DNA of 61,350 nucleotides, the filler included, from Hausera hauseri (lineage: Eukaryota), in the NCBI GenBank assembly GCA_046269625.1. It is 10 parts of 10 records of this genome, joined end to end, with 100 filler letters (N's around TTAATTAATTAA, not from the genome) between each part and the next. Parts side by side here need not be neighbours in the genome. Positions count along the whole stretch, not along the records: positions 19,720 to 28,256 come from JBJURY010610999.1; 9 more parts are not named here. One strand, given 5' to 3'. The notes beneath the pieces are model-generated. The model saw only the letters and a program-made list of their open reading frames with translations, made no database searches and had not been told where the DNA came from. Positions within the stretch are counted from its first letter, which is position 1; each line of letters begins with the position of its first letter. The position numbers and the translations under genes are program-made. Positions 1-61,350 of this stretch are shown here, one piece after another.

Positions 1-589
1 CATTGTTACGATTGCCATAAAAATGGTAAAGTCTTTTAATGTTTTTTTTCAACAATACTTGAATGATGTATAACATATTACATCATGTTATTAAAACTTT
101 AAAACTGGTTTCAATAATAAATAACTTCTCAGTGAGAGGCAGTTTAAACCCAGACAGAAACATCTTCAGCAGATTCAATATTTCTTTCTTTAACAGAATA
201 CAGCAAGGTGAGATGTTAATAATAATGAACAGCTGTGAACTCTGACAGCTTCACTATTCAGCTGCTTCTGACCTCTGACCTCAGAATGAGCCTGAAGAGC
301 TTAGGATGAAAACAGAGGCAGCAGAAAATGGGTCGTTTTCCATCTTCACACAGACATTAACAAGCTTCATTTCAGGAAACGCGTCTCCATGCTGGAGAGA
401 AGTGGCAGTCAGAACCAGACCCACAAACCCGTCAGACACGTTCACAGCAGCCGTCAGCAACTCTGCACCCATAATTAACATGCTAACAGTAGCAGCTCCA
501 TGAGGTGACAAACAGCAGTTAAAGTTAGAGCGCTGAGAAAAGGAGAGTGAGGTGCGTGTGTGTAAGAGAGAGCGAGAGAAAGGTTCTGT

Positions 590-1900
590 TCTTTGCTGTA
601 TTTTTAACCGTGAGTAACAGTTGTGCTAGACCTTCAGAACTATTTGAAAGTGTGACTGTATCATCTGCAGATCTGCGTATATGAAACTGGTCTCTTGATC
701 TTCAGTCTTTCGAACAGATCGTTATGTTCAGACTGCTCGAGGAAACGGCTCAGCAAAGCCATTCCCTTATCCTTATTCTGCCCCTGTCAAACCATATCAA
801 CAATTTGGAAATCGGGAAAGCTTATGTTTCTTGCTATTCATTGCAGCATGTAAGTGCCAGAAAGTATTAAGCGACTCTCTGTCAAACCTCTTCCAGTCAG
901 GTCGCTTTGGCTAACTTTGAAGTTTCTTTGAAAGCGGCCACTCTCTCTCTTTCATCCTTTCTCTCGTGAGATGTAATGGCTTATTTGTTTCGCCTCACCC
1001 TCTGCCATACATCCACTGTTTGTCTGTTATTCTGCCAAGCAACCTCCACATCATCATCCCACCAAGGCGGCTGTTCCAAGGCATTTCACGTCCTCAGTTT
1101 AGCTGTGATTTTGATCATTCTGAGTGTACTAGAAATGTTATTGCCTGTAGTTACATTGAGGCAAAGGTGTGGCTTCTGATGCTGTTTTCAAAGCCGGCAT
1201 TTTCTCACCGTAAAATTGAAAGGATAGTGATCTCAGTTATGAAATCCCAGAACGCCCAGCATGCTCAGTAATAGCGACTGCAGGTAATGTTGTCATCATA
1301 TCCCGATCTGCTTGCAAGCCTTGTTGGCTCATCCTGGTAGAGACAAACTAGGTCTGTGGTGACTAGGGCTTCTATCGAGCTGTGTTCCCTGTTAATGTGT
1401 TGACACAGGTGCCAGTGTTTTGACTTTGGCGTCACCCTGTAGCTCCGTTATTTCGCTAAGGTGTTGCCATTTCTGAATATCCACATTTGGACTCCAGGTA
1501 TAGATGTTCACTACTGTGAAAGGCCGTTAATACTGGAACATGACGCTCCATAGCTGCAGACCATCGCTGTACCAAGGGACTTAACAATGAATCACGAATC
1601 ACGTTCGAGTATAGCCTGCTCCAAATGTCAGCGATTGTAGAAAGTCTGAAAACCAGAGGCCTCATACTTCCGCCGCCGAGACACTTGTCCTGTAGTGGTA
1701 TAACATAATCGCTCTATATGAATCTGTCACTAATAGGGTGTTGCTGCCTCACTCTAGTACAGTTGCAATAGATGACGCGGGCGTATTGAGAAACACGTCT
1801 AGATGTCTTCTTTATCCATTTGCTAGCTCGAGCACGGCGTCGCCAACTATCGTTTGCGTGAGAGGGAGTGGATCGCTGGAAAGCACAGTCATTGCTGGTA
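590..1900 (-). mobile_element. Decayed non-LTR retrotransposon (LINE) ORF2 remnants: APE endonuclease, linker and a short RT piece
   Basis: Manual minus-strand translation across stops and frameshifts gives APE-like motifs in order: DKCLGGG (~1680), TVVNIY (~1510), GD (~1435), EPTRL (~1330), DHYP (~1230), then QPPWWDDD (~1070), FWHLHAAM and DKGMALLSRF. ADDTVTLSNSSEGLAQLL (~670-620) resembles the RTE-type YADD region and may belong to a separate element. Confidence 0.65.
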
Positions 1901-2945
1901 TTGAAACACACTTATGATTCCCTGGGGCCAGAACACTACATTTGGTTTTTGCTTTGTGTTATTTGTCGTTTCCAACTCGGTCGAATATTGTTTACTATGT
2001 TCACCAGAGCTAATTCAACACAGTGAACTAACTTCTCGGTGTCAGAGAACTTTGGAAGGATGCCGCTTACTGAACTTTACAAACTGGTCACTGTATATTT
2101 TTCAGGTCAGTCATGTCACACAGAAAACTCCGTCCTCGTTCGTGTTATGTCAAATTAGTTGAGCGGAAAAAGCTAACACCAACAGGCAGCTGGATCCATA
2201 ACAAGTCAAATTAATTCCGTATCTTCATATGTCTATTTCATCTGCTGTGAGTCTACTAAACCAATAGAAGGTAGCGTATTATAAATGTAGACTAAAGTTT
2301 GAAGAATCTATGATACGAAACCAGTCTTATACTGTATGTTCATCACCAAATGCCGCCATGAATCCATTTAGATTGCTTCAATAGCACAGACCCACATGAC
2401 ACTTTGGAACCTTTGTAAAGTCAACGAAATTGTTTTTCTATCAAAAAAAGTAAAACTCAGAATAACAAAGATCCCAACTCCCGTGTCGGTGCCGATCCCC
2501 CTTATTGGTCCTCACTCCCGTGTCGGGTGTAAGACGTTTATAAATTGTTTTGCTGTGCTGCAATTAGTTTGCCGCTCAATTACTGAGCTGAGTACATGGA
2601 GCGACACAGTGGCTGCAATTTTCGTTTGAGATGGATTGTGTGCCTCTTTTTGGATTCTATTAAACTGTGACTTTGACTTAATGTTACATCTGCTACCTGA
2701 TGCTATCATGGCTCTGAGATTTTTTACTGTCTGCGTTTGTCTTACAGCTGTCTTTGTAAAAATTAAGTATAAGTAACTTTGTGTTTACTTTTCAAAAATC
2801 TTAGAAACATAAACGCAGCTGATTTATTTATGTGATCTTTGTCAACAAGAGCTGACGCTCGATGACTGTGGATCAAAAACAAGGCAAGTGGTCTTTTGAC
2901 TGCAGATGTCGTGTTTCTTTGGGAACCTATAAGTGACAGACAATT

Positions 2946-3018
2946 GTTTATCACACATCACAAAGGTTTATCACACATCTCAAAGGTTTATCACACACCT
3001 CAAACGGTTGTCACACAT
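2946..3018 (+). repeat. Minisatellite, 20-bp unit GTTTATCACACATCWCAAAG, about 3.5 copies
   Basis: Directly visible tandem units. Confidence 0.9.
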
Positions 3019-3360
3019 TTTGCGCAACACATTTGGACACGTGGGACGTCCAAAGGCATTTCCTGATCAGCGTGAAACAGAGAAATATGGCGGGAAAATG
3101 CACCCACTAGTAACATTAGCCAAAGCATAAGCTGCTGTCCAACAACAAATGCTCCACTTGCCAGGCAAGAGTCTACTTATTTTAGTTAGGAGTCTACACA
3201 TGATAGAACAAAATACTCTTTCCACATAATAATACTAAATCAATCACCATATTTTTCTATTTGTACGTGGCAGTTATCAATTTGCATTAATCATGCGAGC
3301 TATCGAAACATGGCACTAAATTTGTATATCATTTTAATTTTTAACTTTATAATAAACATT

Positions 3361-3490
3361 TGGGTGGTCGAGTGGTTAGTGCACTTTGCTGCTGTATCAA
3401 GTGGCAAGGGTTCAGTTCCTAGAAATTGCGAATTGTTTTCCCAGCAGGTGGACCTCAGGTTCACCCAGCCTTAAATGGGTACCAGGGTAA
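3361..3490 (+). mobile_element. tRNA-derived SINE (Pol III A/B boxes plus CORE-like segment)
   Basis: A box TGGTCGAGTGG, B-box-like GGTTCAGTTCC, then CTCAGGTTCACCCAGCCTTAAATGGGTACC resembling the conserved central domain of invertebrate SINEs. Confidence 0.65.
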
Positions 3491-3949
3491 AATGCTGCGA
3501 GAAAGCATTCACCAATAGGTGTGGATTCTTTTTAATCAACATTTTACAGACTTGAATTTATTTGAGAACCATATCCTTTTCAGCTTGACAAGTTCTGTAC
3601 GAAACACTTACTATGAGTTGAAAAATGGACACAAATATGAACCATGATAGACACATGTTTCCGTTACGATGTAAAAGATTGATTTGCCAAAGTGTCTCTG
3701 CATTGAACACATTCTACATCGTTTCACATTATTTAGCCACCAATTCACTGCACGGAAAATATACATATAAAGAAATATAGACTAGCAACAATATGAACAC
3801 ACTCAAAAATTAAAATGGTTAAAAGTAGAATCCGTGGTCCGTCATTACTTGGGTTAGGTGATATAGGTAATGGTAACCGTTTGCTTTTTTTTAAGGTATT
3901 GGAAGCACCTGTTTCAGAACATATCGTGCTATCAGCTCTCATTTCAGCG

Positions 3950-4435
3950 TTGGGACATGTCGACTACGTGATGTGCGTGTTCCCAAGATACTAGGCAGGT
4001 TACGAAGGTTCCCTTTTTGGTCTGGCCCATTGTGTTGCACAACGGTTTAGTACGCCAGAGACATGAGATCGAGTACTGACCGTCACCCATATAGTCCCCA
4101 GCCCGCCGTGCAGCGGTCTCCAGCACAGTCTAGGCTTTTCTAATTGAACCATCGTCTGAAACTTGTCATTCAGTAGGATAGGGACAATCAGTAGAAGCGG
4201 CCAACGGACTTCTCGTCTCGCTCGAGTGCAACATGAATCGGTCCAGCCCTGTCTGTTGCTAACGGGAACAACCACCAAGGTAGGGTTTCCTTGACTGATA
4301 CGCCTAGAACTATCACGCCTTACTCCCCGTGTCGTGCTCAGTCGGAGATAATTACCACAGCACACAAACACATAAACACACCCAGTAACACACAAATCCA
4401 CTCACTAAGCCCCCATCCACACATACATGCACGCA
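3950..4435 (+). repeat. Possible SINE-like repeat with CA-rich 3' tail
   Basis: GC-richer island in AT-rich DNA ending in an imperfect (CA)n tract at ~4357-4435; no clear Pol III boxes. Confidence 0.3.
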
Positions 4436-4884
4436 CGTGCTGTGGGAGGTAATTTTCTGAGATACGCCAATTACTATGTCTACTTAGAGTGTAATCATTG
4501 CAAATGGTGTCATACAGAGCATGCAAAAAAAGTATGAATTCTTGGGTGTAAATGACAATATTTTAAATGCGATCACAAATGCTACAGACTCCTCATGAGA
4601 AATATGTTTTAAGGTACGCCTTGCGGGTTAGTGGAATTGACACTGACTAGAGATGAATTACACTCTACTCATCCAATGTGATTTGAATGCATTCCTCCAA
4701 ACGTTTAACAGGAAAGACGGCCAGGTATTGAAGTGGTGATTTGTTCTCAGACTCTTGATGTCTGGTATTTCGAGATCTCTAACATTCTCATAAAGAGACA
4801 GAAATCGTTGCAGGATTTTCTATCCTCTCAAGACTCTACTCGCGTGATTTTGACATAGAAACACAATATAACACACTACAACTG

Positions 4885-5037
4885 CTACCTTGAACACGGA
4901 TTGTTGTCTACACTTGTTGCCACGATATAGGCTGAGAGAATTAGTGGGTATCTTCCTTGATGACAAAATATGCCTTTAAAGTCATCAAAATCCAGGGTCC
5001 AGAATAGGACTCCTCCATATCCTTGCTGTTTCGCATA
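4885..5037 (-). CDS. GH18 chitinase (chitotriosidase/AMCase-like), C-terminal exon fragment, host gene
   Basis: Manual translation YAKQQGYGGVLFWTLDFDDFKGIFCHQGRYPLILSAYIVATSVDNNPCSR* matches the animal GH18 C-terminal motif GGxxxWxLDxDDFxGxxCxxGxxPL. Truncated at the contig edge and not in the ORF track. Confidence 0.88.
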   Translation of the reverse strand, partial: YAKQQGYGGVLFWTLDFDDFKGIFCHQGRYPLILSAYIVATSVDNNPCSR

Positions 5038-5038
5038 G

Positions 5039-5138
5039 NNNNNNNNNNNNNNNNNNNNNNNNNNNNNNNNNNNNNNNNNNNNTTAATTAATTAANNNNNN
5101 NNNNNNNNNNNNNNNNNNNNNNNNNNNNNNNNNNNNNN
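5039..5138. other. Artificial contig linker
   Basis: N44-TTAATTAATTAA-N44, stops in all six frames, repeated identically nine times. Confidence 0.99.
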
Positions 5139-5162
5139 GGCCCACCTTCAACTACTAACATT

Positions 5163-5180
5163 TGGCGACCCTAGCAGGAC
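5163..5180 (+). promoter_or_regulatory. Primer binding site, probably tRNA-Arg
   Basis: TGGCGACCCTAGCAGGAC, 2 nt after a CA LTR end; complementary to a tRNA 3' end ...GGTCG-CCA typical of tRNA-Arg. Confidence 0.8.
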
Positions 5181-5449
5181 AGTTTGCACTTGCTAGACTT
5201 GACTCTTAGTGAAAAGTAACGACATATTAGCGATCAGCGCTACCACAGTGAATAATTGACTGTATAGTTGTTGTAAACTTAAAAATTGGGATTTGTAAGA
5301 AACCGTCAGTAAACTAATGACATACTGCTGAATTAAGAACGAATATTGATAGACATAAGTCAGATGATGGCTTGAACGTAATTTTAAACGGTAAATAGGA
5401 TATTAATCTACGCGAAACGCGCAACAAAGCTTATAGATAGGATAAAACG

Positions 5450-6835
5450 TTGAGTAGACGTATGTTATCTGAAACGAATTTAGCTAATATCGAACCCATT
5501 GATTTAAATGCTGTAAGACAGCCCGCAGAATTTAAAGTCCCTGACAAGAGAATTAGAACTTGTAAGCAAACTTTAATAAACGTCGAAAACATGGTTGAGA
5601 ATCAAACAGGTGCGCAGAAGCTGAGCATTTTTATATTTGACTCTCTGAATCTGTCATCATACAACGGAGACCCGGACGGACCTAATGAATTTTTAAGAAA
5701 TTATAAACTGCACGCAGAAGCTGCTGGACTCGCACCTAACGTAATGATTAAACGTTTGTCACTATATTTGAAGAATTTGGCCACTGGTGCCTATAGTGAA
5801 CTCACGGATGAGGAGAAGAAATCTTGGTCCTCCCTGGTAGGAGCCTTAAACCGAAAATTATTGCCGACAGTAACTGCGCAACAAAAACTCATGGCTTTCC
5901 AGAACAGGGTGCAACAGAAAGGTGAATCGGTAACCCAGTTTTCATTTGCATTAAAGAAACTGGCGAACAGTTATGTAAATACATTAAGAATATCAAATAT
6001 AGCCAAGGCTAAAAGCGAGGCAGGACAGGAAACCGCGGGAAAGGCGAGCCTTCCGGACTTGGACGTCATGATGATGATGTAGTTGATAAATGGTGTCTGG
6101 TCTAGAGACATAGTGAAACAGTTATTTGTAGCACGACCAGAAAATTTTGATAAAGCCCTGCAGTTAGCCCAGGATTTAGAGATGGCACTGGATAGATACA
6201 GAGGAAACAATAATAAAAACGATAGGAACAATGATCGGAATGACCGTAGTGATAGAAATCGGAACGAAAGAAATGATAGGCGACTTAATAGCAATGGCGG
6301 AAAGAGAAATCAGAATGGTAACAATGAACATAGGAGTAATAGGTATGGTAACCAAAATTTTGACTGTGATCGAAATAATTCATTTAGTAAACCAAACAGT
6401 ATTGCGGATAGACGTTCAGACGGGCCCAGAACTCTCAAAAATGGGAACCGGTGCAATCATAATCGAAGTTATGATAATCGTCAGAATGGTGACACTAGAC
6501 CAGTTCCGTCAAATCAGAATTATAATAGAAATCTGAGCAGATCGAAATCTCCAATAAATGAGGATGGACGACAAAGGGTTGGTAGAAATGGCAACCTAAT
6601 TTGTTATACCTGTGGACAAGAAGGACACGTTGCAAGGTCCTGTCCAAATCCACAAAGCGTTTCGTTTCTTGAGCCTAGCAAAATTAATGTAATTAGAAAT
6701 AAGAATTTAGAAGCAATTTATGGTATCCGTAAAGACATGATTATGATCATAGAGGTACAAGATTTGCGACATTTCTTGAAGGCTCAGCCCGATACAAACT
6801 ATCCCAAAGTCTTAATGGCCAGGAATAAGTATTAG
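5450..6835 (+). pseudogene. gag: Gag (capsid, N/R-rich linker, CCHC zinc knuckle), one internal stop
   Basis: ORFs 5450-6082 and 6083-6835 share a frame; FQNRVQQKGESVTQF capsid motif; CYTCGQEGHVARSC knuckle. Confidence 0.9.
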
Positions 6836-8207
6836 CACAAATTACGATTACTGGAAGTATATCATGGTCTTCTCGAGCCATAAACCGAATATGAACACTC
6901 TATAACCCCGCAAAGGCATACCGATACGGCACGGAAAAAGAATTTCCCTGTGGCGAATAAAGAGGTAGAGAAACGGGAAAATTTCCAAACTTCGAACAAA
7001 GTAGATTTAGATGCAGAACTGAAATATATAATAGAAAAAGTAAACAAAGCTATGGAGCTCGACGAAGAAAAGAATTTATGGAACCGCTAATACTTAAAAT
7101 AATAAAGAATAGAGGCCGCAGCCCATCATTAAAGAAAAAACGTAAAGATCCTTCACAATCTCCAATTAATAAAGAAAAGTTGGACAGAGCAAAAGAAACT
7201 AAAATCGCTCGAGAAAGAGACGTAGATTTCACTTTGAATACCCCGGAAACCGGGTTAGCTACTCCTGTTGGAATAGAAGAGTTAACAAAATCTGTAAATG
7301 AAATAAATGATACATGTCCATTACCTACAAGTGAAGAAGATACAGGACAAAGTAAGAGGCCCTATCCGAAACAGTGGAAAATCAGACGTTCATGGAAAAA
7401 TGCTGAATAGGAATTAACTATCTCGACCCAGACGTATTGCAATGGAATTTGGAGAAACTTAAAGAGATGGGCGAACAGGCAGACATTTCTGGTAAAGAGC
7501 AGCAATTTGTAGAAAGATTATACTAGAAAATGAAATTATGTAATGAAGGAAAACTAAGCGAAGCTATAGACCTAGAGCAACATGAAGAAGTGTTCTCAGG
7601 AATGTTAGCAAAATGATAATACAAATTAGAGACGTGGATTAAGAGTAGAATTAAATTTCCAGAGGCATGGAACAAATATATGAAGGATGTCGAAATAAAA
7701 ATAAATAAAGCCCGAATATTATTAACAACATTGGAAGCCAATCCAAAACTAAAAAGGGTAGCATGTAACATGGAACGTGTCATGAATGAAATTAGATTTG
7801 AAATGGTTGAGCAACTCAAGGAAAAACCGGTCAGGGAGCGAGACGAAATTGATCTGGAAATGTTGGACATAGACTCAGTAGGCATTCCCTCATTAATGGA
7901 GGTAATAATAGTCTCCTCCACCGCATCGAAACAATATACAAGTCTGGAAAACCGTATTAAGATTGAAACCGAAGAGGTCCAAAATAAACAGTTTGAGGAA
8001 CCCAATTATGCATATGAACAATGACAAAACCCGAAATGTAATGAAAGCCTATATCCTTGAATTTGACGAGTATAAAGATGAATTCAGCTATGCCAACCAA
8101 ATCATTGTTTTCATCACAGATCCGGATAATGAATTGTAAGATGCGTACAAAATGCTAGATAAAGCAATACTGGCAAAACCCATAATTGATAATCAACTAA
8201 AGAAATG

Positions 8208-8357
8208 GTGGTAGTATATAATATCAGTGAATGAAAACACTTCACTTTTTTTTCACTCCCTACCGGTCGTTCAAAAAAATACAAAAGGTGATCTGACGCT
8301 ATGCTTCGCTTCGCTTTTTCATTCGCTTTTTCATTCACTAATATTACATACTACTAC
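8208..8357. mobile_element. ~150-bp MITE-like insertion with 30-bp terminal inverted repeats
   Basis: 8208-8237 GTGGTAGTATATAATATCAGTGAATGAAAA versus reverse complement of 8328-8357 GTAGTAGTATGTAATATTAGTGAATGAAAA, 27/30 identical. No TSD recognised. Confidence 0.7.
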
Positions 8358-8728
8358 GCGCTCCTTCATAAGAGACGTGGTACAGTGGCTAATGAGTAGT
8401 GGTTACGCAAGCGAACTGGATTATAGACTTTACTTTAGAGGTAGAATATTAGACGAACTGGAACAATTAATAGACGTCAGGATTATCCCAGGTGAAACGA
8501 ATAGAATAGTAGTGTCGGTTGCTTCGGATGAAACAAAAGAAGAGGCCACAAGGAAGGCTAAAATGGATTAATGTGTAGGACGGATCGTGAAGATAGGAAT
8601 GCAGCAATGTACTTCGAGTACTTGCAAACGGACGAAGACCAGAAACAATACGATACAATTTTTTACCACCCAGTGAGATTGTATTAGTTATCACGAAACA
8701 GATGCATCCAGTCGGCAGACCGCGAAAA
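8358..8728 (+). pseudogene. Ubiquitin-like (beta-grasp) domain(s) ending in MxxxGRPRK within the element B polyprotein
   Basis: YRLYFRGRILDE, IDVRIIPGETNRIVVSVASDETKEEATRKAK and, after a stop and frameshift, LRVLANGRRPETIRYNFLPPSEIVLVITKQMHPVGRPRK align by eye with ubiquitin and with the domain in element D. Confidence 0.55.
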
Positions 8729-9244
8729 ATACGAGACGAAATTGATTATAATGGCGGTTTAATTAGAGAATTGAAGCAAATGTCCATATCAACCTTTAGT
8801 ACAGAAAACTAAAAGCTGAATGAACATGAAAATTTTGAAACGCATAGTAAACCACTCTAGTCTATGTGACGAAATATTAGACGAAAAAGAGAAATCTATA
8901 TTAAATGCAGACAGATCAATGAAAAATTTCCTTTGTAAACTATCGAAAAACATCTTGAGCGGTGAAAAGATGATAGAGGGAATTATGGTTGAGAACATCA
9001 TAGAAGAGTTAAGGAAAGTGCTACTGTATTTGGCCATTAAAACAAATTTAGCTCGAGAGAATGAATTTAACAAAGCCACTAATCTAGTGCGAAAAGCTGC
9101 CAGGAAATGACCCCGAGAAGTAGACAGGTCTAAATTATTCGGAAAAGAAGAAGAGCATCAAAATGGACCCTCTTTTAACAATAGTAATAGTAGATTCGAA
9201 GACATGTTACAAAGTTTAACCATAAATAATTGGGGAAATGAACC

Positions 9245-11070
9245 AAACTGGCTAATTAATTTCCTAACTGTGATGATTTTAATAAGACAAATGGGAGCGG
9301 TTACCATATATGACTGACAAATTCAAACTTGGTCAAAAATATTCATTGATAGATTTAAAAATGTGCGAAGATGCGAGACAACATAAATTAGAAACAAGAG
9401 AAAAACTACGTACTGTATCAGCAACGAGAGCTAGTCTCATTAGACGGGATAGAATGTATGTTGCGAAGATTTCGCAGTATCTTTCATTGTGGACTAATAC
9501 ACGGACATTTGTTTATAATCAAGTCAACGACCCCAACAATTTCAATGAACTTAGAATCCCAGCATTGTAAGCAGGCTAGAGAGACAGGCAGGTTGAAATG
9601 GGACGGTATGGAACTAGAAATGCAGCAAGGAAAAATAAACACAGCATATAAAGTAGCAACCGGAAGATTAGATATGAATACCGGACAATGGAACGGTGCA
9701 GAATACAATACTGAAAAAGGATTAGAACCAAACATATGGGTTGTGGATTTCTATGAAACCGAGATGCGCACACGAAAGGTGATATTTCATAACGCTACTA
9801 AGCTCTACATAAAAAACCAAAAGTGCCATATTCAAAAAGGCACCTGTGCTTTTTGGAAGTTCAGTAGTAATTTTGGAACCTCCAGCCAAGACGGATTGCA
9901 ATTTTATTGAAATTAAAGAACTTAAGTTTAATGAAACGACAGGAAAACGTTATATAAGTAGCACGGGTCCTAATTCTAAAACAGAAGAAGACGTAGCTGA
10001 GCATCCCACACCTACCATAGTAATTTCCGATACTCATGGATTAAAATTTATGAAGAAAGATGTACTCACGAGGTGAGATGTAATAATGTATGCCACTAAC
10101 TCTGAAGCGTTCTTTGTAGCGGAGACTGAGATAAATTCCAAAACGTTCAATCTTGAGACTCAAGATATCCAAATTGAGGATTATTTTAAAAATAGAGACG
10201 ACTATTTTTACTGCAAATGGCAGGCCGGAATAGCTGAGTTATACCACAAAATGATAACTAATGACTGCAAATTAGACTTAGAAGTCATAAGAATCAAACT
10301 AACTTTAATATATGACAATCGTGAGCTACCATCACTAATAATTCCGATGAAAGAAGGCGTTTTTGGTCGAGTGACAGGAGAAGTCCTACTGACTTATGAA
10401 TGCGAGAAAAAGGATGTACCCATTAATGTGAAAGAGAAACGATATATACAAGAACTTCCAATAATATATCAGGACATGCCGAGATTAATAACGCCAATTA
10501 CTAGAGTATTACTGGCAAATTCCACCCAACCGACGATTCTGAAAGATTGTAAGACCAGTCTAAGAGAACCCATGTTTAGACGTAGTGAAACCGATTGGGT
10601 AAGTTTACCAAACGGTGGTATAATTACGCCGCTTACCAAGTTAACGGGAACGAACTTAATAAAAGGAATAACTGATGATAAGTTTCAAGATACTGCAGCA
10701 AAAGGTATTTACCAACCAAAAGAAGTGGTAGCATTCAGACAATTTCTCGCTTTCCCATGCCAACGCACACATGAGCTAAACAGAGCTGTGCATACGATAC
10801 TAGAGGATTCATGTTATCATGCGAAATGAGAATAGTTACTTGGTGTTAACTACTATAAGAAGGTGACTACTGAAATATTGTATAAAATTTGGGGAAGGTT
10901 TCTGATGTTCAGACTAGCAGCATCAGGATTCCTAGCAATTTATTTATTAATTTAACTGGTTAAAGCGATAATTCAAGCGGTCATAAATGGATACGAGATC
11001 TTCACCCTAACAGGATTCGCATGTAAAGTTTTAACGGCTATTATCACACCTTTTGGTAAATTCTTAAAGG
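9245..11070 (+). pseudogene. env: Envelope-like glycoprotein, chuvirus G-like (class III/gB-type fusogen), with internal signal peptide and C-terminal TM segments
   Basis: NWLINFLTVMILIRQMGA|VTIYD..YSLIDLKMC; DYFKNRDDYFY..AELYHKMITNDC; GVFGRVTGEVLLTYEC; YIQELPI; ITPITRVL; GIYQPKEV; WGRFLMFRLAASGFLAIYLLI*LVKAIIQAVINGY. Motif order matches chuvirus-like glycoprotein EVEs as I recall them. Confidence 0.82.
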
Positions 11071-11333
11071 TTTTCGAAGAAAATAGATGGAAAGCGAATG
11101 TTGAACGATATGTTGGCTATCATAATCGAAAACGTAAAAGGAGACACATATTTAGTTACAAACGCAAATTCATAAATGTCAAGACACGAACAGATAACCC
11201 TGACGATGACGAGCCTAAGGGAGGAGACGCCGTCTCTAATACATACAAATACAGAAATTATTCCGTTATAAAACCACCACTACCAACACTACCGCCAACT
11301 TCATCTATACATGAAGACTGTGAGAAATAATCT

Positions 11334-13906
11334 GTGAGCTTATATCAAACAGATATCTATAGAAAACCGTTCAGCCCTGAAGATCCTTATGAAGGAGCAA
11401 AACATTACGGTATATTACGTAAAATGCAAGAAACGAAAAGAACATTTGCTCCATATCGCCGTTCAGCAGTCGACGACCATGGAATAATCTATTCACCAAG
11501 AGTACCTAGGCCAAACGAAATACGAACCACATTCTCACAAGACCATGAGACGCAGAGTTTCAGGAACCAAAAAATACAACCTCTAGCTAGGAGGCAGGAA
11601 ACGGAAAACGTTAGTTGCACGAACAATGAACTGTACTCAAATAGAGAGCTAAGACAGTTAATCGACCAGCCAGTAGCGACCAATGAAGTTAGAATTAATG
11701 GCTATAAGGTGTCAACGATTCAACAACCAAAGAGAGTGCCAAATTACTATGGTGCGATAATCGAAAATAGACCCTTCTCGAGAATTCAGTTAAAAGATTG
11801 GGAAGTTTGCGCATTGATAGACACTGGATCCGAAATATCACTGATAAAAAATGATTCAATACCGCAGTTCCTACGAAAGCAAGTATACCTACCTTCAAGA
11901 ACAGAACCAGGAAGCATTGGAGCTTTTGGACAGTCATCCAAAAGCAAATTCCGATTGAGGCCAGAAATTTACATAATGGGGCAATCATTTCATCACGAAT
12001 ATTCAGTAATGGAGCAGTTAACAGATGATGTAGTTTAAGGATGCGATCTGTTGAGGCAATTACCTAATGTAGCAATAGACTTCCATGCAGGAAAATTAAT
12101 AGAGCTCGGTCCGACAAAAGGAATTAAAACCACCAAAGATAGTCAATTTGGAGAGGCATGGATTCAAGTGGACGAGAACATTCCACCTAAAACCGAGGTA
12201 TTAATATATGCTCAGGTACGTCAAGACGACGACCAACCAGTGTATTTTGAACCAAAGGACATATTAACAAGCAATGTATTAACAAGAGTATCGACGGGCT
12301 ATGTGCCCATCAGAATAGCTAATAATGCACCAACTCCGATCAAACTGTATGCCAATACCACTTTTAGTCATACGTAGAGAGTATCGTCAATAACTATTGA
12401 AGAAAAACCTTACAGGTGTGCCAAATTCCTACCTCACGTCGAAACTAAATTTTCGCCAGAAGCATACTGTCGATTCTACGAATTACTCTGTCGTTATAGC
12501 TCAATCATCGCGAGAGACGAAGAATACATTGGCAGAGCCAAAGCCTTGAGACTAACAATTCCATTTAAGAAAAAGCCTGGCTCCAACGATGAAATAGACT
12601 TAGAGTATCAAAAGATGCCGAAATGGTATCCTCCTCCGCACTCTTTAAGGCCAGAGATAACAAAAGATGTCGAACGTATGTTAAGGGCCGACATATTTAG
12701 ACCAAGCTATAGACCTTGGTACTCACTTATACTCATGGTCAAGAAGAAAGGTACTACAAAGCATCGATTTTGTATCGATTATCGAGAGTTAAACACACTT
12801 ATGATAAAAGATTCCTTCACTTTACTGTCAGTAAAAGAAGCCCTAGATAGACTTTCCGGAGCTAAATGGTTTACCACACTCGATCTACAATCCGGATATT
12901 GGCAAGTACAAATAGACGAAGAAGGCCGCTACAAAACTGCTTTAAAAACGTACGACGAAGTGTATGAATTTAATGTCGTGCCTTTCGGGATAACCACCGG
13001 GCCAGCCATCTTTAGCCGAATGATGAACAAAATGCCGATGGGACTGGAACACGCCTTTGCGTACCTGGACGACGTGATGATTGCATCAAAAACGGAAGAA
13101 GAACACTTAAATGATATTGAAGACACGCTCATGACAGTACAGCAAGCTGGGTTGAAATTAAACCCCAAGAAATGTAAATGGGCTCAAAACGCTGTATTTT
13201 ATCTCGGGCATATAGTTGGAGAAGGAGGATCGAAACCTGATAAATCTTTGCTAAGTAAGATATCAAATTATATCGAACCCCAGAATCAAAAGGAGTTGAG
13301 ACACTGGTTAGGTTTATGTTGGTATTATGCCACTTATGTACCAGATAATTCAAAAATAAATGTGCTCTTGTATTGCTTACTTAAAAAGGAATTAAATGGA
13401 AATGGACAGACGTCGAACAGAAGGCTTTTGACGAAATGAAGAAAATCTTAAGTCGCGAACCAGTTTTAAGATACCTTGATTTTAACCTACCGTTTATAAA
13501 TAAAACGGATGCCAGTAAAGAAGGCATTGGATATGAGTTAGCACAGAAACGAGAGAATGAAGGTCTAGAACACCCAATCGCATACGGAGGACGGTCACTA
13601 AAGAAGGATGAAAAGAATTACTCGGTCACGGAATTAGAAACGTTAGCTGTAAAAGAAACTCTACGACACTTTAATGTATGCGCCTACGGACAGAAGATTA
13701 TAATTGTTACGGATCACAAAGCGGTTACAACTTTGAAAAGTGGAGCAAATAACCAAACATGTAGACTCAACAGATGGATTGTAGAGATCTCACGATATAA
13801 CATTGAATTTCAATACAAACTTGGAAGCAAGCATGTCGATGCCGATGCATTATCAAGGCTTAAAATCAAAACAAGTGCAATTGCGGTAATGAGAAAAGCT
13901 AAGCTC
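11334..13906 (+). pseudogene. pol: Pol: aspartic protease, RT, RNase H (Ty3/Gypsy)
   Basis: CALIDTGSEISLI; RFCIDYRELN; LDLQSGYWQV; VPFGI; YLDD; KTDASKEGIG; YSVTELETLAV; TDHK; ADALSR. Confidence 0.95.
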
Positions 13907-14006
13907 NNNNNNNNNNNNNNNNNNNNNNNNNNNNNNNNNNNNNNNNNNNNTTAATTAATTAANNNNNNNNNNNNNNNNNNNNNNNNNNNNNNNNNNNNNN
14001 NNNNNN
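13907..14006. other. Artificial contig linker
   Basis: N44-TTAATTAATTAA-N44. Confidence 0.99.
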
Positions 14007-15046
14007 CGATATGCCATTGTTGACATCTTTGTTCAATAAACCCATGTTGCTCACAATAGATTGCATATATATTCCAACATTATCGCTGGTTTCGAAATCC
14101 TGCTTGTATGTCTCAACAAAATCCGTATTCTTATCAAAACTGATATAATTCACATTGCTATGGGTAAACGTTTATGAATCGGTAGTATAACTGCCCGTTT
14201 TTTGAGTAGTCGTTTGAAATATAACGAGCACAAATTTTGGCAATCGCATGTCACCAAACTGCACAGCTTTGTAAAACGTAGTTGAACCTTTGGATACGGT
14301 GTAAAACACGAGTTCTGTGCATTGTATTGGGTAACAGGCATTTTGTGTTTCCAAGCCCAATCGATGTCCCATGAGCACAGATGGTTCTACCTTTACACGA
14401 CATAGGTATAAGCGTGCCTCGGTAATTTTCAGTATGAGTTTGAGATTTGCAACTGCGGTTTTCAAACAAAAGACATTGTCGCTGCGTTTGGGCCGAATCA
14501 TGGCTTTAACACCGGGCAGTAAGTATTTCGGCGGATCAAAAAAGTCAAAGTACAGCGGTACACACATGGTAAGCGCTTTTGATTCAGCCACCTATGCCTG
14601 ACATTTTGCTGCAGTGGCGTCATATTCGATGGTTTTCGTCAAATGAGTCGTTTTCGTGTCAGCACTGTAATTCAGAGCTGTTTTAATAAATGCTTTGATA
14701 CTGTATATACTTGTATTGCCTTCGATTTTGACAGTTTAGAGTCAGTGAAGCCTCCATTTAGTGTGAGGAAAAGGTAATTGGCCGGTGTGACAGTGTCTGT
14801 TGAGGCGAGAACCGTTGATGCATCCTTTTTAACAATGACTTTTACATAGAGTAGCGTATCGTTGAAATCCAGGTATTCATTGTCCGATGCCACAATGCTG
14901 AACTGAATGTCAATGTTATCGTCAGTTGAAAACGAATCAAAGGGGTAGATTTCTTCAAATGTTGCATTGTCCATAACAACGTGTGGTGCGGCTTTGTCGA
15001 ATATACACAATTCAGATTTTTCAGATTGCATTTGTCTATCAATCAA
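14007..15046 (-). pseudogene. Polinton major capsid protein (double jelly-roll), truncated at contig edge
   Basis: KSELCIF..FEEIYP..IQFSI..EYLDFNDTLLYVKV; KYLLPGV..KRSDNVFCL; ARLYLCRVKVEPSV..ACYPI; LPKFVLV. Confidence 0.85.
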
Positions 15047-15059
15047 TCAATCGAAAATC

Positions 15060-15400
15060 GTACGACAACGACGTTTCTTTATAGTTGAAAAGCTAACTGA
15101 TCTACCACGTTTTCTCAAGCCACTACAAGCGAATTGTTTTTTGACTGATTCATTGATTCCCGGTGCAGGCTTTTTATTTCTGACAAGGTGTGTTCCTTCA
15201 ATGATTGTAAAATCGATTTGTTTTCATATAGTACATCCTATGCTGTTTTTGTTGCCACGGCTTCGATACGCTTCAACACCGAAAATGCTAAACGTGCCAG
15301 CGTACGCAACCATCCAGAGCTATACTGCTTACCAACGAAATACGGCAGTTTACCTCCTTGCTGGGGTTTACTGTAAATGGAAACGATTTCAGAATCAATT
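15060..15400 (-). pseudogene. Polinton core/PM-like small protein
   Basis: Manual translation PQQGGKLPYFVGKQYSSGWLRTLARLAFSVLKR, a QxGG motif plus amphipathic helix, at the usual position before the major capsid gene. Confidence 0.7.
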
Positions 15401-15403
15401 GTT

Positions 15404-16484
15404 TTATTGGATTCGATGGAAATGAAGAGTTAGAGAGGTTGTGGTACCGTACGGAAATTCAATAAGGTAGCCCTCGTCACATCGGATATTCACTTCAACA
15501 TTGTTTATAGACGTAGATGCCACAGGTAGGTACATTGGATTATCGAGCTTGACAGTGACATTGTCACCGGCAGTATACTTGCTGATTTCCGGATAAATTG
15601 CACGGAGTAGCGGTACACGTACTCCACCGACCAAAATCGGTTCGGTGACATTAACGTAAATGTACATTTGACTTAGTCCCGTTTTCAGTTGGGGTTTAAG
15701 TGTTGCAATATTTGCCACCTCCGCCCCTCTTTTCGTATATGATGTCTCAAACCGCTGTTTTTCAAAACCCAATAGCATGGCCAAAGCTTTGTCCAATGAA
15801 ATATCGACAATATTCTTTTTCAGTTCAAATTTAATGTACCCATTTTTATCTTACTCGAAAATTTTAAATATTGCCTTGTACTTTTTATTAGAAGAAAAGT
15901 GTTGACAGAGCTGTGATACAGATTTGCAATAGACATTGTCTTCACTCGATACGTATGACGTTGACACCCGCCCTGTTGTATAGGTAAATTTCACCGTTGT
16001 CTGGTAATATACGGGACTTAATCTTGGAGCAGTACATTTTCACTTTTAATATGATTGCCTTTGTACTCTGTATTTAAGAATTCAAATTTCTGTGCCATCT
16101 TAGCGGACAGAAAGGTAACAGTAAATTCCAAATCTGCCCTAAAAACTAAGTTTTCCCCTAAAATATAAATACCGATTTTGCCGTATGAACCGGAACCTGT
16201 TTCTGTAGTGTAAATGACCGATTCTCCAACCATTATTTTATTGTTAGTAAGTGTCAGAGGACAAGAATGTGTTTTGGTTTTAATAACAGTTTTTTGTACG
16301 TTATTTTCATACTACTTTTCAATGTCACCGGTGCGTAGAGAAAGTTAAATTCCGTCAGTGCAACCTCCCATTGTCCAGCAGATAAATTCAAAGAATTGTT
16401 CCAATTTACAACGTATTCACTAGCGGAATTGTTCGGACGAGTCGTCGGGCAACTGTTGCTGGGCAACACAATGTAAATACTCAT
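15404..16484 (-). pseudogene. Polinton minor capsid protein (penton), copy 2
   Basis: N-terminus MSIYIVLPSNS..PNN..QWEVALTEF; C-terminus MYIYVNVTEPILVGGVRVPLLR..PMYLPV..LTLHFHR. Confidence 0.85.
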
Positions 16485-16520
16485 GATCTCGATGGTGATG
16501 ATAATGATGCAGTTTGTTTA

Positions 16521-17591
16521 TTATCGACGTTGACGACGTCGAAAGTGTAACGTTAAATGTGTTGCTGACCCGAACAGAAATTTAATGGGTTCCCAAAATT
16601 CATCAAACATATACACGAAAATACTGTGCACAATATTGTGAGATAATGATAAGTACATGGGTCTTAACATAATAACGCGAACAGTTTCACCCGATGATGC
16701 TGATTTGTACGTGTCAGAATCCAGTTCGATAGAAGCCAGCAGTTGTTTACGTTCTCCACCAACAAGTACGGATTCGGTTAAGTCCGTTAAAATGTTGATT
16801 CGGTGAAATGCTCCATAGAGTTGTGGCTTGTATTTGCCAACAATAGATCATCCAACAATGTTTTTATAGAATTCACGTTGTGAAAAACCCAGATTCCGGG
16901 CCAATAATTCATCAAATACAAAATATGTAACATTGTTATGGCATGTAATCGAAATATGACCATCTGCGTTTATTTCACATGTCTTTACGGCTAACGTAGC
17001 CGTTTACTTGATGTATTCTCACAATTCCAGCTCCGTTTTTATTAGTAAATTGTGTGGTATAATACATGAGTGGAAAACTCATTCTGACGTAGTTCACATT
17101 ACTATAATATCAGATTCCTCATCGGATGAAAGGTCCAATTTTTCACCAATTATAACATGTTTACCTAACCTAGACGTTTTGATTGTACATTGACTGATAG
17201 AAAACCCCATGCCTAAGCATCAACTATAGAATTAAATTACATTTCCATGGGATTTCGATGTATTAGTTCCATACAATAGTTTGAAAAATAAGCATAAACC
17301 GAAAAATTTTCTCGCGAATAATTGCAAAGAATATCGGTTATTGTGTCGGATTGTCCGCAAAAGACTTAAAATCTGGTACGTTTCTTGTCGGGTAAAGTAA
17401 ATACCACTGGTCTGACGTACTGTCATTGGTAAAAATGTAAACATAAATTCCGTCAAAGCCACTTCCCAGGCTCCATGGCCTAAATCGACCGGTTGGTTCA
17501 AGTGCACGGTAAACAGTTTAGCGGTATTGTCGTAGTCGTCGTCATGTTATGATAATGATCTGTTACTATCAAATACCAAATAAATGCTCAT
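16521..17591 (-). pseudogene. Polinton minor capsid protein (penton), copy 1
   Basis: MSIYLVFDSN..NTAKLFTVHLNQPVDLGHGAWEVALTEF; C-terminus (manual) ILTDLTESVLVGGERKQLL..RPMYLSL..LTLHFRRR*. Confidence 0.8.
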
Positions 17592-18725
17592 CACTCATCT
17601 GCGATGCAAAAATCCAACACGGTGTAGTGTATGCGTGCCACTTGACGAGACATAGTTTATTCGAACCTTTGCCATGTGAACGTAGAATTTCCTGAATATG
17701 ATACACATCAAATTTTTCCGGTATTACTTGCAGTTCCTGTTCATAAAATTCGCCATGTATTTTGTCACCATTTTAATCTTCTAAAACGTACATAACCGGA
17801 CTTTGTTTTGTGTTGATTGCTGAAATTCGGAAAACCTCATCGCTCCAGTTCTGATTGAAATTTCTAATGAATGGTGTCATACTCAACTTCGAAATACGTA
17901 CGTAATCACCGATTTTATATTTTTGGTGACGATTAATTGTCTCTCGTCCTCGTCAATTGTTTTGATAAAATCACATATCCAAATCATCGATTACGTTAAC
18001 CGGCCGTAATCCATTGATGCCACGATGTGTCGAATGATTGTATGCATGAATAATATCTGGCAGTACATTTACCTAGCGCTTGTTGCCTTGCTTCGTAAAG
18101 ATTTTGTTTATGCGACCGTGCAATGTTCGATTAAATTGTTCAATGAGTGCCGCTTTGCATTACAAAAACAACGAGTAAAGGTTTACGCCGAACCGTTTCA
18201 AGACCGCGACAATGTGAGCGTTGTAGTATTCCTTACCCAAATCCGTTTGTAAATTATTCGGTGGCTGTTGTTGTTGTTTTTGTTCGAACAGTGTCTGAAC
18301 AGCGTCGGCAATCTCTTTAGCGAATTTAGATTTCACGGCAACTGCACGTGCAAAGCGACGCATGTCAGTACGTACCGATATTCATCGTTGATGCTGGCAT
18401 ACGAAATCATTTTCATCAGATCCATTTGCCATACTTTATTTACACCGGAAGCACATTATGCACAAGTTGGAAACCGCCTTCTTATCGGTTTGTTTAGGCT
18501 GTATGCTTACTGTTTCTCGAGCCAACGTTGGGTCCCGTGCCGAATCTGTTTGACAGTCTTTTCCATCTTGTCGACAACAGTATACTCGACGGGGTGACGC
18601 GGATCGAACCACACGTTGCCTATCGTTGCCGTCAATGGTGTTGGTTTTGCTTGCATTACAAGAGTTAGAACGAAACGTAAATGAAAGATTCCGTAAACTG
18701 GGACAGAAAGATGAAAACCATGCAC
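17570..18725 (-). pseudogene. Polinton retroviral-type DDE integrase with C-terminal chromodomain
   Basis: WFDPRHP; WLEKQ*AYSLNKPIRRRF; WQMDL; LQTDLGKEYYN; EQFNRTL; KYKIGDYVRISK; NWSDEVF; FYEQELQ; LVKW..CWI. Confidence 0.88.
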
Positions 18726-18767
18726 CCATATTACCGATTCATCATATACTTACCGTCATTGTTTATA

Positions 18768-19055
18768 CTAAACTGTTCCACCAATGAGTTCATCCAGTAA
18801 TAATGTGACAATCGGTAGAATTGCACCAAAGAATCCACCGTATTCCTGGTACATGACCTTCCGTTTCAGTCGTTTACGACAAGGGTTCGAAAAGCCAATG
18901 AGTCGTTTTCGATACTTTAGTAAATTGCGCTTTCCACTGCCAGTGTCAATGTGATCCACATCGATATTGTACAAATTTTCCATGAAATCGTCTACTACAA
19001 ATTGCGGGAATGATCGCAGTATGTTTCGCTTATGTATTGTAGACGCCTTGAGCAA
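18768..19055 (-). CDS. Conserved Polinton small protein ending in xGG|F plus hydrophobic helix
   Basis: KRKVMYQEYGGFFGAILPIVTLLL, a motif typical of the ORF between ATPase and integrase in Polintons. Confidence 0.65.
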   Translation of the reverse strand: MLKASTIHKRNILRSFPQFVVDDFMENLYNIDVDHIDTGSGKRNLLKYRKRLIGFSNPCRKRLKRKVMYQEYGGFFGAILPIVTLLLDELIGGTV

Positions 19056-19374
19056 ACAATAAAGTACGGCTGACTACGTTTGAATCGCATGTTTCTCGGA
19101 TGTATTGATACTGCTGATGAGATGTAGCAGTTGTTTGTAACCGTTGCCACTGTGACGATAATTTGCATCTAGTTTTGTTGTTGTTCAACGAAGCACAGAA
19201 TTGTTTAATCGCTTGACTGTAGTGGTGGTTCGTTTTGATACACGTTTTTGCCACCGGACACCCGTTTGATATTAGGTTGTTTACGTTTAACAATCGTTTT
19301 TCGGAAATTCTTAATTTTTATCGAAATCATGTCTTTGTCAATTTTCGAATTTGTTTATAGACACATACACCACC

Positions 19375-19619
19375 CTTCTAATGGAAAATATCTGTTCGTG
19401 CACGCATTTCATCGGGATACTCTTGTGTAAAGTCGATGAACAAGTATCCGTGTGGCTCGTTCGTAGCATCATGATATGCATATATCAAGTAGGCTCGGTT
19501 GTGAGGAAATGCTTATCGTGCAACATAATCAATGATAGTCTAATCACGGGGATTTTTGAACAACACCAAATAGTGTACGTTTAGATTTCTTGTTCGATGC
19601 TGTCCGCCCTGATGGAACA
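19375..19619 (-). pseudogene. Polinton packaging ATPase (FtsK/A32-like), C-terminal part
   Basis: Manual translation RTRNLNVHYLVLFKNPRD*..AYHDATNEPHGYLFIDF..RARTDIF. Confidence 0.85.
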
Positions 19620-19719
19620 NNNNNNNNNNNNNNNNNNNNNNNNNNNNNNNNNNNNNNNNNNNNTTAATTAATTAANNNNNNNNNNNNNNNNNNNNNNNNN
19701 NNNNNNNNNNNNNNNNNNN
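19620..19719. other. Artificial contig linker
   Basis: N44-TTAATTAATTAA-N44. Confidence 0.99.
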
Positions 19720-20790
19720 AACAGAATCATGTTATATAATTCAACTAAATCCATTTTCGCGGTGTGATAAACATAATCTATCTTATTATTCGTATATAAA
19801 TACCACTTTATGTCTTTAGTTGGTAGCTTTCATGTATTCGCTAAGGTTTCTTTTGTTACGAATAAGCTCTCATAAGATGTCGAATAAACTGCATTTGACC
19901 CGCAAGTCGATACTGCTCCTTTGCGTGCTAATACTATTCTATCTTTATCACTAGATGACATTAAAACTTTCAAAAAAGTAGTCTGTTTTAAGGTTCGTGG
20001 TGTAGGTAAACTTATATTATGATTATGTACAAACTCTTGCTACTTGTCATCATAATATAAATAGCCTTGTATTTCATACATAGGTACCTGTTTAAGGAAA
20101 GCTAACGGACATATCGTAACTGTTTTTTCCCAGACTAGCGTAGATTCTCCTCATGTACATACTCCATCACAATATGCACCAGATGGTGCGGTTAACATTT
20201 TTCCTGTGATTGCATTAAAATTTACTTTATGTTACTTTATGGTGACGGTAAAATCTTCTATTTCTACTACAGCAGATTCTTTTTGTCTATTTATCATCAT
20301 ACTTTCTCCTTTACAAGCTCCACCGTATCCGAGCCATATTTTTTCGGCTGTAACTATACGTGAATAAACTCGTTTTCCTATACCTACTTGTTCTGTTTGT
20401 TGTAAACCTACGTGGATTGAATCTGTGGCTTTTCTACAATTTTCTGCAGTAATTATTAATTGTCTAGGTAATCCTTGTAGAATAATTGCGGAATTTCATG
20501 AGTTATGACCACAGTTATAAGCAAATACTACTTTATTAACCTGACATTCCTTTACCTGTACTTGTTGATAACTGATTCTTTGATACAAGTTATAATTGTA
20601 AGGGCCTTCCTTTTTTACTGATATCGAACTTGTGTTTTGACATTTACCTATATCTACTAATGAAAGTCTGGCTGTTACTTCTGGTCTAGAGATATCGTAA
20701 GCTTCTAATGCTTTTGTAGTTTTTAAGCTGCTCACTGATATCAAATACAATAACAAATGAATGATTTGCACTACCCATTCTGAAATATTG
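19720..20790 (-). pseudogene. env: Chuvirus G-like envelope glycoprotein, N-terminal half
   Basis: WVVQIIHLLLYLISVSSLKTTKA|LEAYDISRPEVTARLSLVDIGKC..YQRISY..ECQV..YNCGHNS. Continues in one frame through point stops: ENCRKA, GGACKG, STLVW, TCGSNAVYSTSYESLFV, YTNNKIDYVY..LVELYNMIL. Confidence 0.85.
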
Positions 20791-21433
20791 GTATCCTTAG
20801 GGTATATTAATGTAGTGGGGTTAAATTTTTTGAGAATTTCATTCCAACCACTGTTTTTCGTTACCCAATCTTTTGTTAGTTTATCCATGTGATGGGCTAA
20901 ATCTCTTACTATGTGGTGTAACTTAGCATCGACCTCTGTTTGATTTTTAAAACTAACCACTATGCAGCCTAACGCCATCAGCAATCGGTTTTAATCATAA
21001 TGATTTAATAGTCGTGTCAATGCTTTATTCAAACCTCCTCTCAGTTTATATTTCTGTAGTAACCTAGTGATTTGCGACGAAAATTTCTAGCGGTTTCTAT
21101 TACAGACTGTAACGGAATTGTCGTAATTGCTGGTATTTTCTTAAGCTGCTTTGGATTTGCTTTCTTGATTAACTGTTTCAGAAGTTCATGAGTTGTCAGT
21201 GTTACTTTTGGTACATTTATTTCACTTTGTTTTGAAGTTCCCGAGATTAGACTTTGTATTGGCTCATTCTCATTGTCACTAATGGTGAATCGTTGAAAAT
21301 TGTCATATAATATATCTTCCAATGTTTCCCGTTGTTCCCTACATCTTCGTGACAGTGGCCTTTTCTTTCTTTGCCTTTCTGGCTTTTCCTTTTCTGGATT
21401 TTCTTCATCATCACTTATTGGGTTAAAGTCACA

Positions 21434-21700
21434 TTTTCGCGGTCTCCCTCCTTTTTTCATGGTGCCAATTTCCATAGTGATCTGATAAGTCTTTCCGGTA
21501 AGGAGCCCATAATCTACAACATAATCACTGTCAACGGCTAATCTGCCATAAACATCGGTTTTCACTATTATATTGGTCTCTAGTTCTAATTCGTCCAGTA
21601 CTTTTTTTCGAAGATCTGTGAATTTAGTAAACATTCCCGCTGTTACCTCGGTTACTTGTTTCCGCTTACTGATTCTAATTTCTATATTTATAATATATGG
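21434..21700 (-). pseudogene. Ubiquitin-like domain followed by KKGG-RPRK
   Basis: INIEIRISKRKQVTEVTAGMFTKFTDLRKKVLDELELETNIIVKTDVYGRLAVDSDYVVDYGLLTGKTYQITM aligns in register with ubiquitin (G47, D52, D58-Y59, T66 equivalents). Confidence 0.65.
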
Positions 21701-22499
21701 TTGTTTTCTTCAGTGTTTTCGTCTTAAATCTCTTCCCAGAGTTTTTAATAACTTTCTTGAGGCTGAAAAACAGAATGCATCATCTCTCGTTAGTGGTAAG
21801 AGTGATGGTGCACATTCTATTCGACTAGCTAATGGTAGTAACTCGTATTGCCGTAAAGCATTCCATACTTCGTTAGGTGCTGAATCACCCATTTGTAATT
21901 TAGCTTTAATTACTTCATTTGTTGATTCTAAAGGTTCACCGTGTACTATAGAACCTGGTGGAATATTTACTTCTGGAATAATCTTTGGGTTTTCAATTGG
22001 TTGCAGCATGGTATCAGGGTACTAAATCAGATCCGGTATAGGTGTGAGTTCATCATCTTCTAGGATTTCAAATATTTCATAATCATCGACTACTTGCGGT
22101 TCCTTTTTGGATGTACTTGGTTGTAATGAATCCCAAATATTCTCGAAAAAAGTTGGTTGTTGGGTTGGAACCTTTGCTTGTGAAAGTGGTGTAACTAGTC
22201 TATCGTTATAAGGTTCTATCCATTCTCCCGTTGGTTTTATTCTGGTGGGTTCATGTGAATATTCGTCAGAATCCATATGTGGATGCCTTTACGCTATTGG
22301 CCCAATTGACGGAATTGTTCTTGCTTCCTTAGTTTTATCAAGTTTTTGTATTATTGGGAAGGCTATTCGTAATGTTTTCTGGCTTTCTATTATCCACTGT
22401 ATATTATATTCTACGCTCACAGTCTTTAGGTATTCATCTAGGCATCTTTATGCCGTAATTTCCGAATTATGACCGTGGTATAGGTCTAAACATTTGTAG

Positions 22500-23655
22500 C
22501 TTCTGTTGGTCTGTTTCAAATCATAGATAGCTGTTAGATTTTTTGAATTTATTCTCAATATATTTAGTAGCTCTGTCAACTAGCGTCCAATGATTACTTT
22601 TCCTGGTAAATATCTATTCATAAATTCACTTACCGACTCTTGTTGTTGTGGATAAGACCGTCTGCTATATTCAGTGTACTTAGTAGTATCTGGTATATTT
22701 GGATATACATGAATATTGAGGATTGTTTTTTCTTCTAGATTCTTGACAGTGACCTGAATAAGTCCCTTTTAATCTCCTTTGGTTATTCATCTACCGGTAA
22801 GAATTATTTCTCTGTTTTGTGTTACTGGTTCATCCACGGTTAACACAGGCGTTTTCTTAAGCAACTGTATTAAATATATCGGACAGTTATGCAAAGGTTG
22901 AATTTGATAATCTCCTTCGTAGGGATAATTAGGGATTATCTTAGTTTCTTTGTAAACTATTACCGTCTTATTGTTGATTTGTAACCGGGCTTCTCCTTGA
23001 TTAGTAATTATAGCACATGGCGCGTCATTTCTTTTAACCTGAATATCAGTCCTTTTTAAATAAATTTTATCAATACCTTCCATACCGATTGATCCTTGTT
23101 CGGCAATATCTGCGAATTTTATTCGGTTGGATTTCTTATCAGCGAATATTTTATCCCAATTCTGTATTATATTTACATCCATACGCTGTAATGCCGCTTC
23201 TGGGATCAGAGTAGTATTATATGTCATCTCTTGTTGAGGGTGTTTATCATCCTTGAATATAGGTCTGCTTGGAAAAATATAATATGGAGATCCCTGACAG
23301 TTAAGTTTAATTTTATATTCTTGTCGTAAGTTGGTTACTTAATTGTAGTAAAGTACTTCGTCTTTCCCATTCATTGTATGGTAGGTTGAAATTCTGATCT
23401 GCACTAAACGTACCAAAGACATCTGTTTCCTTTAATTGTACTTGTTTAAATAACCATGGCAATTCTATTCCAACAATAAGTTTTCTAGAGAGTAGCTGTT
23501 TAAGGTTTTCGTAGCATTTTTCTTTTTCCAGACATACGTTTTCTGATTCAATTATCAACTCACCTTCAATATTCTCTATTCTTATTCGATTAACTTCTGG
23601 TTCCTGTTTATTATTAATAGTCTTGTCCGCGGTACAAAGATTAAAAGCAAATTTT
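22500..23655 (-). pseudogene. Two degenerate DEDDh (REX4/ISG20-like) exonuclease-fold domains separated by a linker
   Basis: FAFNLC..VNRIRIENIEGELII..LKQLLSRKLIVGIEL (23655-23390) and GLIQVTVKNLEEKTILNIHVYP..TKYTEYS..EFMNRYLPGKVIIGR*L..LNILRI..AIYDL (22820-22500). Confidence 0.5.
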
Positions 23656-23852
23656 TGATTTCTTTAATTTCTGGCCATAACATATATGGAAGTGTAATAT
23701 TTTAAATGTCTGGTACCTTTCGCTCTGCTTGATCCAAATAATTACTTGTTATGAAGGGCTTTTCCAGGATTGAACTATTGGATGGCGGTTTAGGTTCAAC
23801 TTGATGGTGTTCTATTATGGGTTTTGCCATTAATAAGCTCGTGAAGGCTGAT

Positions 23853-26438
23853 TTAGTTTTGTTCATTGAAAGTTACTGAATGACGGAGTGAAGCACTTCT
23901 TTCGTCGTTGTTACACTTCCTATTATCACAAGAGATTCCTTTCTCTTTTATGGAACTATCATAAGATGGTATTGTTGATTTCGACTTTCTTTCAGTGGAA
24001 TATTTGGAATATTCTGGTGTCGTATTTTTGTCATATATAAATGGGGAAGTGTTTCTATTAGATGATGAGTCATTTCGTCTAAAACTATAACCTGACGGTT
24101 GGGTATATCTATCATTATTGTTATTTGGTATGAAAGAAGGGGTTCGATTTCGGTCTCTTGGAGGATATGGACTAGGATTCCTATTGTATCTATCCGATTC
24201 TCGTCGAGGTGGAGTATAGTCACGTCTTCTGTCATAGTTTCCTGATCTTAAATCATTATACCTATTTCTATTGTCATTTCCGGAATTATACCTATCTCTA
24301 CTATCACCTCGCCGGTTATCTCTTTCGCTACTATGATTTCTATTAAAGTTATTATATCTTTCTCGACTATCATCTATTCTAAACCTCTTACGACTTTCGC
24401 TTCGTCTATCATTATAATATTTAGGTCTTGATCCTTCCAAACGATTGGTTGGATATCGTGTTCGACTATCATCTCGTAGATATCGTGTTCGACTATCATT
24501 TCGTTTATAGTATGAGTTCATTGAATTGTTTCTATCCTCGTAACGACCGGAGTTTCGGTCGTTACTGTATCTTTCTCTACTAGGGAATCGGCTTCTGTTA
24601 TCATTTCGGTCTCTTGAATAGCCTCGTGATCTATATTATCTGATATCATTTCGCTGTTGATCATCATAGTTTCCCCTATTTCGTTGATATTATGTATCTC
24701 TGGTTGCTATTATAGTTTCTAGATGACTGGTTAAAACTTCCTCTCTCTGGGGTATTACTTCGCTATGGTGTATTGTTGTCTTGCCGATTAGGACTTTGGC
24801 TTCTCGAAGAATCTCTCCAGGGTGAACTGCTACAATTTGGTACATCTGGCCTCACTAGTAATGGTGTCGTAGCAACTGCTGCGATTTGCGTTTGATAAGT
24901 CCATAAAGGTGTTTCGTCTATCCGTGTTGCCATTTTCGGGTATAATCTATCAGCTCATTAATATTGTTGGATGTATGAAATTTAACTCTTTCTCGTAAGG
25001 GTGGTAAGAGTCCAAGTACGAATTGTTTCGTGATCATGGCACCAAAAGCGTTTGCGTTATGGCCAAAATATCTAGTCATTGCTGTATTAAACCTATTGAT
25101 ATAGGTCAAAACTTCTTCATTTAATTTTTGTTTACAATTTTGGAATTCTAAATATTTTTTTTATCTTTCCGATTTTGTAAGATCCTTTCTGTATGTTGTA
25201 TCCAGGTTTCATTTACTCGTGCACGTAGACGGGTATTGCCATTCTCAAATCGTTATTCACATGTACTGGTAAGAGTGATATCTTCTTGACATCATTCCAA
25301 TGCATGGCTGTAGCTAGAGAATCATATTCATCCAACAAATCTTCCAAGTCTGATACTCGTCCTTCATATGGTTGAAGACAGGGAAGCATCTGATATTTCT
25401 CTTCTCTTCTTTCGTTACTATTTGGTAAAACGTAACCGGCATTATTATTAGGGTCGTAGTTACGCTCATTTTGATGAGCTAACAAGTCTCGGTTATTCCT
25501 TAGTGGATCCATGTTGTTGCTATCAGTGTCAGAAATTTCACAAGGTATGGAACTTAGTTCCACGGAGAACTCTGGTGATTGTACTTCTTCCTGCTGTTGA
25601 GTTATCATTTTCTTTGTCCTTACTTGTTTTAGACGTTCGTTTAATTGATTTATACCTCGAGTTAACGTTTCTATTTAATTTCTGGTATAAGTGTTTTCTA
25701 CTTGTATTTGCTCCTGCTCGCATACTATGATCGCAACTTCATTTTGTATTCCACCTAACCTTTGACTCACTTGCCTCTCATTATAATCGGTCTGTTCTCT
25801 ATTTCTATGTATTGCTGCTATATTGCCAATAGTCTGTTGTCGTATATCACATATTTGTCTGGAGTGGATGTTAACTTCTCGTGCAAGTTGGCCAGTCCTC
25901 TCCTCCAATTCGTTCAAGTCTATATTATTATCACTCACCTTTTGCTCTATTTGGGTGGTTATTTCTTCAACTCTGTCCAATCTTGTACTATTATTCTCTG
26001 TTATATCCCCTCATTTTTGTCGGGGTATATCTTGTATTTCTTCAATTAATTGTCGTATACTATCGTCCGTTCGATTCTGTCTTATTCTTAGATCATTCAC
26101 GTTCACCTGATGTACTTCATAACGTGTTCGACATTCAGATTCCTGGTTAACTATCCTCTGTACCAATTGTCGTGGATTAGGTACGTTACGATATTGCCCT
26201 ATAAGCGGCCTTCTTCGACCACTGACTTCGCTTACCCAGTGGTGCTGTACCGGGGTGGGGACAGTTGTAATGAATCGATATCGATTAATGATTCTGGAGC
26301 TGATGCAGCTCTTAAGGCGTCCAAACTAGAGGCGGAACTAATATTTTCTTCGTTTGAATTAATTTCATTAATTGCCGTTAATTGATTCCGTGCTAGTCGT
26401 CCTCGGGATCGGGTATTGTATTGATGTCCCTGCGCCAT
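23853..26438 (-). pseudogene. gag: Gag: coiled coil, capsid, long RS/RD-rich basic region
   Basis: MAQGHQYNTRS start; coiled coil 25980-25675; LQPYEG..DEYDSLATAMHWNDVKKISLL; QKLNEEVLTYINRF..QFVLGL; RS-rich 24800-23853. Confidence 0.82.
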
Positions 26439-26473
26439 TGTTATTAAGGAAAACTAAGTTGTTATCCATATTA

Positions 26474-27001
26474 TTATATGTATATAGTACAAGCTTGTTC
26501 TATAGGTAATTCACACACAGCACATCTTAATAATATAGAATCCTTAGGAACACAGTTTTTACAATGAATAATGTGTCCTCATGGCAGATAAATCGTATTC
26601 GATTGATTTTTTCTACAAATTAAACAAGTCCAAATTGTTCGGCCAATATCTGTGTATCTTTATCAACCTCTTCCTCTTTTTCCTTTAATATTAAAATCAA
26701 GTGTAGAATCCTTTGATAATAACCGTCATCCATTAATTGCATTTCATATATATATTGGTAATCATTCCAGGTAATGCTTCATACTCTGCATTCTCATTAA
26801 TTTTAATTTGGGGTATCCTTGCTCGGTTATTCGGTTGAGTAAAGGATTGTTATACAAATTGTACCATTCATACACTAATTTAGGTGGCTAATTTTTTATT
26901 GTCCGTAATTGGGTTGTGCAGTTATTAAGATTGGCCAGAGTCTTACTGTTGTTGTCCAGAAATTCTACAATAAATTCATTCAATTTTATTACTAAACTCA
27001 T
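26474..27001 (-). pseudogene. UBA-like plus IAP-type RING finger protein (not in ORF track)
   Basis: ATG at 27001; NPLLNRITEQGYP (UBA-like); WTCLICRKNQSNTIYLP*GHIIHCKNCVPKDSILLRCAVCELPIEQACTIYI*. Confidence 0.78.
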
Positions 27002-27050
27002 ATATAAACTAATAAACATTTATTCAGATAAGATTTATACTAAATGTTAA

Positions 27051-28256
27051 TTAATGTTCGTCGATGGAATCATCTTCATTATTCTCTTCTGAAAACTGAA
27101 AATACGTTATTCGTCTTTCTATAAGACTTCTGCAGACTGGGCAATTCATTATTTGATCTGAGCATTTCTCACCCGTTTTTAGATGACCCCACGGCAAAAG
27201 GATAACCTGTGCTACGTCTACGTAGCAGATTACACATTCGAGATCGCGTAGATAGAGTTTTTCAAGAATATTTCGTTCGGGTTCTCTCCCTTTCTCCAGG
27301 GAAATAAAATTCAAGTTCTGAAGTAATTCGAACGCATTTGGCGACCAATCTGGTTGAGTTTCTGTTCGATTATTAATATACTGTAGGATATTCTCGAGCT
27401 TTGCCGGATGTCGAGATATTATTGATGTAGCTACTGGGCTACCCTGATAACTTTCATATAGGTTTCCGATATTGAATTGTACTTAACATTGTTTCTTCGT
27501 ATGATTTCCTGATCTTTTATATATGGAATATTCACATTTATTGGTATGTAATATTTTCGGACATCGTTGATCAATATTTTCCAACCAGTACGTTTCTTTT
27601 AGACATAGTACATTTAACATATTGTGCTTCTTCTTTGAATATCAATATCACTCCTTGTCTGGCTAAATCTTCAATATGTTTATTTCTTTCCAAAGTTAAT
27701 TTTCTCTTCTATACGGTATTTGAAATCAAATGTGCATTTTCTTCCACCTCTGTGTTATCCGTTGAATAAACCATTCGCACTGGTATTATCGCAACGTAAT
27801 CGGTATCCCGATACAAATCAGGTTGTTTATCAAAAATATCTGTAAACGGTATATTGCTGACGTTGATATTCAATAAATAGGGACAGGTAGAATATAGTTT
27901 CTTATGTATCTCTTTTGGTCGATCTTTCATCTGTTTATATTGGAATTGTCCCTGGCAATAAAAGCATTTAATCTGTCCTGTTGTAGTACGAAATAATCCG
28001 GCTTTAGTATACAATTGCGCTAATTCTCCTGGAACGGGTGAATTTGGGTACTTTAAGAACGATATTTTTCTATTTTATGTGTCTCTCATGGAGTTATCTA
28101 ATACTCTTATTTTGGAGTAATTTATTATTCGTTTAACGAATGACACTGGTCCGTACTGTCTATTTTGGTAATGTAATAGATATTGTATTGTATTAAAATG
28201 GATTGATTTCTGATCCTCATATTGTTTGGGTGTTTGGAGTTTTATATCTTTCACCT
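27051..28256 (-). pseudogene. iap: Inhibitor of apoptosis protein (BIR-BIR-UBA-RING), intronless
   Basis: BIR1 NRKISF..YP..AGLF..KCFYC-x16-H-x6-CPYL; degenerate BIR2 DLARQG..VKC..W.E..H...CEY; UBA-like SPVATSII..FELLQNL; RING CVIC..LPWGHL..CPVCRSLI. Confidence 0.9.
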
Positions 28257-28356
28257 NNNNNNNNNNNNNNNNNNNNNNNNNNNNNNNNNNNNNNNNNNNN
28301 TTAATTAATTAANNNNNNNNNNNNNNNNNNNNNNNNNNNNNNNNNNNNNNNNNNNN
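28257..28356. other. Artificial contig linker
   Basis: N44-TTAATTAATTAA-N44. Confidence 0.99.
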
Positions 28357-28869
28357 ACCATACACACTAGTAACACGGACATTGCTTACACCTTCTATAT
28401 GTCTCTATTCTCCTTCCTACACACTCCCGACTTTTATTTGTCGCACCATGGTTCTGTGCTACATCCATATTACTCACTTTCTTCCTTCGCTTCTCCGATC
28501 ATTCATATCACCCTTCACTTTCACATCCGAGGCGGTTCGGTCCCTGATCCTTCTACTAAAAAATCCTCCAAAACAAGACTTGGTCGTCGCCCTGCTGACT
28601 CTTCACAATTTGCTTCCCCTAATCTTCCTGGCACAGAGTTCTTCCTCGATAAAACTAATTCAAGCCGCACTTGGCTGCAATTTCATTTACAATGGCTTAC
28701 AGCCAGTCATATTACCGATTCTTTCTTGCGCGCTAACAGCTTGTTACTTCCTCTCCCAGCAAATATCAAGCATCAAATCAATAATATTGTTGATATCCTT
28801 ACTTTGCCAACACCATATGACATGCTTTATGAGTTTGTTCTTCATATTACCGATCCATCGATTGATAAT

Positions 28870-29365
28870 ATAAAACTGTGGTGCCCACATTGACTCATTT
28901 AAGAAAAAAACTATGGAATTAGCAAATAAAATCATTTGTAAAGTTATCATAAATTTATATAATTTAAAAATGAATAAGTGTCGTAATTGCAGATTTTGCG
29001 ATACCCGCCAATCTAGTGTTGTTTAAATAAAAAAAATTTGAGATTAAAAAATTTAAAAAAGTAGATTTTCAGTTTTTTTTTCATTCTGCCATTTTTATTT
29101 ATCAAAGAAATGAAGTAACCTTTTTATTCAATGCCTGTACAGACTCATTTTTTGTTGGGAACAAGGTTCTGTTTAGAACAAACTGTCGATGCTGATCATT
29201 TTTGCAAATCTTTAAAATCCCCCTTGACCATTTTTGCAGAAACTCTGGGAGACTCATAACCTTTCTCGGGGGTAGGTTAGAACTCCCTACAAATGCGGCT
29301 AACTTCTTGATGCTATTCAACTCTGATTTGAATCAGAACGAATTGGAGATAAAGTTCAAACTTAA
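28870..29365. mobile_element. Insertion splitting gag of element E, possible Helitron remnants
   Basis: Gag stops at DPSID and resumes at IQKYFNEHSISNQKPS. The insert has a degenerate GC hairpin plus CTAG-T (28988-29017) and minus-strand NRTLFPTKNESVQALN resembling a PIF1 helicase motif. Confidence 0.45.
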
Positions 29366-32300
29366 CAAATACAGAAGTACTTTAACGAACATTCTATAAG
29401 CAATCAAAAGCCTTCTGACTTTCTGCAGACCTATATTTCACACATAAGTGCTCTTGGCGTTACCTCCACCAACAATGCGGACTTGATTCGTCATTATTTC
29501 CTCTCCTCCTTGCCCATTTCCATCAGAGCTCTCCTTACTGTCGTTGACGACTCGACGGCGATTAAAAAACTTGCCCTATTGGCTGATAAAAGTTTCGAAA
29601 TTTTACAAACTAACAACTCACAACCCGTAGCTGCAGCAACCACGCATACTCCATTGCACGTAGACACGACTGTTTTCGCATAGCAACTACAATTAATGCA
29701 GAAACAATACGATACTCTACAACATTCAATTTCCGCCATCACGGCCCAACTAAGTAATCTGTCTATGTCTCGGCGAGGGGAGACCCGTGCATCGCGTGAG
29801 CATAGCCTCTCCAGGCACTCATTTCGTTCAAAATCTCTTGGCGGACGAATGATTTGTTTTTATCACAATAAATTTCGTAGAAACGCAGAAAAATGTCTAT
29901 TGGGCTGTAAATTTTATGACGAGCATTTTGCGGTGGACAGCCCTATCTGTATTTACCACGCAAAATTCCACTATCTTGCCAAATCGTGTATACCGGGATG
30001 TAAACTAAACAAAAACAACTTCAGTTTTTATTCATCTTCTTCTCCTCCTTTTTTTATCATTCATCTACTTTTCCTCCACAATCTTCAAAAACTAAAAAGG
30101 GCGCCAGATGTCACTGCACATTCTGGCATAGGTAATACCGCTCAGTCTTCTGGCAGTCTTAACACCGCCTCCGCAGTTTTTCTGTTAAAAGTTGCACTGT
30201 TGTCTAGCAGTGCTCCACATATCGATTTTCTTATCGATCCAGGAGCTGACTTGTTACTCGTCCCTTTGTCCTTCGTCCCTACACCCACTGCAGTTTCTTC
30301 TCCCCCGCTTTTCACTGCCAGTGGCCAACCTTTGACAATCGCAGGTACCACGGAACTGATTTTTACGTTTTCAAACTTATTAGGCAAGTTTGTCTGAAAA
30401 TTCCACATGGCCAATATTAAATCGCCAATAATCGGCTCAGCATTTGGCCTCACACGACCTGCTAGTTGACTGCAAGTATGGCTGTTTGCTACGTAGAGAC
30501 TCCGTCGAGAACGATAACAATTGCCTACCAGACAGCTCAACAGGCACTTAGTCTGCGAACTTACATGTGAATTTGACAAATTCCTCGTCGGTTAATAACA
30601 ATTCATTTAGTAGTTTATCTATTTTCTCAATTACATTTCAAACATCAAAGTAAACTTTAAAACAATCCGTTAAAACGAATGTTAATGGCGGCGATGTCGT
30701 TCGTTCTTCGCCAATCACAGTGACCTCCTCTTTTGATAATATGCCTCAATCATTTTTATCACTAGATTCCAATCTCAAATCCTACATCATTTCTTCTTGT
30801 TCTCGCATACTCAAAAAGGACTCTAGTTTTATGCCCCCGTCAACAACTTATCACCACATTGTCACCCAACACCAAAGACCTATCAGAAAAAAGGTGCGAC
30901 CATTATCACCTCGTAGACAAAAAGCCGTGGAATTAGAGTTTAACGAACTCGAAAAATCTGGTATCATTCGGAGTTCAAAATCAACATGGGCTTTACTATT
31001 ACATGTAGTATCAAAAATACGGTATTTTTCGACCATGTGGCGACTACCGTCAAGTAAGCAATCTAACCATCATGGACGTTTACGCAGTATCGCTCATAAA
31101 AGACATCCTGCACAGTCTTAACAACACCAATACGTATTCCACAATACATATGCACATAGCCTGCCATCAAATTCCCTTTGCACCCGATGACATTTCAAAA
31201 CTGCTGTCAACATCCATTTGACCTGTACTAATACATCTTTATGCCATTTGGTTTACGTAACGCAGCCCAAACCTTTTAACGCCACATCGACACCGTTCTC
31301 TCATGCCTTGGTTTTGCTCATCCGTACATCGATGACATATTAGTTGCCTCCAAATCCGTCAAACAACACCGTGAACATCTCCGAATTATTTTTCACAGAC
31401 TACATCATAGCAACTTACAAATTAACTTCTCAAAGTGCAGATTCTTTCAGAAACCTGTCAATTTCTTAGGCCACATCATCACTCCGCACGGCCATTCTCC
31501 ACAACCTGATCGACTACAGAAATTGAAAAATGTAACAGTACCAACGACCACTAGAGATGTGAGGAGTTTTCTTGGCACAATTCATTTCGTCCATAAATAT
31601 GTACCGCATTGCTCTAAGCTTACAGCACCTTTCGCACACCTCTCATCTGGAAAGAAAAGGCAGTTAATACAGTGGACTCCTGATTTAGTCAACAAATTTG
31701 ATTACTTACGTGAAGGCCTAAAAATCGTCGAAATACTGACTTATCTAAAACCGGACGGGGAACTGATACTCACCACCGATGCCTTTACCACAGCTACTGG
31801 TGCAATACTACACCAGATTTCCAATGGCGTCGATGAACCTTTAGAATTTTACTTTCGAAAATTGACACAACCAGAAAGCCGATATGCAACATTTGATCGT
31901 AAGGTACTAGCCATATTTCTGGAAGTAAAACATTTCAAGCATCTCTTCTCTCCTCCATTTATCATCCAAAAGGACTACAAGCCTCTACTTCACATCATGT
32001 CACTAAAACAGCCATCACCGATACAGGAACGAAAGATATCGTACCTATCTACATTTAGCTTCGTCATAAAGTATATTTCAGATACTAAGAATTTGGTCGC
32101 GGATTTCCTGTCGCAGTCGATCAGCTCAATTACGGTTAAATCAATATTTTCTATCGAAATTCTAAAGCTCAATCAGCCGTCTGCTGATATTCTTAGCTCT
32201 TTCAAATCCTTCGAAATCATTGATGTCATTGCATACTACACATCTAACCATGGTAATAAAATAATCATTCTTGCTCCTTCTTTGCAGAAACCAGCTTTCC

Positions 32301-33778
32301 TTCACATGCATTCACTTCATCATCCAGGCTCGAAAGCCACGTTTCGCTTGGTCCAACATCATCTAGTTTGGCCATTAATGCGCACACATATACAGGGTTT
32401 GGTTAAGGAATGCGTAGCCTGTCCAAAATACAAAGTGAACAAACATCTTAAACCGCCGCTTTACCATTTTCCCTGTACGCCACGTTTTCCTACCGTCCAT
32501 CGTGATCTCGTTGGACCCTTACCTTCTGACAACGGGTACCAGCATATTTCCACTATGATGAATTGTGATTCTCGCTGGCCTGAAGCCGTTTCTCTCCTTT
32601 CAACAAAACTGATACAGTAGCAGATGCCTTCATTAAAATCTGGATCAGTGGTTTTGGATCCCCGCGGCACACCATAACGGGCCAAAGTCGGCAGTTCAAA
32701 TCGGAACTGTTTAAGTCGCTTGTTAAACGCTTGGGGATATCACATTTCCATACATTGCCGTACCATCTACAATCAAATGGCCTTCTTGAAAGATTCCATT
32801 GAACAATAAAAATTTCTTTAAAAATCTTGTCAGACAATCATCGAAATTTGACATCCATCCTACCATTTTTTCTACTCGGTTGCCGCAACACTTCTTCCAC
32901 CACCACTGGTTGTGCTCCAGCCGAGGCATTTTTTGGAGTCTAATACGGGCTCTGTTCGAACTTTCTCACTCGACGACAATCCGACAGACAAAAACATTCG
33001 CGCGGCACAGTCTCACTTCGTTGAGGTCAGCTAATACTCGTTCTGCCGCCTATTCAACAATAACAAATCGTACATTCCGAAGGATTTATACTCAGCCAAG
33101 TTTTTATGGCTGAAGGATCAATCACCTTCGGGTTTTCGACCTCAGTATGTTGGCCCATACAAACTGCTTCACCTCTCATCTCATACAGCTACCATCTTAC
33201 GCCAAGACAAACCCTACAACGTCAACATTTCGAATCTTAAGCCCGCTTTCTTCGTTGACGACAATCCGGATGCCGATTATACTTCCAACCCTAACTCAAC
33301 TCTCACTCCTTCCATTCCTTCCTCAAACTTTCTCCACGACTTCCCTCCGTTGCATCACACTTTTCTCTCACATTAAATCATCCTCATCTTTCGCACCGCT
33401 TACTGTACCTACATTGCTTATTCCGTTTTCTCCGCCCGCCCTCTCCCCCTCTTTCACCATCTCCACCGCCTTCAGTTTCTTCGCCTGTTTTGCTTGATTT
33501 ATTCTCTTCACCATCTTCAACATCTTCATCACAAGTAACACAGCGTGTTGAATCAGAAAACCTTACAAAGCGTCTACCACAAAATATCATTCAACAGCCA
33601 AGCACAAATCAATCAAATAAGGCATTCAGATTGATATTTAGTACCTATAGCAGGGAAAAATCCGTAGACGGAATACAACGCCTCATACACACCAAAACCC
33701 AATAGGCACCAAGCATTTTTTGCGTTTCGCCTCTTTCTGTTTTGCTTTACAGTTTGTTGTCTGCCACGGGGGGGGTGA

Positions 33779-33961
33779 TGTAGTGCCACGGTCTAGAACA
33801 TGGCCCTCCATTTTTGGCAATAGTCACCGTTTGGTACAGCTAGGCCGGCACGGTTTTCGTCCTGCCTTTTACTTTTGGCCTGTGTTTATTTGACAGCCCA
33901 ACAGTGCACATTAGTGTCAAATAAAATCAATATTCTTATTTGGCTGTTTATCAGACTACCA
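33779..33961 (+). repeat. 3' LTR of element E, after polypurine tract 33768-33778
   Basis: G8TGA PPT, then TGTAGT...ACTACCA ends with AATAAA at ~33920. Confidence 0.75.
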
Positions 33962-33994
33962 ATTATTCTATCTTTTAATTTTGAACGTTTGTTT

Positions 33995-34094
33995 NNNNNN
34001 NNNNNNNNNNNNNNNNNNNNNNNNNNNNNNNNNNNNNNTTAATTAATTAANNNNNNNNNNNNNNNNNNNNNNNNNNNNNNNNNNNNNNNNNNNN
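33995..34094. other. Artificial contig linker
   Basis: N44-TTAATTAATTAA-N44. Confidence 0.99.
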
Positions 34095-34677
34095 CAATAC
34101 AATTTATGTTCCTCTAGTTTTTCTTCAGATAATTTTCCAGTTTGGTTATAAAAATGTGAAAATTACTTCTCACATACTAATATGCTCTATTTATGTTTCT
34201 TAATAACAACAAATCCCGATGGTCTATTTTTCTTCCATTGCAAACTTTGACTCTTTTTCATCAATTGCAAAAAACATTGATTGATGTCATTGAAATTTTC
34301 AAATTTCTTGATATCTAACGATGTAGAAAATGCTATACTTGAAAATTTATATGAATGATCAAGGCTTGTTTATTGCTCAACTCGCTGTGGATTTGTATCT
34401 GCAAATTTTGATAGAATTGAATACATAAAGCATAAATCAACATTGTTCTGTACATTAATGCAAGCCTTTTTATCTTCGGTCCATTGACGCAGCTTAATGT
34501 ATGATGATCTACGCATCTGAGAATACTTGTGAATTCTCACATTGAGTCCTTTTATTTCTGAAAGCGTCCATCCGCTTTGCTTCTTGATTTGAAGGCCCTT
34601 TAAGACAGTTCACCATTCTTTTCAAAAATGGCCAACAAATAAGTTTCCATTTCATGCTGTGGTTGCATCATTTTTTG
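34095..34677 (-). pseudogene. Polinton pPolB N-terminal fragment
   Basis: Manual translation QSGWTLSEIKGLNVRIHKYSQMRRSSYIKL..DKKACINVQN..LCFMYSILS..NPQRV..IKKFE. Confidence 0.8.
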
Positions 34678-36950
34678 TGTGATGAGGAATTTAAACGAAT
34701 ATTAATGTTTAAATTCAATTCAAAGTCGATTCAATAAATAGCCAATATAAAGTTAAGAAATTCAAAAAAGGATGAAAATAAGATTCATTTAATGAGTGAA
34801 AGGGATAATTGTTATACAAACTTTTATAATAAATTTCTAATGCATAATTCAATTTTACAATCATCGAATGACATTGAGGTCGGAATGGTAGAAACGCGAT
34901 CTACTAACTTAGCGAACCACGCTTCAAGAGACTTCTTCGAGAAGAAATTGATGCCAAAAGAACTCCAGAAAGGTGACAACGTGGAAATCTTTATTGGAAA
35001 ATGCGACAGATACTTCGATTTCATAAGGATGTCGGAGTCGGATCGGGAAACCGCGGTCCTGTGCCTGTTGGCGGATGAAGAACAGGAAAAATACCAGCTA
35101 ATGAGCCAGATGGTGAAAGGTTATCAAAATCGGTTGAGAAAAGCCTTTGAAAAACCCACAACGCTGTGCGGAGATCTGCGCGAGGCATTGGACTACAGAA
35201 TGAATGGGGCAGAACCGGACGCCTACTTTAACAAAATTGAACAATTGGCGAAGAGCATTCTTAGCCACAAAGTAACACTGGAAGCTCTAACAGAGTACAT
35301 GATGATCCACTGTTGCGACAATCCAGAGATAAGAAAGGAAATTTACCGCTGTGACGAAAAAAGCGTCGAACAAATCAAAGAGAAAATACGGAAAGTCCAC
35401 GAAGTGGCAACAAAGACGGATGAAATAAGAACAGTCAAAGAATAGACTAGAAACGGTCGACGGAGTTACAGGGATGTGGCGGTGCACAAATTTGACAAAC
35501 CAAGACAGGAAAGGAAGGATTTCAAACCACACAATACGCAGGCAAAGACCACGATAAAATGCTGGTCGTGCCAAAAAGACAGACATACAAGCAGGATATA
35601 CAACCTCCAACATGCACCAAGATATTTTGGTTGCGGGAAAGAAGGACACATTAACATGAATGGCCCGGAAAGGAAAACAATTATATGCTATAGGTGTGGT
35701 CAGCAAGGACACAAAAGGCGAAATTGCATAAGCATAAAATGCAATAGATATCATAATAGAGGGCACAGAGACGAAAAGTGCTATACAAAATTGGACAAGA
35801 GTATAAGGGGACAAAATACGTATATCGACAATTTCAAACGTGCAGGGTATGTTCAAAAAATATATGGAGAGACGATGAACAACAGGCACGCATACGTTCA
35901 AAATAGTAACGAGGACTATGAAGAATCCGTCACAGAGTCGACAAATCCAAAAGACACGGCCTCGACAGAAGTGGAGCTAGTCGGGGCATTACATTAACCA
36001 ACTCAAAGGCTCCCAAAATATCGAAAGGAACGGACAAGGTATTGAAGAAATGAAGGGAAGAACAGAGGGAAAGATACGGAGGTTCAGAAAAAAGGAAATG
36101 TTTGGGGACAAAAGCAAAGAAGTATGATCTACAGAAAGTCAAAACGAGAGCTTCCATGAAGAGAGGATTTTTGCCATGGAAGGACTGAAGGAAAAGAGTA
36201 TCACTACGATAAGGACGGCCAGGTATAAAAATAAAGGTACAAGATAGATGGAAAGACTGCCTATTGGACACAGGGGCACGGGTGAACGTGATGAGTAGGA
36301 CGATTTTTGAAAGATTGACAGATGTCCAGCTGGAGAAATCAAATATCACACATTTTGTGAAAATGGCATCCCCCTAGACTGTATAGGTTCACTGTCCATA
36401 AATGTGGAACTCTAGGGAGTACAAAAGCGTGTAATGTTCATAGTAGTGACAGACATATCACCATAAATAATAGGAGGAATGGAACTACAAAAGACTTTTG
36501 GAATCGAATTAGATTGGAGACAGAAAGATGGAGACGAACAAAGGTATGATGTATGCAACTTAGAAGCAAAATTTGGTCGAAAAGTGACGAATGAAGAAAG
36601 ATTCAAAAGAGCGAAGGAGATTCTGCGGATAAAAGATAACTCAGTGGTATTGGACATAATACGGAAGAACTCAGAAGTCTTCATGGCGGACAAATGGGAT
36701 ATAGGCTGTACAACATTGATCAAACATAGAATAGACACAAAAGGTGCACCAATTAACATCAAACCGCACAGACAACCAGTGAATTTAGAAACTAAAATCG
36801 ATGAGACCATCCAAAACTTATGGGAAAACAATATCATCAAGAAATGTAATTCACCTTGGAATACTCCAATGATCTGTGTCTGGAAGAAAGAGAAAAACGA
36901 TGTCAGAATTTGTCTAGATTTTAGATTGTTGAACCTTGTCACAGAAAGGC
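34678..36950 (+). mobile_element. Ty3/Gypsy 5' part (putative ~196-bp LTR, gag with four zinc knuckles, protease, RT start)
   Basis: TGT...ACA AT-rich block 34678-34873; MVETRS gag start ~34885; knuckles CWSC, (Y)FGC, CYRC, CNRY; CLLDTGA; SPWNTPM..VRICLDFRLLN, truncated at ~36950. Confidence 0.85.
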
Positions 36951-38232
36951 TGAGGCACAACCCGTGGTGGTGGAAGGAGTGTTGCGCCTACCGAGTAGAA
37001 CTAATGGCAGGATAGACGGCCAATTGCGATGATTGTCTGCTAGGGTTTTTAAAGAAATTTTCATAGTTCGATGGAATCTTTCTAGCAGGCCATTTGCTTG
37101 TGGGTGGTACGGTGTTGTGTGGAAATGTGATATCCCCAAGCGTTTAGCAAGCGATTTAAAAAGTTTCGATTCGAACTGCGGACCTTGGTCCGTTATGATA
37201 TGCCGTGGGGTCCAAAACGACTGATCCAGATTTTTATGAATGCATCTGCTACTGAATCAGTGTTTGTTGAACGGAGAGGAACGGCTTCAGGCCAGCGAGA
37301 AGCATGATCCATCATAGTAAGAATATGTTGATACCCGTTATAGGAAGATAAGGGTCCAACGAGATCAAGATGGACGGTATGAAAACGTCATTTACATGGG
37401 AAATGGTAAAGCGGCGGTTTAAGATGATTGTTGACTTTGTATTTTTGACAAACGATGCAATCCTTAACCCAACCCTGTACATCTGTAAGCATAGATGGCC
37501 AAACTACATGACGTTTGAGCAAACGAAACGTGGCTTTTGAGACTGGATGATGAAGTGAAATCGTGCGAAGGAAAGCTGGTTTCTGCAAAGGAGCGAGAAT
37601 GATTTTTTTATTACCGGGGTTAGATGTACAGTATGCAATGCCATCAGTGATTTCGAATGATTTGAAAGAGCTAAGAATATCAGCAGACGGTTGATTGAGC
37701 TTTAGAATTTCGGTAGAAAATATTGGTTCGACCGTAATTGAGCCGTTCGACCGTGACAGGAAATCCGCAACCAAATTCTCCGTACCTGAAATATACTTTA
37801 TGACAAAACTAAATGTAGATTGGTACAATATATGTCGTTCCTGCCTCGGTGATGGCTGTTTTAGTGACATAATGTGCAGCAGAGGCTTCTGATCCGTTTA
37901 GATGATAAATGAGTGAGAGAGAAGGAGATGAGTGAAATGTTTTTCTGCAAGAACTATGGCTAGTAGCTCATGATCGAATGTAGAATATCGGCTTTCTGGT
38001 TGTGTGAGTTTTCGAGAGTAAAATTCCAAAGGTTCGTCGACGCCTTTGGAAATTTTGTGTAGTATTGCACCAGTACCTGTGGAAGTGGCATCAGTGGTAA
38101 GTATTAGCTCCGCGTCGGGTTTTGGATAGGCCAGTATTTCGACGGTTTTTCGGCCTTCACGTTAGTGATCGAATTTGGTAACTAAATCAGGAGTCGATTG
38201 GATTAGCTGTCTTTTCTTTCCCAATGAGAGGT
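36950..38232 (-). mobile_element. pol: CsRn1-like RH-INT fragment, close relative of element E
   Basis: Reverse complement is near-identical to E ~31640-32920 (LKQPSPRQER, HHPVSKATF, TTPYHPQANGLLERFHR). Confidence 0.9.
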
Positions 38233-38332
38233 NNNNNNNNNNNNNNNNNNNNNNNNNNNNNNNNNNNNNNNNNNNNTTAATTAATTAANNNNNNNNNNNN
38301 NNNNNNNNNNNNNNNNNNNNNNNNNNNNNNNN
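38233..38332. other. Artificial contig linker
   Basis: N44-TTAATTAATTAA-N44. Confidence 0.99.
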
Positions 38333-38604
38333 TGCTTTATATTGTGATGTTTTGTTAGTTTGGTGAATCCGTGATTTTATACTGTGATTTTAGATTTTGT
38401 TTGCTGTTGATTTTTTATTGACCAAGTTTGTGAATTTAAATTGGGATTTTTAAATTTTAAATTTTGTTATTACAAATTTTGTTTAGACATTTAAATTGTT
38501 ATTCGAAATTCTGTTTTCACGGAAAAAAATATTTTTTAATTCGTGGTTTTATTTGATAAATTTATATTTTGATATTTTTGAATTTTTTATTTGTAAGGTG
38601 GAAC

Positions 38605-39655
38605 CTTACAATGTCGAATACCTTCGACTGATTTTTCCCTACTATACTTGTTGAATGTGACTCTGCGTGTTGTGTGTTTATGCGATATGTTTGTTTGCAG
38701 AGACTGAGGTTGGGAAAAAATTGGTAGATTTTGGGGTAGGTGTTGTGTAGTGCGAAGATGAGTCGGAATAAAGAGAAGAAGAGGATGAAGAAGAAAGAGG
38801 GATTGTTGAAGACGGATGGTTAAAGGCACTGAAAAGAATGTTAGAAAACGGAAGAGCGATGAAAGGTGTAGCGGCGGATAAAGGAAAAGAGGAAATAGTT
38901 GGAGTAGAGATTGAAATTGTATTGAGTGAAAGAGTGGAAGAGGAAGATGATACAGAAGGAGTGGTAGGAATAGAAGTAGAAAGTGTAGAAAATGATAAAG
39001 CAGGACTAGGCTCAGAAGAGGAAGGTGGAAATGATGTATCAATAGATGTAGGGATAGCAGGGAGTGGAGGCGTGAGAAAAGAGGTTGACGTGTCGGTTGG
39101 TAAGGTGTCGTCGACAAAGAAAGCGGCCTTTGAGTTGGTGATGCGTACTGTAAAGTCTTTGCCATCTTTGGAGATGATGGCGTTGTGTGAGTGTAGCTGT
39201 AACAGTTTATAGGGCCCCAGGTACTGCGGCTGAAAACACCAAGGCGCTTGATTCTTTAGCCATACGAATTTAGCCGTGTACAAATCTTCGGGTAAGTATG
39301 TTTTGTCTTTGTGAAGTATCCTGCAGAACGAATCTTTACTGACCTCGACGAAGTGATTTTGCGCCGCCCGTATTGTCTCATCCGTGGGCGTGTCATCTAG
39401 AGCCGTTAGTTCGAATAATGATCGGACAGGAGCTCCAAATAAGGCTTCAGTAGGTGAGCATCCTGTAGAAGTGGGCGGAGTGTTCCGCCAGCCGAGCAGA
39501 ACGAACGGGAGAAGATTCGTCCAACTAGTGTTGGACTCTGCCAGAATTCTTAGTGACGTTTTCAATGTTCGGTGCAAACGTTCTAGAAGGCCATTCGATT
39601 GGGGGTGATAAGGCGTAGTATGAATGTGGTGGATCCCCAATTGGTTAACAAGGGA
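38605..39655 (-). mobile_element. pol: CsRn1-like integrase C-terminus plus Ser/Thr/Pro-rich tail
   Basis: ORF 38678-39640 TTPYHPQSNGLLERLHR..GPYKL..; homologous to 42030-43070 and 54860-55880. Confidence 0.9.
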
Positions 39656-39656
39656 T

Positions 39657-42600
39657 TAAATTATCTTTCACTCTACCAAATTTCTCCTTACCTTTCCACT
39701 GGACGTTTACAGTCGCTAACGTCCAGACTGCAATTCTAGGATCCGACTTTCTCTCACACTATAATTTACTGGTTGACTGCAGTCAGCGATGTTTGAAAAA
39801 CGGCACCACTGGCGACATTTCTGGACATGTAAATAGTATTTCGACTACCGCGCAGTCGACCAGAATGCGGAAGTCAATCTTGAAAAGGTCAGCGAATAAT
39901 TCGATTTTTTATAACAACAATTCCATTTGTAAATTTTTAAATAATAATACCGATATAGGATCGAGGTTTAATGTCGATAATTGTGGTACTTCTACCAACC
40001 TTGATTCATTCGACGAAAATACCTCATCCAACACCATTTTCAATTCAACCATCTTACATCAAATACCACTTGACTGCACATCACCTAACAACTCACAAAT
40101 TGCATCTGCTACTACTTAAGCCGTTTCACCACTTTCACCAAATCTCTCACAGTTACCTACAACTTTACAGCAATTCGTCAACATATCATGTCCACGCGTA
40201 CTTAAAAAAGACCGTACCTTCACTCCCACAAACAGCACTTTATACCACATAGTCACACAGCACCAACGTCCAATACGCCAAAAAGTACGGTCTCTGTCAT
40301 CTCGCGGTAAACAGGCCGTAGAAGCCGAATTTCTTGAACTAGAACGTTTTGGCATAGTACGCCGTTCCAGATCCCCTTGGTCAACACCGTTACACGTCGT
40401 ACAAAAAAGGACGGTACTTTTAGACCATGCGGTGACTACCGACAGCTGAACAACTTGATTATCATGGATGCATATCCTTTACCACACATCAAGGATATCT
40501 TGCATCGTCTTAATTCAACCGCCATCCATTCGACTATTGATTTAGCTAAAGCATACCACCAAATACCGGTAGCACTCAAAGACACAGAAAAAACCGCAGT
40601 AACTACTCCCTTTGGCCTCTATGAATACCTGTTTATGCCATTCGGTTTGCGGAATGTCGCACAAACTTTTCAGCGGCACATCGATTTAATTCTTTCAGAC
40701 TTTCCGTTTGCATACCCTTATATCAATGATATTCTAGTCGTTTCACCTTCAGCCAAACAACACGAAGAACACCTTTGCGCAATATTCCAAGGTCTTAACC
40801 ACCATAATCTCCAAGTCAATTTCGACAAATGCCATTTCTTCAAAAAGCGCATTAACTTTTTAAGCCACGTTATCCACTCCCCAATCAGACCGCGTCGAAG
40901 CTCTTAAAAACATCCAGTTGTCACGTACAACCACCAAAATGCGTAGTTTCCTTGCCACACTACAATTTGTACATAAATACGTACCATACTGCTCGAAATT
41001 GACAGCACCATTTGCACACCTAAGCGGCGGAAAAAAACATCAGCCAATCCAGTGGACACCTGAACTGGTTGACAAATTTGACAAGCTACGCGAAGGCATC
41101 AAAACCGTAGATATTCTAGCTTTTCCCAAGCCTGATGCAGAACTCATCCTTACTACAGACGCGTCAACCACTGCAGTAGGCGCTGTACTCCACCAGATCT
41201 ACAAGGGAGAAAATCAACCACTAGAATTTTTCTCTCGCAAGCTAAGAGCACCTAAAACTAGATATTCCACGTTCGATCGAGAACTATTGGCCATCATTCT
41301 CGCTTTAAAGTATTTCTGTCACTTACTCGTCGCTCGTCATTTCATTAAACACCCTTCCACACACCAAGAACGACAAATATCATACTTATCGACATTTAAC
41401 TTTGATATTAAACAGATTAACGGGGTTAACAATTTGGTTGCTAATATTTTATCTAGGTCGGTTAGTTCGATTAATTTTTCACCAATCCTTAGGCAAGATC
41501 AACTTCAACAGAACCAGCCACCTTAGGACATGTTTAATTCTTTCAAATCTTGCACAATCGTTGACGTCGTGGCTTTAGACACTTCCAAACCAGGCCATTC
41601 GTTAATAATTCTAGCACCATTATTGCAAAGGCAAGCATTTCACAGGGTGCATTCACTACTTTTCTTTTACTCCATCGACAAGTAATATGACCGTCAATGC
41701 ATTCTGATGTGCAGGCATGGATTAAGGAGTGAGTGGCTTGTCAAAAATACAAAACAGCTAAGCATTTAAAGCCACCACTATTCCACTTTCCCTGCACATT
41801 GCGTTTTGAATCCGTGCATATCGACATTTTTGGCCCTCTTCCTTCAGACAACAGATATCAATTCATTCGCACTAAGATGGACCGTTCCTCGCGATGGCCA
41901 GAAGCCATCCCTCTGTGGAGCACAAACACCGACACCACAGCTAACGTTTTCATTTGTACATGGATCAGCAGGTTTGGATCACTTCGCTTCATCATCACGG
42001 AGCAGGATTTACAGTTTGAACCAAACCTGTTCAAATCCCTTGTTAACCGATTGGGGATCCATCACATAAATACTACGCCTTATCACCCCCAATCGAATGG
42101 CCTTCTAGAATGTTTCTACCGAACATTGAAAACGTCACTAAGAATTCTGGCAGAGTCCAACACTAGTTGGACGAATCTTCTTCCGTTTGTTTTGCTCGGC
42201 TGGCGGAACACTCCGTCCACTTATACAGGATGTTCACCTACTGAAGCCTTATTTGGAGCACCTGTACGACCATTATTCGAACTAACCGCCCTAGACTACA
42301 CTCCCACGGATGACACGGGAGGCGTAAAGTCACTTCGTCGAGGTCAGCAAAGATTCGTTCTGCAAGCTACTTCACAAAGACAAAACATACGTACTCGAAG
42401 ATTTGTAGTCGGCGAAATTCGTATGGCTAAAGAATCAAGCGCCTTGGGGTTTCCAGCCACGGTACCTGGGGCCCTACAAACTGATACAGCTGCGCTCACA
42501 CAACGCCATTATCTCTAATGGCGGCAAAGACCTTGCAGTACACATTACCAACTTAAAGCCCGCTTTCTTTGTCGACGACACCTTACCAACCGACACGTCA

Positions 42601-43255
42601 ACCTCCTTTCGCATTCCTCCACTCCCTGCTATCCCTACATCTATTGCTACACCATTTCCACCTTCCTCTTCTACGCCTAGTCCTGCTCCATTATTTTCTA
42701 CACTTTCTACTTCTATTCCTACCACTCCCTCTGTATCATCTTCCTCTTCCACTCTTTCACTCAACACAATTCCAATCTCTACTTCAACTTTTTCCTCTCT
42801 TCCTTTATCCACCACTACACCTTTCATCACTCGTTCGTCTTCTAACACTCTTTCCAATAACTTTAACCATCCGTCTTCAACAATTCCTCTTCCTTCTTCG
42901 TCTTCTTCTCTTTATCCTGACTCATCTTCGCACGAAACAACACCTACACCAAAATCTACCAATTTTTTCCCCAACCTCAATATCTGCAAACAAACACATC
43001 GCATACAAACATAACACGCAGAGTCACATTCAGCAAGTATAGCAGGAAAAAATCAGTCAAAGGTATTCAACGTCTTATTCACACTAAGCTCAGCTAACAC
43101 ACTTTTCGTTTTGGAATTTTTTCTGTGATCTTTCGCTCTTCATAGTTTTAACTTTGCCACGGGGGGTGATGCGGTGCCGGCATCGACTATCGCTCTCTGG
43201 CCCCTTTGGTTGGGCACGGCCGGGCGTCTACTGCCGGCGCGTCGGGCACATAGGG
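39657..43255 (+). mobile_element. pol: CsRn1-like Gypsy copy: partial PR, RT, RH, INT, PPT and partial 3' LTR (from 43170)
   Basis: RPCGDYR, MPFGLRN, YIND, TTDAS, DIFGPLP; GGGGGGTGA followed by TGCGGTG. Confidence 0.92.
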
Positions 43256-43899
43256 AAAACCCAGAATGAATCTGCAATTATTACCTGATCGGCCTTATTA
43301 AGATACATTTATTTGCCATATGAAAGCTAGTCTCACTAAAACCATCTTTCGTCTAACATGGTCCTTATATAAAGACAAAAAGCAACTCACTTTAGATGAG
43401 TTTCATAGTGAACTATTCTTTTCTGATGGCTTGAGCAAAGGCCAGTCCATTAATCAAATTCAAACTGTTTTCAAAAATCTCATTTACATCACGTACTCAT
43501 CAAACATCGATACACTTCCTGATATCATCAGCAGTTCTTCCGAATTTCCGGATGGTTAATTATGGAATTTGGAAAGACTTCCTATGATCAGTGATAGTGC
43601 AACTGTCAAACCGGGTGAAAAGTCAGCTAACATCAAAGTATGGCCATATGTTCCATTATGTGTCAATATCGGTATTTGCTGACAATTATCAAAACATGGT
43701 CTTGTTTAAATATCCATTATTTTTAGTTTTCGCTATCATTCAATGCTCGACGAATATTCAGTTTCAAACGTAATTTTTGATGTTTTCGTCAGCAACTGCA
43801 AAGAAGACTCTGAATTTTCTCATAGTCTAAAGTCCGAAATAAGAAAATTATTTAGAAATATACGAATATCGTGAATCCAATGTAAATCCCTTTGAAAAT

Positions 43900-44980
43900 T
43901 TAACGTCCCAAATTGACAAAACGAAATTGATTTTAATTGTTCTATCGAAGTTTTACGAGGCCTGTGCAAAATGTCGATTGGAATTGACTTATGCAAAAGC
44001 TAGAGAATCGCTTGATTTACGTTCGCATTGACGATACCAATCAGTCCATTTGGATTGAGAATTTATTGAAAAATAATCGGGTTTTGGTGGGTTGTGATGG
44101 AATTACGTCAGTTGTGGCGAATGTGAAAAATGAAATTGAAAAATTTGTTTCCGTACCTAGTCATCAAGATTCTATTTCATCCGTTCCAAATGAATCTTCC
44201 GAGATTTCTAAAATATACGAACTAATTGACGAAGTAACTCAAGGTATGTGCGAATTTCCCAATTTAACGAATCTAGCTAAGTTACGACAAACTGTCGAGA
44301 AATTTATTTATGCTATCTTAAATCCGATAATTTCTCAAAAGAAATAAAAGAATCTCAACTGTTGAAATATCTTTGTATGTTAACAGGTTGGATAAAAGAA
44401 CGAGCATTTTTTGTCAATGAACAAATGTCGGCATTGACATCGTTATGTTTCGATTTCATTCTTATTTTGACTGATCAGAGTTTTGATGTTGCTTGTACAA
44501 TTTTAAAGACGACTGATCTACCAGAAATATTTATTTAGGTAATTCAAAACGAGTCATATGCTAAAGATATTCGTTTAAAACACGTTTGAGTTGTTGAAAT
44601 ATGTAACGGGCAGCGTGCATGATATTGTACGACATTCTGGTAACGAATGTAAATTCAAAACGAAAGAATTCAAAGAATCACTTATTCGTTTCATTCAAAT
44701 CAATTCTTCTGACCAACTCGGCCTTTCATCGTTATTATCCCTGTCTTATCTTCTGGATGAAAACGACAATCACTTACTACTGGCAGCTGAAAAGACCATA
44801 ACGTTTCTCATTAATTTTATCAAAAAGGCGTTTAAATTCAACCGAAGTATATTCAACGGAATGGCACTTTGGAAATTATTGAGTGGTTTGAGCGCTACAT
44901 CAGTGAATGACGATGTTAAAGAAATAATTGGTGGTAATGAACAATTTTGCATAAATGCGAAGATTCATGTCCATCGATGA
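43900..44980 (+). pseudogene. Host-like armadillo-repeat protein pseudogene
   Basis: ILTDQSFDVAC, GSVHDIVRH, LSSLLSLSYLLDE, LLSGLSATSVNDDVKEII resemble ARM segments of invertebrate ARM(-TIR) proteins; several stops and frameshifts. Confidence 0.45.
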
Positions 44981-45395
44981 ATAAACCAGTTGTTTTAATA
45001 ATGTAATGATTTATTTTCAAGTTCACAAATTTAATTTGAATACACTTTTTTCGTCCATTGTGATTTTTTGACAACTTGATTTTAAATATCCATTTGTGAA
45101 TTTTAGAAATCTGTCTTGTGGAATTTGGTGGGAATTTCTTTATATTAAAAATTATTTTCAAATCCAATTTTTGGGAATTTATATAATATCTATATCGGAT
45201 ATTTATCGGTCAGTCCTAACTAATAAATTGGTGTCAGACAGAAACATTACCGACATTATTTCTGTGATTTGATTGTCTCTATTTTATCACTTTATCAATT
45301 TCTTTGATTTTCGTGTAAGATACAATTTCCAAACACAATGGAAGCTCATTGTATACAGCAAAATATGAAATGGAACGCAAATGGCAATGCCAATA

Positions 45396-45495
45396 NNNNN
45401 NNNNNNNNNNNNNNNNNNNNNNNNNNNNNNNNNNNNNNNTTAATTAATTAANNNNNNNNNNNNNNNNNNNNNNNNNNNNNNNNNNNNNNNNNNNN
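45396..45495. other. Artificial contig linker
   Basis: N44-TTAATTAATTAA-N44. Confidence 0.99.
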
Positions 45496-46851
45496 GGGAA
45501 ATCTTGTTAATTTCAAGAATTTTATTATCTGGTTTAATGACTTGATTCTACTGTATATTCAGCACATTTAAGCGGGTCAAAGATAGCACAGGTCCAATTT
45601 AATGGAATTCGCATAGAGTTAAAAGTTTTGTAAGCTTCTAATGTTACGATCTTGAATCCGAGTATGTATTTTTCAATCTCCTTTTGTGCCAGAAGCGAAT
45701 CCACACCATTTTCTATTTGTTCCTATGTTATCGCATGTCGAATACTGTTTAAGTTATGAATATTTCTTCTAGGTGTGATGATTTGATTAAAAATAACTTC
45801 ACCGTTTTCCTCTGCTATTATCACTTCGATTGGCAAGGGTATCTGTGATCTATTTGATTTGTTTCCATAGGCGAATGAAGCTGCAAGGTATCTAGTTCTA
45901 CCTGATTTATTGGTGTACATTAAATTTGGTTCTTTTGGTAGTTCTTTATATGTTGGTTCAATCGTATATTTCAATGGTAATAAGGATGAGAGTTGTATTT
46001 CTTTTCTAAAAGCTTTTACTATTCCGATGTTTATTACTCCTTTGCGATAAATCGAATATGTTTGGTATCGATCGAATAATTGATTTGACAAGATTCCTGA
46101 CCCATAATTGTTTCAAAACTGTTTCTTCGTCCTTTTTCTCCTCTAAATATCCCATGATTTTCCCCATAGCAACATGTATTGTTGTTCCAATGTTATCTCC
46201 TGTCCATTGAGGGAATTTAAACGTAGTGTCTAAGTTGAATATTTTGAACGGTAAAATTTCGCGATTTCTTTGTTACCGTATTTCAGTACGTTCGGTATTT
46301 TGGTAACTTCTTTTATCCTATTCATTGAACAATCTAGGTGTGCCATCACCTTATCATAGAATGAGTATGTCATGCTTTTTTTCAGTTTTATTGAGTCTTT
46401 GTATAGGTTTCGGATCATCTTTCTTTGCGTTTGTTGGAATATTGTTTGGTAATTTGAAAATATCTTTACCTCCGAATTTCGGGGCCGAATTTGTTATTTG
46501 ATTGTTTCTTAATTTCGGTCCTTGAGTATTGCAATTTTTGCACATGATTTTTTGTGCGTCTTGCTGATGTTGCACATAGTTTTTATAATCCTTTAAATCT
46601 AATTTGATTGGCCAACTAATCAAATGTTCTAAATTTTTGATTGTCCTCTCCTCATTGGCTATTAACTTATAAATTGTATAAACGAACATGATTGGTCCAA
46701 TCATTATGCTCGACACGAGTATGTAATTAATCAAATTCTCCTTAAGATAACTACCAAAGTCTTTATTAACTAGAATAAAAATCAAGATAAGCACAAAACC
46801 GAACGTAGTACTTGTCGCTTCATTTACATTCTCTTCATTACTTGTTATCAT
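45496..46851 (-). pseudogene. Two-TM protein region followed by a REX4/ISG20-like exonuclease-fold domain lacking the catalytic DxE
   Basis: FGFVLILIFILV and YILVSSIMIGPIMFVYTIY; then YLAASF..IEVIIAEENGEVIFNQIITPRRNIHNLNSIRHAIT*EQIENG..AQKEIEKYILGFKIV. Confidence 0.6.
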
Positions 46852-46924
46852 GTTTGTAACTGTAGGCTCTCTATGTCCATTTTGTTCCTTAATTCTACTT
46901 AATTGTGAGCGAGGCTAATTTCCT

Positions 46925-48364
46925 CTAATTAGAGTAATGTGATTCGTCATGTTTCTTCTTTTTACATCCGGGTTTTCTACCAAATGCAATACTTATCATA
47001 AGGATTATTCCAATACCTGCTATTAATACTAATATCCACCAGTATTGCAGAATATATACTTCGCTAGTTATATTTGAAACAGTAGTTAACTTCCATTTTT
47101 CGTCATCATCATTGTATCTTATGTGACGAAATTGATCTATTGCTGGTTGTGTTTTTATGGCCACAATTTTTGAGTTATCTAAGTTCTCTATTTTCACCAG
47201 GTAATTGGTATCGGGTGTTAGTTTTTCACAGAAGTTTCTTTTATTTGTCTCGTACTTGATAGTAATTTTTTCATGAGAATCTGTACATTTACCATAATGT
47301 TTTGTTCATTTATTGTGTTTTCCGATATTATCTCAATGCGTATAGGGCGTTAATTTGAATTTGATAAAAAATTCTTTCATCCATTTTCCATAAAATACAT
47401 GTTTATGTAATTTCTGTTTTAACGTATGTGGCTGTTGATCCTGTATTTTAAACTGATTTTGTGGTTTAAGCTGAACTTGTGACTTTGATTTGAGATTTTG
47501 ATTTCGATTGAGATTTTGATTTCGATCTCGGTTTTCTCGGTCTCCCCTACCCTTATAGGTGGATGTAGTTCATAATTTCGGTGTTGTCGTCTGTGTCGCA
47601 GATCGCGGAGAAGTAATGCGCTGCTCGGTGAAAGCTGGAATGGGTATGTTTTATTTGACTGAAAATAAAAGAGGAATGCGGTAAGAATGCACTCTAATTG
47701 ATTGTCTATTTTCCATCGTTTGATATGCATCTAAACGGATTCTGTATTAGATGTAGAGTGTACAACATGAACGACTATCATTTCGCTTCAGATAACAATA
47801 ATGTGGTTGTTTTATGAATGTAGATATTGAGTCGAGCCATATGCTGACTTCAAATACAATAGGTAATAACCGTGTGTTGCGGAAATCCATACAAGGTCGT
47901 TGTCTTGTGAAATCGATACTAGAAAATTCGATATCATGTTTTAAGAAGTAAGCAATAAAAGGATTGCGCGAAAATACATCAATAGTTTCTAATATGTTCA
48001 TCTCTTGATAGGTGGGAACATGAAGAATCATTTGGATCCTGAAGAATGGTATCGGTATTATTGACCTTCAGTATACATAGTACGTGTACGTCGAATCGTA
48101 TTTGATGGAGCAGCAAGTTCTATTATGTGTTTCAAAAATTGTACATACCGAGGAAACATTATACTGTGATTTAAAGACAAAATCAACTTTATGGTGCATT
48201 GTTACCGGCATGTGAGTTCGAAGGCAAATACTGGGTTTATTTGTGTCAATATTGATAATAGTGGCGCGTTCAATCAAATTAGTAAGTGGTATAGCTATTG
48301 TATTGGTTTTTGTAGCCGTTATAGGTATTATGAATACTAGAAAAATGAGGAAAATGATAGCCAA
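46925..48364 (-). pseudogene. Type I membrane protein: signal peptide, two Cys-rich repeats, low-complexity stalk, FN3-like domain, TM, basic tail
   Basis: Single frame with point stops: LAIIFLIFLVFIIPITA|; RTCCSI / RSCCTL repeats; EKLTPDTNYLVKI..AIKTQP (FN3 LxPxTxY); YWWILVLIAGIGIILMISIAF-GRKPGCKKKK. Confidence 0.65.
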
Positions 48365-48399
48365 GTATCGGCTCTAAATGAAATGAACAGGGTAATGTT

Positions 48400-51300
48400 C
48401 TGAGGTATGTATCGAGTGAGTTTTGCGCAGTGCTGCTACTTTGGGCTCTTATGTTTTGGGTGATTCGAGCTCTGCTTCGCGTATGAAATCGTTATATGAT
48501 GTAGGTGCTCGAGTTACTCGTTGAACAGACACGGCCTCGTATTTATCAGGTCCTTTCTGAATGAAAAGCGTTTGTGGACGCACATCAACAACTTTGTACA
48601 ATCCTTAGCCTGTACGTGTTAATTTTAACGATTTGCCTTTCTTTACTGCAGGGTAGTGAACCATTATGTAATCTCCAATCTTGTAAGTATGCGGTCGGGC
48701 TTTCTTGTTAAATTGCTTTTTATATCCGGCTCTGTATTTTTCTTCAGTTTTGCTTCGCGTTGAAAGCATTCGAGTCGTTTTAGTAAAATCTGGTATTGAT
48801 CATCCATGTGGTCGCTAGTTAACAAGGATGATGGTAGCAATTCCGTATCCAGTGGCAGCAAAGGTAATCTGCCAAACATTAACTCAAAAGGTAAATGATT
48901 AGTACTTTTAGTAGGTGTAGTATTAATTGCAAAGGCCGTGGTTTACAAATGGTTATGCCAATCCTTTTGATCATTTGCTACCTTTGTTGAAAGGTTACCC
49001 TAGATGGTACGATTCATTCTTTCAACCATACCGTTACATTGTGGATGGTATGATGTCGTTAACAAATGTTTGCACTGGAATATTTTTGACAATTTTTCAA
49101 GGAATTCGCTAATGAAATATGGTGCACGGTCGGTTAACAACTGTTTCGGGGTGCCCAGTACAGCAATAATTTCGTAGAAGGCTTCAGCAACCGTGCTACT
49201 CGTCATGTTTTTAATGGCCCTAGTATAACGTAGCGAGAATAGTAGTTAAAAAGTGACAGTATGTATTTGTATCATGAGTCTGAAGCTTGGAAGGATCCGG
49301 AGATATCCATTGAACACACTTCCATTGGCTTCCGTGCTTCAGGTAAGCTTCCTAAGAACGGTTTTACGTGAAATCCTCTATCTTTTCCTGTAGCACATAT
49401 TTTACACGAACGTATCCATCCTTCAATATGCTTATTCATTTGAGGCCAGAAATATTTTGCGGTTATACGCTTCAAAGTCTTGTTTAAAGATGGATGTCCA
49501 GCCAAGTGTAATTCGTGTTCTTGTAGCATGACAGCCTTGATGGCCGGTGTGGGTACAAGGATCAGTTTTTTTCTCCGACTCAGTCGTAAAATGCCATTTT
49601 CTGTTTTAAGATTTTCTCGGTTCTTTTCATAAAATTTTTGAATGTGACCCGATATTGAGTCAAGTAATTGTCCATTAATTAATAGTTTGATTTTAACAAT
49701 AAAAGGATCTTGGTTTTGTAAGTTCTCGATATTGCTTACTTGAATTTGGCGTTGTTCTTGCAACATATCATTAATGATTTTCTCATTCAGTTGTTTATTG
49801 TTTGCATTATCTAATGGTTTATAAACTGCAGCTACAATCTTATCGTATGGCATTTTCAAAAGCGCGTTAGCGTCTATGTTTCCTTTGCCAGGACGATATC
49901 GATATTCAAGATTATAATTCAAAAGTTCCAACTTCCATCTTTAGAGTCGGCTTGATGCATGTTTGGTGTCTGAGCGTAAAGATAATAGTGCCTTATGATC
50001 AGTAAATATTATGACTTTATGACCGTAAACGTAATACTCGTAATGTCGCAATCCATCACGAATAGCTAGTAACTCTAATTCAGTGGTTGAGTATTTTCGT
50101 TCTGTATTATTTAAACTACGTCCTACGTAGGCGATGACATTCTCAGTTGTTTCTTCTCGATTCTGCTGGGCTAATATATAACTAATAGCTTTTATGCTGG
50201 CGTCGGTTTTCAAAATAAATGATAACGAGAAATCTCGGTATCTCAATATAGGTGCTGATACCATTCGTTTCTTGATCTCGTCAAATGCATGTTGATTCTC
50301 TTCTGTCCATTCCCATTTGTGATCCTTTCGTAATAGTTTATATTGAAGCTGGTTAATTTCCGCAAAGTCAGGTATAAACGTAGCATAAAATCCTCCCAAA
50401 CCTAACCAGGCTTTCATTTCGTGCACGTTTTTTTGGTGGGGGATATCCCAATATTTTGGATATTAAATCATGACTAGTCAAAATTACTTGGTTGGAAACA
50501 ACAAATGCAAGATATCTAACCTCTTTCTTGCACCATTCACATTTTTTTCGGATTTAACTTTAATTTCGCAAGTTTAATTCGATCAAATACTTCTTTTAAT
50601 TCAGCTAAATGTGCAGACCATGTCTTAGATGCGATGAGAAAGTCGTCAATGCATGATAAACCTCGTACTCCTTTTAGCACCAGGCGAATAAATTCTTAAA
50701 AGAACGTGGATGCTGTTTTTAAACCGAATCGCATACGAGTGAATTGGTAGACTCCGGTGTGGGTCTTGAATGCAGTTTTCCATCGGTCTTCTTCGGCCAC
50801 GGGGATTTGCCAAAACCCACTTTGTAAATCTAATGTGGTGAAATATTTACAATCTTTGAGTTCATCTATAATATCTCGTATTAGGGGAATCGGATAAGCG
50901 TGATTCATCAAGTGCTTATTTAAGGTAACGTAATTTACACAAACGGTGTTTAGTCGTATTAGCCTTCTTGGCCATAACTATGGGAGAGGACCATGGCGAT
51001 TGACTTGGTTCTATAATACCTTTATCGAGCATAGCTTGAATTTGCTCCTCAACTTCCTTTTGGAGTGCTTTTGGAGGAGGGTACCATTTTGGTATAGGTT
51101 GTCGCAATAAATCTATTTATTATCCTGTTACCGGGTCAATCATAAATGATAATTTGAATTTGACTAAATGAGACCGCCCGATATCTGTTTCATTTTTTGC
51201 AAATGTCAAAATACTCAAAAATGAGATCTGAGAAGTTTTCTAGAAACTCATCTGATAAATTTTTCTTCGCTTTTGCGAGAACAACGTTTAATATATCTCC

Positions 51301-51494
51301 GGCATTTTCTTGTTCAGTGGTAGAGACGGTTACGACTTTGTTATCGTAATTCTCACGACGAGTTGTTTCAAGGGCCTGTCCAATTTTTGTGTTTGTGAAC
51401 AACGTGACTTATTTTGGGGTTGGGTTTAAAACTTCTACTGGATTAGTTCCTTCAATTACATTAACGCAATAATATGGTAATAATAACCCATTTC
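48400..51494 (-). pseudogene. pol: Pol (RT, RNase H, integrase)
   Basis: SPWSSPIV; LDLQSGFWQI; RMRFGLK; CIDD; KTDAS; HELHLAGH..CKIC; LTDRAPYF; YHPQCNGMVERMNRTI. Confidence 0.95.
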
Positions 51495-51594
51495 NNNNNN
51501 NNNNNNNNNNNNNNNNNNNNNNNNNNNNNNNNNNNNNNTTAATTAATTAANNNNNNNNNNNNNNNNNNNNNNNNNNNNNNNNNNNNNNNNNNNN
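51495..51594. other. Artificial contig linker
   Basis: N44-TTAATTAATTAA-N44. Confidence 0.99.
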
Positions 51595-54500
51595 CGCCAC
51601 TATTTTCTCAATGCGCTACCTGTCCAAATCCGGGCCCTACTTACCGTGGTGGAGGACTCCACACCGCTTGATAAATTGGCCGAATTGGCCGATAGGACAC
51701 ACGATGTCATACATGTAAATTCTCCACCAGTAGTTTCAGCAGCAGTTGCCGCTAACGATAATACATCTATAAAACAACAGCTTAATCAGCTGTGTGCTGA
51801 AAACATTGCACTACATGCAACAATAAACAATATCAATAATAAACTAAACAAATTGTCTATGTCCGGCCGAGGGGGTTTTGCTGCTGACCGCGCCCGTTCT
51901 ACGTTCAAAAACCGCTCAACATCGCCTGCTCGATCATTGATGTGCTATTACCACAGCAGATTCAACACTAATGCCCAGAAGTGTTGCCTAGGATGCAAAT
52001 TTTATAACAAGAGTTTTTCCTCGGACACCATTGTTTGCATCTACCATGCAAGGTTCAAAAATCAGGCTCGTAAATGTCTTCCAGGCTGCACTTTCAAACC
52101 AAATACGAATGACGGACGTACTGCCTTTCCTTCAAATATTCGTCCTAATTCACCCTTTTAAAAAAATTAAGTTCGCCCGCCAGAAGTCACGGTAAACTCT
52201 GGCAAAGGCATTACTTCACTCTGAATGCCGACATGTCTCTTTTGCTGTCGTTACTCTAAAGGCTGTAATGACTGCTCCTACAACGCAATCTGTTGACTTT
52301 TTCATCGATATAGGTGCAGCGATTTCTCTACTACCACAAACCTTTCCTACACAAAATACTCCATTCAAGATCAAATCCTTATACATTGCTTCAAGCCAAC
52401 CGCTGCACATCTTCGGCTCGACTAAATTATCTTTCACTCTGCCGAATTTTTTTCACCCTTTCACTGGACGTTTACAGTCGCTAACGTCTAGTTGGAAATT
52501 CTAGGATCCGACTTTCTCTCACATTATAATTTACTGGTTGATTGCAGTCAGCGATGTTTGAAGAACGGCATTACTGACAACATTTCTGGACATGTAAATA
52601 TCATTTCGACTACCGCGCAATAGACCGGAACGCAGAGGTCAATCTTAAAAAAATTAGCGAATATTTCGAATTTTCATAATAATTCTATTCGTAAATTTTT
52701 AAATAATAATATCGATATACGATCGAAGTTCGATGTCGATAATTATGGTACTGCCACCAAAGTTAACTCATTCAACGAAAATACTTCATCCAACACCATT
52801 TTCAATTCAACCATCTTACACCAAATACCACTTCACTGCACATTACATAACAACTCACAAATTGCATCAGCTACTACTCAAGCCGTTTCACTACTTCCAC
52901 CAAATCTCTCACAGTTACCTACAACTTTACAGCAATTAGTCAATGCATCATGTTCACGCGTACTTAAAAAGACTGTACTTTGACTCCGCAGACAGCACTT
53001 TACACCACATAGTCACACAGCATCAACGTCCAATAGGCCAAAAGTACAGCATCTGTCTCATCGCCGTAGACAGGCCGTAGAAGCCGAATTTCTCGAGCTA
53101 GAACGTTCCGGCATAGTACGCCGTTCTAAATCTCCTTGGTCATCACCGTTACACCTTGTACAAAAAAGGACGGTAGGTTTAGACCATGCGGTGACTACCG
53201 ACAGCTTAACATCTTGACTATCATGGATGCATACCCTTTACCACTCATCAAGGATATCTTGCATCGTCTTAATTCAACCACCATTTATTCGACCATTGAT
53301 TTAGCTAAAGCATACCACCAAATACCGGTAGCACCCGAAGACATAGAAAAAACCGCAGTAACTTCTCCTTTTGGCCTCTATTAATACCTATCCATGCCAT
53401 TCGGTTTGCGGAATGCCGCACAAACTTTTCAGCGGCACATCGATTCAATTCTTGCAGATTTCCCGTTTGTATACCCTTACATCGATGATATTCTAGTTGT
53501 TTCATCTTCGGCCAAACAACACGCGAAACACCTTCGCGCAATATTCCAACGTCTTAGCCACCATAATCTCCAAGTCGTTTTCTACAAGTGCCAATTTTTC
53601 GAAAAGCGCATTAACTTTTTAGGCCACGTTATTACACCAGACGGTCATTCTCCACAATCAGACCAAGTTGAAGCTCTTAAAACATCCAGTTGCCACGTAC
53701 GACCACCGAAATGCATAGCTTCCTTGGTACACTACACTTTGTACACAAATACGTCCCATACTGCTCCGAATTGACGGCGCCATTCGCACACCTAAGCGGC
53801 GGCATAAAACGTCATCCAATCCAGTGGACGCTTGAATTGGTTGACAAATTTGACAAGCTACGCGAAGGAATCAAAAATGTCGATATTCTAGCTTTCCCCA
53901 AGCCTGATGCAGAACTCATCCTTACTACTGACGCGTCAACCACTGCCGTAGGTGCCGTACTCCACCAGATCTACAAGGGAAAACCAATCACTAGAGTTTT
54001 TCTCTCGCAAGCTAACATCACCTGAAACCAGATATTCCACGTTCGATCGAGAACTATTGGCCATCGTTCTCGCTTTAAAGCATTTCTCACATCTACTTGT
54101 CGTTCGTCATTTCACTCTACAAACTGATCACAAGCCCTTACTTAACATCATTGCCATGAAACACCCTTCCATACACCAAGAACGACAAATATCATACTTT
54201 TCGACATTTAACTTCAATATTAAACATATTAACGGGGTTAACAATTTAATTGCTGATTTTTTATCTAGGTCGATTAGTTCTATTAATTTTTCACCGATCT
54301 TTATGCTGGATCAACTTCAACGGAACCAGCCATTTTAGGACTTGCTTAATTCTTTTAAATCTTGAACAATCGTTGACGGCATGGCTTTAGACACCTCCAA
54401 ACCAGGCCATTCAGTAATAATTCTAGCACCATCATTGCAAAGGCAAGCATTTCACAGCGTGCATTCGTTACACCATCCTGGTGCTAAAGCCACTTCTCGT

Positions 54501-56119
54501 TTACTCCATCGACAAGTAACATAGCCGTCAATACGTTCTGATGTGCAGGCATGGGTTAAGGAGTGTGTGGCTTGCCAAAAATACAAAACATCTAAGCACT
54601 TAAAGCCACCACTATTCCACTTTCCGTGCACATCCGTGAATATCGAAATCGTTGGCCCTCTTCCTCCAGAAAACGGTCATCAATTCATCCTCACCATGAT
54701 GGAACGTTCCTCACGATGGCCAGAAATCATGCCCCTGCGGAGCACAAACACCGACACCATAGTTGACGTTTTCATTCGCACATGAATTAGTAGGTTTGGA
54801 TCACCTCGCTTCATTATCACGGACCAAGGTTCCCAGTTTGAGTCCAACCGGTTCAAATCCCTTGTTAAATAATCCACCATATTCATACTACGCCTTATCA
54901 ACCCCAATCGAATGGCCTCCTAGAAGGTTTCCACCGAACATTGGAAACGTCACTACGAATCCTCGCAGAATCCAACACTAGTTGGACGAATCTTCTTCCA
55001 TTCGTTCTGCTCGGCTGGCGGAACACGTCGTCCACTTCTACAGGATGCTCACTTACTGACGCCTTATTCGGAGCTCCTGTACGATCATTATTCGATCTAA
55101 CAACCCTAGACGATACCCCCACGGATGAGAAGATACGAACGGCACAAAATCACTTCGTCGAGGTCAGCAAAGATTCGTTCTGCAGGATACTTCACAAAGA
55201 CAAAGCATACTTACCCGAAGATTTCTATTCGGCAAAATTCGAATGGCTGAAGAATCAAGCGCCTTGGAGTTTCCAGCCACGGTACCTGGGGCCCTACAAA
55301 CTGATACAGCTACATTCACATAACGTCATTATCTCCAAAGACGTCAAAGACCTTACAGTACACATTAGCAACTCAAAGCCTGCTTTCTTTGTTGACGACA
55401 CCTTACCAACCAACACGTCAAGCTCTTTTCTTACTCCTCCACTCCCTGCCATCCCTACATCTATTGCTACGCCATTTCCACCTTCCTCTTCTACGCTTAG
55501 TCCTGCTACATTATTTTCTACACTTTCTACTTCTATTCCTACCACTACTTTTATATCATCTTCCTCTTCCACTCTTTCATCCAACACAATTCCAATCACT
55601 ACTCCAACCTTTTTCTCTCTTCCTTTATCCGCCACTACACCTTTCATCACTCATTCGTCTTCTAACACTCTTTTTAATGCCTTTAACCATCCGTCTTCAA
55701 CAATCCCTCTTCCTTCTTTGTCTTCTTCTTCTCTTTATCCTGATTCATCTTCGCACGACACAACACCTACACCAAAATCTACCAATTTTTCCCCAACCTC
55801 AATCTCTGCAAACAAACACACCGCATAAACACAGAGTCACATTCAGCAAGTATAGCAGGGAAAAATCAGTCGAAGGTACCCAATGCCTTATTCACACTAA
55901 GATCAACTGACACAAACACTTTTTGTTTTGCGATTTTTCTGTCCTTTTTTTACTCTTCATAGTTCTCACTTTGCCACGGGGGGTGATGTGGTGCCCGCGT
56001 CGACCGTCGCCCTCTGGCCCATTCGGTTGGGCACGGTCGAGATTCCGCTGCCGGCGCATCGGGCGCATAGACAGGCTCCAATTTTCTGCCTCGAAGCGGC
56101 ACAATACGATTACACCAAA
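51595..56119 (+). mobile_element. Element I: CsRn1-like Gypsy copy (gag-PR-RT-RH-INT-PPT-3'LTR)
   Basis: CYYH..C...C twice; FFIDIGA; RPCGDYR; YIDD; TTDAS; integrase core; PPT 55978-55986. Confidence 0.92.
55987..56119 (+). repeat. Short 3' LTR of element I
   Basis: TGTGGTG directly after the PPT and CACCA near 56117; homologous to 43170-43255. The right end is uncertain. Confidence 0.6.
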
Positions 56120-56331
56120 AGCTTGTAATTCATTTTAAATGGATGAATCAAAACGGCTAGATGAAACAATTTGGTTATCAAACAGTCCAATTTTCATAAA
56201 TTGTATTATAATAAAATATATGTACACTTATATTCGAAGCATTATCGACCAATAATTCAGTATTTATCAAAAGACGTCATCCGAAGCTGAAAAATGGCTC
56301 AATAAATCTATGTATGACCACAACTTTAGTT

Positions 56332-56431
56332 NNNNNNNNNNNNNNNNNNNNNNNNNNNNNNNNNNNNNNNNNNNNTTAATTAATTAANNNNNNNNNNNNN
56401 NNNNNNNNNNNNNNNNNNNNNNNNNNNNNNN
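56332..56431. other. Artificial contig linker
   Basis: N44-TTAATTAATTAA-N44. Confidence 0.99.
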
Positions 56432-56900
56432 CGTTTTTCGTTATTTACACCTCGGCATCAAATACACCGTAAATGTACATCAAGGTAGATTACTCCAACG
56501 CTTTAGCAAAGTGAACATCCAATCGCGGATTTCCCTGTTGAGGTAATTGAGCCTGCTCAACGTCATAATCCGGAGTCACGATAAAGGTGAAGAATGGATA
56601 GGTTGACTTGAACAAATCCATCGATATGCCATTGTTGACATTTTTGTTCAGCAAACCAATATTTCGCACAATAGATTGCATATATGTACAAACATAATCA
56701 TTATACTCAAAGACTTCTCAACGTCTCAACTAAATCCGCATTCCGACCCAAACTGATGTAATTCACATTGCTATGGGTAAACGTTTCCTTATCGGTCGTA
56801 TAACTGCCCGTTTGTTGAAAAGTCGTTTGAAATGTAACAAGTACCAATTTCGGCATTCGCATGTCACCAAACAATGAGTCCTTGTAAAACGTTGTCGAAC
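56432..56900 (-). pseudogene. Polinton major capsid protein, C-terminal part
   Basis: Homologous to 14007-14290 (STTFYK..FGDMRMPK..NNGISMDLF..RLDVHFAKAL). Confidence 0.88.
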
Positions 56901-59900
56901 AGTCCGTCAGAAGACTGTAGCACTTTGGGCGTTAGAATATCCATTCCCAATACCGAACACGACCTTGACTTTCATCCTCGAAGCAACCAATTTTATTGGT
57001 GATCGCGCTGCTGTACAACGGATGATCCGGTGGGTAGTTGGACGTGTCCAGTAATCCATCTGACTGCATTTGCTGCAGTAGCTGTTCGCAGTTGACGTTT
57101 TCCAGTTCCAAGAAAAAACTATCTATCACTGGCAATTATATTGATCTTGCATCCGCCGCCGAACATTTGACGGTAACGTGCCAAATCGCGATACTGCAGC
57201 TCATACATCCGCTACTTACTCGGGTCCAATACCACTTGTCCGATGTAACTTGGCCGGTCCAGAACGACTTCTTCCCTGTTTAACAGCACCGCAACCAATC
57301 CATAGGCAATGTGCATTGACCGCCAAAACTGTGCCTCACTGGTATACGCAACCACCCGCTTTTCCGAGTTACATAGGCGCACATTGAACCGCTTTTTCAG
57401 ATTCTCCACTGTTTTTCTGTAAAGGGAATTGTTTTTCATCTTGTAGTAGCCCTTTTGGAACTTTGTACAAGCTGCGGCTAGTTTCTCCGAATTCCCGTCT
57501 ATGTACGCCTTGAATATGGGAGCCTGAGTAAATCGAATTGCACGATGCAGCTGTGACACGTACACCGAGCTACATGTAGAACTGTAGCAGACGCCAATGG
57601 ACCATATAATTCAGCTTCGGTTCATGCGTCATAAACAGTTTCTTCACTTTTGAGACTGGCGGACATTGTTTAATGGTGCGACCGGTAAATCGTCCAAAAC
57701 GTCATGCATCTTATCCGGTACCACGAGATCGACCTCCATCAGGTATCCGACTAAGCCTACCATGTCTGCTCGTGGTAAGATGACCATTATATCGTTCAGA
57801 TCTTCTCTGTCGACAACCCATTCAAATGAACTGTACGCAAGAGCTGCGAAAGCGCCCAGGCGTACAGGTTATTAATATCATTATACATCAGTGTTGTGGT
57901 ATCGGTAGCACTGACCTGGTGCTTGTTGACAAATGTCATGTCGCCGCGAATACCAACATCAAACAGCCGGTACATTTCCGAGTCTTTCAGCAGCTCAATG
58001 TCTCGATCCAGCAACATTAGACCTAACGCCCAACTCATTCCCGGTATGGAATAAAAATTGATCGACTCCAACCTATCTTCTGCCAGCACTTTGGTCCGAA
58101 ATGCTTCGAACACCTCGGCTAATACACGTCCGGTTTAAGATACTGGAGCATGTAATCCAACATATTTCTACAGCCCAGTTCTATCCAAGATTCTTGTGCT
58201 CTCCGATATCCATCTTCTGTGATATCTGTCCATCGCGACGGTAATTCCTCTGCTGCCCGGAGTCGCTCATATAATGTTGCAAAGTCATGTAAATATACCT
58301 TCGCTGCGTGCAATATGTGCAGGGAACTGCGTCAGTGCTATCAGCACATCTGGCAAAGCACTAACCAGCTTTGCCAATGATTCAGTGAGAAATTGCAATG
58401 AATCAAGGAAGCGTACCTGGAATCGGTTTACTCGTGCCGACAGCGATAGGTATTTCTCCATTATCGTTGGGATTATGGAGAGTTCCCAGTGCGGAAAGCC
58501 GTTAATGGCCTATTTGAGAATATGGTGACAGTCAACCTCAAAAATTATGAAAGATCATCGGAAGGAATGTTCGCTCTCGCCTTGTTGAATTGCATGAATT
58601 ACATGCTTCTCCCAAGTATCGACCGGTGAAATGATTGTGATCCGGTACGAGCCGTTCCTGTGCATCAAACGGTATTATTTTGTGGCACAGATGGTATTCA
58701 TCGGTGACAGCGAAAAGCAACGGTTGATATTCGTTTGCCCAAATCAATGGCTTATTGCAATTGTTGCGATACCTGGGCGCAATTTCCGTTTACACTATGG
58801 TTTCCATCTACTGCAGGAAATCACTTAGAGTTCCAACTATGGAAAATGTAATACTGGTTGGCCGGCGGCTTCTATCGGTACTAGCAACATACCGACGGCA
58901 ATTAGAACGTGCTTTTTATCGTATACATTGTGCCGCGGTAGAATTACTTCGATATTGGCATACACCACATATGCCTGCCTATCCGTTTTAGACCAATCAC
59001 TGAACCTGAGCTCCTTTTTTTACGTGCATGACGAACATTGTTGTTCCTGATGCGTTTTGCCTGCTTAGCGTGACATGTTTCTTCCACGTTGTTTCCGATT
59101 TGAATTCATAGACATACAGTACACAATTTGCATGGTATTCGCTTTTTGATGAACAGGTCATGCTCCATGTTCAACAATCTATCCAGATTTGTCACTGCCA
59201 CGTAATGAAATTTTTCAGCCTCTCCAACAGCAACAAATTTACCGTGCGTCCATTCGGGTTCCGACTACGATAAATTATGTCCACATGGAGTTCTTATAAA
59301 TTTCTTCATCTTCCGGTATTTCAATTAGTGTTGTACCGGAAAACGTTGATTGACAGCATCAGATTAAGCAGTTCAAAAGCAGGAATGGTTTTCAGTTTCA
59401 TCGGCATCCAGCATTCATCAAATTGCAATTCGGAAAAATACTGCCGATACTGATTTCGACGATTTTCATGATCTGCTCACTTCGCTGTACTTTAATACAC
59501 CCAGAATACTGTAAGAAAACAGTATTCGTCGTTAGTATTTTGTACATTCACTACCACCAGACTGCTTTAGAGATGCAGGTGTCGGTATGAATGACCGTCC
59601 AGACAAATACATCACGTCAACCGACTTTGCTATGATAAAACCGAGTGTGACTACTCGTATAATTCGCCATTCACTACCCTTTTCGGTATAGTTGGCGATT
59701 TTCTCATCCAACTTTTCGCCTACATCGGTAATAAAATCTTCCGAATACGGTACGGCTCGATGTGACATGTACCATTGTTTCCTGTCACCTTCAACGTTTT
59801 TAAACTCTGCAAGTGCATAATATTGCACTTTGCAATTGTTGCGTTTGAATTTCTCCACCTCTAATTCCAACCGGCTGCGCACACCGGACGAAACATGTCT

Positions 59901-60146
59901 CAGCTGTAATTTTGTTGTCTCCGATATGTTAACTTTCATATCCACGTACGATTTGTTTAGATCGCACTTGACAGTAATGGAAGGTTCCTGCTGTTGCATC
60001 TGCTTCTGTTCAGTACTGTTTCGGATGTATTCGTCAAGACTTGTTGAGGCCTGACGTTTTCTGCTTGTTAAGAGGATACTAATAATCTTGTCGCCATCAC
60101 TATTTCCTTTTTGGACTGCTGAAACTGGTTCAAGTGATCCTTGCAC
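56901..60146 (-). pseudogene. polB: Polinton protein-primed family B DNA polymerase, C-terminally truncated
   Basis: GSEWRI..SFIPTP; DHNHFTGRYLGEACNSCN; FHNF; RFLDS; YLKPDV; GIRGD; YNDINNLY; KMKNNSLYRKTVEN; IGCFEDE; RPKCYS. Confidence 0.92.
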
Positions 60147-60424
60147 TGGTTATAAAATTGTTCATAATTGATTTCATCAATTATCGAACAACCGGGACAA
60201 ACGTAGGCCCGTTTACCGTGTACCGTTGTGGCACCATAGTATTGCTCCATTACACTATGGCAACCATCAACGTCATGTACTCTACAACTACAGTATCGCG
60301 GGTGTGTGGGGCAATGCACAACTATCATCTTCTTTGCACGCGTCAACGGGCCAAGATGATGCTTGTGCATCGCATAAAAGTCGGGGTATGGACAAGGGGC
60401 CGAAATACTACCGCACATTGGCAC
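60068..60424 (-). CDS. Small Cys/His-rich hypothetical protein upstream of polB
   Basis: ORF track; CxxC-like motifs; function unknown. Confidence 0.3.
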   Translation of the reverse strand: MPMCGSISAPCPYPDFYAMHKHHLGPLTRAKKMIVVHCPTHPRYCSCRVHDVDGCHSVMEQYYGATTVHGKRAYVCPGCSIIDEINYEQFYNQCKDHLNQFQQSKKEIVMATRLLVSS

Positions 60425-60699
60425 AAATATGAGTTCGTGCCAACGGTGTAATATTTAGCCATCTGCTGATGGCACTGCTCCTGCTTCGCATGTATGTGCG
60501 AGACGCAATACATGGGATAATTAGTACACATCTGAATGGAAAACAAAATAAAATAAATGTTTTATATTAAGTTGTAAATGCCATAAATTGAAATATGACA
60601 ACTTATTTGTTGATCTTGAGAATAAAAAGTCTCCTTACGCCCTTATAAACAATTATTCTAAACGCTACAACAACAACAACAACAACAACTAAAAATCAC

Positions 60700-60975
60700 A
60701 TGGAACAGTACATTGAAAGCGAGATTAAGAAATTGACCGATGACATTTTGACTGGATATATGTTTGATGTTCAGGTTTTGTGTGAGCTCGCAGAAACAAG
60801 AATAATTAGTCGACAGGAATATATTGAATTAATTATCAAATCTCTATTCATACAACGTATCAAACATGAAATGAAACGAAAACGGCAACAACAGCGACGG
60901 ATTAATTTCCTCATTGGACTTGTTTTTTCTTCTTCGCTTTGTATTGTAATGAAAACGTTGATTGACCGTATTTAA
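60700..60975 (+). CDS. Small hypothetical protein with C-terminal hydrophobic segment
   Basis: Intact 91-aa ORF preceded by a (CAA)n leader; KRKRQQQRR then INFLIGLVFSSSLCIVM. Confidence 0.4.
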   Translation: MEQYIESEIKKLTDDILTGYMFDVQVLCELAETRIISRQEYIELIIKSLFIQRIKHEMKRKRQQQRRINFLIGLVFSSSLCIVMKTLIDRI

Positions 60976-61350
60976 TCATACATTTGTACATATTTTGTTA
61001 CGTTTGTTTTCGTGAATCAATATAATTTATTTCTCGTGTCTTTTTTGTTGTTGTTACATTTTAGTATAAATACTTATGCTTAGTTACGGCATGACATTAC
61101 GACATGTCCCATTTATCAGAACTCATTTGTTTGTATCACTCCTTCGACGATCTCCGGAGTTACCTTTACAATCTTGACCGACCTTTACACGATGCACGAT
61201 ACTGTTCTCCAGAAGAGATACTCCGGCGTGCTGAAAAGATTTGGAGGGCACGGGAACCTTATCTATGATATATGAACAGGTTGGTGGTGACATGGACATG
61301 ATATTCTGTCAGATTTTTCGCACATGGCTGAAATTGGCGGATACCTATGC

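What the first reader, a model, noticed from the sequence alone, without database searches (positions are those of the whole stretch)
19720..26438. Second, divergent element with the same gag-Ubl-GRPRK-helical-signal-glycoprotein order
Seen: D shows no obvious nucleotide identity to B by eye, yet is collinear at protein level: MKKGGRPRK vs MHPVGRPRK, FQRFTIS vs LKQMSIS, ELLKQLI vs KILKRIV, W-hydrophobic signal then AYD..LSLVDIGKC vs IYD..YSLIDLKMC, and LVELYNMI vs IAELYHKM. Inference: the arrangement is a conserved ancestral feature of a family, not a one-off insertion. Pol is predicted to lie beyond the contig edge at 19720.
Basis: partly seen in the sequence, partly recalled or inferred. Interest (0 to 1): 0.85.

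Follow-up and report, generated by a model that had tools for sequence, protein, structure and literature searches.

The report
Burro-like retroelement with dead nuclease pair
This is a decayed copy of a very abundant, virus-like jumping gene whose capsid-then-envelope layout with likely ubiquitin-like and Bcl-2-like cargo is already published for planarian 'Burro' elements; what it adds is a capsid protein without zinc knuckles followed by two likely inactive RNA-trimming domains of untested function.

Summary
The quoted motifs are all present. Contig D (minus strand) is a broken copy of a high-copy element. Two natural relatives with long open frames (P0003, P0004; 41-66% identity) show that gag through envelope was one reading frame. 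The envelope is gB-type (PF24664) and is homologous to B's (0 of 1000 shuffles).

Outside the envelope, B and D do not align better than chance, GRPRK is GRLRK in the closest relative, and D's 'helical' part is weakly Bcl-2-like while B's is not. The gag-Ubl-Bcl-2-env order with a BIR accessory gene is published for planarian Burro elements, and gag-env-pol gB errantiviruses are known from three phyla. This scan also noted the layout on other DNA.

D differs in having no CCHC knuckle and two tandem DEDDh-like domains, lacking catalytic acids, in frame after Gag. The ubiquitin-like fold was inconclusive. Pol beyond 19720 could not be tested; D ends mid-envelope. New variant of a known kind; modest interest.

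The parts
27874..28065 (-). BIR domain of a broken IAP-like (BIR...RING) accessory gene upstream of gag; the gene runs to the contig edge at 28256
   Evidence: PF00653 E 4.5e-8, 33.9 bits, above cut-off; covered by repeated contigs like the rest of D
27114..27245 (-). C3HC4 RING finger of the same IAP-like gene
   Evidence: PF13920 E 1.6e-10, above cut-off
25567..26438 (-). Start of the polyprotein (ATG 26438), N-terminal region and coiled coil
   Evidence: 44-52% identity to P0004 residues 1-285; SMC/spectrin-like coiled-coil hits on P0004
24921..25407 (-). Gag capsid-like domain
   Evidence: 73% identity to P0004 345-520; PF03732 E 7.6e-4 on P0004 (below cut-off), E 0.076 on a D piece
23880..24788 (-). 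Arg/Asp/Asn/Ser/Tyr-rich tract in the nucleocapsid position; no CCHC knuckle
   Evidence: No CCHC pattern in any minus-strand frame of D 19720-26453, in P0003 or in P0004; about 20% Arg, no Cys or His in the relatives
23367..23662 (-). First, shortened DEDDh-like domain, likely inactive
   Evidence: Internal repeat of the second domain: 0 of 2000 shuffles in P0004, 12 of 2000 in P0003; 49-63% identity to relatives
22826..23338 (-). Unidentified 171-residue segment between the two nuclease-like domains
   Evidence: 56% identity to P0003; no Pfam or PHROG hit
22391..22825 (-). Second DEDDh-like (REXO4/SDN1-like) domain, likely inactive
   Evidence: Atlas feature scores 0.90 to RNase_T/REXO4-like and arenavirus NP clusters; profile A3 best PDB hit SDN1, E 0.021; 64-68% identity to relatives
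21713..21931 (-). Small unidentified helical domain
   Evidence: 62% identity to P0003; the only segment above pLDDT 50 over a long stretch in the model of P0003 301-1345
21458..21709 (-). Conserved 84-residue domain, putatively ubiquitin-like (fold not confirmed), followed by KKGG
   Evidence: 73% identity to P0003; strand-strand-helix-strand pattern at low confidence; no Ubl hit by Pfam, PDB profile or fold search
21209..21457 (-). Basic/acidic linker holding GRPRK (first base 21448) and FQRFTIS
   Evidence: 47% identity to P0003, motifs not kept there; not significant against B
20817..21208 (-).
   Evidence: 74% identity to P0003; TIGR00865 bcl-2 E 0.0069 on P0003 1284-1326, far below cut-off; BCL2A1 E 0.69; all-helical prediction
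20709..20804 (-). Hydrophobic helix: predicted tail anchor of the Bcl-2-like domain and internal signal sequence of the envelope
   Evidence: Hydropathy peak at P0003 1336-1359; 88% identity, the most conserved of 12 segments compared with P0003
19720..20708 (-). N-terminal half of a gB-type (Monjiviricetes-like) fusion glycoprotein, cut by the contig edge
   Evidence: PF24664 E 1.3e-18 with X at stops; 62% identity to P0003, which continues to residue 1963 through a transmembrane helix

Best explanation
D is a broken copy of a highly repeated element whose relatives encode capsid, cargo domains and a gB-type envelope in one reading frame, and it is likely a Burro-like Ty3/gypsy gag-env-pol retroelement whose pol would lie beyond the contig edge. 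Shown: the order IAP-like gene, gag, two nuclease-like domains, an 84-residue domain, a helical domain, a hydrophobic helix, envelope; the single frame in relatives; the high copy number. Inferred mechanism: the polyprotein is made on the ER. The hydrophobic helix after the Bcl-2-like domain would insert as an internal signal, host signal peptidase would cut after the Ala-x-Ala before the envelope's first residues, and the Gag-cargo half would stay tethered on the cytosolic side while the envelope folds in the lumen. The envelope's own transmembrane helix would return the chain to the cytosol, where the protease (as in B) would cut the rest. The IAP-like and Bcl-2-like parts would hold off cell death while particles form. 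The Arg-rich tract and the two inactive DEDDh folds would bind RNA in place of zinc knuckles.
For: P0003 and P0004 are collinear with D from 26438 to 19722 at 41-66% identity, each one open frame, overlapping by about 760 residues. Named domains are 62-88% identical to P0003 against 42-47% in linkers, as expected under purifying selection. PF24664 envelope above cut-off. No protease, RT or CCHC motif between gag and env in D; no protease or CCHC motif in the relatives, so pol is not before env. B, with a homologous envelope, continues env-PR-RT-RH, and contigs of run X1 bridge B's env-PR junction. 25,157 contigs of run X1 lie on D, all 30 bins covered. Burro has Gag, Ubi2/SUMO-like, BCL2-like, in-frame env before PR, and BIR (PMC6431247 section 7). 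By eye, 8 of 8 ectodomain cysteines of the six Platyhelminthes_C1a rows fall in the same order in P0003.
Against: No pol was seen for D's family: P0003 ends about 30 residues after the envelope's transmembrane helix with no protease. No LTR was examined, and no PBS-like start like B's was evident in the 620 bases before D's gag. Bcl-2 support is weak (E 0.0069, BH2 region only; designed thioredoxins scored better than BCL2A1; Atlas gave 0.77 to an unnamed cluster). The Ubl fold was not recovered. No CCHC knuckles, unlike Burro. Only two relatives were found among 1.84 billion representatives. All functional steps are inference.
Confidence: 0.72

Rival explanations
1. D belongs to a pol-less gag-cargo-env family that is mobilised in trans by another element's pol, for example a B- or H-type element.
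For: P0003 stops shortly after the envelope's transmembrane helix on a 7,573-base contig and has no protease motif. No pol sequence was linked to D in any call.
Against: P0003's first 20 or so residues do not match P0004 while the rest does (by eye), so that copy looks broken itself and its end is weak evidence. In B the homologous envelope runs on into PR in the same frame. The published flatworm gB elements are GAG-ENV-POL.
Confidence: 0.15
2. One reading: B and D descend from one ancestor that already had the whole gag-Ubl-GRPRK-helical-signal-glycoprotein cassette, with each module homologous.
For: Same order by eye; homologous envelopes; B's domain has a weak PF13881 SUMO-like hit, E 0.089; the Ubl-Ubl score is borderline, 25 of 1000; GRPRK occurs only 3 times in 122,696 six-frame residues, two of them at these sites.
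Against: Linker, helical and capsid comparisons are at chance level. GRPRK is not kept in P0003. B's helical part gave no Bcl-2 hit; its best PDB hit is a BRCA1 RING-helix at E 0.29. B has a CCHC knuckle and no upstream IAP before a PBS-like site; D has neither knuckle nor such a site.
Confidence: 0.3
3. The 2.1-kb insert is not nuclease-derived; the DEDDh likeness is chance and the segment is some other alpha/beta domain pair.
For: No Pfam, NCBIfam or PHROG nuclease hit. Atlas scores of 0.90 are reached by 4-10 in 100 shuffled proteins. The PDB hit is E 0.021, and profile A3 included the H-contig domain, chosen by eye for its nuclease likeness. The AlphaFold model was unusable (mean pLDDT 30.7).
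Against: The Atlas and the PDB profile point to the same superfamily; 10 of the ten best named Atlas hits share a family or clan (a third of shuffled proteins also get this). The predicted three strands-helix-strand-helix-strand order fits the fold (recalled topology).
Confidence: 0.15

Closest known systems
Burro / GYPSM1 giant Ty3/gypsy elements of planarians (Arkhipova and Yushenova 2019, PMC6431247; section 7 read in full; Grohme et al. 2018 not held, not read)
   Same: Gag at the N-terminus of one long frame; coiled coil; Ubi2/SUMO-like then BCL2-like domain directly before an in-frame envelope related to mononegaviral fusion proteins; BIR accessory domain; upstream accessory ORF; very high copy number.
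   Different: D has no CCHC knuckle (Burro has 2-3). No MATH, midasin or ankyrin hit on P0003/P0004. Two DEDDh-like domains sit between Gag and the Ubl-like domain, which that section does not mention. Pol, LTRs and total size are not seen for D.
GAG-ENV-POL HSV/gB-type errantiviruses of Platyhelminthes, Bryozoa and Nematoda, e.g. Smed_errantivirus_1-6 (Chary and Hayashi 2026, PMC13524379; abstract, section 5 part 1, section 6 part 2, passages, rows of supplementary files 1 and 2)
   Same: gB-type envelope after gag; multi-copy; by eye the same eight ectodomain cysteines as the Platyhelminthes_C1a rows.
   Different: The main text has no occurrence of ubiquitin, Bcl, exonuclease or Burro. D's pol, needed to place it in their tree, is missing.
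DEDDy ORF3 of bdelloid rotifer LTR retrotransposons Juno and Vesta (Rodriguez et al. 2017, PMC5408684; passages read)
   Same: An LTR element carrying a DnaQ-like exonuclease domain as cargo; the paper raises Maelstrom and EXD1 as inactive, RNA-binding DEDD derivatives.
   Different: There it is a separate ORF3, DEDDy-type, with catalytic residues intact. In D it is a tandem pair, REXO4/SDN1-like, in frame inside Gag-Env, with catalytic acids missing.

Membership tests
Burro / GYPSM1 | N-terminal Gag with retrotrans_gag motif | tested here: met
   PF03732 E 7.6e-4 on P0004, below the curated cut-off; D 73% identical there
Burro / GYPSM1 | Two or three CCHC zinc knuckles in Gag | tested here: not met
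   None in D, P0003 or P0004; D is therefore called Burro-like, not a member
Burro / GYPSM1 | Ubi2/SUMO-like domain before BCL2 | tested here: inconclusive
   Conserved 84-residue domain in that position; no Ubl hit; model pLDDT 49.9, no beta-grasp listed
Burro / GYPSM1 | BCL2-like domain directly before env | tested here: inconclusive
   TIGR00865 E 0.0069 on P0003, BCL2A1 E 0.69, helical prediction, following hydrophobic helix; no hit on D alone
Burro / GYPSM1 | Env in frame downstream of Gag | tested here: met
   P0003 runs from the Gag Arg-rich tract through env in one frame; P0004 overlaps it back to the start
Burro / GYPSM1 | PR-dUTPase-like-RT-RH-IN after env | not testable with these tools
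   D ends mid-env; no genome held; no related locus in viral or metagenome contigs
Burro / GYPSM1 | BIR accessory domain | tested here: met
   PF00653 above cut-off upstream of gag
Burro / GYPSM1 | MATH, midasin-like or ankyrin cargo | tested here: inconclusive
   No such Pfam hit on P0003, P0004 or D pieces; the upstream part of the element is off the contig
Burro / GYPSM1 | LTRs and total length over 30 kb | not testable with these tools
   Contig is 8.5 kb and internal at both ends
GAG-ENV-POL HSV/gB-type errantivirus | gB-type (chuvirus-like) envelope | tested here: met
   PF24664 33.5 bits on one stop-free D piece, 66.8 with X at stops, 215 on P0003; cut-off 27
GAG-ENV-POL HSV/gB-type errantivirus | Ty3/gypsy pol downstream of env | not testable with these tools
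   No pol motif before env; nothing seen after it
GAG-ENV-POL HSV/gB-type errantivirus | Multiple genomic copies | tested here: met
   25,157 contigs of run X1 laid on D, mostly under 95% alike; one run only, possibly the source sample, and summed depth is no copy number
DEDDh exonucleases (RNase_T / REXO4) | DnaQ-like fold | tested here: inconclusive
   Atlas 0.90, SDN1 E 0.021; no confident model
DEDDh exonucleases (RNase_T / REXO4) | Catalytic acidic residues of motifs ExoI and ExoII | tested here: not met
   The SDN1 ExoII Asp aligns with a non-acidic residue in D and both relatives; no D-x-E in the first strand (motif recalled); ExoIII not aligned
   Eight comparisons outside env: 25, 74, 216, 815, 185, 456, 629 and 202 of 1000 shuffles

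The most novel reading that the evidence does not exclude
A Burro-related lineage has replaced Gag's zinc knuckles with an Arg-rich tract plus a tandem pair of catalytically dead DEDDh domains inside the Gag-Env polyprotein. These domains bind and shield the element's RNA from host decay or piRNA pathways, much as the arenavirus nucleoprotein pairs an RNA-binding part with a DEDDh domain. A single helix serves as both Bcl-2 tail anchor and envelope signal peptide.
Probability: 0.2. Interest if true: 0.6.

Novelty: new variant of a known kind. Interest (0 to 1): 0.33.

Why it matters
The headline order is already in print, so the finding as written adds one more lineage. What could matter is the cargo. 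If the tandem inactive nuclease folds bind RNA, they would be a new kind of nucleocapsid or counter-silencing module in animal retroelements. The shared anchor/signal helix gives a simple, testable account of how a gag-env-pol polyprotein is sorted across the ER membrane.

Tried and rejected
(1) The 23870-22790 stretch looked at first like a dead protease plus dUTPase-like domain; rejected: no protease motif in D or relatives, no Pfam hit, and it holds an internal repeat.
(2) AlphaFold2 on P0003 301-1345 (5 rows) gave mean pLDDT 30.7 and Foldseek found nothing at E<=0.001. The Ubl model (pLDDT 49.9) gave no match at E<=0.001 and best VIA Z 5.2 to SLX4IP, with no beta-grasp among the rows listed; with such a model this neither supports nor excludes the fold.
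(3) More relatives: three homolog searches returned only P0003; the representative search added P0004; scans of viral and metagenome contigs found no locus.
(4) Extending D: no genome is held; 34 contigs of run X1 reach over D's ends but their letters beyond the edge are not shown. No RNA holder listed.
(5) The H-contig nuclease-like frame does not align significantly with either D-type domain pairwise (921 and 1206 of 2000).
(6) The Atlas was not obtained for the Ubl-like domain; for the helical domain it gave only 0.77.
(7) dN/dS among copies was not computed: no nucleotide sequence of the relatives was available; per-domain protein identity was used instead.
(8) Literature: searches listed no paper on tandem inactive DEDDh domains inside a Gag polyprotein. 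Grohme 2018 and Sacco 2022 are not held; their text and supplements, which annotate Burro-2 to -4 and the nematode elements, may bear on this claim.
Full report
Setting. The window is ten contigs joined by N-spacers. B is 5139-13906 and D is 19720-28256. No whole genome is held. Earlier notes of this scan on the same genome guess a flatworm host; I did not test that beyond noting that the envelope resembles planarian elements.

Observation. PF24664 (Monjiviricetes fusion glycoprotein) hits both contigs above its cut-off. D aligns to two of three B envelope pieces at 0 and 1 of 1000 shuffles; the short third piece is at chance. Outside the envelope the eight comparisons gave 25, 74, 216, 815, 185, 456, 629 and 202 of 1000; only the Ubl-like pair is borderline. 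The gag tblastx hits are between low-complexity tracts.

Relatives. A search with D's 222-residue frame found P0003 (1,963 aa). A phmmer search of 1.84 billion representatives with P0003 301-1345 found 2 proteins, P0003 and P0004 (1,339 aa). P0004 begins at D's ATG (26438) and P0003 runs through the envelope; together they are collinear with D from 26438 to 19722 at 41-66% identity. Each is one open frame, so gag through envelope was one polyprotein. D itself has about six frameshifts (read from the frames) and about 20 stops (23 counted, a few from an overlapping wrong frame). In P0003 GRPRK reads GRLRK and FQRFTIS reads FRQIDID, so these motifs are not conserved even within D's family. Identity to P0003 is 62-88% in the second nuclease-like, small helical, Ubl-like, Bcl-2-like, signal and envelope segments, 49-56% in the first nuclease-like and inter-domain segments, and 42-47% in linkers. 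The 25% for the pre-nuclease linker is an artefact of a wrong frame. Run X1 laid 25,157 contigs on D and 15,287 on B, all bins covered, most under 95% alike: both are large, diverged repeat families. This is one run and may be the source sample.

Anatomy of D. Upstream of gag is a broken BIR...RING gene, covered by repeated contigs like the rest, so probably part of the element. Gag has a coiled coil, a capsid-like domain (PF03732 weak) and an Arg-rich tract with no CCHC knuckle. They hold an internal repeat (0 of 2000 shuffles in P0004, 12 of 2000 in P0003). The second copy scores 0.90 in the Atlas against REXO4-like RNase_T and arenavirus nucleoprotein clusters, and a four-row profile finds SDN1 as best PDB hit at E 0.021. 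Both signals are modest, and that profile included an H-contig domain picked by eye. The SDN1 ExoII aspartate aligns to a non-acidic residue in D and both relatives, and the first strand has no D-x-E (motif recalled), so the domains are likely inactive. Next is an 84-residue domain. Its position, a G-x-L...DYG...GG pattern (recalled as ubiquitin-like) and B's weak PF13881 hit (E 0.089) suggest a Ubl, but no search or model confirmed it. B's counterpart gave no Bcl-2 hit. A hydrophobic helix and the envelope follow. D stops mid-envelope; P0003 continues about 270 residues through a transmembrane helix and ends about 30 residues later.

Mechanism (inferred). One polyprotein would be threaded at the ER: Gag and cargo in the cytosol, the post-Bcl-2 helix as both tail anchor and internal signal, the envelope in the lumen after signal-peptidase cleavage, and pol back in the cytosol after the second helix. 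B shows that last part directly: env, PR and RT lie in one frame, then RH. IAP-like and Bcl-2-like parts would delay cell death. The Arg-rich tract and inactive nuclease folds would bind RNA. None of this was tested. Pol for D is unseen; a pol-less family is the main rival.

Comparison with what is known. Arkhipova and Yushenova 2019 (PMC6431247, section 7 read in full) describe Burro/GYPSM1: Gag with 2-3 CCHC knuckles, MATH, Ubi2/SUMO-like, BCL2-like, in-frame env related to mononegaviral fusion proteins, PR, dUTPase-like, RT, RH, IN, plus BIR and ankyrin. Chary and Hayashi 2026 (PMC13524379; abstract, section 5 part 1, section 6 part 2, passages and supplement rows) report GAG-ENV-POL elements with gB-type env in Nematoda, Bryozoa and Platyhelminthes that are not monophyletic. 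By eye, the eight cysteines of their six Platyhelminthes_C1a ectodomain rows occur in the same order in P0003. Rodriguez et al. 2017 (PMC5408684, passages) describe intact DEDDy ORF3s in rotifer LTR elements. D works like a Burro-type element but fails the knuckle test, so I call it Burro-like. The scan has noted the same layout in other genomes (e1-8073080, e1-8146890, e1-8577234) and dead DEDDh cargo in this genome (e1-9332486, e1-9139971); these are unchecked notes, not support. Searches listed no paper on an in-frame tandem inactive DEDDh pair in Gag; Grohme 2018 and Sacco 2022 could not be read.

Verdict. Observation partly confirmed, interpretation partly supported. The order is known; the knuckle-less Gag with a tandem dead-nuclease pair is a modest new variant. 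Interest 0.33.

Noticed in passing
window 5139-13906 (contig B, +): B reads PBS-like TGGCGACC (5163), gag with one CCHC, Ubl-like, env, PR, RT, RH, so it shows the gag-env-pol order directly. Its segment 8820-9100 has a weak BRCA1 RING-helix hit (E 0.29), possibly a degenerate RING rather than Bcl-2.
   Followed up: partly
window 45496-51494 (contig H, -): RT-RH-integrase zinc finger, 41-49% identical to B's pol, followed by membrane-protein-like frames and a frame at about 46112-45540 that looks DEDDh-like without the first acidic motif (by eye; no Pfam hit). It could be the 3' half of a B- or D-type element; no link was shown.
   Followed up: partly
window 14007-19619 (C) and 56432-61350 (J): By eye, Polinton/Maverick-like frames (capsid-like in C, family B DNA polymerase-like in J). 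The two share an 81% match, 14007-14287 vs 56622-56900.
   Followed up: no
window 28357-33994, 36948-38232, 38333-43253, 51595-56070 (E, F, G, I): Several decayed copies of another Ty3/gypsy family, 63-90% identical to each other, without an evident envelope.
   Followed up: no
window 21713-21931 and 22826-23338 (D, -): Two conserved segments (62% and 56% identity to P0003) with no useful family hit; the first is a small helical bundle in the model.
   Followed up: partly
whole window: Ten separate contigs joined by 44 N + TTAATTAATTAA + 44 N; neighbours across spacers are not genomic neighbours.
   Followed up: yes

Follow-up and report, generated by a model that had tools for sequence, protein, structure and literature searches.

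A predicted ubiquitin-like domain with a conserved basic tail in the Gag-cargo-Env chain of a decayed Burro-like element of Hausera hauseri

We describe a predicted ubiquitin-like (Ubl) domain encoded by element A, a decayed Burro-like Ty3/gypsy element of Hausera hauseri with a Gag-cargo-Env polyprotein. With a probability that we put at about 0.65, this domain served as a protein-binding module, left uncleaved and with a basic patch behind it, and not as a cut site for host proteases. Its reading frame and the order of the genes are shown, and the domain is conserved in one intact relative, the protein P0002. Several observations favor a module that stays in the chain: the domain core is conserved, its identity to ubiquitin-type modifiers is at most 21%, the residues at P6–P3 are not those of a modifier, the tail carries an indel, and the invariant columns follow the Gly. 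Counting against it, a Gly-Gly (GG) is kept in both element A and P0002 and lies, by structure, 1–2 residues from the terminal Gly of the modifiers.

Results

Element A and its intact relative

The window, i.e., the whole stretch of 61,350 nucleotides that was analyzed, is made of ten short contigs joined by N-spacers. Element A occupies the minus strand of the contig at 19720–28256, and a distant element, B, lies on the plus strand of another contig (Table 1).

Table 1. Features of elements A and B, in positions of the window
Feature	Position	Strand	Evidence or remarks
A: IAP-like gene, BIR then RING	27054..28074	-	BIR E 4.5e-8; zf-C3HC4_3 E 1.6e-10
A: Gag-like region with Arg/Asp/Ser-rich tail	23853..26453	-	Retrotrans_gag E 0.076, weak
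A: cargo region, from Gag to Ubl	21712..23792	-	tblastn 43–56% identity to P0002; P0002 330–1023
A: predicted Ubl domain (core about 21700–21469, then tail and KKGG-RPRK)	21434..21700	-	fold model; core against P0002 1027–1104
A: GG and basic motif GR[PL]RK..D[FY]N	21419..21451	-	common to element A, P0002 and element B
A: charged spacer, acidic and basic runs	21208..21418	-	poorly kept, 38% identity to P0002
A: helical domain, weakly Bcl-2-like	20819..21205	-	weak Pfam Bcl-2; 74% identity to P0002
A: hydrophobic helix before Env	20717..20816	-	Kyte-Doolittle peak 1.63–1.78; 86% identity to P0002
A: gB-type/Monjiviricetes-like Env, cut by contig end	19720..20716	-	PF24664 E 1.5e-8
B: whole element	5139–13906	+	gag with CCHC knuckle, PF24664 Env, then protease, RT, RNase H
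B: two candidate Ubl-like segments in tandem	8302..8734	+	first without GG; second ends HPVG-RPRK
B: env, protease, RT, RNase H	9286..13906	+	GAG-ENV-POL order

The contig of element A stops inside env, and for this copy only the order of gag followed by env is visible. A search among 1.84 billion representative proteins returned P0002 (E 3.6e-41, 75% identity, 1963 aa). The other two of the three matches, P0003 and P0004, were unrelated repeat proteins and were dropped. P0002 is a single frame that is colinear with element A from the Gag tail to Env, joining the Gag tail, cargo, Ubl, helical domain, membrane helix and Env; its residues 1345–1952 match the Env family PF24664 (E 1.9e-63). The tail of the Gag-like region of element A aligns with P0002 38–310, and the cargo region (about 700 aa, 42–65% identical to P0002) is continuous with Gag and Ubl in that protein. 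No Pfam family came close to its cut-off in the cargo region. DEDD exonuclease domains, proposed there by eye, were discarded after showing no Pfam match and pairwise z values of −0.6 to 2.5.

Measured against P0002 over 24686–19722, element A carries 20 in-frame stops and two frame changes; therefore, this copy is dead and its polyprotein cannot be made. The helical domain is itself disrupted by a frame change and stops. The IAP-like gene, upstream of gag on the same strand and contig, is likely cargo of element A; since no LTR was seen, we infer this membership. Counting the Bcl-2-like domain discussed below, this BIR and RING gene would bring the anti-death cargo genes of the element to two, as in Burro.

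Identity between element A and P0002 is uneven along the chain: 42% in the linker upstream of the Ubl, 73% in the Ubl core and 89% over RLRKCDFNP. The hydrophobic helix (86%) is the most conserved long segment between the two. Because the Ubl core is 73% identical while the linkers on its two sides are at 38–42%, we conclude that the domain was under selection. This comparison has n = 2, plus the distant element B, since P0002 was the only relative found. Searches of 5.8 billion proteins returned none for P0001 (0 of 150 candidates, 122–389 aa), for the env of element B (0 of 753, 439–2000 aa) or for P0002 1020–1345 (0 of 3845, 30–1078 aa), and scans of viral and metagenome contigs returned no relative.

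A beta-grasp fold is predicted

A preliminary description of this DNA had placed a ubiquitin-like domain ending in KKGG|RPRK at 21434..21700. Read off the minus strand, 21700–21434 does encode 89 residues without stops that end in KKGG-RPRK. At the sequence level, the stretch matched no Pfam family at E ≤ 10, and phmmer against the PDB gave seven weak matches with no Ubl or modifier among them. Ubl- and SUMO-like clusters appeared in the ESM Atlas at 0.81–0.82, including PF11976 and PF00240, which we take as a lead only.

Structure prediction was more telling when relatives were included. A single-sequence AlphaFold model was all-beta and uninformative (pLDDT 48), whereas a second model, built from a three-row alignment of element A, P0002 and a short piece of element B, had the secondary structure order E-E-H-E-E-H-E at a mean pLDDT of 54.8 (37–45 for the other four models). 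With this low-confidence model, no Foldseek row against the PDB reached E ≤ 0.001; the best had E 2.1e-3 (prob 1.0), and at the top stood ISG15, SUMO, ubiquitin, ubiquilin and RA/PB1 domains. The top viral rows, also at E > 0.001, were mostly ubiquitin-like. VIA-align placed 40 of 48,161 chains at Z ≥ 8, the best being FAT10 (Z 9.2, rmsd 2.1, 75 aligned). The strand order and the ubiquitin, SUMO and UBL domains at the head of both comparisons bear out the fold that had been claimed, within the confidence of the model, and the stretch is supported as a predicted ubiquitin-like (beta-grasp) domain.

The same scores could be taken to mean that the fold is a modeling artefact and the stretch another small alpha/beta domain. 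The blank Pfam and PDB sequence searches, the all-beta single-sequence model, a best pLDDT of 55, the Foldseek E-values and Atlas clusters no better than 0.81–0.82 would all suit such a reading. We consider it very improbable, given that three structure libraries put ubiquitin-, SUMO- or UBL-type domains on top and that the Atlas leads include PF00240 and PF11976, the latter reported at the same position in Burro (PMC6431247).

The fold does not reveal what kind of Ubl this is. Built-in UBLs (Get5, HOIL-1L, kindlin, midnolin, Rad23, PB1) score within one Z unit of the modifiers; consequently, the fold cannot separate a modifier from a built-in domain. Identities of modifiers and built-in UBLs to the model were 4–16% in VIA-align. 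Across the structural alignments from Foldseek and VIA-align, identity to the modifiers represented there was at most 21%.

The GG and the basic tail

The GG of element A lies at 21451–21446 and that of P0002 at residues 1111–1112. It is present in both while the residues before it have changed, P6–P3 being TMKK in element A, KKKK in P0002 and MHPV before a single Gly in element B. As to the conservation of the GG across copies, element A and the sole intact relative agree and element B, with VG, departs. At the GG frequency of P0002 itself (6 in 1963), a GG would fall within 10 residues of any chosen point by chance in about 2.7% of cases, which makes the kept GG suggestive but not strong.

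It had also been stated that the domain aligns in register with ubiquitin. This holds for the core; the GG falls 1–4 residues past that of ubiquitin. In the structural alignments, residue 83 of the model lies on SUMO1 97 and ubiquitin 75, and residue 80 on ubiquitin 73. With the residue numbers that we assume for the terminal Gly of the modifiers, their last Gly maps to model residue 83–84, and that of element A is residue 85, i.e., 1–2 residues late. Judged instead by the DY..G.T motif, and with what we take to be the ubiquitin numbering, the GG of element A comes 4 residues later than in ubiquitin and that of P0002 one residue more. This register is soft because the tail has pLDDT < 50 in the model. 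Tail length differs by one residue between element A and P0002 through an indel.

These observations bear on the possibility that a host DUB or ULP cuts after the GG, exposing an Arg at the new N-terminus and freeing a Gag-cargo-Ubl product without help from the element's protease. Such a cut would draw on the GG of both element A and P0002, on its place 1–2 residues from the modifier C-terminus in the structural alignments and on the G-R pair kept in all three copies; moreover, a polyprotein with a membrane helix downstream needs cutting. A tail of the modifier type (LRLRGG) is absent, the copies having TMKKGG, KKKKGG and MHPVG, and their P6–P3 are neither LRLR- nor QT-like. Cleavage by DUBs and ULPs depends heavily on P6–P1, where a single change at P5 matters (PMC4822132). 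The unequal tail lengths and the identity of at most 21% to any modifier weigh in the same direction. Common to all three copies is G-R-[PL]-R-K: the invariant columns of the three rows are mostly after the Gly (G85, R86, R88, K89, D91 and N93), on the prime side, which is the side least read by ubiquitin proteases. On balance, we regard host cleavage at this site as unlikely.

The core of an AT-hook is GRP with basic flanks. The preliminary description had offered, as an alternative, that GRPRK binds nucleic acid, and a basic patch does fit the conservation better than cleavage; a strict AT-hook fails, for element A and element B have GRPRK but the intact P0002 has GRLRK. In its full form, the idea would be that a true AT-hook holds the precursor of Gag, or the pre-integration complex, to AT-rich DNA, the Ubl being a passive spacer. 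In element A as in element B, GRPRK and its basic flanks come after a Ubl-like segment; across the 122,696 residues of the window in six frames, GR[PL]RK occurs only three times, twice at this post-Ubl position. Besides the missing core Pro in P0002, the Pfam scan gave no AT-hook match, and the strong conservation of the Ubl core means that the domain was not passive. An AT-hook in this strict sense is, in our view, decidedly unlikely.

Element B

In element B, the frame from the 3′ half of env to RT is a single one with stops. Its two candidate Ubl-like segments are known from sequence comparison. The first (8302–8568) resembles the Ubl of element A with z 3.9, and one of 500 shuffles scored as high; the second shares GRPRK alone with it, and 52 of 500 shuffles reached its score. 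As previously noted, element B has VG where element A has GG; this VG is in the second segment, in HPVG-RPRK at 8714. That this VG weakens the cleavage idea was part of the earlier argument, and it gains from the better-supported segment of element B, which is also without GG. GATE-16 ends in a single Gly and is nevertheless a pestivirus processing signal, so VG is not fatal to cleavage by itself. The helical region before env in element B showed no similarity to the Bcl-2-like domain of element A (309 of 500 shuffles as high).

From the GG to Env

The domain had been placed just upstream of env, and cleavage at its end was proposed as a way to free Gag from Env. Closer mapping supports neither statement. 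From the GG to the env-family match, which starts at about 20760, there are about 250 aa (about 740 nt), made up of the charged spacer, the weakly Bcl-2-like domain and a membrane helix. In P0002, the hydrophobic helix spans residues 1337–1355, the Env family match runs from 1345, and the likely mature start is near 1363. Since the Bcl-2-like domain and the helix intervene, a cut after the GG would release Gag-cargo-Ubl from a membrane-anchored, Bcl-2-like stub and not from Env; this distance of 250 aa and one membrane helix is a further point against host cleavage.

The helical domain reached E 0.09–0.13 against Pfam Bcl-2, under the cut-off and over profile positions 55–100 (the C-terminal half); P0002 was scanned as a whole protein only. 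In phmmer searches of the PDB, the BCL-2-related protein A1 matched at E 0.94, and designed thioredoxins did better (E 4.5e-4). The best ESM Atlas score for this region was 0.77, and no lead came of it. The domain ends in W-x4-G-W, a BH2-like motif. On these sequence data alone, a Bcl-2 identity may serve as a weak lead; the call gains weight because the same layout has been published for Burro. The hydrophobic helix that follows is predicted to be a tail anchor and/or an internal signal sequence. As a side observation, the C-terminal helix of the Bcl-2-like domain (20717–21205; P0002 1196–1360) may double as a tail anchor and as the signal sequence of Env.

Other contigs of the window

The minus strand of 45510–51495 carries the 3′ part of a third element with RT, RNase H and integrase. 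These are followed by a gene at 48373–46928, signal-like at the N-terminus and with a TM helix at the C-terminus, and by a further, unassigned gene at 46914–45510. At 14007–19619, a contig with a piece of rve integrase (E 0.0012) also carries, on its minus strand, several beta-rich ORFs that are related to one another; by eye it looks like a Polinton. The first 250 bases of this contig are found again at 56622–56872 (86%). Several more gypsy-like pol fragments, in near-identical pairs (84–92%) and on both strands, are found at 28357–45395 and 51595–56331.

Discussion

We hypothesize that the Ubl of element A would sit on the cytosolic side of the Gag-cargo-Env chain, where it could dock proteins of the ubiquitin system, such as UBA, proteasome or E3-type partners. 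The IAP and the Bcl-2-like cargo carried alongside it may prevent the death of the host cell. The KKGGR[PL]RK patch and the charged spacer might serve in RNA binding or as a signal for nuclear import. At the membrane, signal peptidase would cut after the helix (20786–20732), sending Env into the secretory pathway, and the release of Env would leave a tail-anchored Bcl-2-like stub. For the joints on the cytosolic side, the cutting enzyme would be the aspartic protease of the element itself, the gene of which would lie beyond the contig end in element A.

Host cleavage after the GG, unlikely as we hold it to be, would have consequences worth stating. It would make element A a retroelement whose polyprotein is matured by the ubiquitin system of the host, extending to retroelements a trick of pestiviruses, and it would explain how a one-frame Gag-Env-Pol chain comes apart at the membrane. 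Under the N-end rule, the N-terminal residue, here the conserved Arg, sets protein lifetime, and as a new N-terminus it could possibly set that of the anti-death module. Our literature searches turned up no study addressing whether a retroelement Ubl is cleaved.

The precedent for host cleavage comes from cytopathic pestiviruses, in which ubiquitin, cut by UCHs at the junction with NS3, and GATE-16 are reported to serve as processing signals (PMC8310069). The inserts described in these accounts are host mRNA of ubiquitin or other modifiers, placed directly before NS3 (PMC8310069, PMC13517609). As far as these descriptions go, the likeness lies in a viral polyprotein that contains a Ubl fold ending in Gly-Gly. 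In contrast to those inserts, the Ubl of element A is an old domain that has diverged (at most 21% identity), lacks a modifier-like tail and lies 250 aa from Env. For an uncleaved binding module, a working analogy is Ubl1 of coronavirus nsp3, reported as an uncleaved viral Ubl that works as a binding module, with the N protein as partner (PMC8769549, PMC12323374). In the aspects covered by these sources, both are built-in Ubls in a membrane-anchored viral polyprotein; no homology is implied.

Gypsy-like elements with a similar Env have been described in several phyla. Errantiviruses with GAG-ENV-POL order and an HSV/gB-type Env are reported from Platyhelminthes, Bryozoa and Nematoda, and in them a signal peptide or a TM helix borders the Env ectodomain (PMC13524379, Chary & Hayashi 2026). 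We find PF24664 in element A, element B and P0002 and a comparable predicted signal or TM helix flanking the Env ectodomain, the full gag-env-pol order being visible in element B only. The word “ubiquitin” has no occurrence in the main text of that paper or in its seven supplements with text, which indicates that cargo domains are not annotated in these parts of it.

The closest known system is Burro/GYPSM1, the giant gypsy elements of planarians, in which one frame is reported to hold Gag, BIR, a Ubi2/SUMO-like domain (PF11976) before BCL-2, and Env (PMC6431247, Arkhipova & Yushenova 2019). Burro Env, related to the fusion proteins of mononegaviruses, lies between BCL-2 and the protease; the polyprotein has about 5000 aa, with MATH and ankyrin motifs and with PR-RT-RH-IN in frame after Env, and the authors suggest that it meddles with apoptosis and ubiquitination (PMC6431247). 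GG, cleavage and AT-hooks are not mentioned in the section on Burro in that source. Like Burro, P0002, which is colinear with element A, has Gag, the predicted Ubl, the weakly identified Bcl-2-like domain and Env in one frame; a BIR (IAP) cargo and decaying copies with stops are further likenesses. The part from Gag to Env is more compact in element A and P0002 than in Burro, BIR and RING lie upstream of gag in element A, and no MATH, ankyrin or CCHC match was obtained in element A or P0002. Our model adds structural support, at the level of a prediction, for a Burro-type domain previously seen by HHpred only. Taken together, element A adds a decayed and compact example of the known Burro layout of Ubl, Bcl-2-like domain, gB-type Env and IAP.

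What the first reader, a model, noticed from the sequence alone, without database searches (positions are those of the whole stretch)
27051..28256. Captured intronless IAP (BIR-BIR-UBA-RING) upstream of gag
Seen: exact BIR spacing Cx2Cx16Hx6C, a second degenerate BIR across a frameshift, a UBA-like helix block and a terminal RING. It is co-oriented, with only ~50 bp to the next gene and ~35 bp from that gene to the gag ATG, and no LTR in between. Known: IAPs are hallmark anti-apoptotic genes of baculoviruses and other large DNA viruses; as I recall, giant planarian Burro Gypsy elements are a precedent for anti-apoptotic cargo. Inference: a host-defence-suppressing accessory gene carried by an enveloped retroelement.
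Basis: partly seen in the sequence, partly recalled or inferred. Interest (0 to 1): 0.82.

Follow-up and report, generated by a model that had tools for sequence, protein, structure and literature searches.

The report
Anti-death gene inside enveloped retrotransposon
A broken copy of an abundant virus-like jumping gene carries, just ahead of its capsid gene, an intron-free gene of the apoptosis-inhibitor family and a second RING-finger gene, likely once used to keep host cells alive, much as already reported for the Burro elements of planarian flatworms.

Summary
Minus-strand 27051-28256 encodes a decayed, intronless IAP: BIR (Pfam E 2.7e-7), a second BIR-like unit and a RING (E 8.6e-10), with one frameshift and three stops. 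It sits at the cut 5' edge of an 8.5-kb contig; the window is ten joined contigs, so LTR, PBS and pol cannot be seen. The IAP is element cargo: it is multi-copy in one sequencing run, diverged contigs bridge both spacers, intact ~50%-identical relatives exist, and one lies on a contig of the same length (6,828 bp) as an intact gag relative. Relatives show one gag-X-env (gB-type) polyprotein, as in planarian Burro, whose anti-apoptotic B-IAP is published. This scan noted a similar cargo on another genome. Deviations: BIR2 has a family-conserved Cx2Cx18Hx3C spacing, BIR1 lacks the consensus Trp, the UBA is unproven, no CCHC knuckles were found. Donor and host are unresolved. Verdict: a real further example of Burro-type cargo; interest 0.4.

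The parts
27051..28256 (-). Decayed intronless IAP gene (BIR1, BIR2-like unit, three-helix segment, RING). About 3 codons are lost at the contig edge; stops at 28077, 27711 and 27485; frameshift near 27606
   Evidence: 38-51% identical to intact relatives P0005-P0007
27874..28062 (-). BIR1; zinc core Cx2Cx16Hx6C at 27966-27883, lacking the consensus Trp
   Evidence: Pfam PF00653 E 2.7e-7; model of P0006 matches XIAP-BIR2 at Z 9.2, rmsd 2.6, 88 aligned
27534..27708 (-). BIR2-like unit, split by the frameshift; spacing in relatives is Cx2Cx18Hx3C
   Evidence: no Pfam BIR hit for this unit
27315..27434 (-). Three-helix segment at the UBA position (approximate limits); UBA identity inconclusive
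   Evidence: no UBA Pfam hit
27114..27245 (-). IAP-type C3HC4 RING; 2 of 8 ligand positions substituted in this copy
   Evidence: Pfam PF13920 E 8.6e-10
26474..27001 (-). Second accessory gene, broken, ending in another C3HC4 RING (26635-26477); start codon uncertain; N-terminal part unassigned
   Evidence: PF13920 E 4.5e-8; 35-39% identical to the IAP RINGs of relatives
23850..26438 (-). gag-like region: coiled coil, capsid-type segment, Arg/Asp/Asn-rich tract; no CCHC knuckle
   Evidence: 42-52% identical to P0001, which has Retrotrans_gag E 7.6e-4, below the cut-off
21084..23849 (-). Unassigned middle of the polyprotein (X), continuous with gag and env in intact relatives
   Evidence: 56-62% identical to P0001/P0002; no Pfam family at E 0.05
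20790..21083 (-). Possible Bcl-2-like domain directly before env (weak)
   Evidence: the relative's stretch hits Bcl-2-family chains at E 0.07-0.8; the window's copy does not
19720..20760 (-). gB/chuvirus-type env, cut by the contig end
   Evidence: PF24664 E 1.6e-18; E 1.9e-63 in P0002
28257..28356 (.). Artificial joint between contigs (N44, 12-base linker, N44); not biology
   Evidence: nine such joints in the window

Best explanation
This is a dead copy of an accessory IAP gene that belongs to an abundant enveloped Ty3/gypsy-like element with a Burro-type layout (IAP, second RING gene, then a gag-X-env region that is one polyprotein in intact relatives), and in intact copies it likely acted as a ubiquitin ligase that keeps the host cell from dying. 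Shown: the domains, the gene order, the decay, the many copies and the intact relatives. Inferred: the BIR units recruit a host death-pathway protein, the RING ubiquitinates it, and cell survival lets the element finish replication and be inherited from stem or germ cells. Because BIR1 lacks the consensus Trp and BIR2 has altered zinc spacing, I expect RING-dependent control rather than classical peptide-groove binding of caspases. A pol gene after env and an LTR 5' of the IAP are predicted, not seen.
For: Domains: (profile match to XIAP-type IAPs, probability 99.5, collinear). Copies: 25,157 contigs of run X1 on the 8.5-kb contig, 30 of 30 bins covered. Of 8 pieces listed, one diverged contig (30 differences in about 244 nt) bridges IAP and the RING gene, and another (40 in 266) bridges the RING gene and gag. 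Relatives: P0005-P0007 (3 of 104 candidates) are 49-65% identical to each other yet keep open frames and their zinc ligands, which a pseudogene would not. P0008 (IAP) and P0001 (gag) each lie on one ENA contig of 6,828 bp; the two ORFs plus the window's gap need 5,844 bp. P0001 and P0002 tile 26438-19722 as gag-X-env, the layout given for Burro. Function precedent: Burro1 B-IAP protects stem cells from caspase-mediated death, as summarised in PMC13465017.
Against: No LTR, PBS, TSD or pol is seen for this element, and the gag hit is below Pfam's cut-off. The P0001-P0008 linkage rests on equal contig length, not on read DNA. The two bridging contigs have low depth (2.8 and 3.6) and come from one run that may be the source sample. 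Trp is present in 58 of 59 cellular BIR cores (mostly mammalian XIAP) and in 0 of 3 element BIR1 cores, so anti-caspase activity cannot be assumed. The Bcl-2-like call is weak and fails on the window's own copy. The ubiquitin-like domain of Burro was not detected.
Confidence: 0.62

Rival explanations
1. The gene is element cargo but no longer anti-apoptotic. It is a repurposed E3 ligase whose altered BIR units bind an immune-signalling or restriction factor, or the element's own proteins, and the second RING gene works with it.
For: BIR1 lacks the Trp of the published BIR consensus (PMC13159474 passage) and its core is basic (net +4 to +5). BIR2 spacing is non-canonical in 4 of 4 relatives. 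A second RING gene lies next to it. Type I BIRs bind signalling proteins rather than caspase motifs.
Against: The full BIR-BIR-helical-RING order is kept. The only tested element-borne IAP is anti-apoptotic. A possible Bcl-2-like domain in the same element points to the death pathway (weak).
Confidence: 0.27
2. The IAP and RING genes came as a block from a large DNA virus or Maverick-type element, not from a host mRNA, and were joined to the retroelement.
For: Compact, intronless, co-oriented genes with a 14%-GC spacer. Viral IAPs top the viral fold search (E 6e-6 to 1e-3, 22 matches).
Against: Those viral IAPs are only 13-20% identical, no closer than cellular XIAP at 22-25% over about 80% of the length. 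No viral-contig relative was found. No donor is identified either way.
Confidence: 0.07
3. It is a host processed pseudogene that happens to flank a retroelement insertion.
For: It is intronless and decayed, and the element's 5' boundary is not visible. Intronless IAP retrocopies are common in animals (PMC13159474 passage).
Against: Thousands of diverged contigs cover it, diverged copies bridge both spacers, and 49 + 35 nt leave no room for an LTR. There is no poly(A) tract. Relatives at 50% identity keep open frames, and one shares a contig length with gag.
Confidence: 0.04

Closest known systems
Burro / GYPSM1 giant Ty3/gypsy elements of planarians (PMC6431247, section 7 read in full; figure not seen)
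   Same: BIR cargo; N-terminal gag; mononegavirus-like env in frame after gag in one polyprotein; accessory ORFs upstream of gag; possibly a Bcl-2-like domain just before env.
   Different: No CCHC knuckles in the gag relatives (Burro has 2-3). No MATH, ankyrin or ubiquitin-like domain detected. LTR, pol and total size not seen. The text read does not say where Burro's BIR lies, so the upstream position cannot be called new.
Burro1 B-IAP (Lee et al., Dev Cell 2026; not read, known only from passages and the reference list of PMC13465017)
   Same: A RING plus BIR region carried by a gypsy element.
   Different: Described as RING and BIR and tested in live stem cells. Here there are two BIR-type units, a helical segment and a second RING gene, and the copy is dead. 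Sequence homology to B-IAP was not testable.
GAG-ENV-POL errantiviruses with HSV/gB-type env (PMC13524379; abstract, outline and passages)
   Same: gB/chuvirus-type env placed after gag; reported in Nematoda, Bryozoa and Platyhelminthes.
   Different: The main text has no occurrence of 'apoptosis', 'BIR', 'RING' or 'Burro'; supplements not opened.
Cellular XIAP/cIAP/DIAP and baculovirus/nudivirus IAPs
   Same: BIR(s) plus C-terminal C3HC4 RING, collinear with XIAP BIR2-BIR3-UBA-RING.
   Different: Only 22-25% (XIAP) and 13-20% (viral) identity; BIR1 without the consensus Trp; BIR2 with Cx2Cx18Hx3C; no UBA family hit.

Membership tests
IAP (BIR-containing) family | At least one BIR with three Cys and one His in Cx2Cx16Hx6C spacing | tested here: met
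   Pfam above cut-off in the window and P0006, at cut-off in P0007
IAP (BIR-containing) family | Full published BIR consensus including Trp (C-X2-C-X6-W-X9-H-X6-C, PMC13159474) | tested here: not met
   0 of 3 element BIR1 cores have the Trp, against 58 of 59 cellular cores
RING-type IAP | C-terminal C3HC4 RING | tested here: met
   all 8 ligands in 4 of 4 relatives, 6 of 8 in the window copy
RING-type IAP | Second canonical BIR | tested here: inconclusive
   aligns with XIAP BIR3 but has Cx2Cx18Hx3C, no Pfam hit, and low model confidence in its second half
XIAP/cIAP-type IAP | UBA domain before the RING | tested here: inconclusive
   three helices at pLDDT about 58-82 in a model fed with XIAP rows; XIAP UBA Z 3.8, rmsd 6.5, 64 aligned, rank 18, below PDCD5; no PF21290 hit
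RING-type IAP | Caspase inhibition or E3 activity | not testable with these tools
   needs an assay
Ty3/gypsy LTR element with env | gag capsid domain | tested here: inconclusive
   Retrotrans_gag E 7.6e-4, 20.1 bits against 24.1, on relative P0001; none on the window's pieces
Ty3/gypsy LTR element with env | env fusion glycoprotein | tested here: met
   PF24664
Ty3/gypsy LTR element with env | pol (PR-RT-RH-IN), LTRs, PBS, TSD | not testable with these tools
   the contig ends inside env and at the IAP start; no whole genome is held
Burro | gag and env in one polyprotein, env before pol | tested here: inconclusive
   P0001 and P0002 overlap and run gag-X-env in frame; pol not seen
Burro | BIR cargo inside the element | tested here: met
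Burro | BCL2-like domain before env | tested here: inconclusive
   57 of the 60 rows shown (93 matched) are Bcl-2-family chains, highly redundant, E 0.07-0.8; window copy and Pfam negative; Atlas under 0.9
Burro | Ubi/SUMO-like domain before BCL2; MATH and ankyrin domains | tested here: inconclusive
   no hit; the published calls used HHpred, which is more sensitive
Burro | 2-3 CCHC knuckles in gag | tested here: not met
   none in P0001 or P0002, and none in this contig
Burro | Giant size (over 30 kb), triclad host, RT in the Burro clade | not testable with these tools
   no Burro sequence, RT or host marker was available

The most novel reading that the evidence does not exclude
A retroelement lineage separate from Burro, or far older than triclads, carries a three-part death-control kit: a stand-alone IAP with a new zinc-finger variant (Cx2Cx18Hx3C), a second RING ligase and a Bcl-2-like module fused to env. 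If the host is a flatworm of the groups that lost RING-type IAPs (PMC13159474), the element would be supplying a gene class its host no longer has.
Probability: 0.2. Interest if true: 0.68.

Novelty: new member of a known kind. Interest (0 to 1): 0.4.

Why it matters
Accessory genes that manipulate host cell death are rare in LTR retrotransposons; the one tested case known to me here (Burro1 B-IAP) turned out to support regeneration. A second, divergent family with intact natural relatives would show how general that bargain is. It also offers a natural BIR variant with which to test what these domains need for activity. It does not change the concept, and this copy is dead.

Tried and rejected
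Looking 5' of 28256 for the LTR: the sequence there is another contig. No whole genome is held. BIR1 ORF as homolog query: 0 of 61 candidates. Related loci: 0 of 3 and 0 of 563 pattern matches in viral contigs, 0 of 234 and 0 of 97 in JGI metagenomes. Of 4 hits, P0003 and P0004 were dropped as short repetitive matches. Family-only AlphaFold model of P0006 was unusable (pLDDT 30.7). The deeper model (51.7) contains XIAP rows, so it is partly circular; its PDB Foldseek hits were all BIRs at E above 0.001. No RNA holder listed. A recalled resemblance of region X to DEDDh exonucleases got no PDB hit (one search was off-frame, as was one piece). tRNA scan empty; the bacterial promoter scan is not informative here. 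Depth differences between IAP and gag were not used to rank genes: IAP bins 665-3,289 resemble the 5' gag bins, 1,808-2,249. The Dev Cell paper and Grohme 2018 could not be read. Literature searches listed no retroelement-borne IAP other than Burro; I saw listings only for most rows.

Full report
Setting. The window is not one locus. Nine N44-linker-N44 joints split it into ten contigs, most of them fragments of Ty3/gypsy elements. The finding lies at the 5' edge of the minus-strand contig 28256-19720. Everything beyond 28256 is another contig, so the LTR, PBS and target-site duplication of this element cannot be examined, and no whole genome is held.

Observation. The three minus frames of 26400-28256 give a BIR (PF00653, E 2.7e-7) and an IAP-type RING (PF13920, E 8.6e-10). 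The BIR core is exactly Cx2Cx16Hx6C at 27966-27883. It is the only such motif in the window's six frames, against 0.025 per shuffled window in 200 shuffles. A search with the 3' half found three unnamed ENA proteins among 104 candidates (P0005-P0007, E 1e-48 to 4e-43, 49-51% identity). The window aligns to the 403-aa P0006 over residues 4-216 and 218-399 in two frames, with no intron-sized gap. The gene is therefore nearly complete, missing about three codons at the contig edge. It is dead: one frameshift near 27606, stops at 28077, 27711 and 27485, and two of eight RING ligand positions substituted. The rest of the contig is equally decayed.

The gene between IAP and gag ends in a second C3HC4 RING (E 4.5e-8), only 35-39% identical to the relatives' IAP RINGs. 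The second BIR is not just decayed: 4 of 4 relatives carry Cx2Cx18Hx3C there, so the odd spacing is a family trait. BIR1 keeps its zinc ligands but lacks the Trp of the published consensus (PMC13159474 passage); the Trp is in 58 of 59 cellular cores, mostly mammalian XIAP, and 0 of 3 element cores. The UBA is unproven. The segment aligns by position with XIAP's UBA and models as three helices, but Pfam gives no UBA at E 1 and the structural match to XIAP UBA is only Z 3.8, rmsd 6.5, 64 aligned.

Is it part of the element? Four lines say yes. First, geometry: 49 nt from IAP stop to the next likely ATG and 35 nt from that gene's stop to the gag ATG, with no internal repeat or poly(A) tract. Second, copy number: one public run holds the stretch (47% of sampled words); 25,157 of its contigs lay on the contig at 80% identity or more, covering 30 of 30 bins, and 3,223 lay on 26300-28256, 1,551 of them under 90%. 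Third, among the 8 pieces listed (3,229 more not shown), one diverged contig spans the IAP/RING-gene spacer and another the RING-gene/gag spacer. Both are low-depth, and the run may be the source sample. Fourth, relatives: a search with region X gave 4 hits, of which 2 are real (P0001, P0002). P0001 is a 1,339-aa gag-X frame on a single ENA contig of 6,828 bp. P0008, a 403-aa IAP 99% identical to P0006, is also on a single ENA contig of 6,828 bp. The two ORFs plus the window's gap need 5,844 bp. I infer that they share a contig; the DNA itself could not be read. The IAP relatives are 49-65% identical to one another and still open, which implies long selection (inference).

The element. P0001 and P0002 overlap and tile 26438-19722 at 42-66% identity. 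Together they show gag, region X and env in one frame. The gag call is modest (Retrotrans_gag E 7.6e-4, under the cut-off); env is firm (PF24664, E 1.9e-63 in P0002). No pol lies between gag and env. A different element in the window (5139-13906) has gag, env, PR, RT, RH in that order, and env-before-pol is reported for nematodes, bryozoans and flatworms (PMC13524379 passages). Just before env, P0002 has a stretch whose PDB hits are Bcl-2-family chains in 57 of 60 rows shown, redundant and weak (E 0.07-0.8). The window's own copy hit only three designed thioredoxins and Pfam found no Bcl-2, so this stays a lead. A ubiquitin-like domain, which I suspected by eye, got no support.

Mechanism. Most likely, intact copies express the IAP as an accessory E3 ligase that recruits a death-pathway protein through its BIR units and ubiquitinates it, so that the cell carrying or replicating the element survives. 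Domains, order and linkage are shown. The target, the activity and the mode of expression (gag is the third cistron, so splicing, reinitiation or an internal promoter is needed) are inferred. The BIR deviations make a repurposed, non-caspase target a serious rival (0.27). Origin is unresolved: XIAPs are 22-25% identical (25 hits among 2,512 candidates) and viral IAPs 13-20%.

Comparison. PMC6431247 (section 7 read in full; figure not seen) describes Burro/GYPSM1 with BIR, BCL2-like and Ubi/SUMO-like motifs, env in frame between gag and pol, and upstream accessory ORFs. PMC13465017 (passages) reports that Burro1's B-IAP (RING plus BIR) protects planarian stem cells from caspase-mediated death, citing Lee et al. 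2026, which I could not read. So the element works like Burro. Membership is not established: CCHC knuckles are absent, and RT, LTR, size and host are untestable here. PMC13159474 (abstract and passages) states that RING-containing IAPs were lost in the platyhelminths sampled, which is what makes the novel case interesting if the host is such a worm. Earlier scan notes guess a flatworm; I did not test that. PMC13238120 and PMC11410931 (passages) add nothing beyond naming Burro. No supplements were opened; those of PMC13524379 list elements and might include relatives. Eight literature searches showed no other retroelement-borne IAP.

Verdict. Interest 0.4.

Noticed in passing
window 5139-13906 (+): A second, unrelated decayed element with gag (CCHC), an unassigned ORF, gB-type env, then PR-RT-RH: a direct gag-env-pol example. 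Its env is only 26% identical to P0002.
   Followed up: partly
window 14007-19619 (-) and 56432-61350 (-): Decayed ORFs that look like Maverick/Polinton capsid proteins and a protein-primed DNA polymerase (recalled motifs). Only support: DNA_pol_B_2 at E 0.11 for 57799-58134. The two contigs share 284 nt at 81%.
   Followed up: partly
window 45496-51494 (-): Gypsy pol followed by several unassigned ORFs, some with hydrophobic segments (for example 46928-47305); possible accessory or env-like genes without a Pfam family at E 0.001.
   Followed up: no
window 28357-33994, 34095-38232, 38333-45395, 51595-56331: Two related gypsy families with a strong C-over-G skew on the coding strand; copies 85-90% identical within a family. 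Contig 38333-45395 holds a 1-kb inverted duplicate of its own 3' part.
   Followed up: no
window about 22300-22800 and 23350-23650 (-): Region X has two stretches that by eye resemble a degenerate DEDDh exonuclease (recalled); no PDB or Pfam hit.
   Followed up: partly
window about 20720-20780 (-): One hydrophobic segment (P0002 1337-1355) could serve both as the tail anchor of the Bcl-2-like part and as the env signal peptide.
   Followed up: no
window 2941-3018: Short tandem repeat, three copies at 20-nt spacing, in a contig with no family hit among the three ORFs scanned.
   Followed up: no

Follow-up and report, generated by a model that had tools for sequence, protein, structure and literature searches.

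A multi-copy Ty3/gypsy element of Hausera hauseri with a probable gene for an FN3-like type I membrane protein behind its integrase

Introduction

The described elements closest to the locus reported here combine a Ty3/gypsy pol with additional surface or accessory proteins, and are summarized from the portions of the cited papers available to us. In the Drosophila errantiviruses gypsy, ZAM, springer and idefix, env/ORF3 lies downstream of pol and encodes a signal peptide, an ectodomain and a transmembrane segment (TM), a layout shared by our locus (PMC4276936; 10.1101/2023.08.03.551782). Splicing supplies its start, and related elements as a rule have a spliced ORF3/env (PMC4276936; 10.1101/2023.08.03.551782; PMC5408684). 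Errantiviruses of GAG-ENV-POL order with an HSV/gB-type Env (nematodes, bryozoans, flatworms; Chary and Hayashi, PMC13524379) share the Ty3/gypsy pol; how they enter cells has not been explained, given that gB of herpesviruses requires partner glycoproteins (PMC13524379). The bdelloid elements Vesta, Juno and TelKA, like ours, have family-specific accessory ORFs behind pol; these ORF3s encode TM proteins or DEDDy exonucleases and are typically spliced (PMC5408684). The giant planarian gypsy elements Burro/GYPSM1 carry many accessory domains, as separate ORFs or within the polyprotein, with env between gag and pol (PMC6431247). Finally, the sORF2/FAST-like proteins of the MDG1 group, sometimes encoded downstream of pol, aid cell-to-cell spread, and as non-env TM accessory proteins with a juxtamembrane basic tail they too resemble the product considered here (PMC11952523).

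Results

We analysed a 61,350-nucleotide stretch of DNA (the window), composed of ten joined parts of the Hausera hauseri assembly GCA_046269625.1. Contig JBJURY010155978.1 (positions 45496–51494, about 6 kb) is a fragment of a decayed Ty3/gypsy retroelement lying on the minus strand: Pfam matches follow the order reverse transcriptase (RT), RNase H, integrase that characterizes Ty3/gypsy (Metaviridae) elements, and the integrase tail matches the tails of seven gypsy loci by tblastn (E 0.003–0.019). No repeat pair that could represent LTRs was found inside 45496–51494, the contig being cut at both ends. It begins just upstream of RT, leaving any fusogen out of view. The chuvirus-like fusogen PF24664 (Pfam E 1.5e-34) was seen only in a related element of the window, which has the structure gag / PF24664 fusogen / pol and whose pol is 43–49% identical to that of the contig; the tree join between the two is weak (86/20; 35 of 51 loci matches were used, 16 short or identical rows being left out). 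Related elements in the window also carry BIR and RING host-modulating domains. Features of the contig are collected in Table 1.

Table 1. Features of contig JBJURY010155978.1, in minus-strand order (window coordinates)
Feature	Position	Strand	Details
Reverse transcriptase piece of decayed pol	50555..50941	-	Pfam RVT_1 E 2.3e-21
RNase H and integrase zinc finger	49275..50462	-	Pfam RT_RNaseH E 1.4e-29, Integrase_H2C2 E 2.6e-16
Integrase core, second half, frame-shifted	48751..49239	-	Pfam rve E 0.005, below cut-off; 2 stops in 163 codons
Integrase C-terminal module (YKVV region)	48506..48715	-	one stop at 48605-48607; tblastn and translation
Junction, 44 codons	48374..48505	-	stops 48449-48451 and 48374-48376
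Signal-peptide-like stretch SRYLAIIFLIFLVFIIPITA	48314..48373	-	Kyte-Doolittle 19-window 2.65
Domain 1, 4 Cys, likely FN3-like beta-sandwich	48008..48265	-	stop 48068-48070; z 11.0 to P0002 D1
Domain 2, 4 Cys, likely FN3-like beta-sandwich	47660..47929	-	stop 47747-47749; z 10.6 to P0002 D2
Low-complexity stalk	47408..47647	-	T-rich start, then Q/N/K/R-rich; 18-bp tandem repeat
Domain 3 with LTPDTNY, FN3-like	47144..47407	-	z 9.0 to P0002 D3
Single transmembrane helix	46973..47047	-	Kyte-Doolittle 2.81; helix 430-467 in homolog model
Short basic cytoplasmic tail, one Cys, and stop	46925..46972	-	TAG at 46925-46927
Next accessory ORF, no family	46357..46914	-	186 codons without stop, hydrophobic N-terminal half
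Further decayed ORF, cut by contig end	45498..45899	-	no Pfam or PDB match

The whole contig is a dispersed multi-copy repeat. When 6899 contigs, all from one run (X1, perhaps the window's own source sample), were aligned, each of the 30 bins of the 6-kb contig was covered by many diverged contigs of that run, and 5075 of the 6899 were less than 95% identical to the window copy. Summed depth over the module behind the integrase reached 400–934, compared with about 3–12 per listed contig, and 16–35 contigs were found at each of three listed places within it. Single contigs span the region from the integrase tail to the signal-like stretch, copies differ in length at 47480–47535 in the stalk, and the accessory ORF next downstream is multi-copy as well. 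For the last ORF of the contig a DEDDh-exonuclease-like product is presumed, by eye alone.

The initial annotation had described an integrase continuing in frame, through two stops, into a type I membrane protein. Translation of the minus strand confirmed the integrase tail with its YKVV region, the junction stops near 48450 and 48375 and the ATG-less stretch SRYLAIIFLIFLVFIIPITA, and all other parts that had been named were found as well: two Cys-rich repeats, a stalk, the LTPDTNY sequence, a TM (hydropathy 2.81) and a basic tail. The frame is depleted of stops, with 6 in the 482 codons of the module against 31.2 ± 5.1 in shuffled sequences, and none of 2000 shuffles reached this stop depletion in any of six frames. 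The coding frame behind the integrase is a real gene, far beyond chance, and very probably one borne by the element. The uninterrupted reading had been drawn too simply: from 48715 to 46928 there are nine stops rather than two (one in the integrase tail, two in the junction and six in the module, of which those at 47333–47335 and 47306–47308 break the first half of domain 3), and 47270–47430, which spans that first half, is perhaps out of frame. In that region the module frame has no similarity to the homolog P0002 described below, whereas another frame matches it weakly (score 31; 12 of 1000 shuffles were as good, with three frames tried). Compensating frameshifts may therefore lie behind the apparently continuous frame, and the N/Q-rich stalk may in part have been read out of frame. 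An RGD within this stalk was rejected; it is missing from P0002 and sits in the doubtful frame.

By hydropathy and sequence the product has a type I membrane layout, with a leader, one C-terminal TM and a basic tail too short for a signalling domain. The leader, assigned by hydropathy, has a small residue at the putative cleavage point, and from this stretch onward no in-frame ATG occurs until 48211. The claim that the protein differs from known Env types also held at the level of profiles. F- and gB-type fusogen profiles found neither type, P0001 and P0002 having no Pfam family in a library that does detect PF24664.

Among 1.84 billion proteins one homolog, P0002, was identified (E 4.6e-10, 26% identity to the module); no other host homolog was present among these representatives. 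P0002, characterized here at the level of its ORF, is uninterrupted over 479 aa, with its own Met directly before a leader that lies below the 1.6 hydropathy threshold, and its domain order is that of the module. Its ectodomain has 10 Cys in a 4+4+2 pattern, eight of them in the same alignment columns as in the module. The two Cys repeats of the window copy are not significantly alike when compared directly (z 1.5); the repeat shows via the homolog (z 8.9–9.2). Further searches for relatives were negative within their scope: a word-index search with the module gave 0 matches among 2260 candidates, one with P0002 found only P0002 itself among 3335, and 3163 longer candidates held three generic gypsy pols (28–43%), none with the module. 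Scans of 2 viral and 124 metagenome stretches found the module in none, and none of 53 gypsy loci found by RNase H resembled the module, the downstream ORFs or the fusogen.

The proposed FN3 signature stood in part. The FN3 fold has a loop motif L-x-P-x-T-x-Y before strand F; LTPDTNY of the window conforms to it and aligns with LSPQTEY of P0002. Pfam FN3 (PF00041), in contrast, matched neither the whole proteins nor the window domains taken singly, with E cut-offs of 10 and, in one search, 1. Structure modelling of the repeats likewise gave a divided answer. An AF2 model of the homologous domain D2 (pLDDT 67.4) is a seven-strand sandwich; D2 was the domain folded alone, D1 and D3 being seen within a full-length model that is poor (pLDDT 39.7) and was used as a lead. 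With this low-confidence full-length model, 45 of the 47 Foldseek matches listed were fibronectin or FN3-type receptor chains, as judged from their titles and domain content; matches to tandem FN3 domains bear on domain 1. The best E-values of two Foldseek searches, 3.5e-3 and 4.1e-2, lie above 0.001. The best VIA match (Z 6.6) was to a bacterial DUF3244 Ig-like protein, in a list that mixes FN3 with other Ig-like folds. Atlas features placed the D3-type domain of P0002 with fn3 clusters (0.86–0.89), which again serves as a lead. No match in a viral structure library reached E 0.001, the best having 0.026. CatSper epsilon, found in a PDB search with a two-row profile (best E 0.04, also 0.059), was judged a chance match. 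On balance, the models point to FN3-like beta-sandwiches as the probable fold of the domains, the Cys repeats included. The WSxWS hallmark of class I cytokine receptors occurs neither in the window protein nor in P0002.

How the module is expressed depends on the junction. Two stops in its 44 codons have a probability of 0.035–0.059 under the decay rate of this copy. One of them, the TAG at 48374–48376, follows a pyrimidine tract and is a candidate splice acceptor, placed in phase 0 right where the signal-like stretch has its first codon; it ranks 4th of 327 AG sites, the three better-ranked ones falling in hydrophobic coding stretches. The acceptor score is a crude, home-made one, by which a pyrimidine tract could be merely a run of hydrophobic codons. 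The excess of junction stops, the acceptor-like AG and the stand-alone P0002 make a separate gene likelier than a part of the polyprotein, and for a separate ORF made by splicing we see about even odds.

The initial annotation had instead favoured a polyprotein module with an internal signal peptide. Both junction stops would then be decay, and the module would be the C-terminus of the pol polyprotein, freed by signal peptidase. A natural precedent for such a fusion is L002, an unrelated intact element of another lineage, whose 2634-aa ORF runs in frame from gag, pol and integrase through an internal signal stretch into an env-like ectodomain and TM. Burro env, too, lies in frame within a giant polyprotein in the available text of PMC6431247. 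In the locus itself, the module shares the integrase frame (1 in 3 by chance), the signal-like stretch has no ATG, and one diverged copy holds the integrase phase across the junction without gaps. Against these points stand the improbable pair of stops, the coincidence of one of them with an acceptor-like AG, the stand-alone ORF of P0002 with its own start and the failure of phmmer, run against proteins of any length, to find an integrase-fused homolog; we regard the fusion as unlikely. A still smaller chance is given to a separate ORF that needs no splicing and whose own start codon was lost in this decayed copy. The Met directly before the P0002 leader fits it, and since so large a share of the aligned contigs (5075 of 6899) is below 95% identity to the window copy, loss of a start codon is plausible; it needs an extra decay stop beside the lost start, however, and leaves the acceptor-like context unexplained.

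Discussion

In our preferred reading, to which we assign a probability of about 0.45, this Ty3/gypsy element carries a now-broken gene for a predicted type I glycoprotein with three likely FN3-like domains, translated separately by splicing and serving in attachment or adhesion. One or the other junction stop would terminate the integrase. The module would be translated from a subgenomic RNA whose splice acceptor would be the TAG at 48374 and whose start codon would come from an upstream exon, as in errantivirus env. The leader would be removed by signal peptidase. A disulfide-bonded D1–D2 pair would then be raised above D3 and the membrane by a glycosylated stalk. By binding a ligand on the host surface, the pair would bring a target cell and the particles or producer cells together. 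The attachment role of this predicted surface protein, taken by itself, is a tentative assignment that falls a little short of even odds. The fusion step could come from a separate gB-like Env, seen only in the related element. A two-component entry system, with the chuvirus/gB-like fusogen between gag and pol and a three-FN3 receptor-binding glycoprotein after integrase that would be the counterpart of herpesvirus gD or of the attachment proteins of paramyxoviruses, is a reading we consider rather improbable.

Instead of mediating attachment, the product of the same gene could sit on the host cell surface as a receptor decoy or as a modulator, binding a host ligand or blocking superinfection. 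Many structural neighbours of D1–D2 are cytokine-receptor ectodomains, the tail is too short for signalling and related elements of the window carry host-modulating BIR and RING domains, but at Z 5–6.6 the matches fail to tell cytokine receptors apart from FN3/Ig-like domains of other kinds, and WSxWS is in neither sequence. Viral cytokine decoy receptors do exist; in the available part of PMC5998005 they are mostly secreted, whereas a TM is retained in the module and in P0002. This role appears unlikely. FN3 membrane proteins are also common host genes, and the module might be a captured intronless one, a passenger useless to the element. We think this quite unlikely: apart from P0002 there is no host homolog among the 1.84 billion representatives, the position is fixed tight behind the integrase with further ORFs downstream at similar depth, and the Cys pattern is common to the module and a homolog of 26% identity.

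Accessory ORFs behind pol are known already, but a search of open-licence PMC and bioRxiv gave no description of an LTR retrotransposon that encodes a receptor-like glycoprotein of FN3 type. The nearest structural neighbours of the predicted domains are FN3-type receptors (fibronectin, gp130, LIFR, IL-7R and IL-31R chains), with identity mostly below 15% and Z at most 5.7 in the wide search; unlike them, the module has no WSxWS, a CC-containing Cys pattern of its own and no signalling tail. The Drosophila errantivirus env/ORF3, whose spliced start has a possible parallel in the candidate acceptor here, encodes F-type fusogens as far as the available sources describe it, whereas the module matches no fusogen profile and is predicted to be all-beta and FN3-like. 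In the accessible text of PMC5408684 the bdelloid TM ORFs span 210–230 aa and have other architectures, and 'fibronectin' occurs 0 times. Burro/GYPSM1 have an F-type env and no FN3 module reported in the available part of PMC6431247, compared here with a 6-kb fragment. The sORF2/FAST-like proteins are 63–107 aa long with no folded ectodomain (PMC11952523, available portion), against about 480 aa and three domains in the module.

The intact natural P0002 makes structural and binding studies feasible. Should the protein prove to be a decoy, it would be a first retrotransposon-encoded receptor decoy. For the gB-type errantiviruses, the available text of PMC13524379 and seven supplements have 0 occurrences of 'fibronectin', the supplements have 0 of 'FN3', and no post-integrase FN3 membrane gene is mentioned there. 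Within the window, the pol closest to that of our contig is the one of the gag / PF24664 fusogen / pol element. A receptor-like second surface protein of the kind predicted here would be a testable candidate for the targeting function that gB-type errantiviruses seem to lack.

A membrane-protein gene in a multi-copy Ty3/gypsy family

The module, a 482-codon membrane-protein gene behind an integrase, is real: it is an accessory gene of a Ty3/gypsy family that encodes a surface protein, and it is apparently undescribed. The kinds of element present suggest an animal host, perhaps a flatworm. The ten contigs of the window are joined by nine N-padded spacers (N44-TTAATTAATTAA-N44), so adjoining segments are not genomic neighbours. 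On the module's contig Pfam found RT, RNase H and integrase zinc finger in Ty3/gypsy order and, weakly, the integrase core; the copy is decayed by frameshifts and stops, and a search for LTRs within the contig found none. The next ORF begins 10 bases past the membrane-gene stop and is multi-copy, like the remaining contig. An exonuclease-like remnant, presumably DEDDh, was seen by eye; Pfam and PDB searches gave it no support.

Coordinates of features in the window
Feature	Position	Strand	Remarks
First spacer	5039-5138		
Gag/fusogen/pol contig	5139-13906	plus	decayed
PF24664 match	9288-11329		E 1.5e-34
Polinton/adintovirus-like remnants	14007-19619; 56432-61350		capsid, ATPase-like, polymerase-like; by eye
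Burro-like element	19720-28256	minus	
gB-like fusogen start	near 20800-19720		by eye; no Pfam match
BIR and RING	27054-28074		E 8e-8 and 1.6e-10
Smaller gypsy family	28357-45395; 51595-56331		several copies, pairs 88-90% identical
Helical-repeat gene scrap	about 43900-45000		host-like; no Pfam match
Module-bearing contig	45496-51494	minus	Pfam pol matches on same contig
Exonuclease-like remnant	45498-45899	minus	
ORF after membrane gene	46357-46914	minus	186 codons, stop-free, hydrophobic segments, no family match
Frame from integrase tail through module	48715-46928	minus	
Stalk tandem repeat	47490-47526		18-bp; length differs among copies
Earliest in-frame ATG of module	48211		within domain 1
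Junction stops	48449-48451; 48374-48376		

The initial annotation had one frame running from the integrase through two stops into SRYLAIIFLIFLVFIIPITA without an ATG, then through two Cys-rich repeats, a stalk and LTPDTNY to a TM and its basic tail. All these parts are read in frame: integrase tail, both stops, SRYLAIIFLIFLVFIIPITA, two 4-Cys domains (D1, D2), low-complexity stalk, the LTPDTNY domain (D3), TM and basic tail, the first ATG coming only within D1. The frame holds nine stops rather than two, six of them within the module; shuffles of the module carry 31.2 ± 5.1 stops per frame, and none of 2000 came down to six in any frame. Over the first half of D3 the frame is unlike P0002, an intact homologous protein, and a neighbouring frame matches weakly (12/1000 shuffles, three frames tried), so that compensating frameshifts may be present there in the window copy; the N/Q-rich stalk may in part be an out-of-frame reading.

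Copies were surveyed by placing contigs of one public sequencing run, possibly the source sample of the window, at 80% likeness. On the module's contig 6899 were placed, covering 30 of 30 bins; across the module the depths add up to 400–934, a figure that does not equal copy number, compared with about 3–12 per single listed contig, and three listed places in the module were covered by 16, 35 and 29 contigs. Some listed contigs reach from the integrase tail or the junction to the leader (a signal-peptide-like stretch) and further, among them one at 48256-48551 (43 differences, gap-free) and one at 48117-48492 (one gap). Thus, module and pol occur together in a multi-copy family, and the module is no lone flanking host gene.

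An intact homolog and FN3-like domains

The sole match to the module among 1.84 billion representatives (phmmer) was P0002, a 479-aa singleton from a 4,939-base contig (E 4.6e-10, 26%), with its own starting Met and its parts in the same order. Its ectodomain has 10 Cys, arranged 4+4+2 as in the module, eight of them in identical columns; its leader stayed below the hydropathy threshold. By domain, module and P0002 score z 11.0, 10.6 and 9.0. Cross scores of D1 and D2 via P0002 (z 8.9 and 9.2, against 1.5 within the window copy alone) show the two to be repeats, as judged from sequence.

Pfam gave no family, FN3 included, for the module or P0002. At full length AF2 gave a poor model (pLDDT 39.7); of the 47 Foldseek rows listed for it (best E 3.5e-3), 45 belong, as classed by title, to fibronectin or to receptor chains of FN3 type. 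The P0002 counterpart of D2, folded alone from three rows, reached pLDDT 67.4 with seven strands. Structural neighbours of this model are FN3 domains, cytokine receptors and further sandwiches of Ig-like type; in the Foldseek comparison proposed initially for the repeats the best E was 0.041, and the highest Z in the structural comparison was 6.6, for a DUF3244 protein from a bacterium. Atlas features of D3 lie nearest fn3 clusters (0.86–0.89), a lead only. These lines, no single one significant, converge on all three domains being FN3-like, which would extend the single FN3 first annotated. Because the Pfam library that detects PF24664, the chuvirus/Monjiviricetes-type fusogen family, finds nothing in the module, its protein is, by profile comparison, not an F- or gB-type Env, in keeping with the initial 'unlike known env types'.

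Separate gene or polyprotein

The initial annotation took the module for a polyprotein part, fused in frame behind the integrase. The frame is indeed the same, and a diverged copy keeps the integrase phase across the junction. PMC6431247 places env inside the polyprotein of Burro elements, and L002, a Ty3/gypsy element of another lineage, has a single intact 2634-aa ORF (L002:780-8681) that continues after integrase, in the same frame, into a second aspartic protease (residues 1919–2010). An internal signal stretch comes next, then an env-like ectodomain, in which furin-like sites were noted by eye, and a TM. The junction itself speaks against fusion. Coding parts of the window copy hold 11 stops in 1240 codons, and two stops in 44 junction codons have P 0.059 under decay, or 0.035 at the pol-only rate. 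The second, a TAG that follows a tract of pyrimidines, lies in phase 0 with the codon that opens the leader. By a crude home-made acceptor score it ranks 4/327 among minus-strand AG sites; the three sites scoring above it sit inside hydrophobic coding stretches. P0002, moreover, is an ORF standing alone, without integrase fusion. We therefore regard a polyprotein as unlikely.

Expression of the module as a separate ORF by splicing, with the junction TAG as candidate acceptor, has in our estimate a probability of about 0.5. Gypsy env is made from spliced RNA (PMC4276936), Drosophila env ORFs take their start codon from an upstream exon (10.1101/2023.08.03.551782), and splicing is described as typical of rotifer ORF3s (PMC5408684). 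That the module is a separate ORF whose own start was lost in the window copy seems quite improbable.

Possible function

The stalk carries predicted N-glycan sites. The leader, the disulfide-bonded domains held distally by the stalk, the TM and a cytoplasmic tail of ~15 residues describe a predicted binding protein unable to signal alone, which would attach or adhere, positioning particles or producer cells for fusion. Two points lead us to favour such an attachment or adhesion role: gB-type fusogens require partner proteins, and PMC13524379 describes how gB-type elements enter cells as unexplained; and TM proteins other than env promote retrotransposon spread (PMC11952523). The main rival would make the protein a decoy (PMC5998005). 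A search of open-licence PMC and bioRxiv papers, by listings and the openings of abstracts, gave no paper on an FN3 or fibronectin ORF in a retrotransposon; the word 'Fibronectin' is absent from PMC13524379, its 7 supplements included, and from the parts available of PMC6431247 and PMC5408684.

Other elements in the window

The Burro-like element continues past BIR and RING with gag-like and long ORFs without assignment. The two Polinton/adintovirus-like contigs have stretches 86% identical to each other. The smaller gypsy family has a long purine/pyrimidine-skewed tail, and one copy is followed by the helical-repeat gene scrap.

The decayed element carrying the PF24664 fusogen has ~2.5 kb of ORF remnants without assignment between gag and env. 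Its pol is 43–49% identical, in the best segments, to that of the module's contig; an RNase H tree with 43 rows puts both pols beside one from a starfish (99/96), the two pairing with each other at only 86/20. The module's contig ends short of the env position and the fusogen's contig short of integrase, so fusogen and module are not seen together in one element. A gag-fusogen-pol order is reported for gB-type errantiviruses of nematodes, bryozoans and flatworms (PMC13524379), and the fusogen-bearing contig shares their gag-env-pol arrangement.
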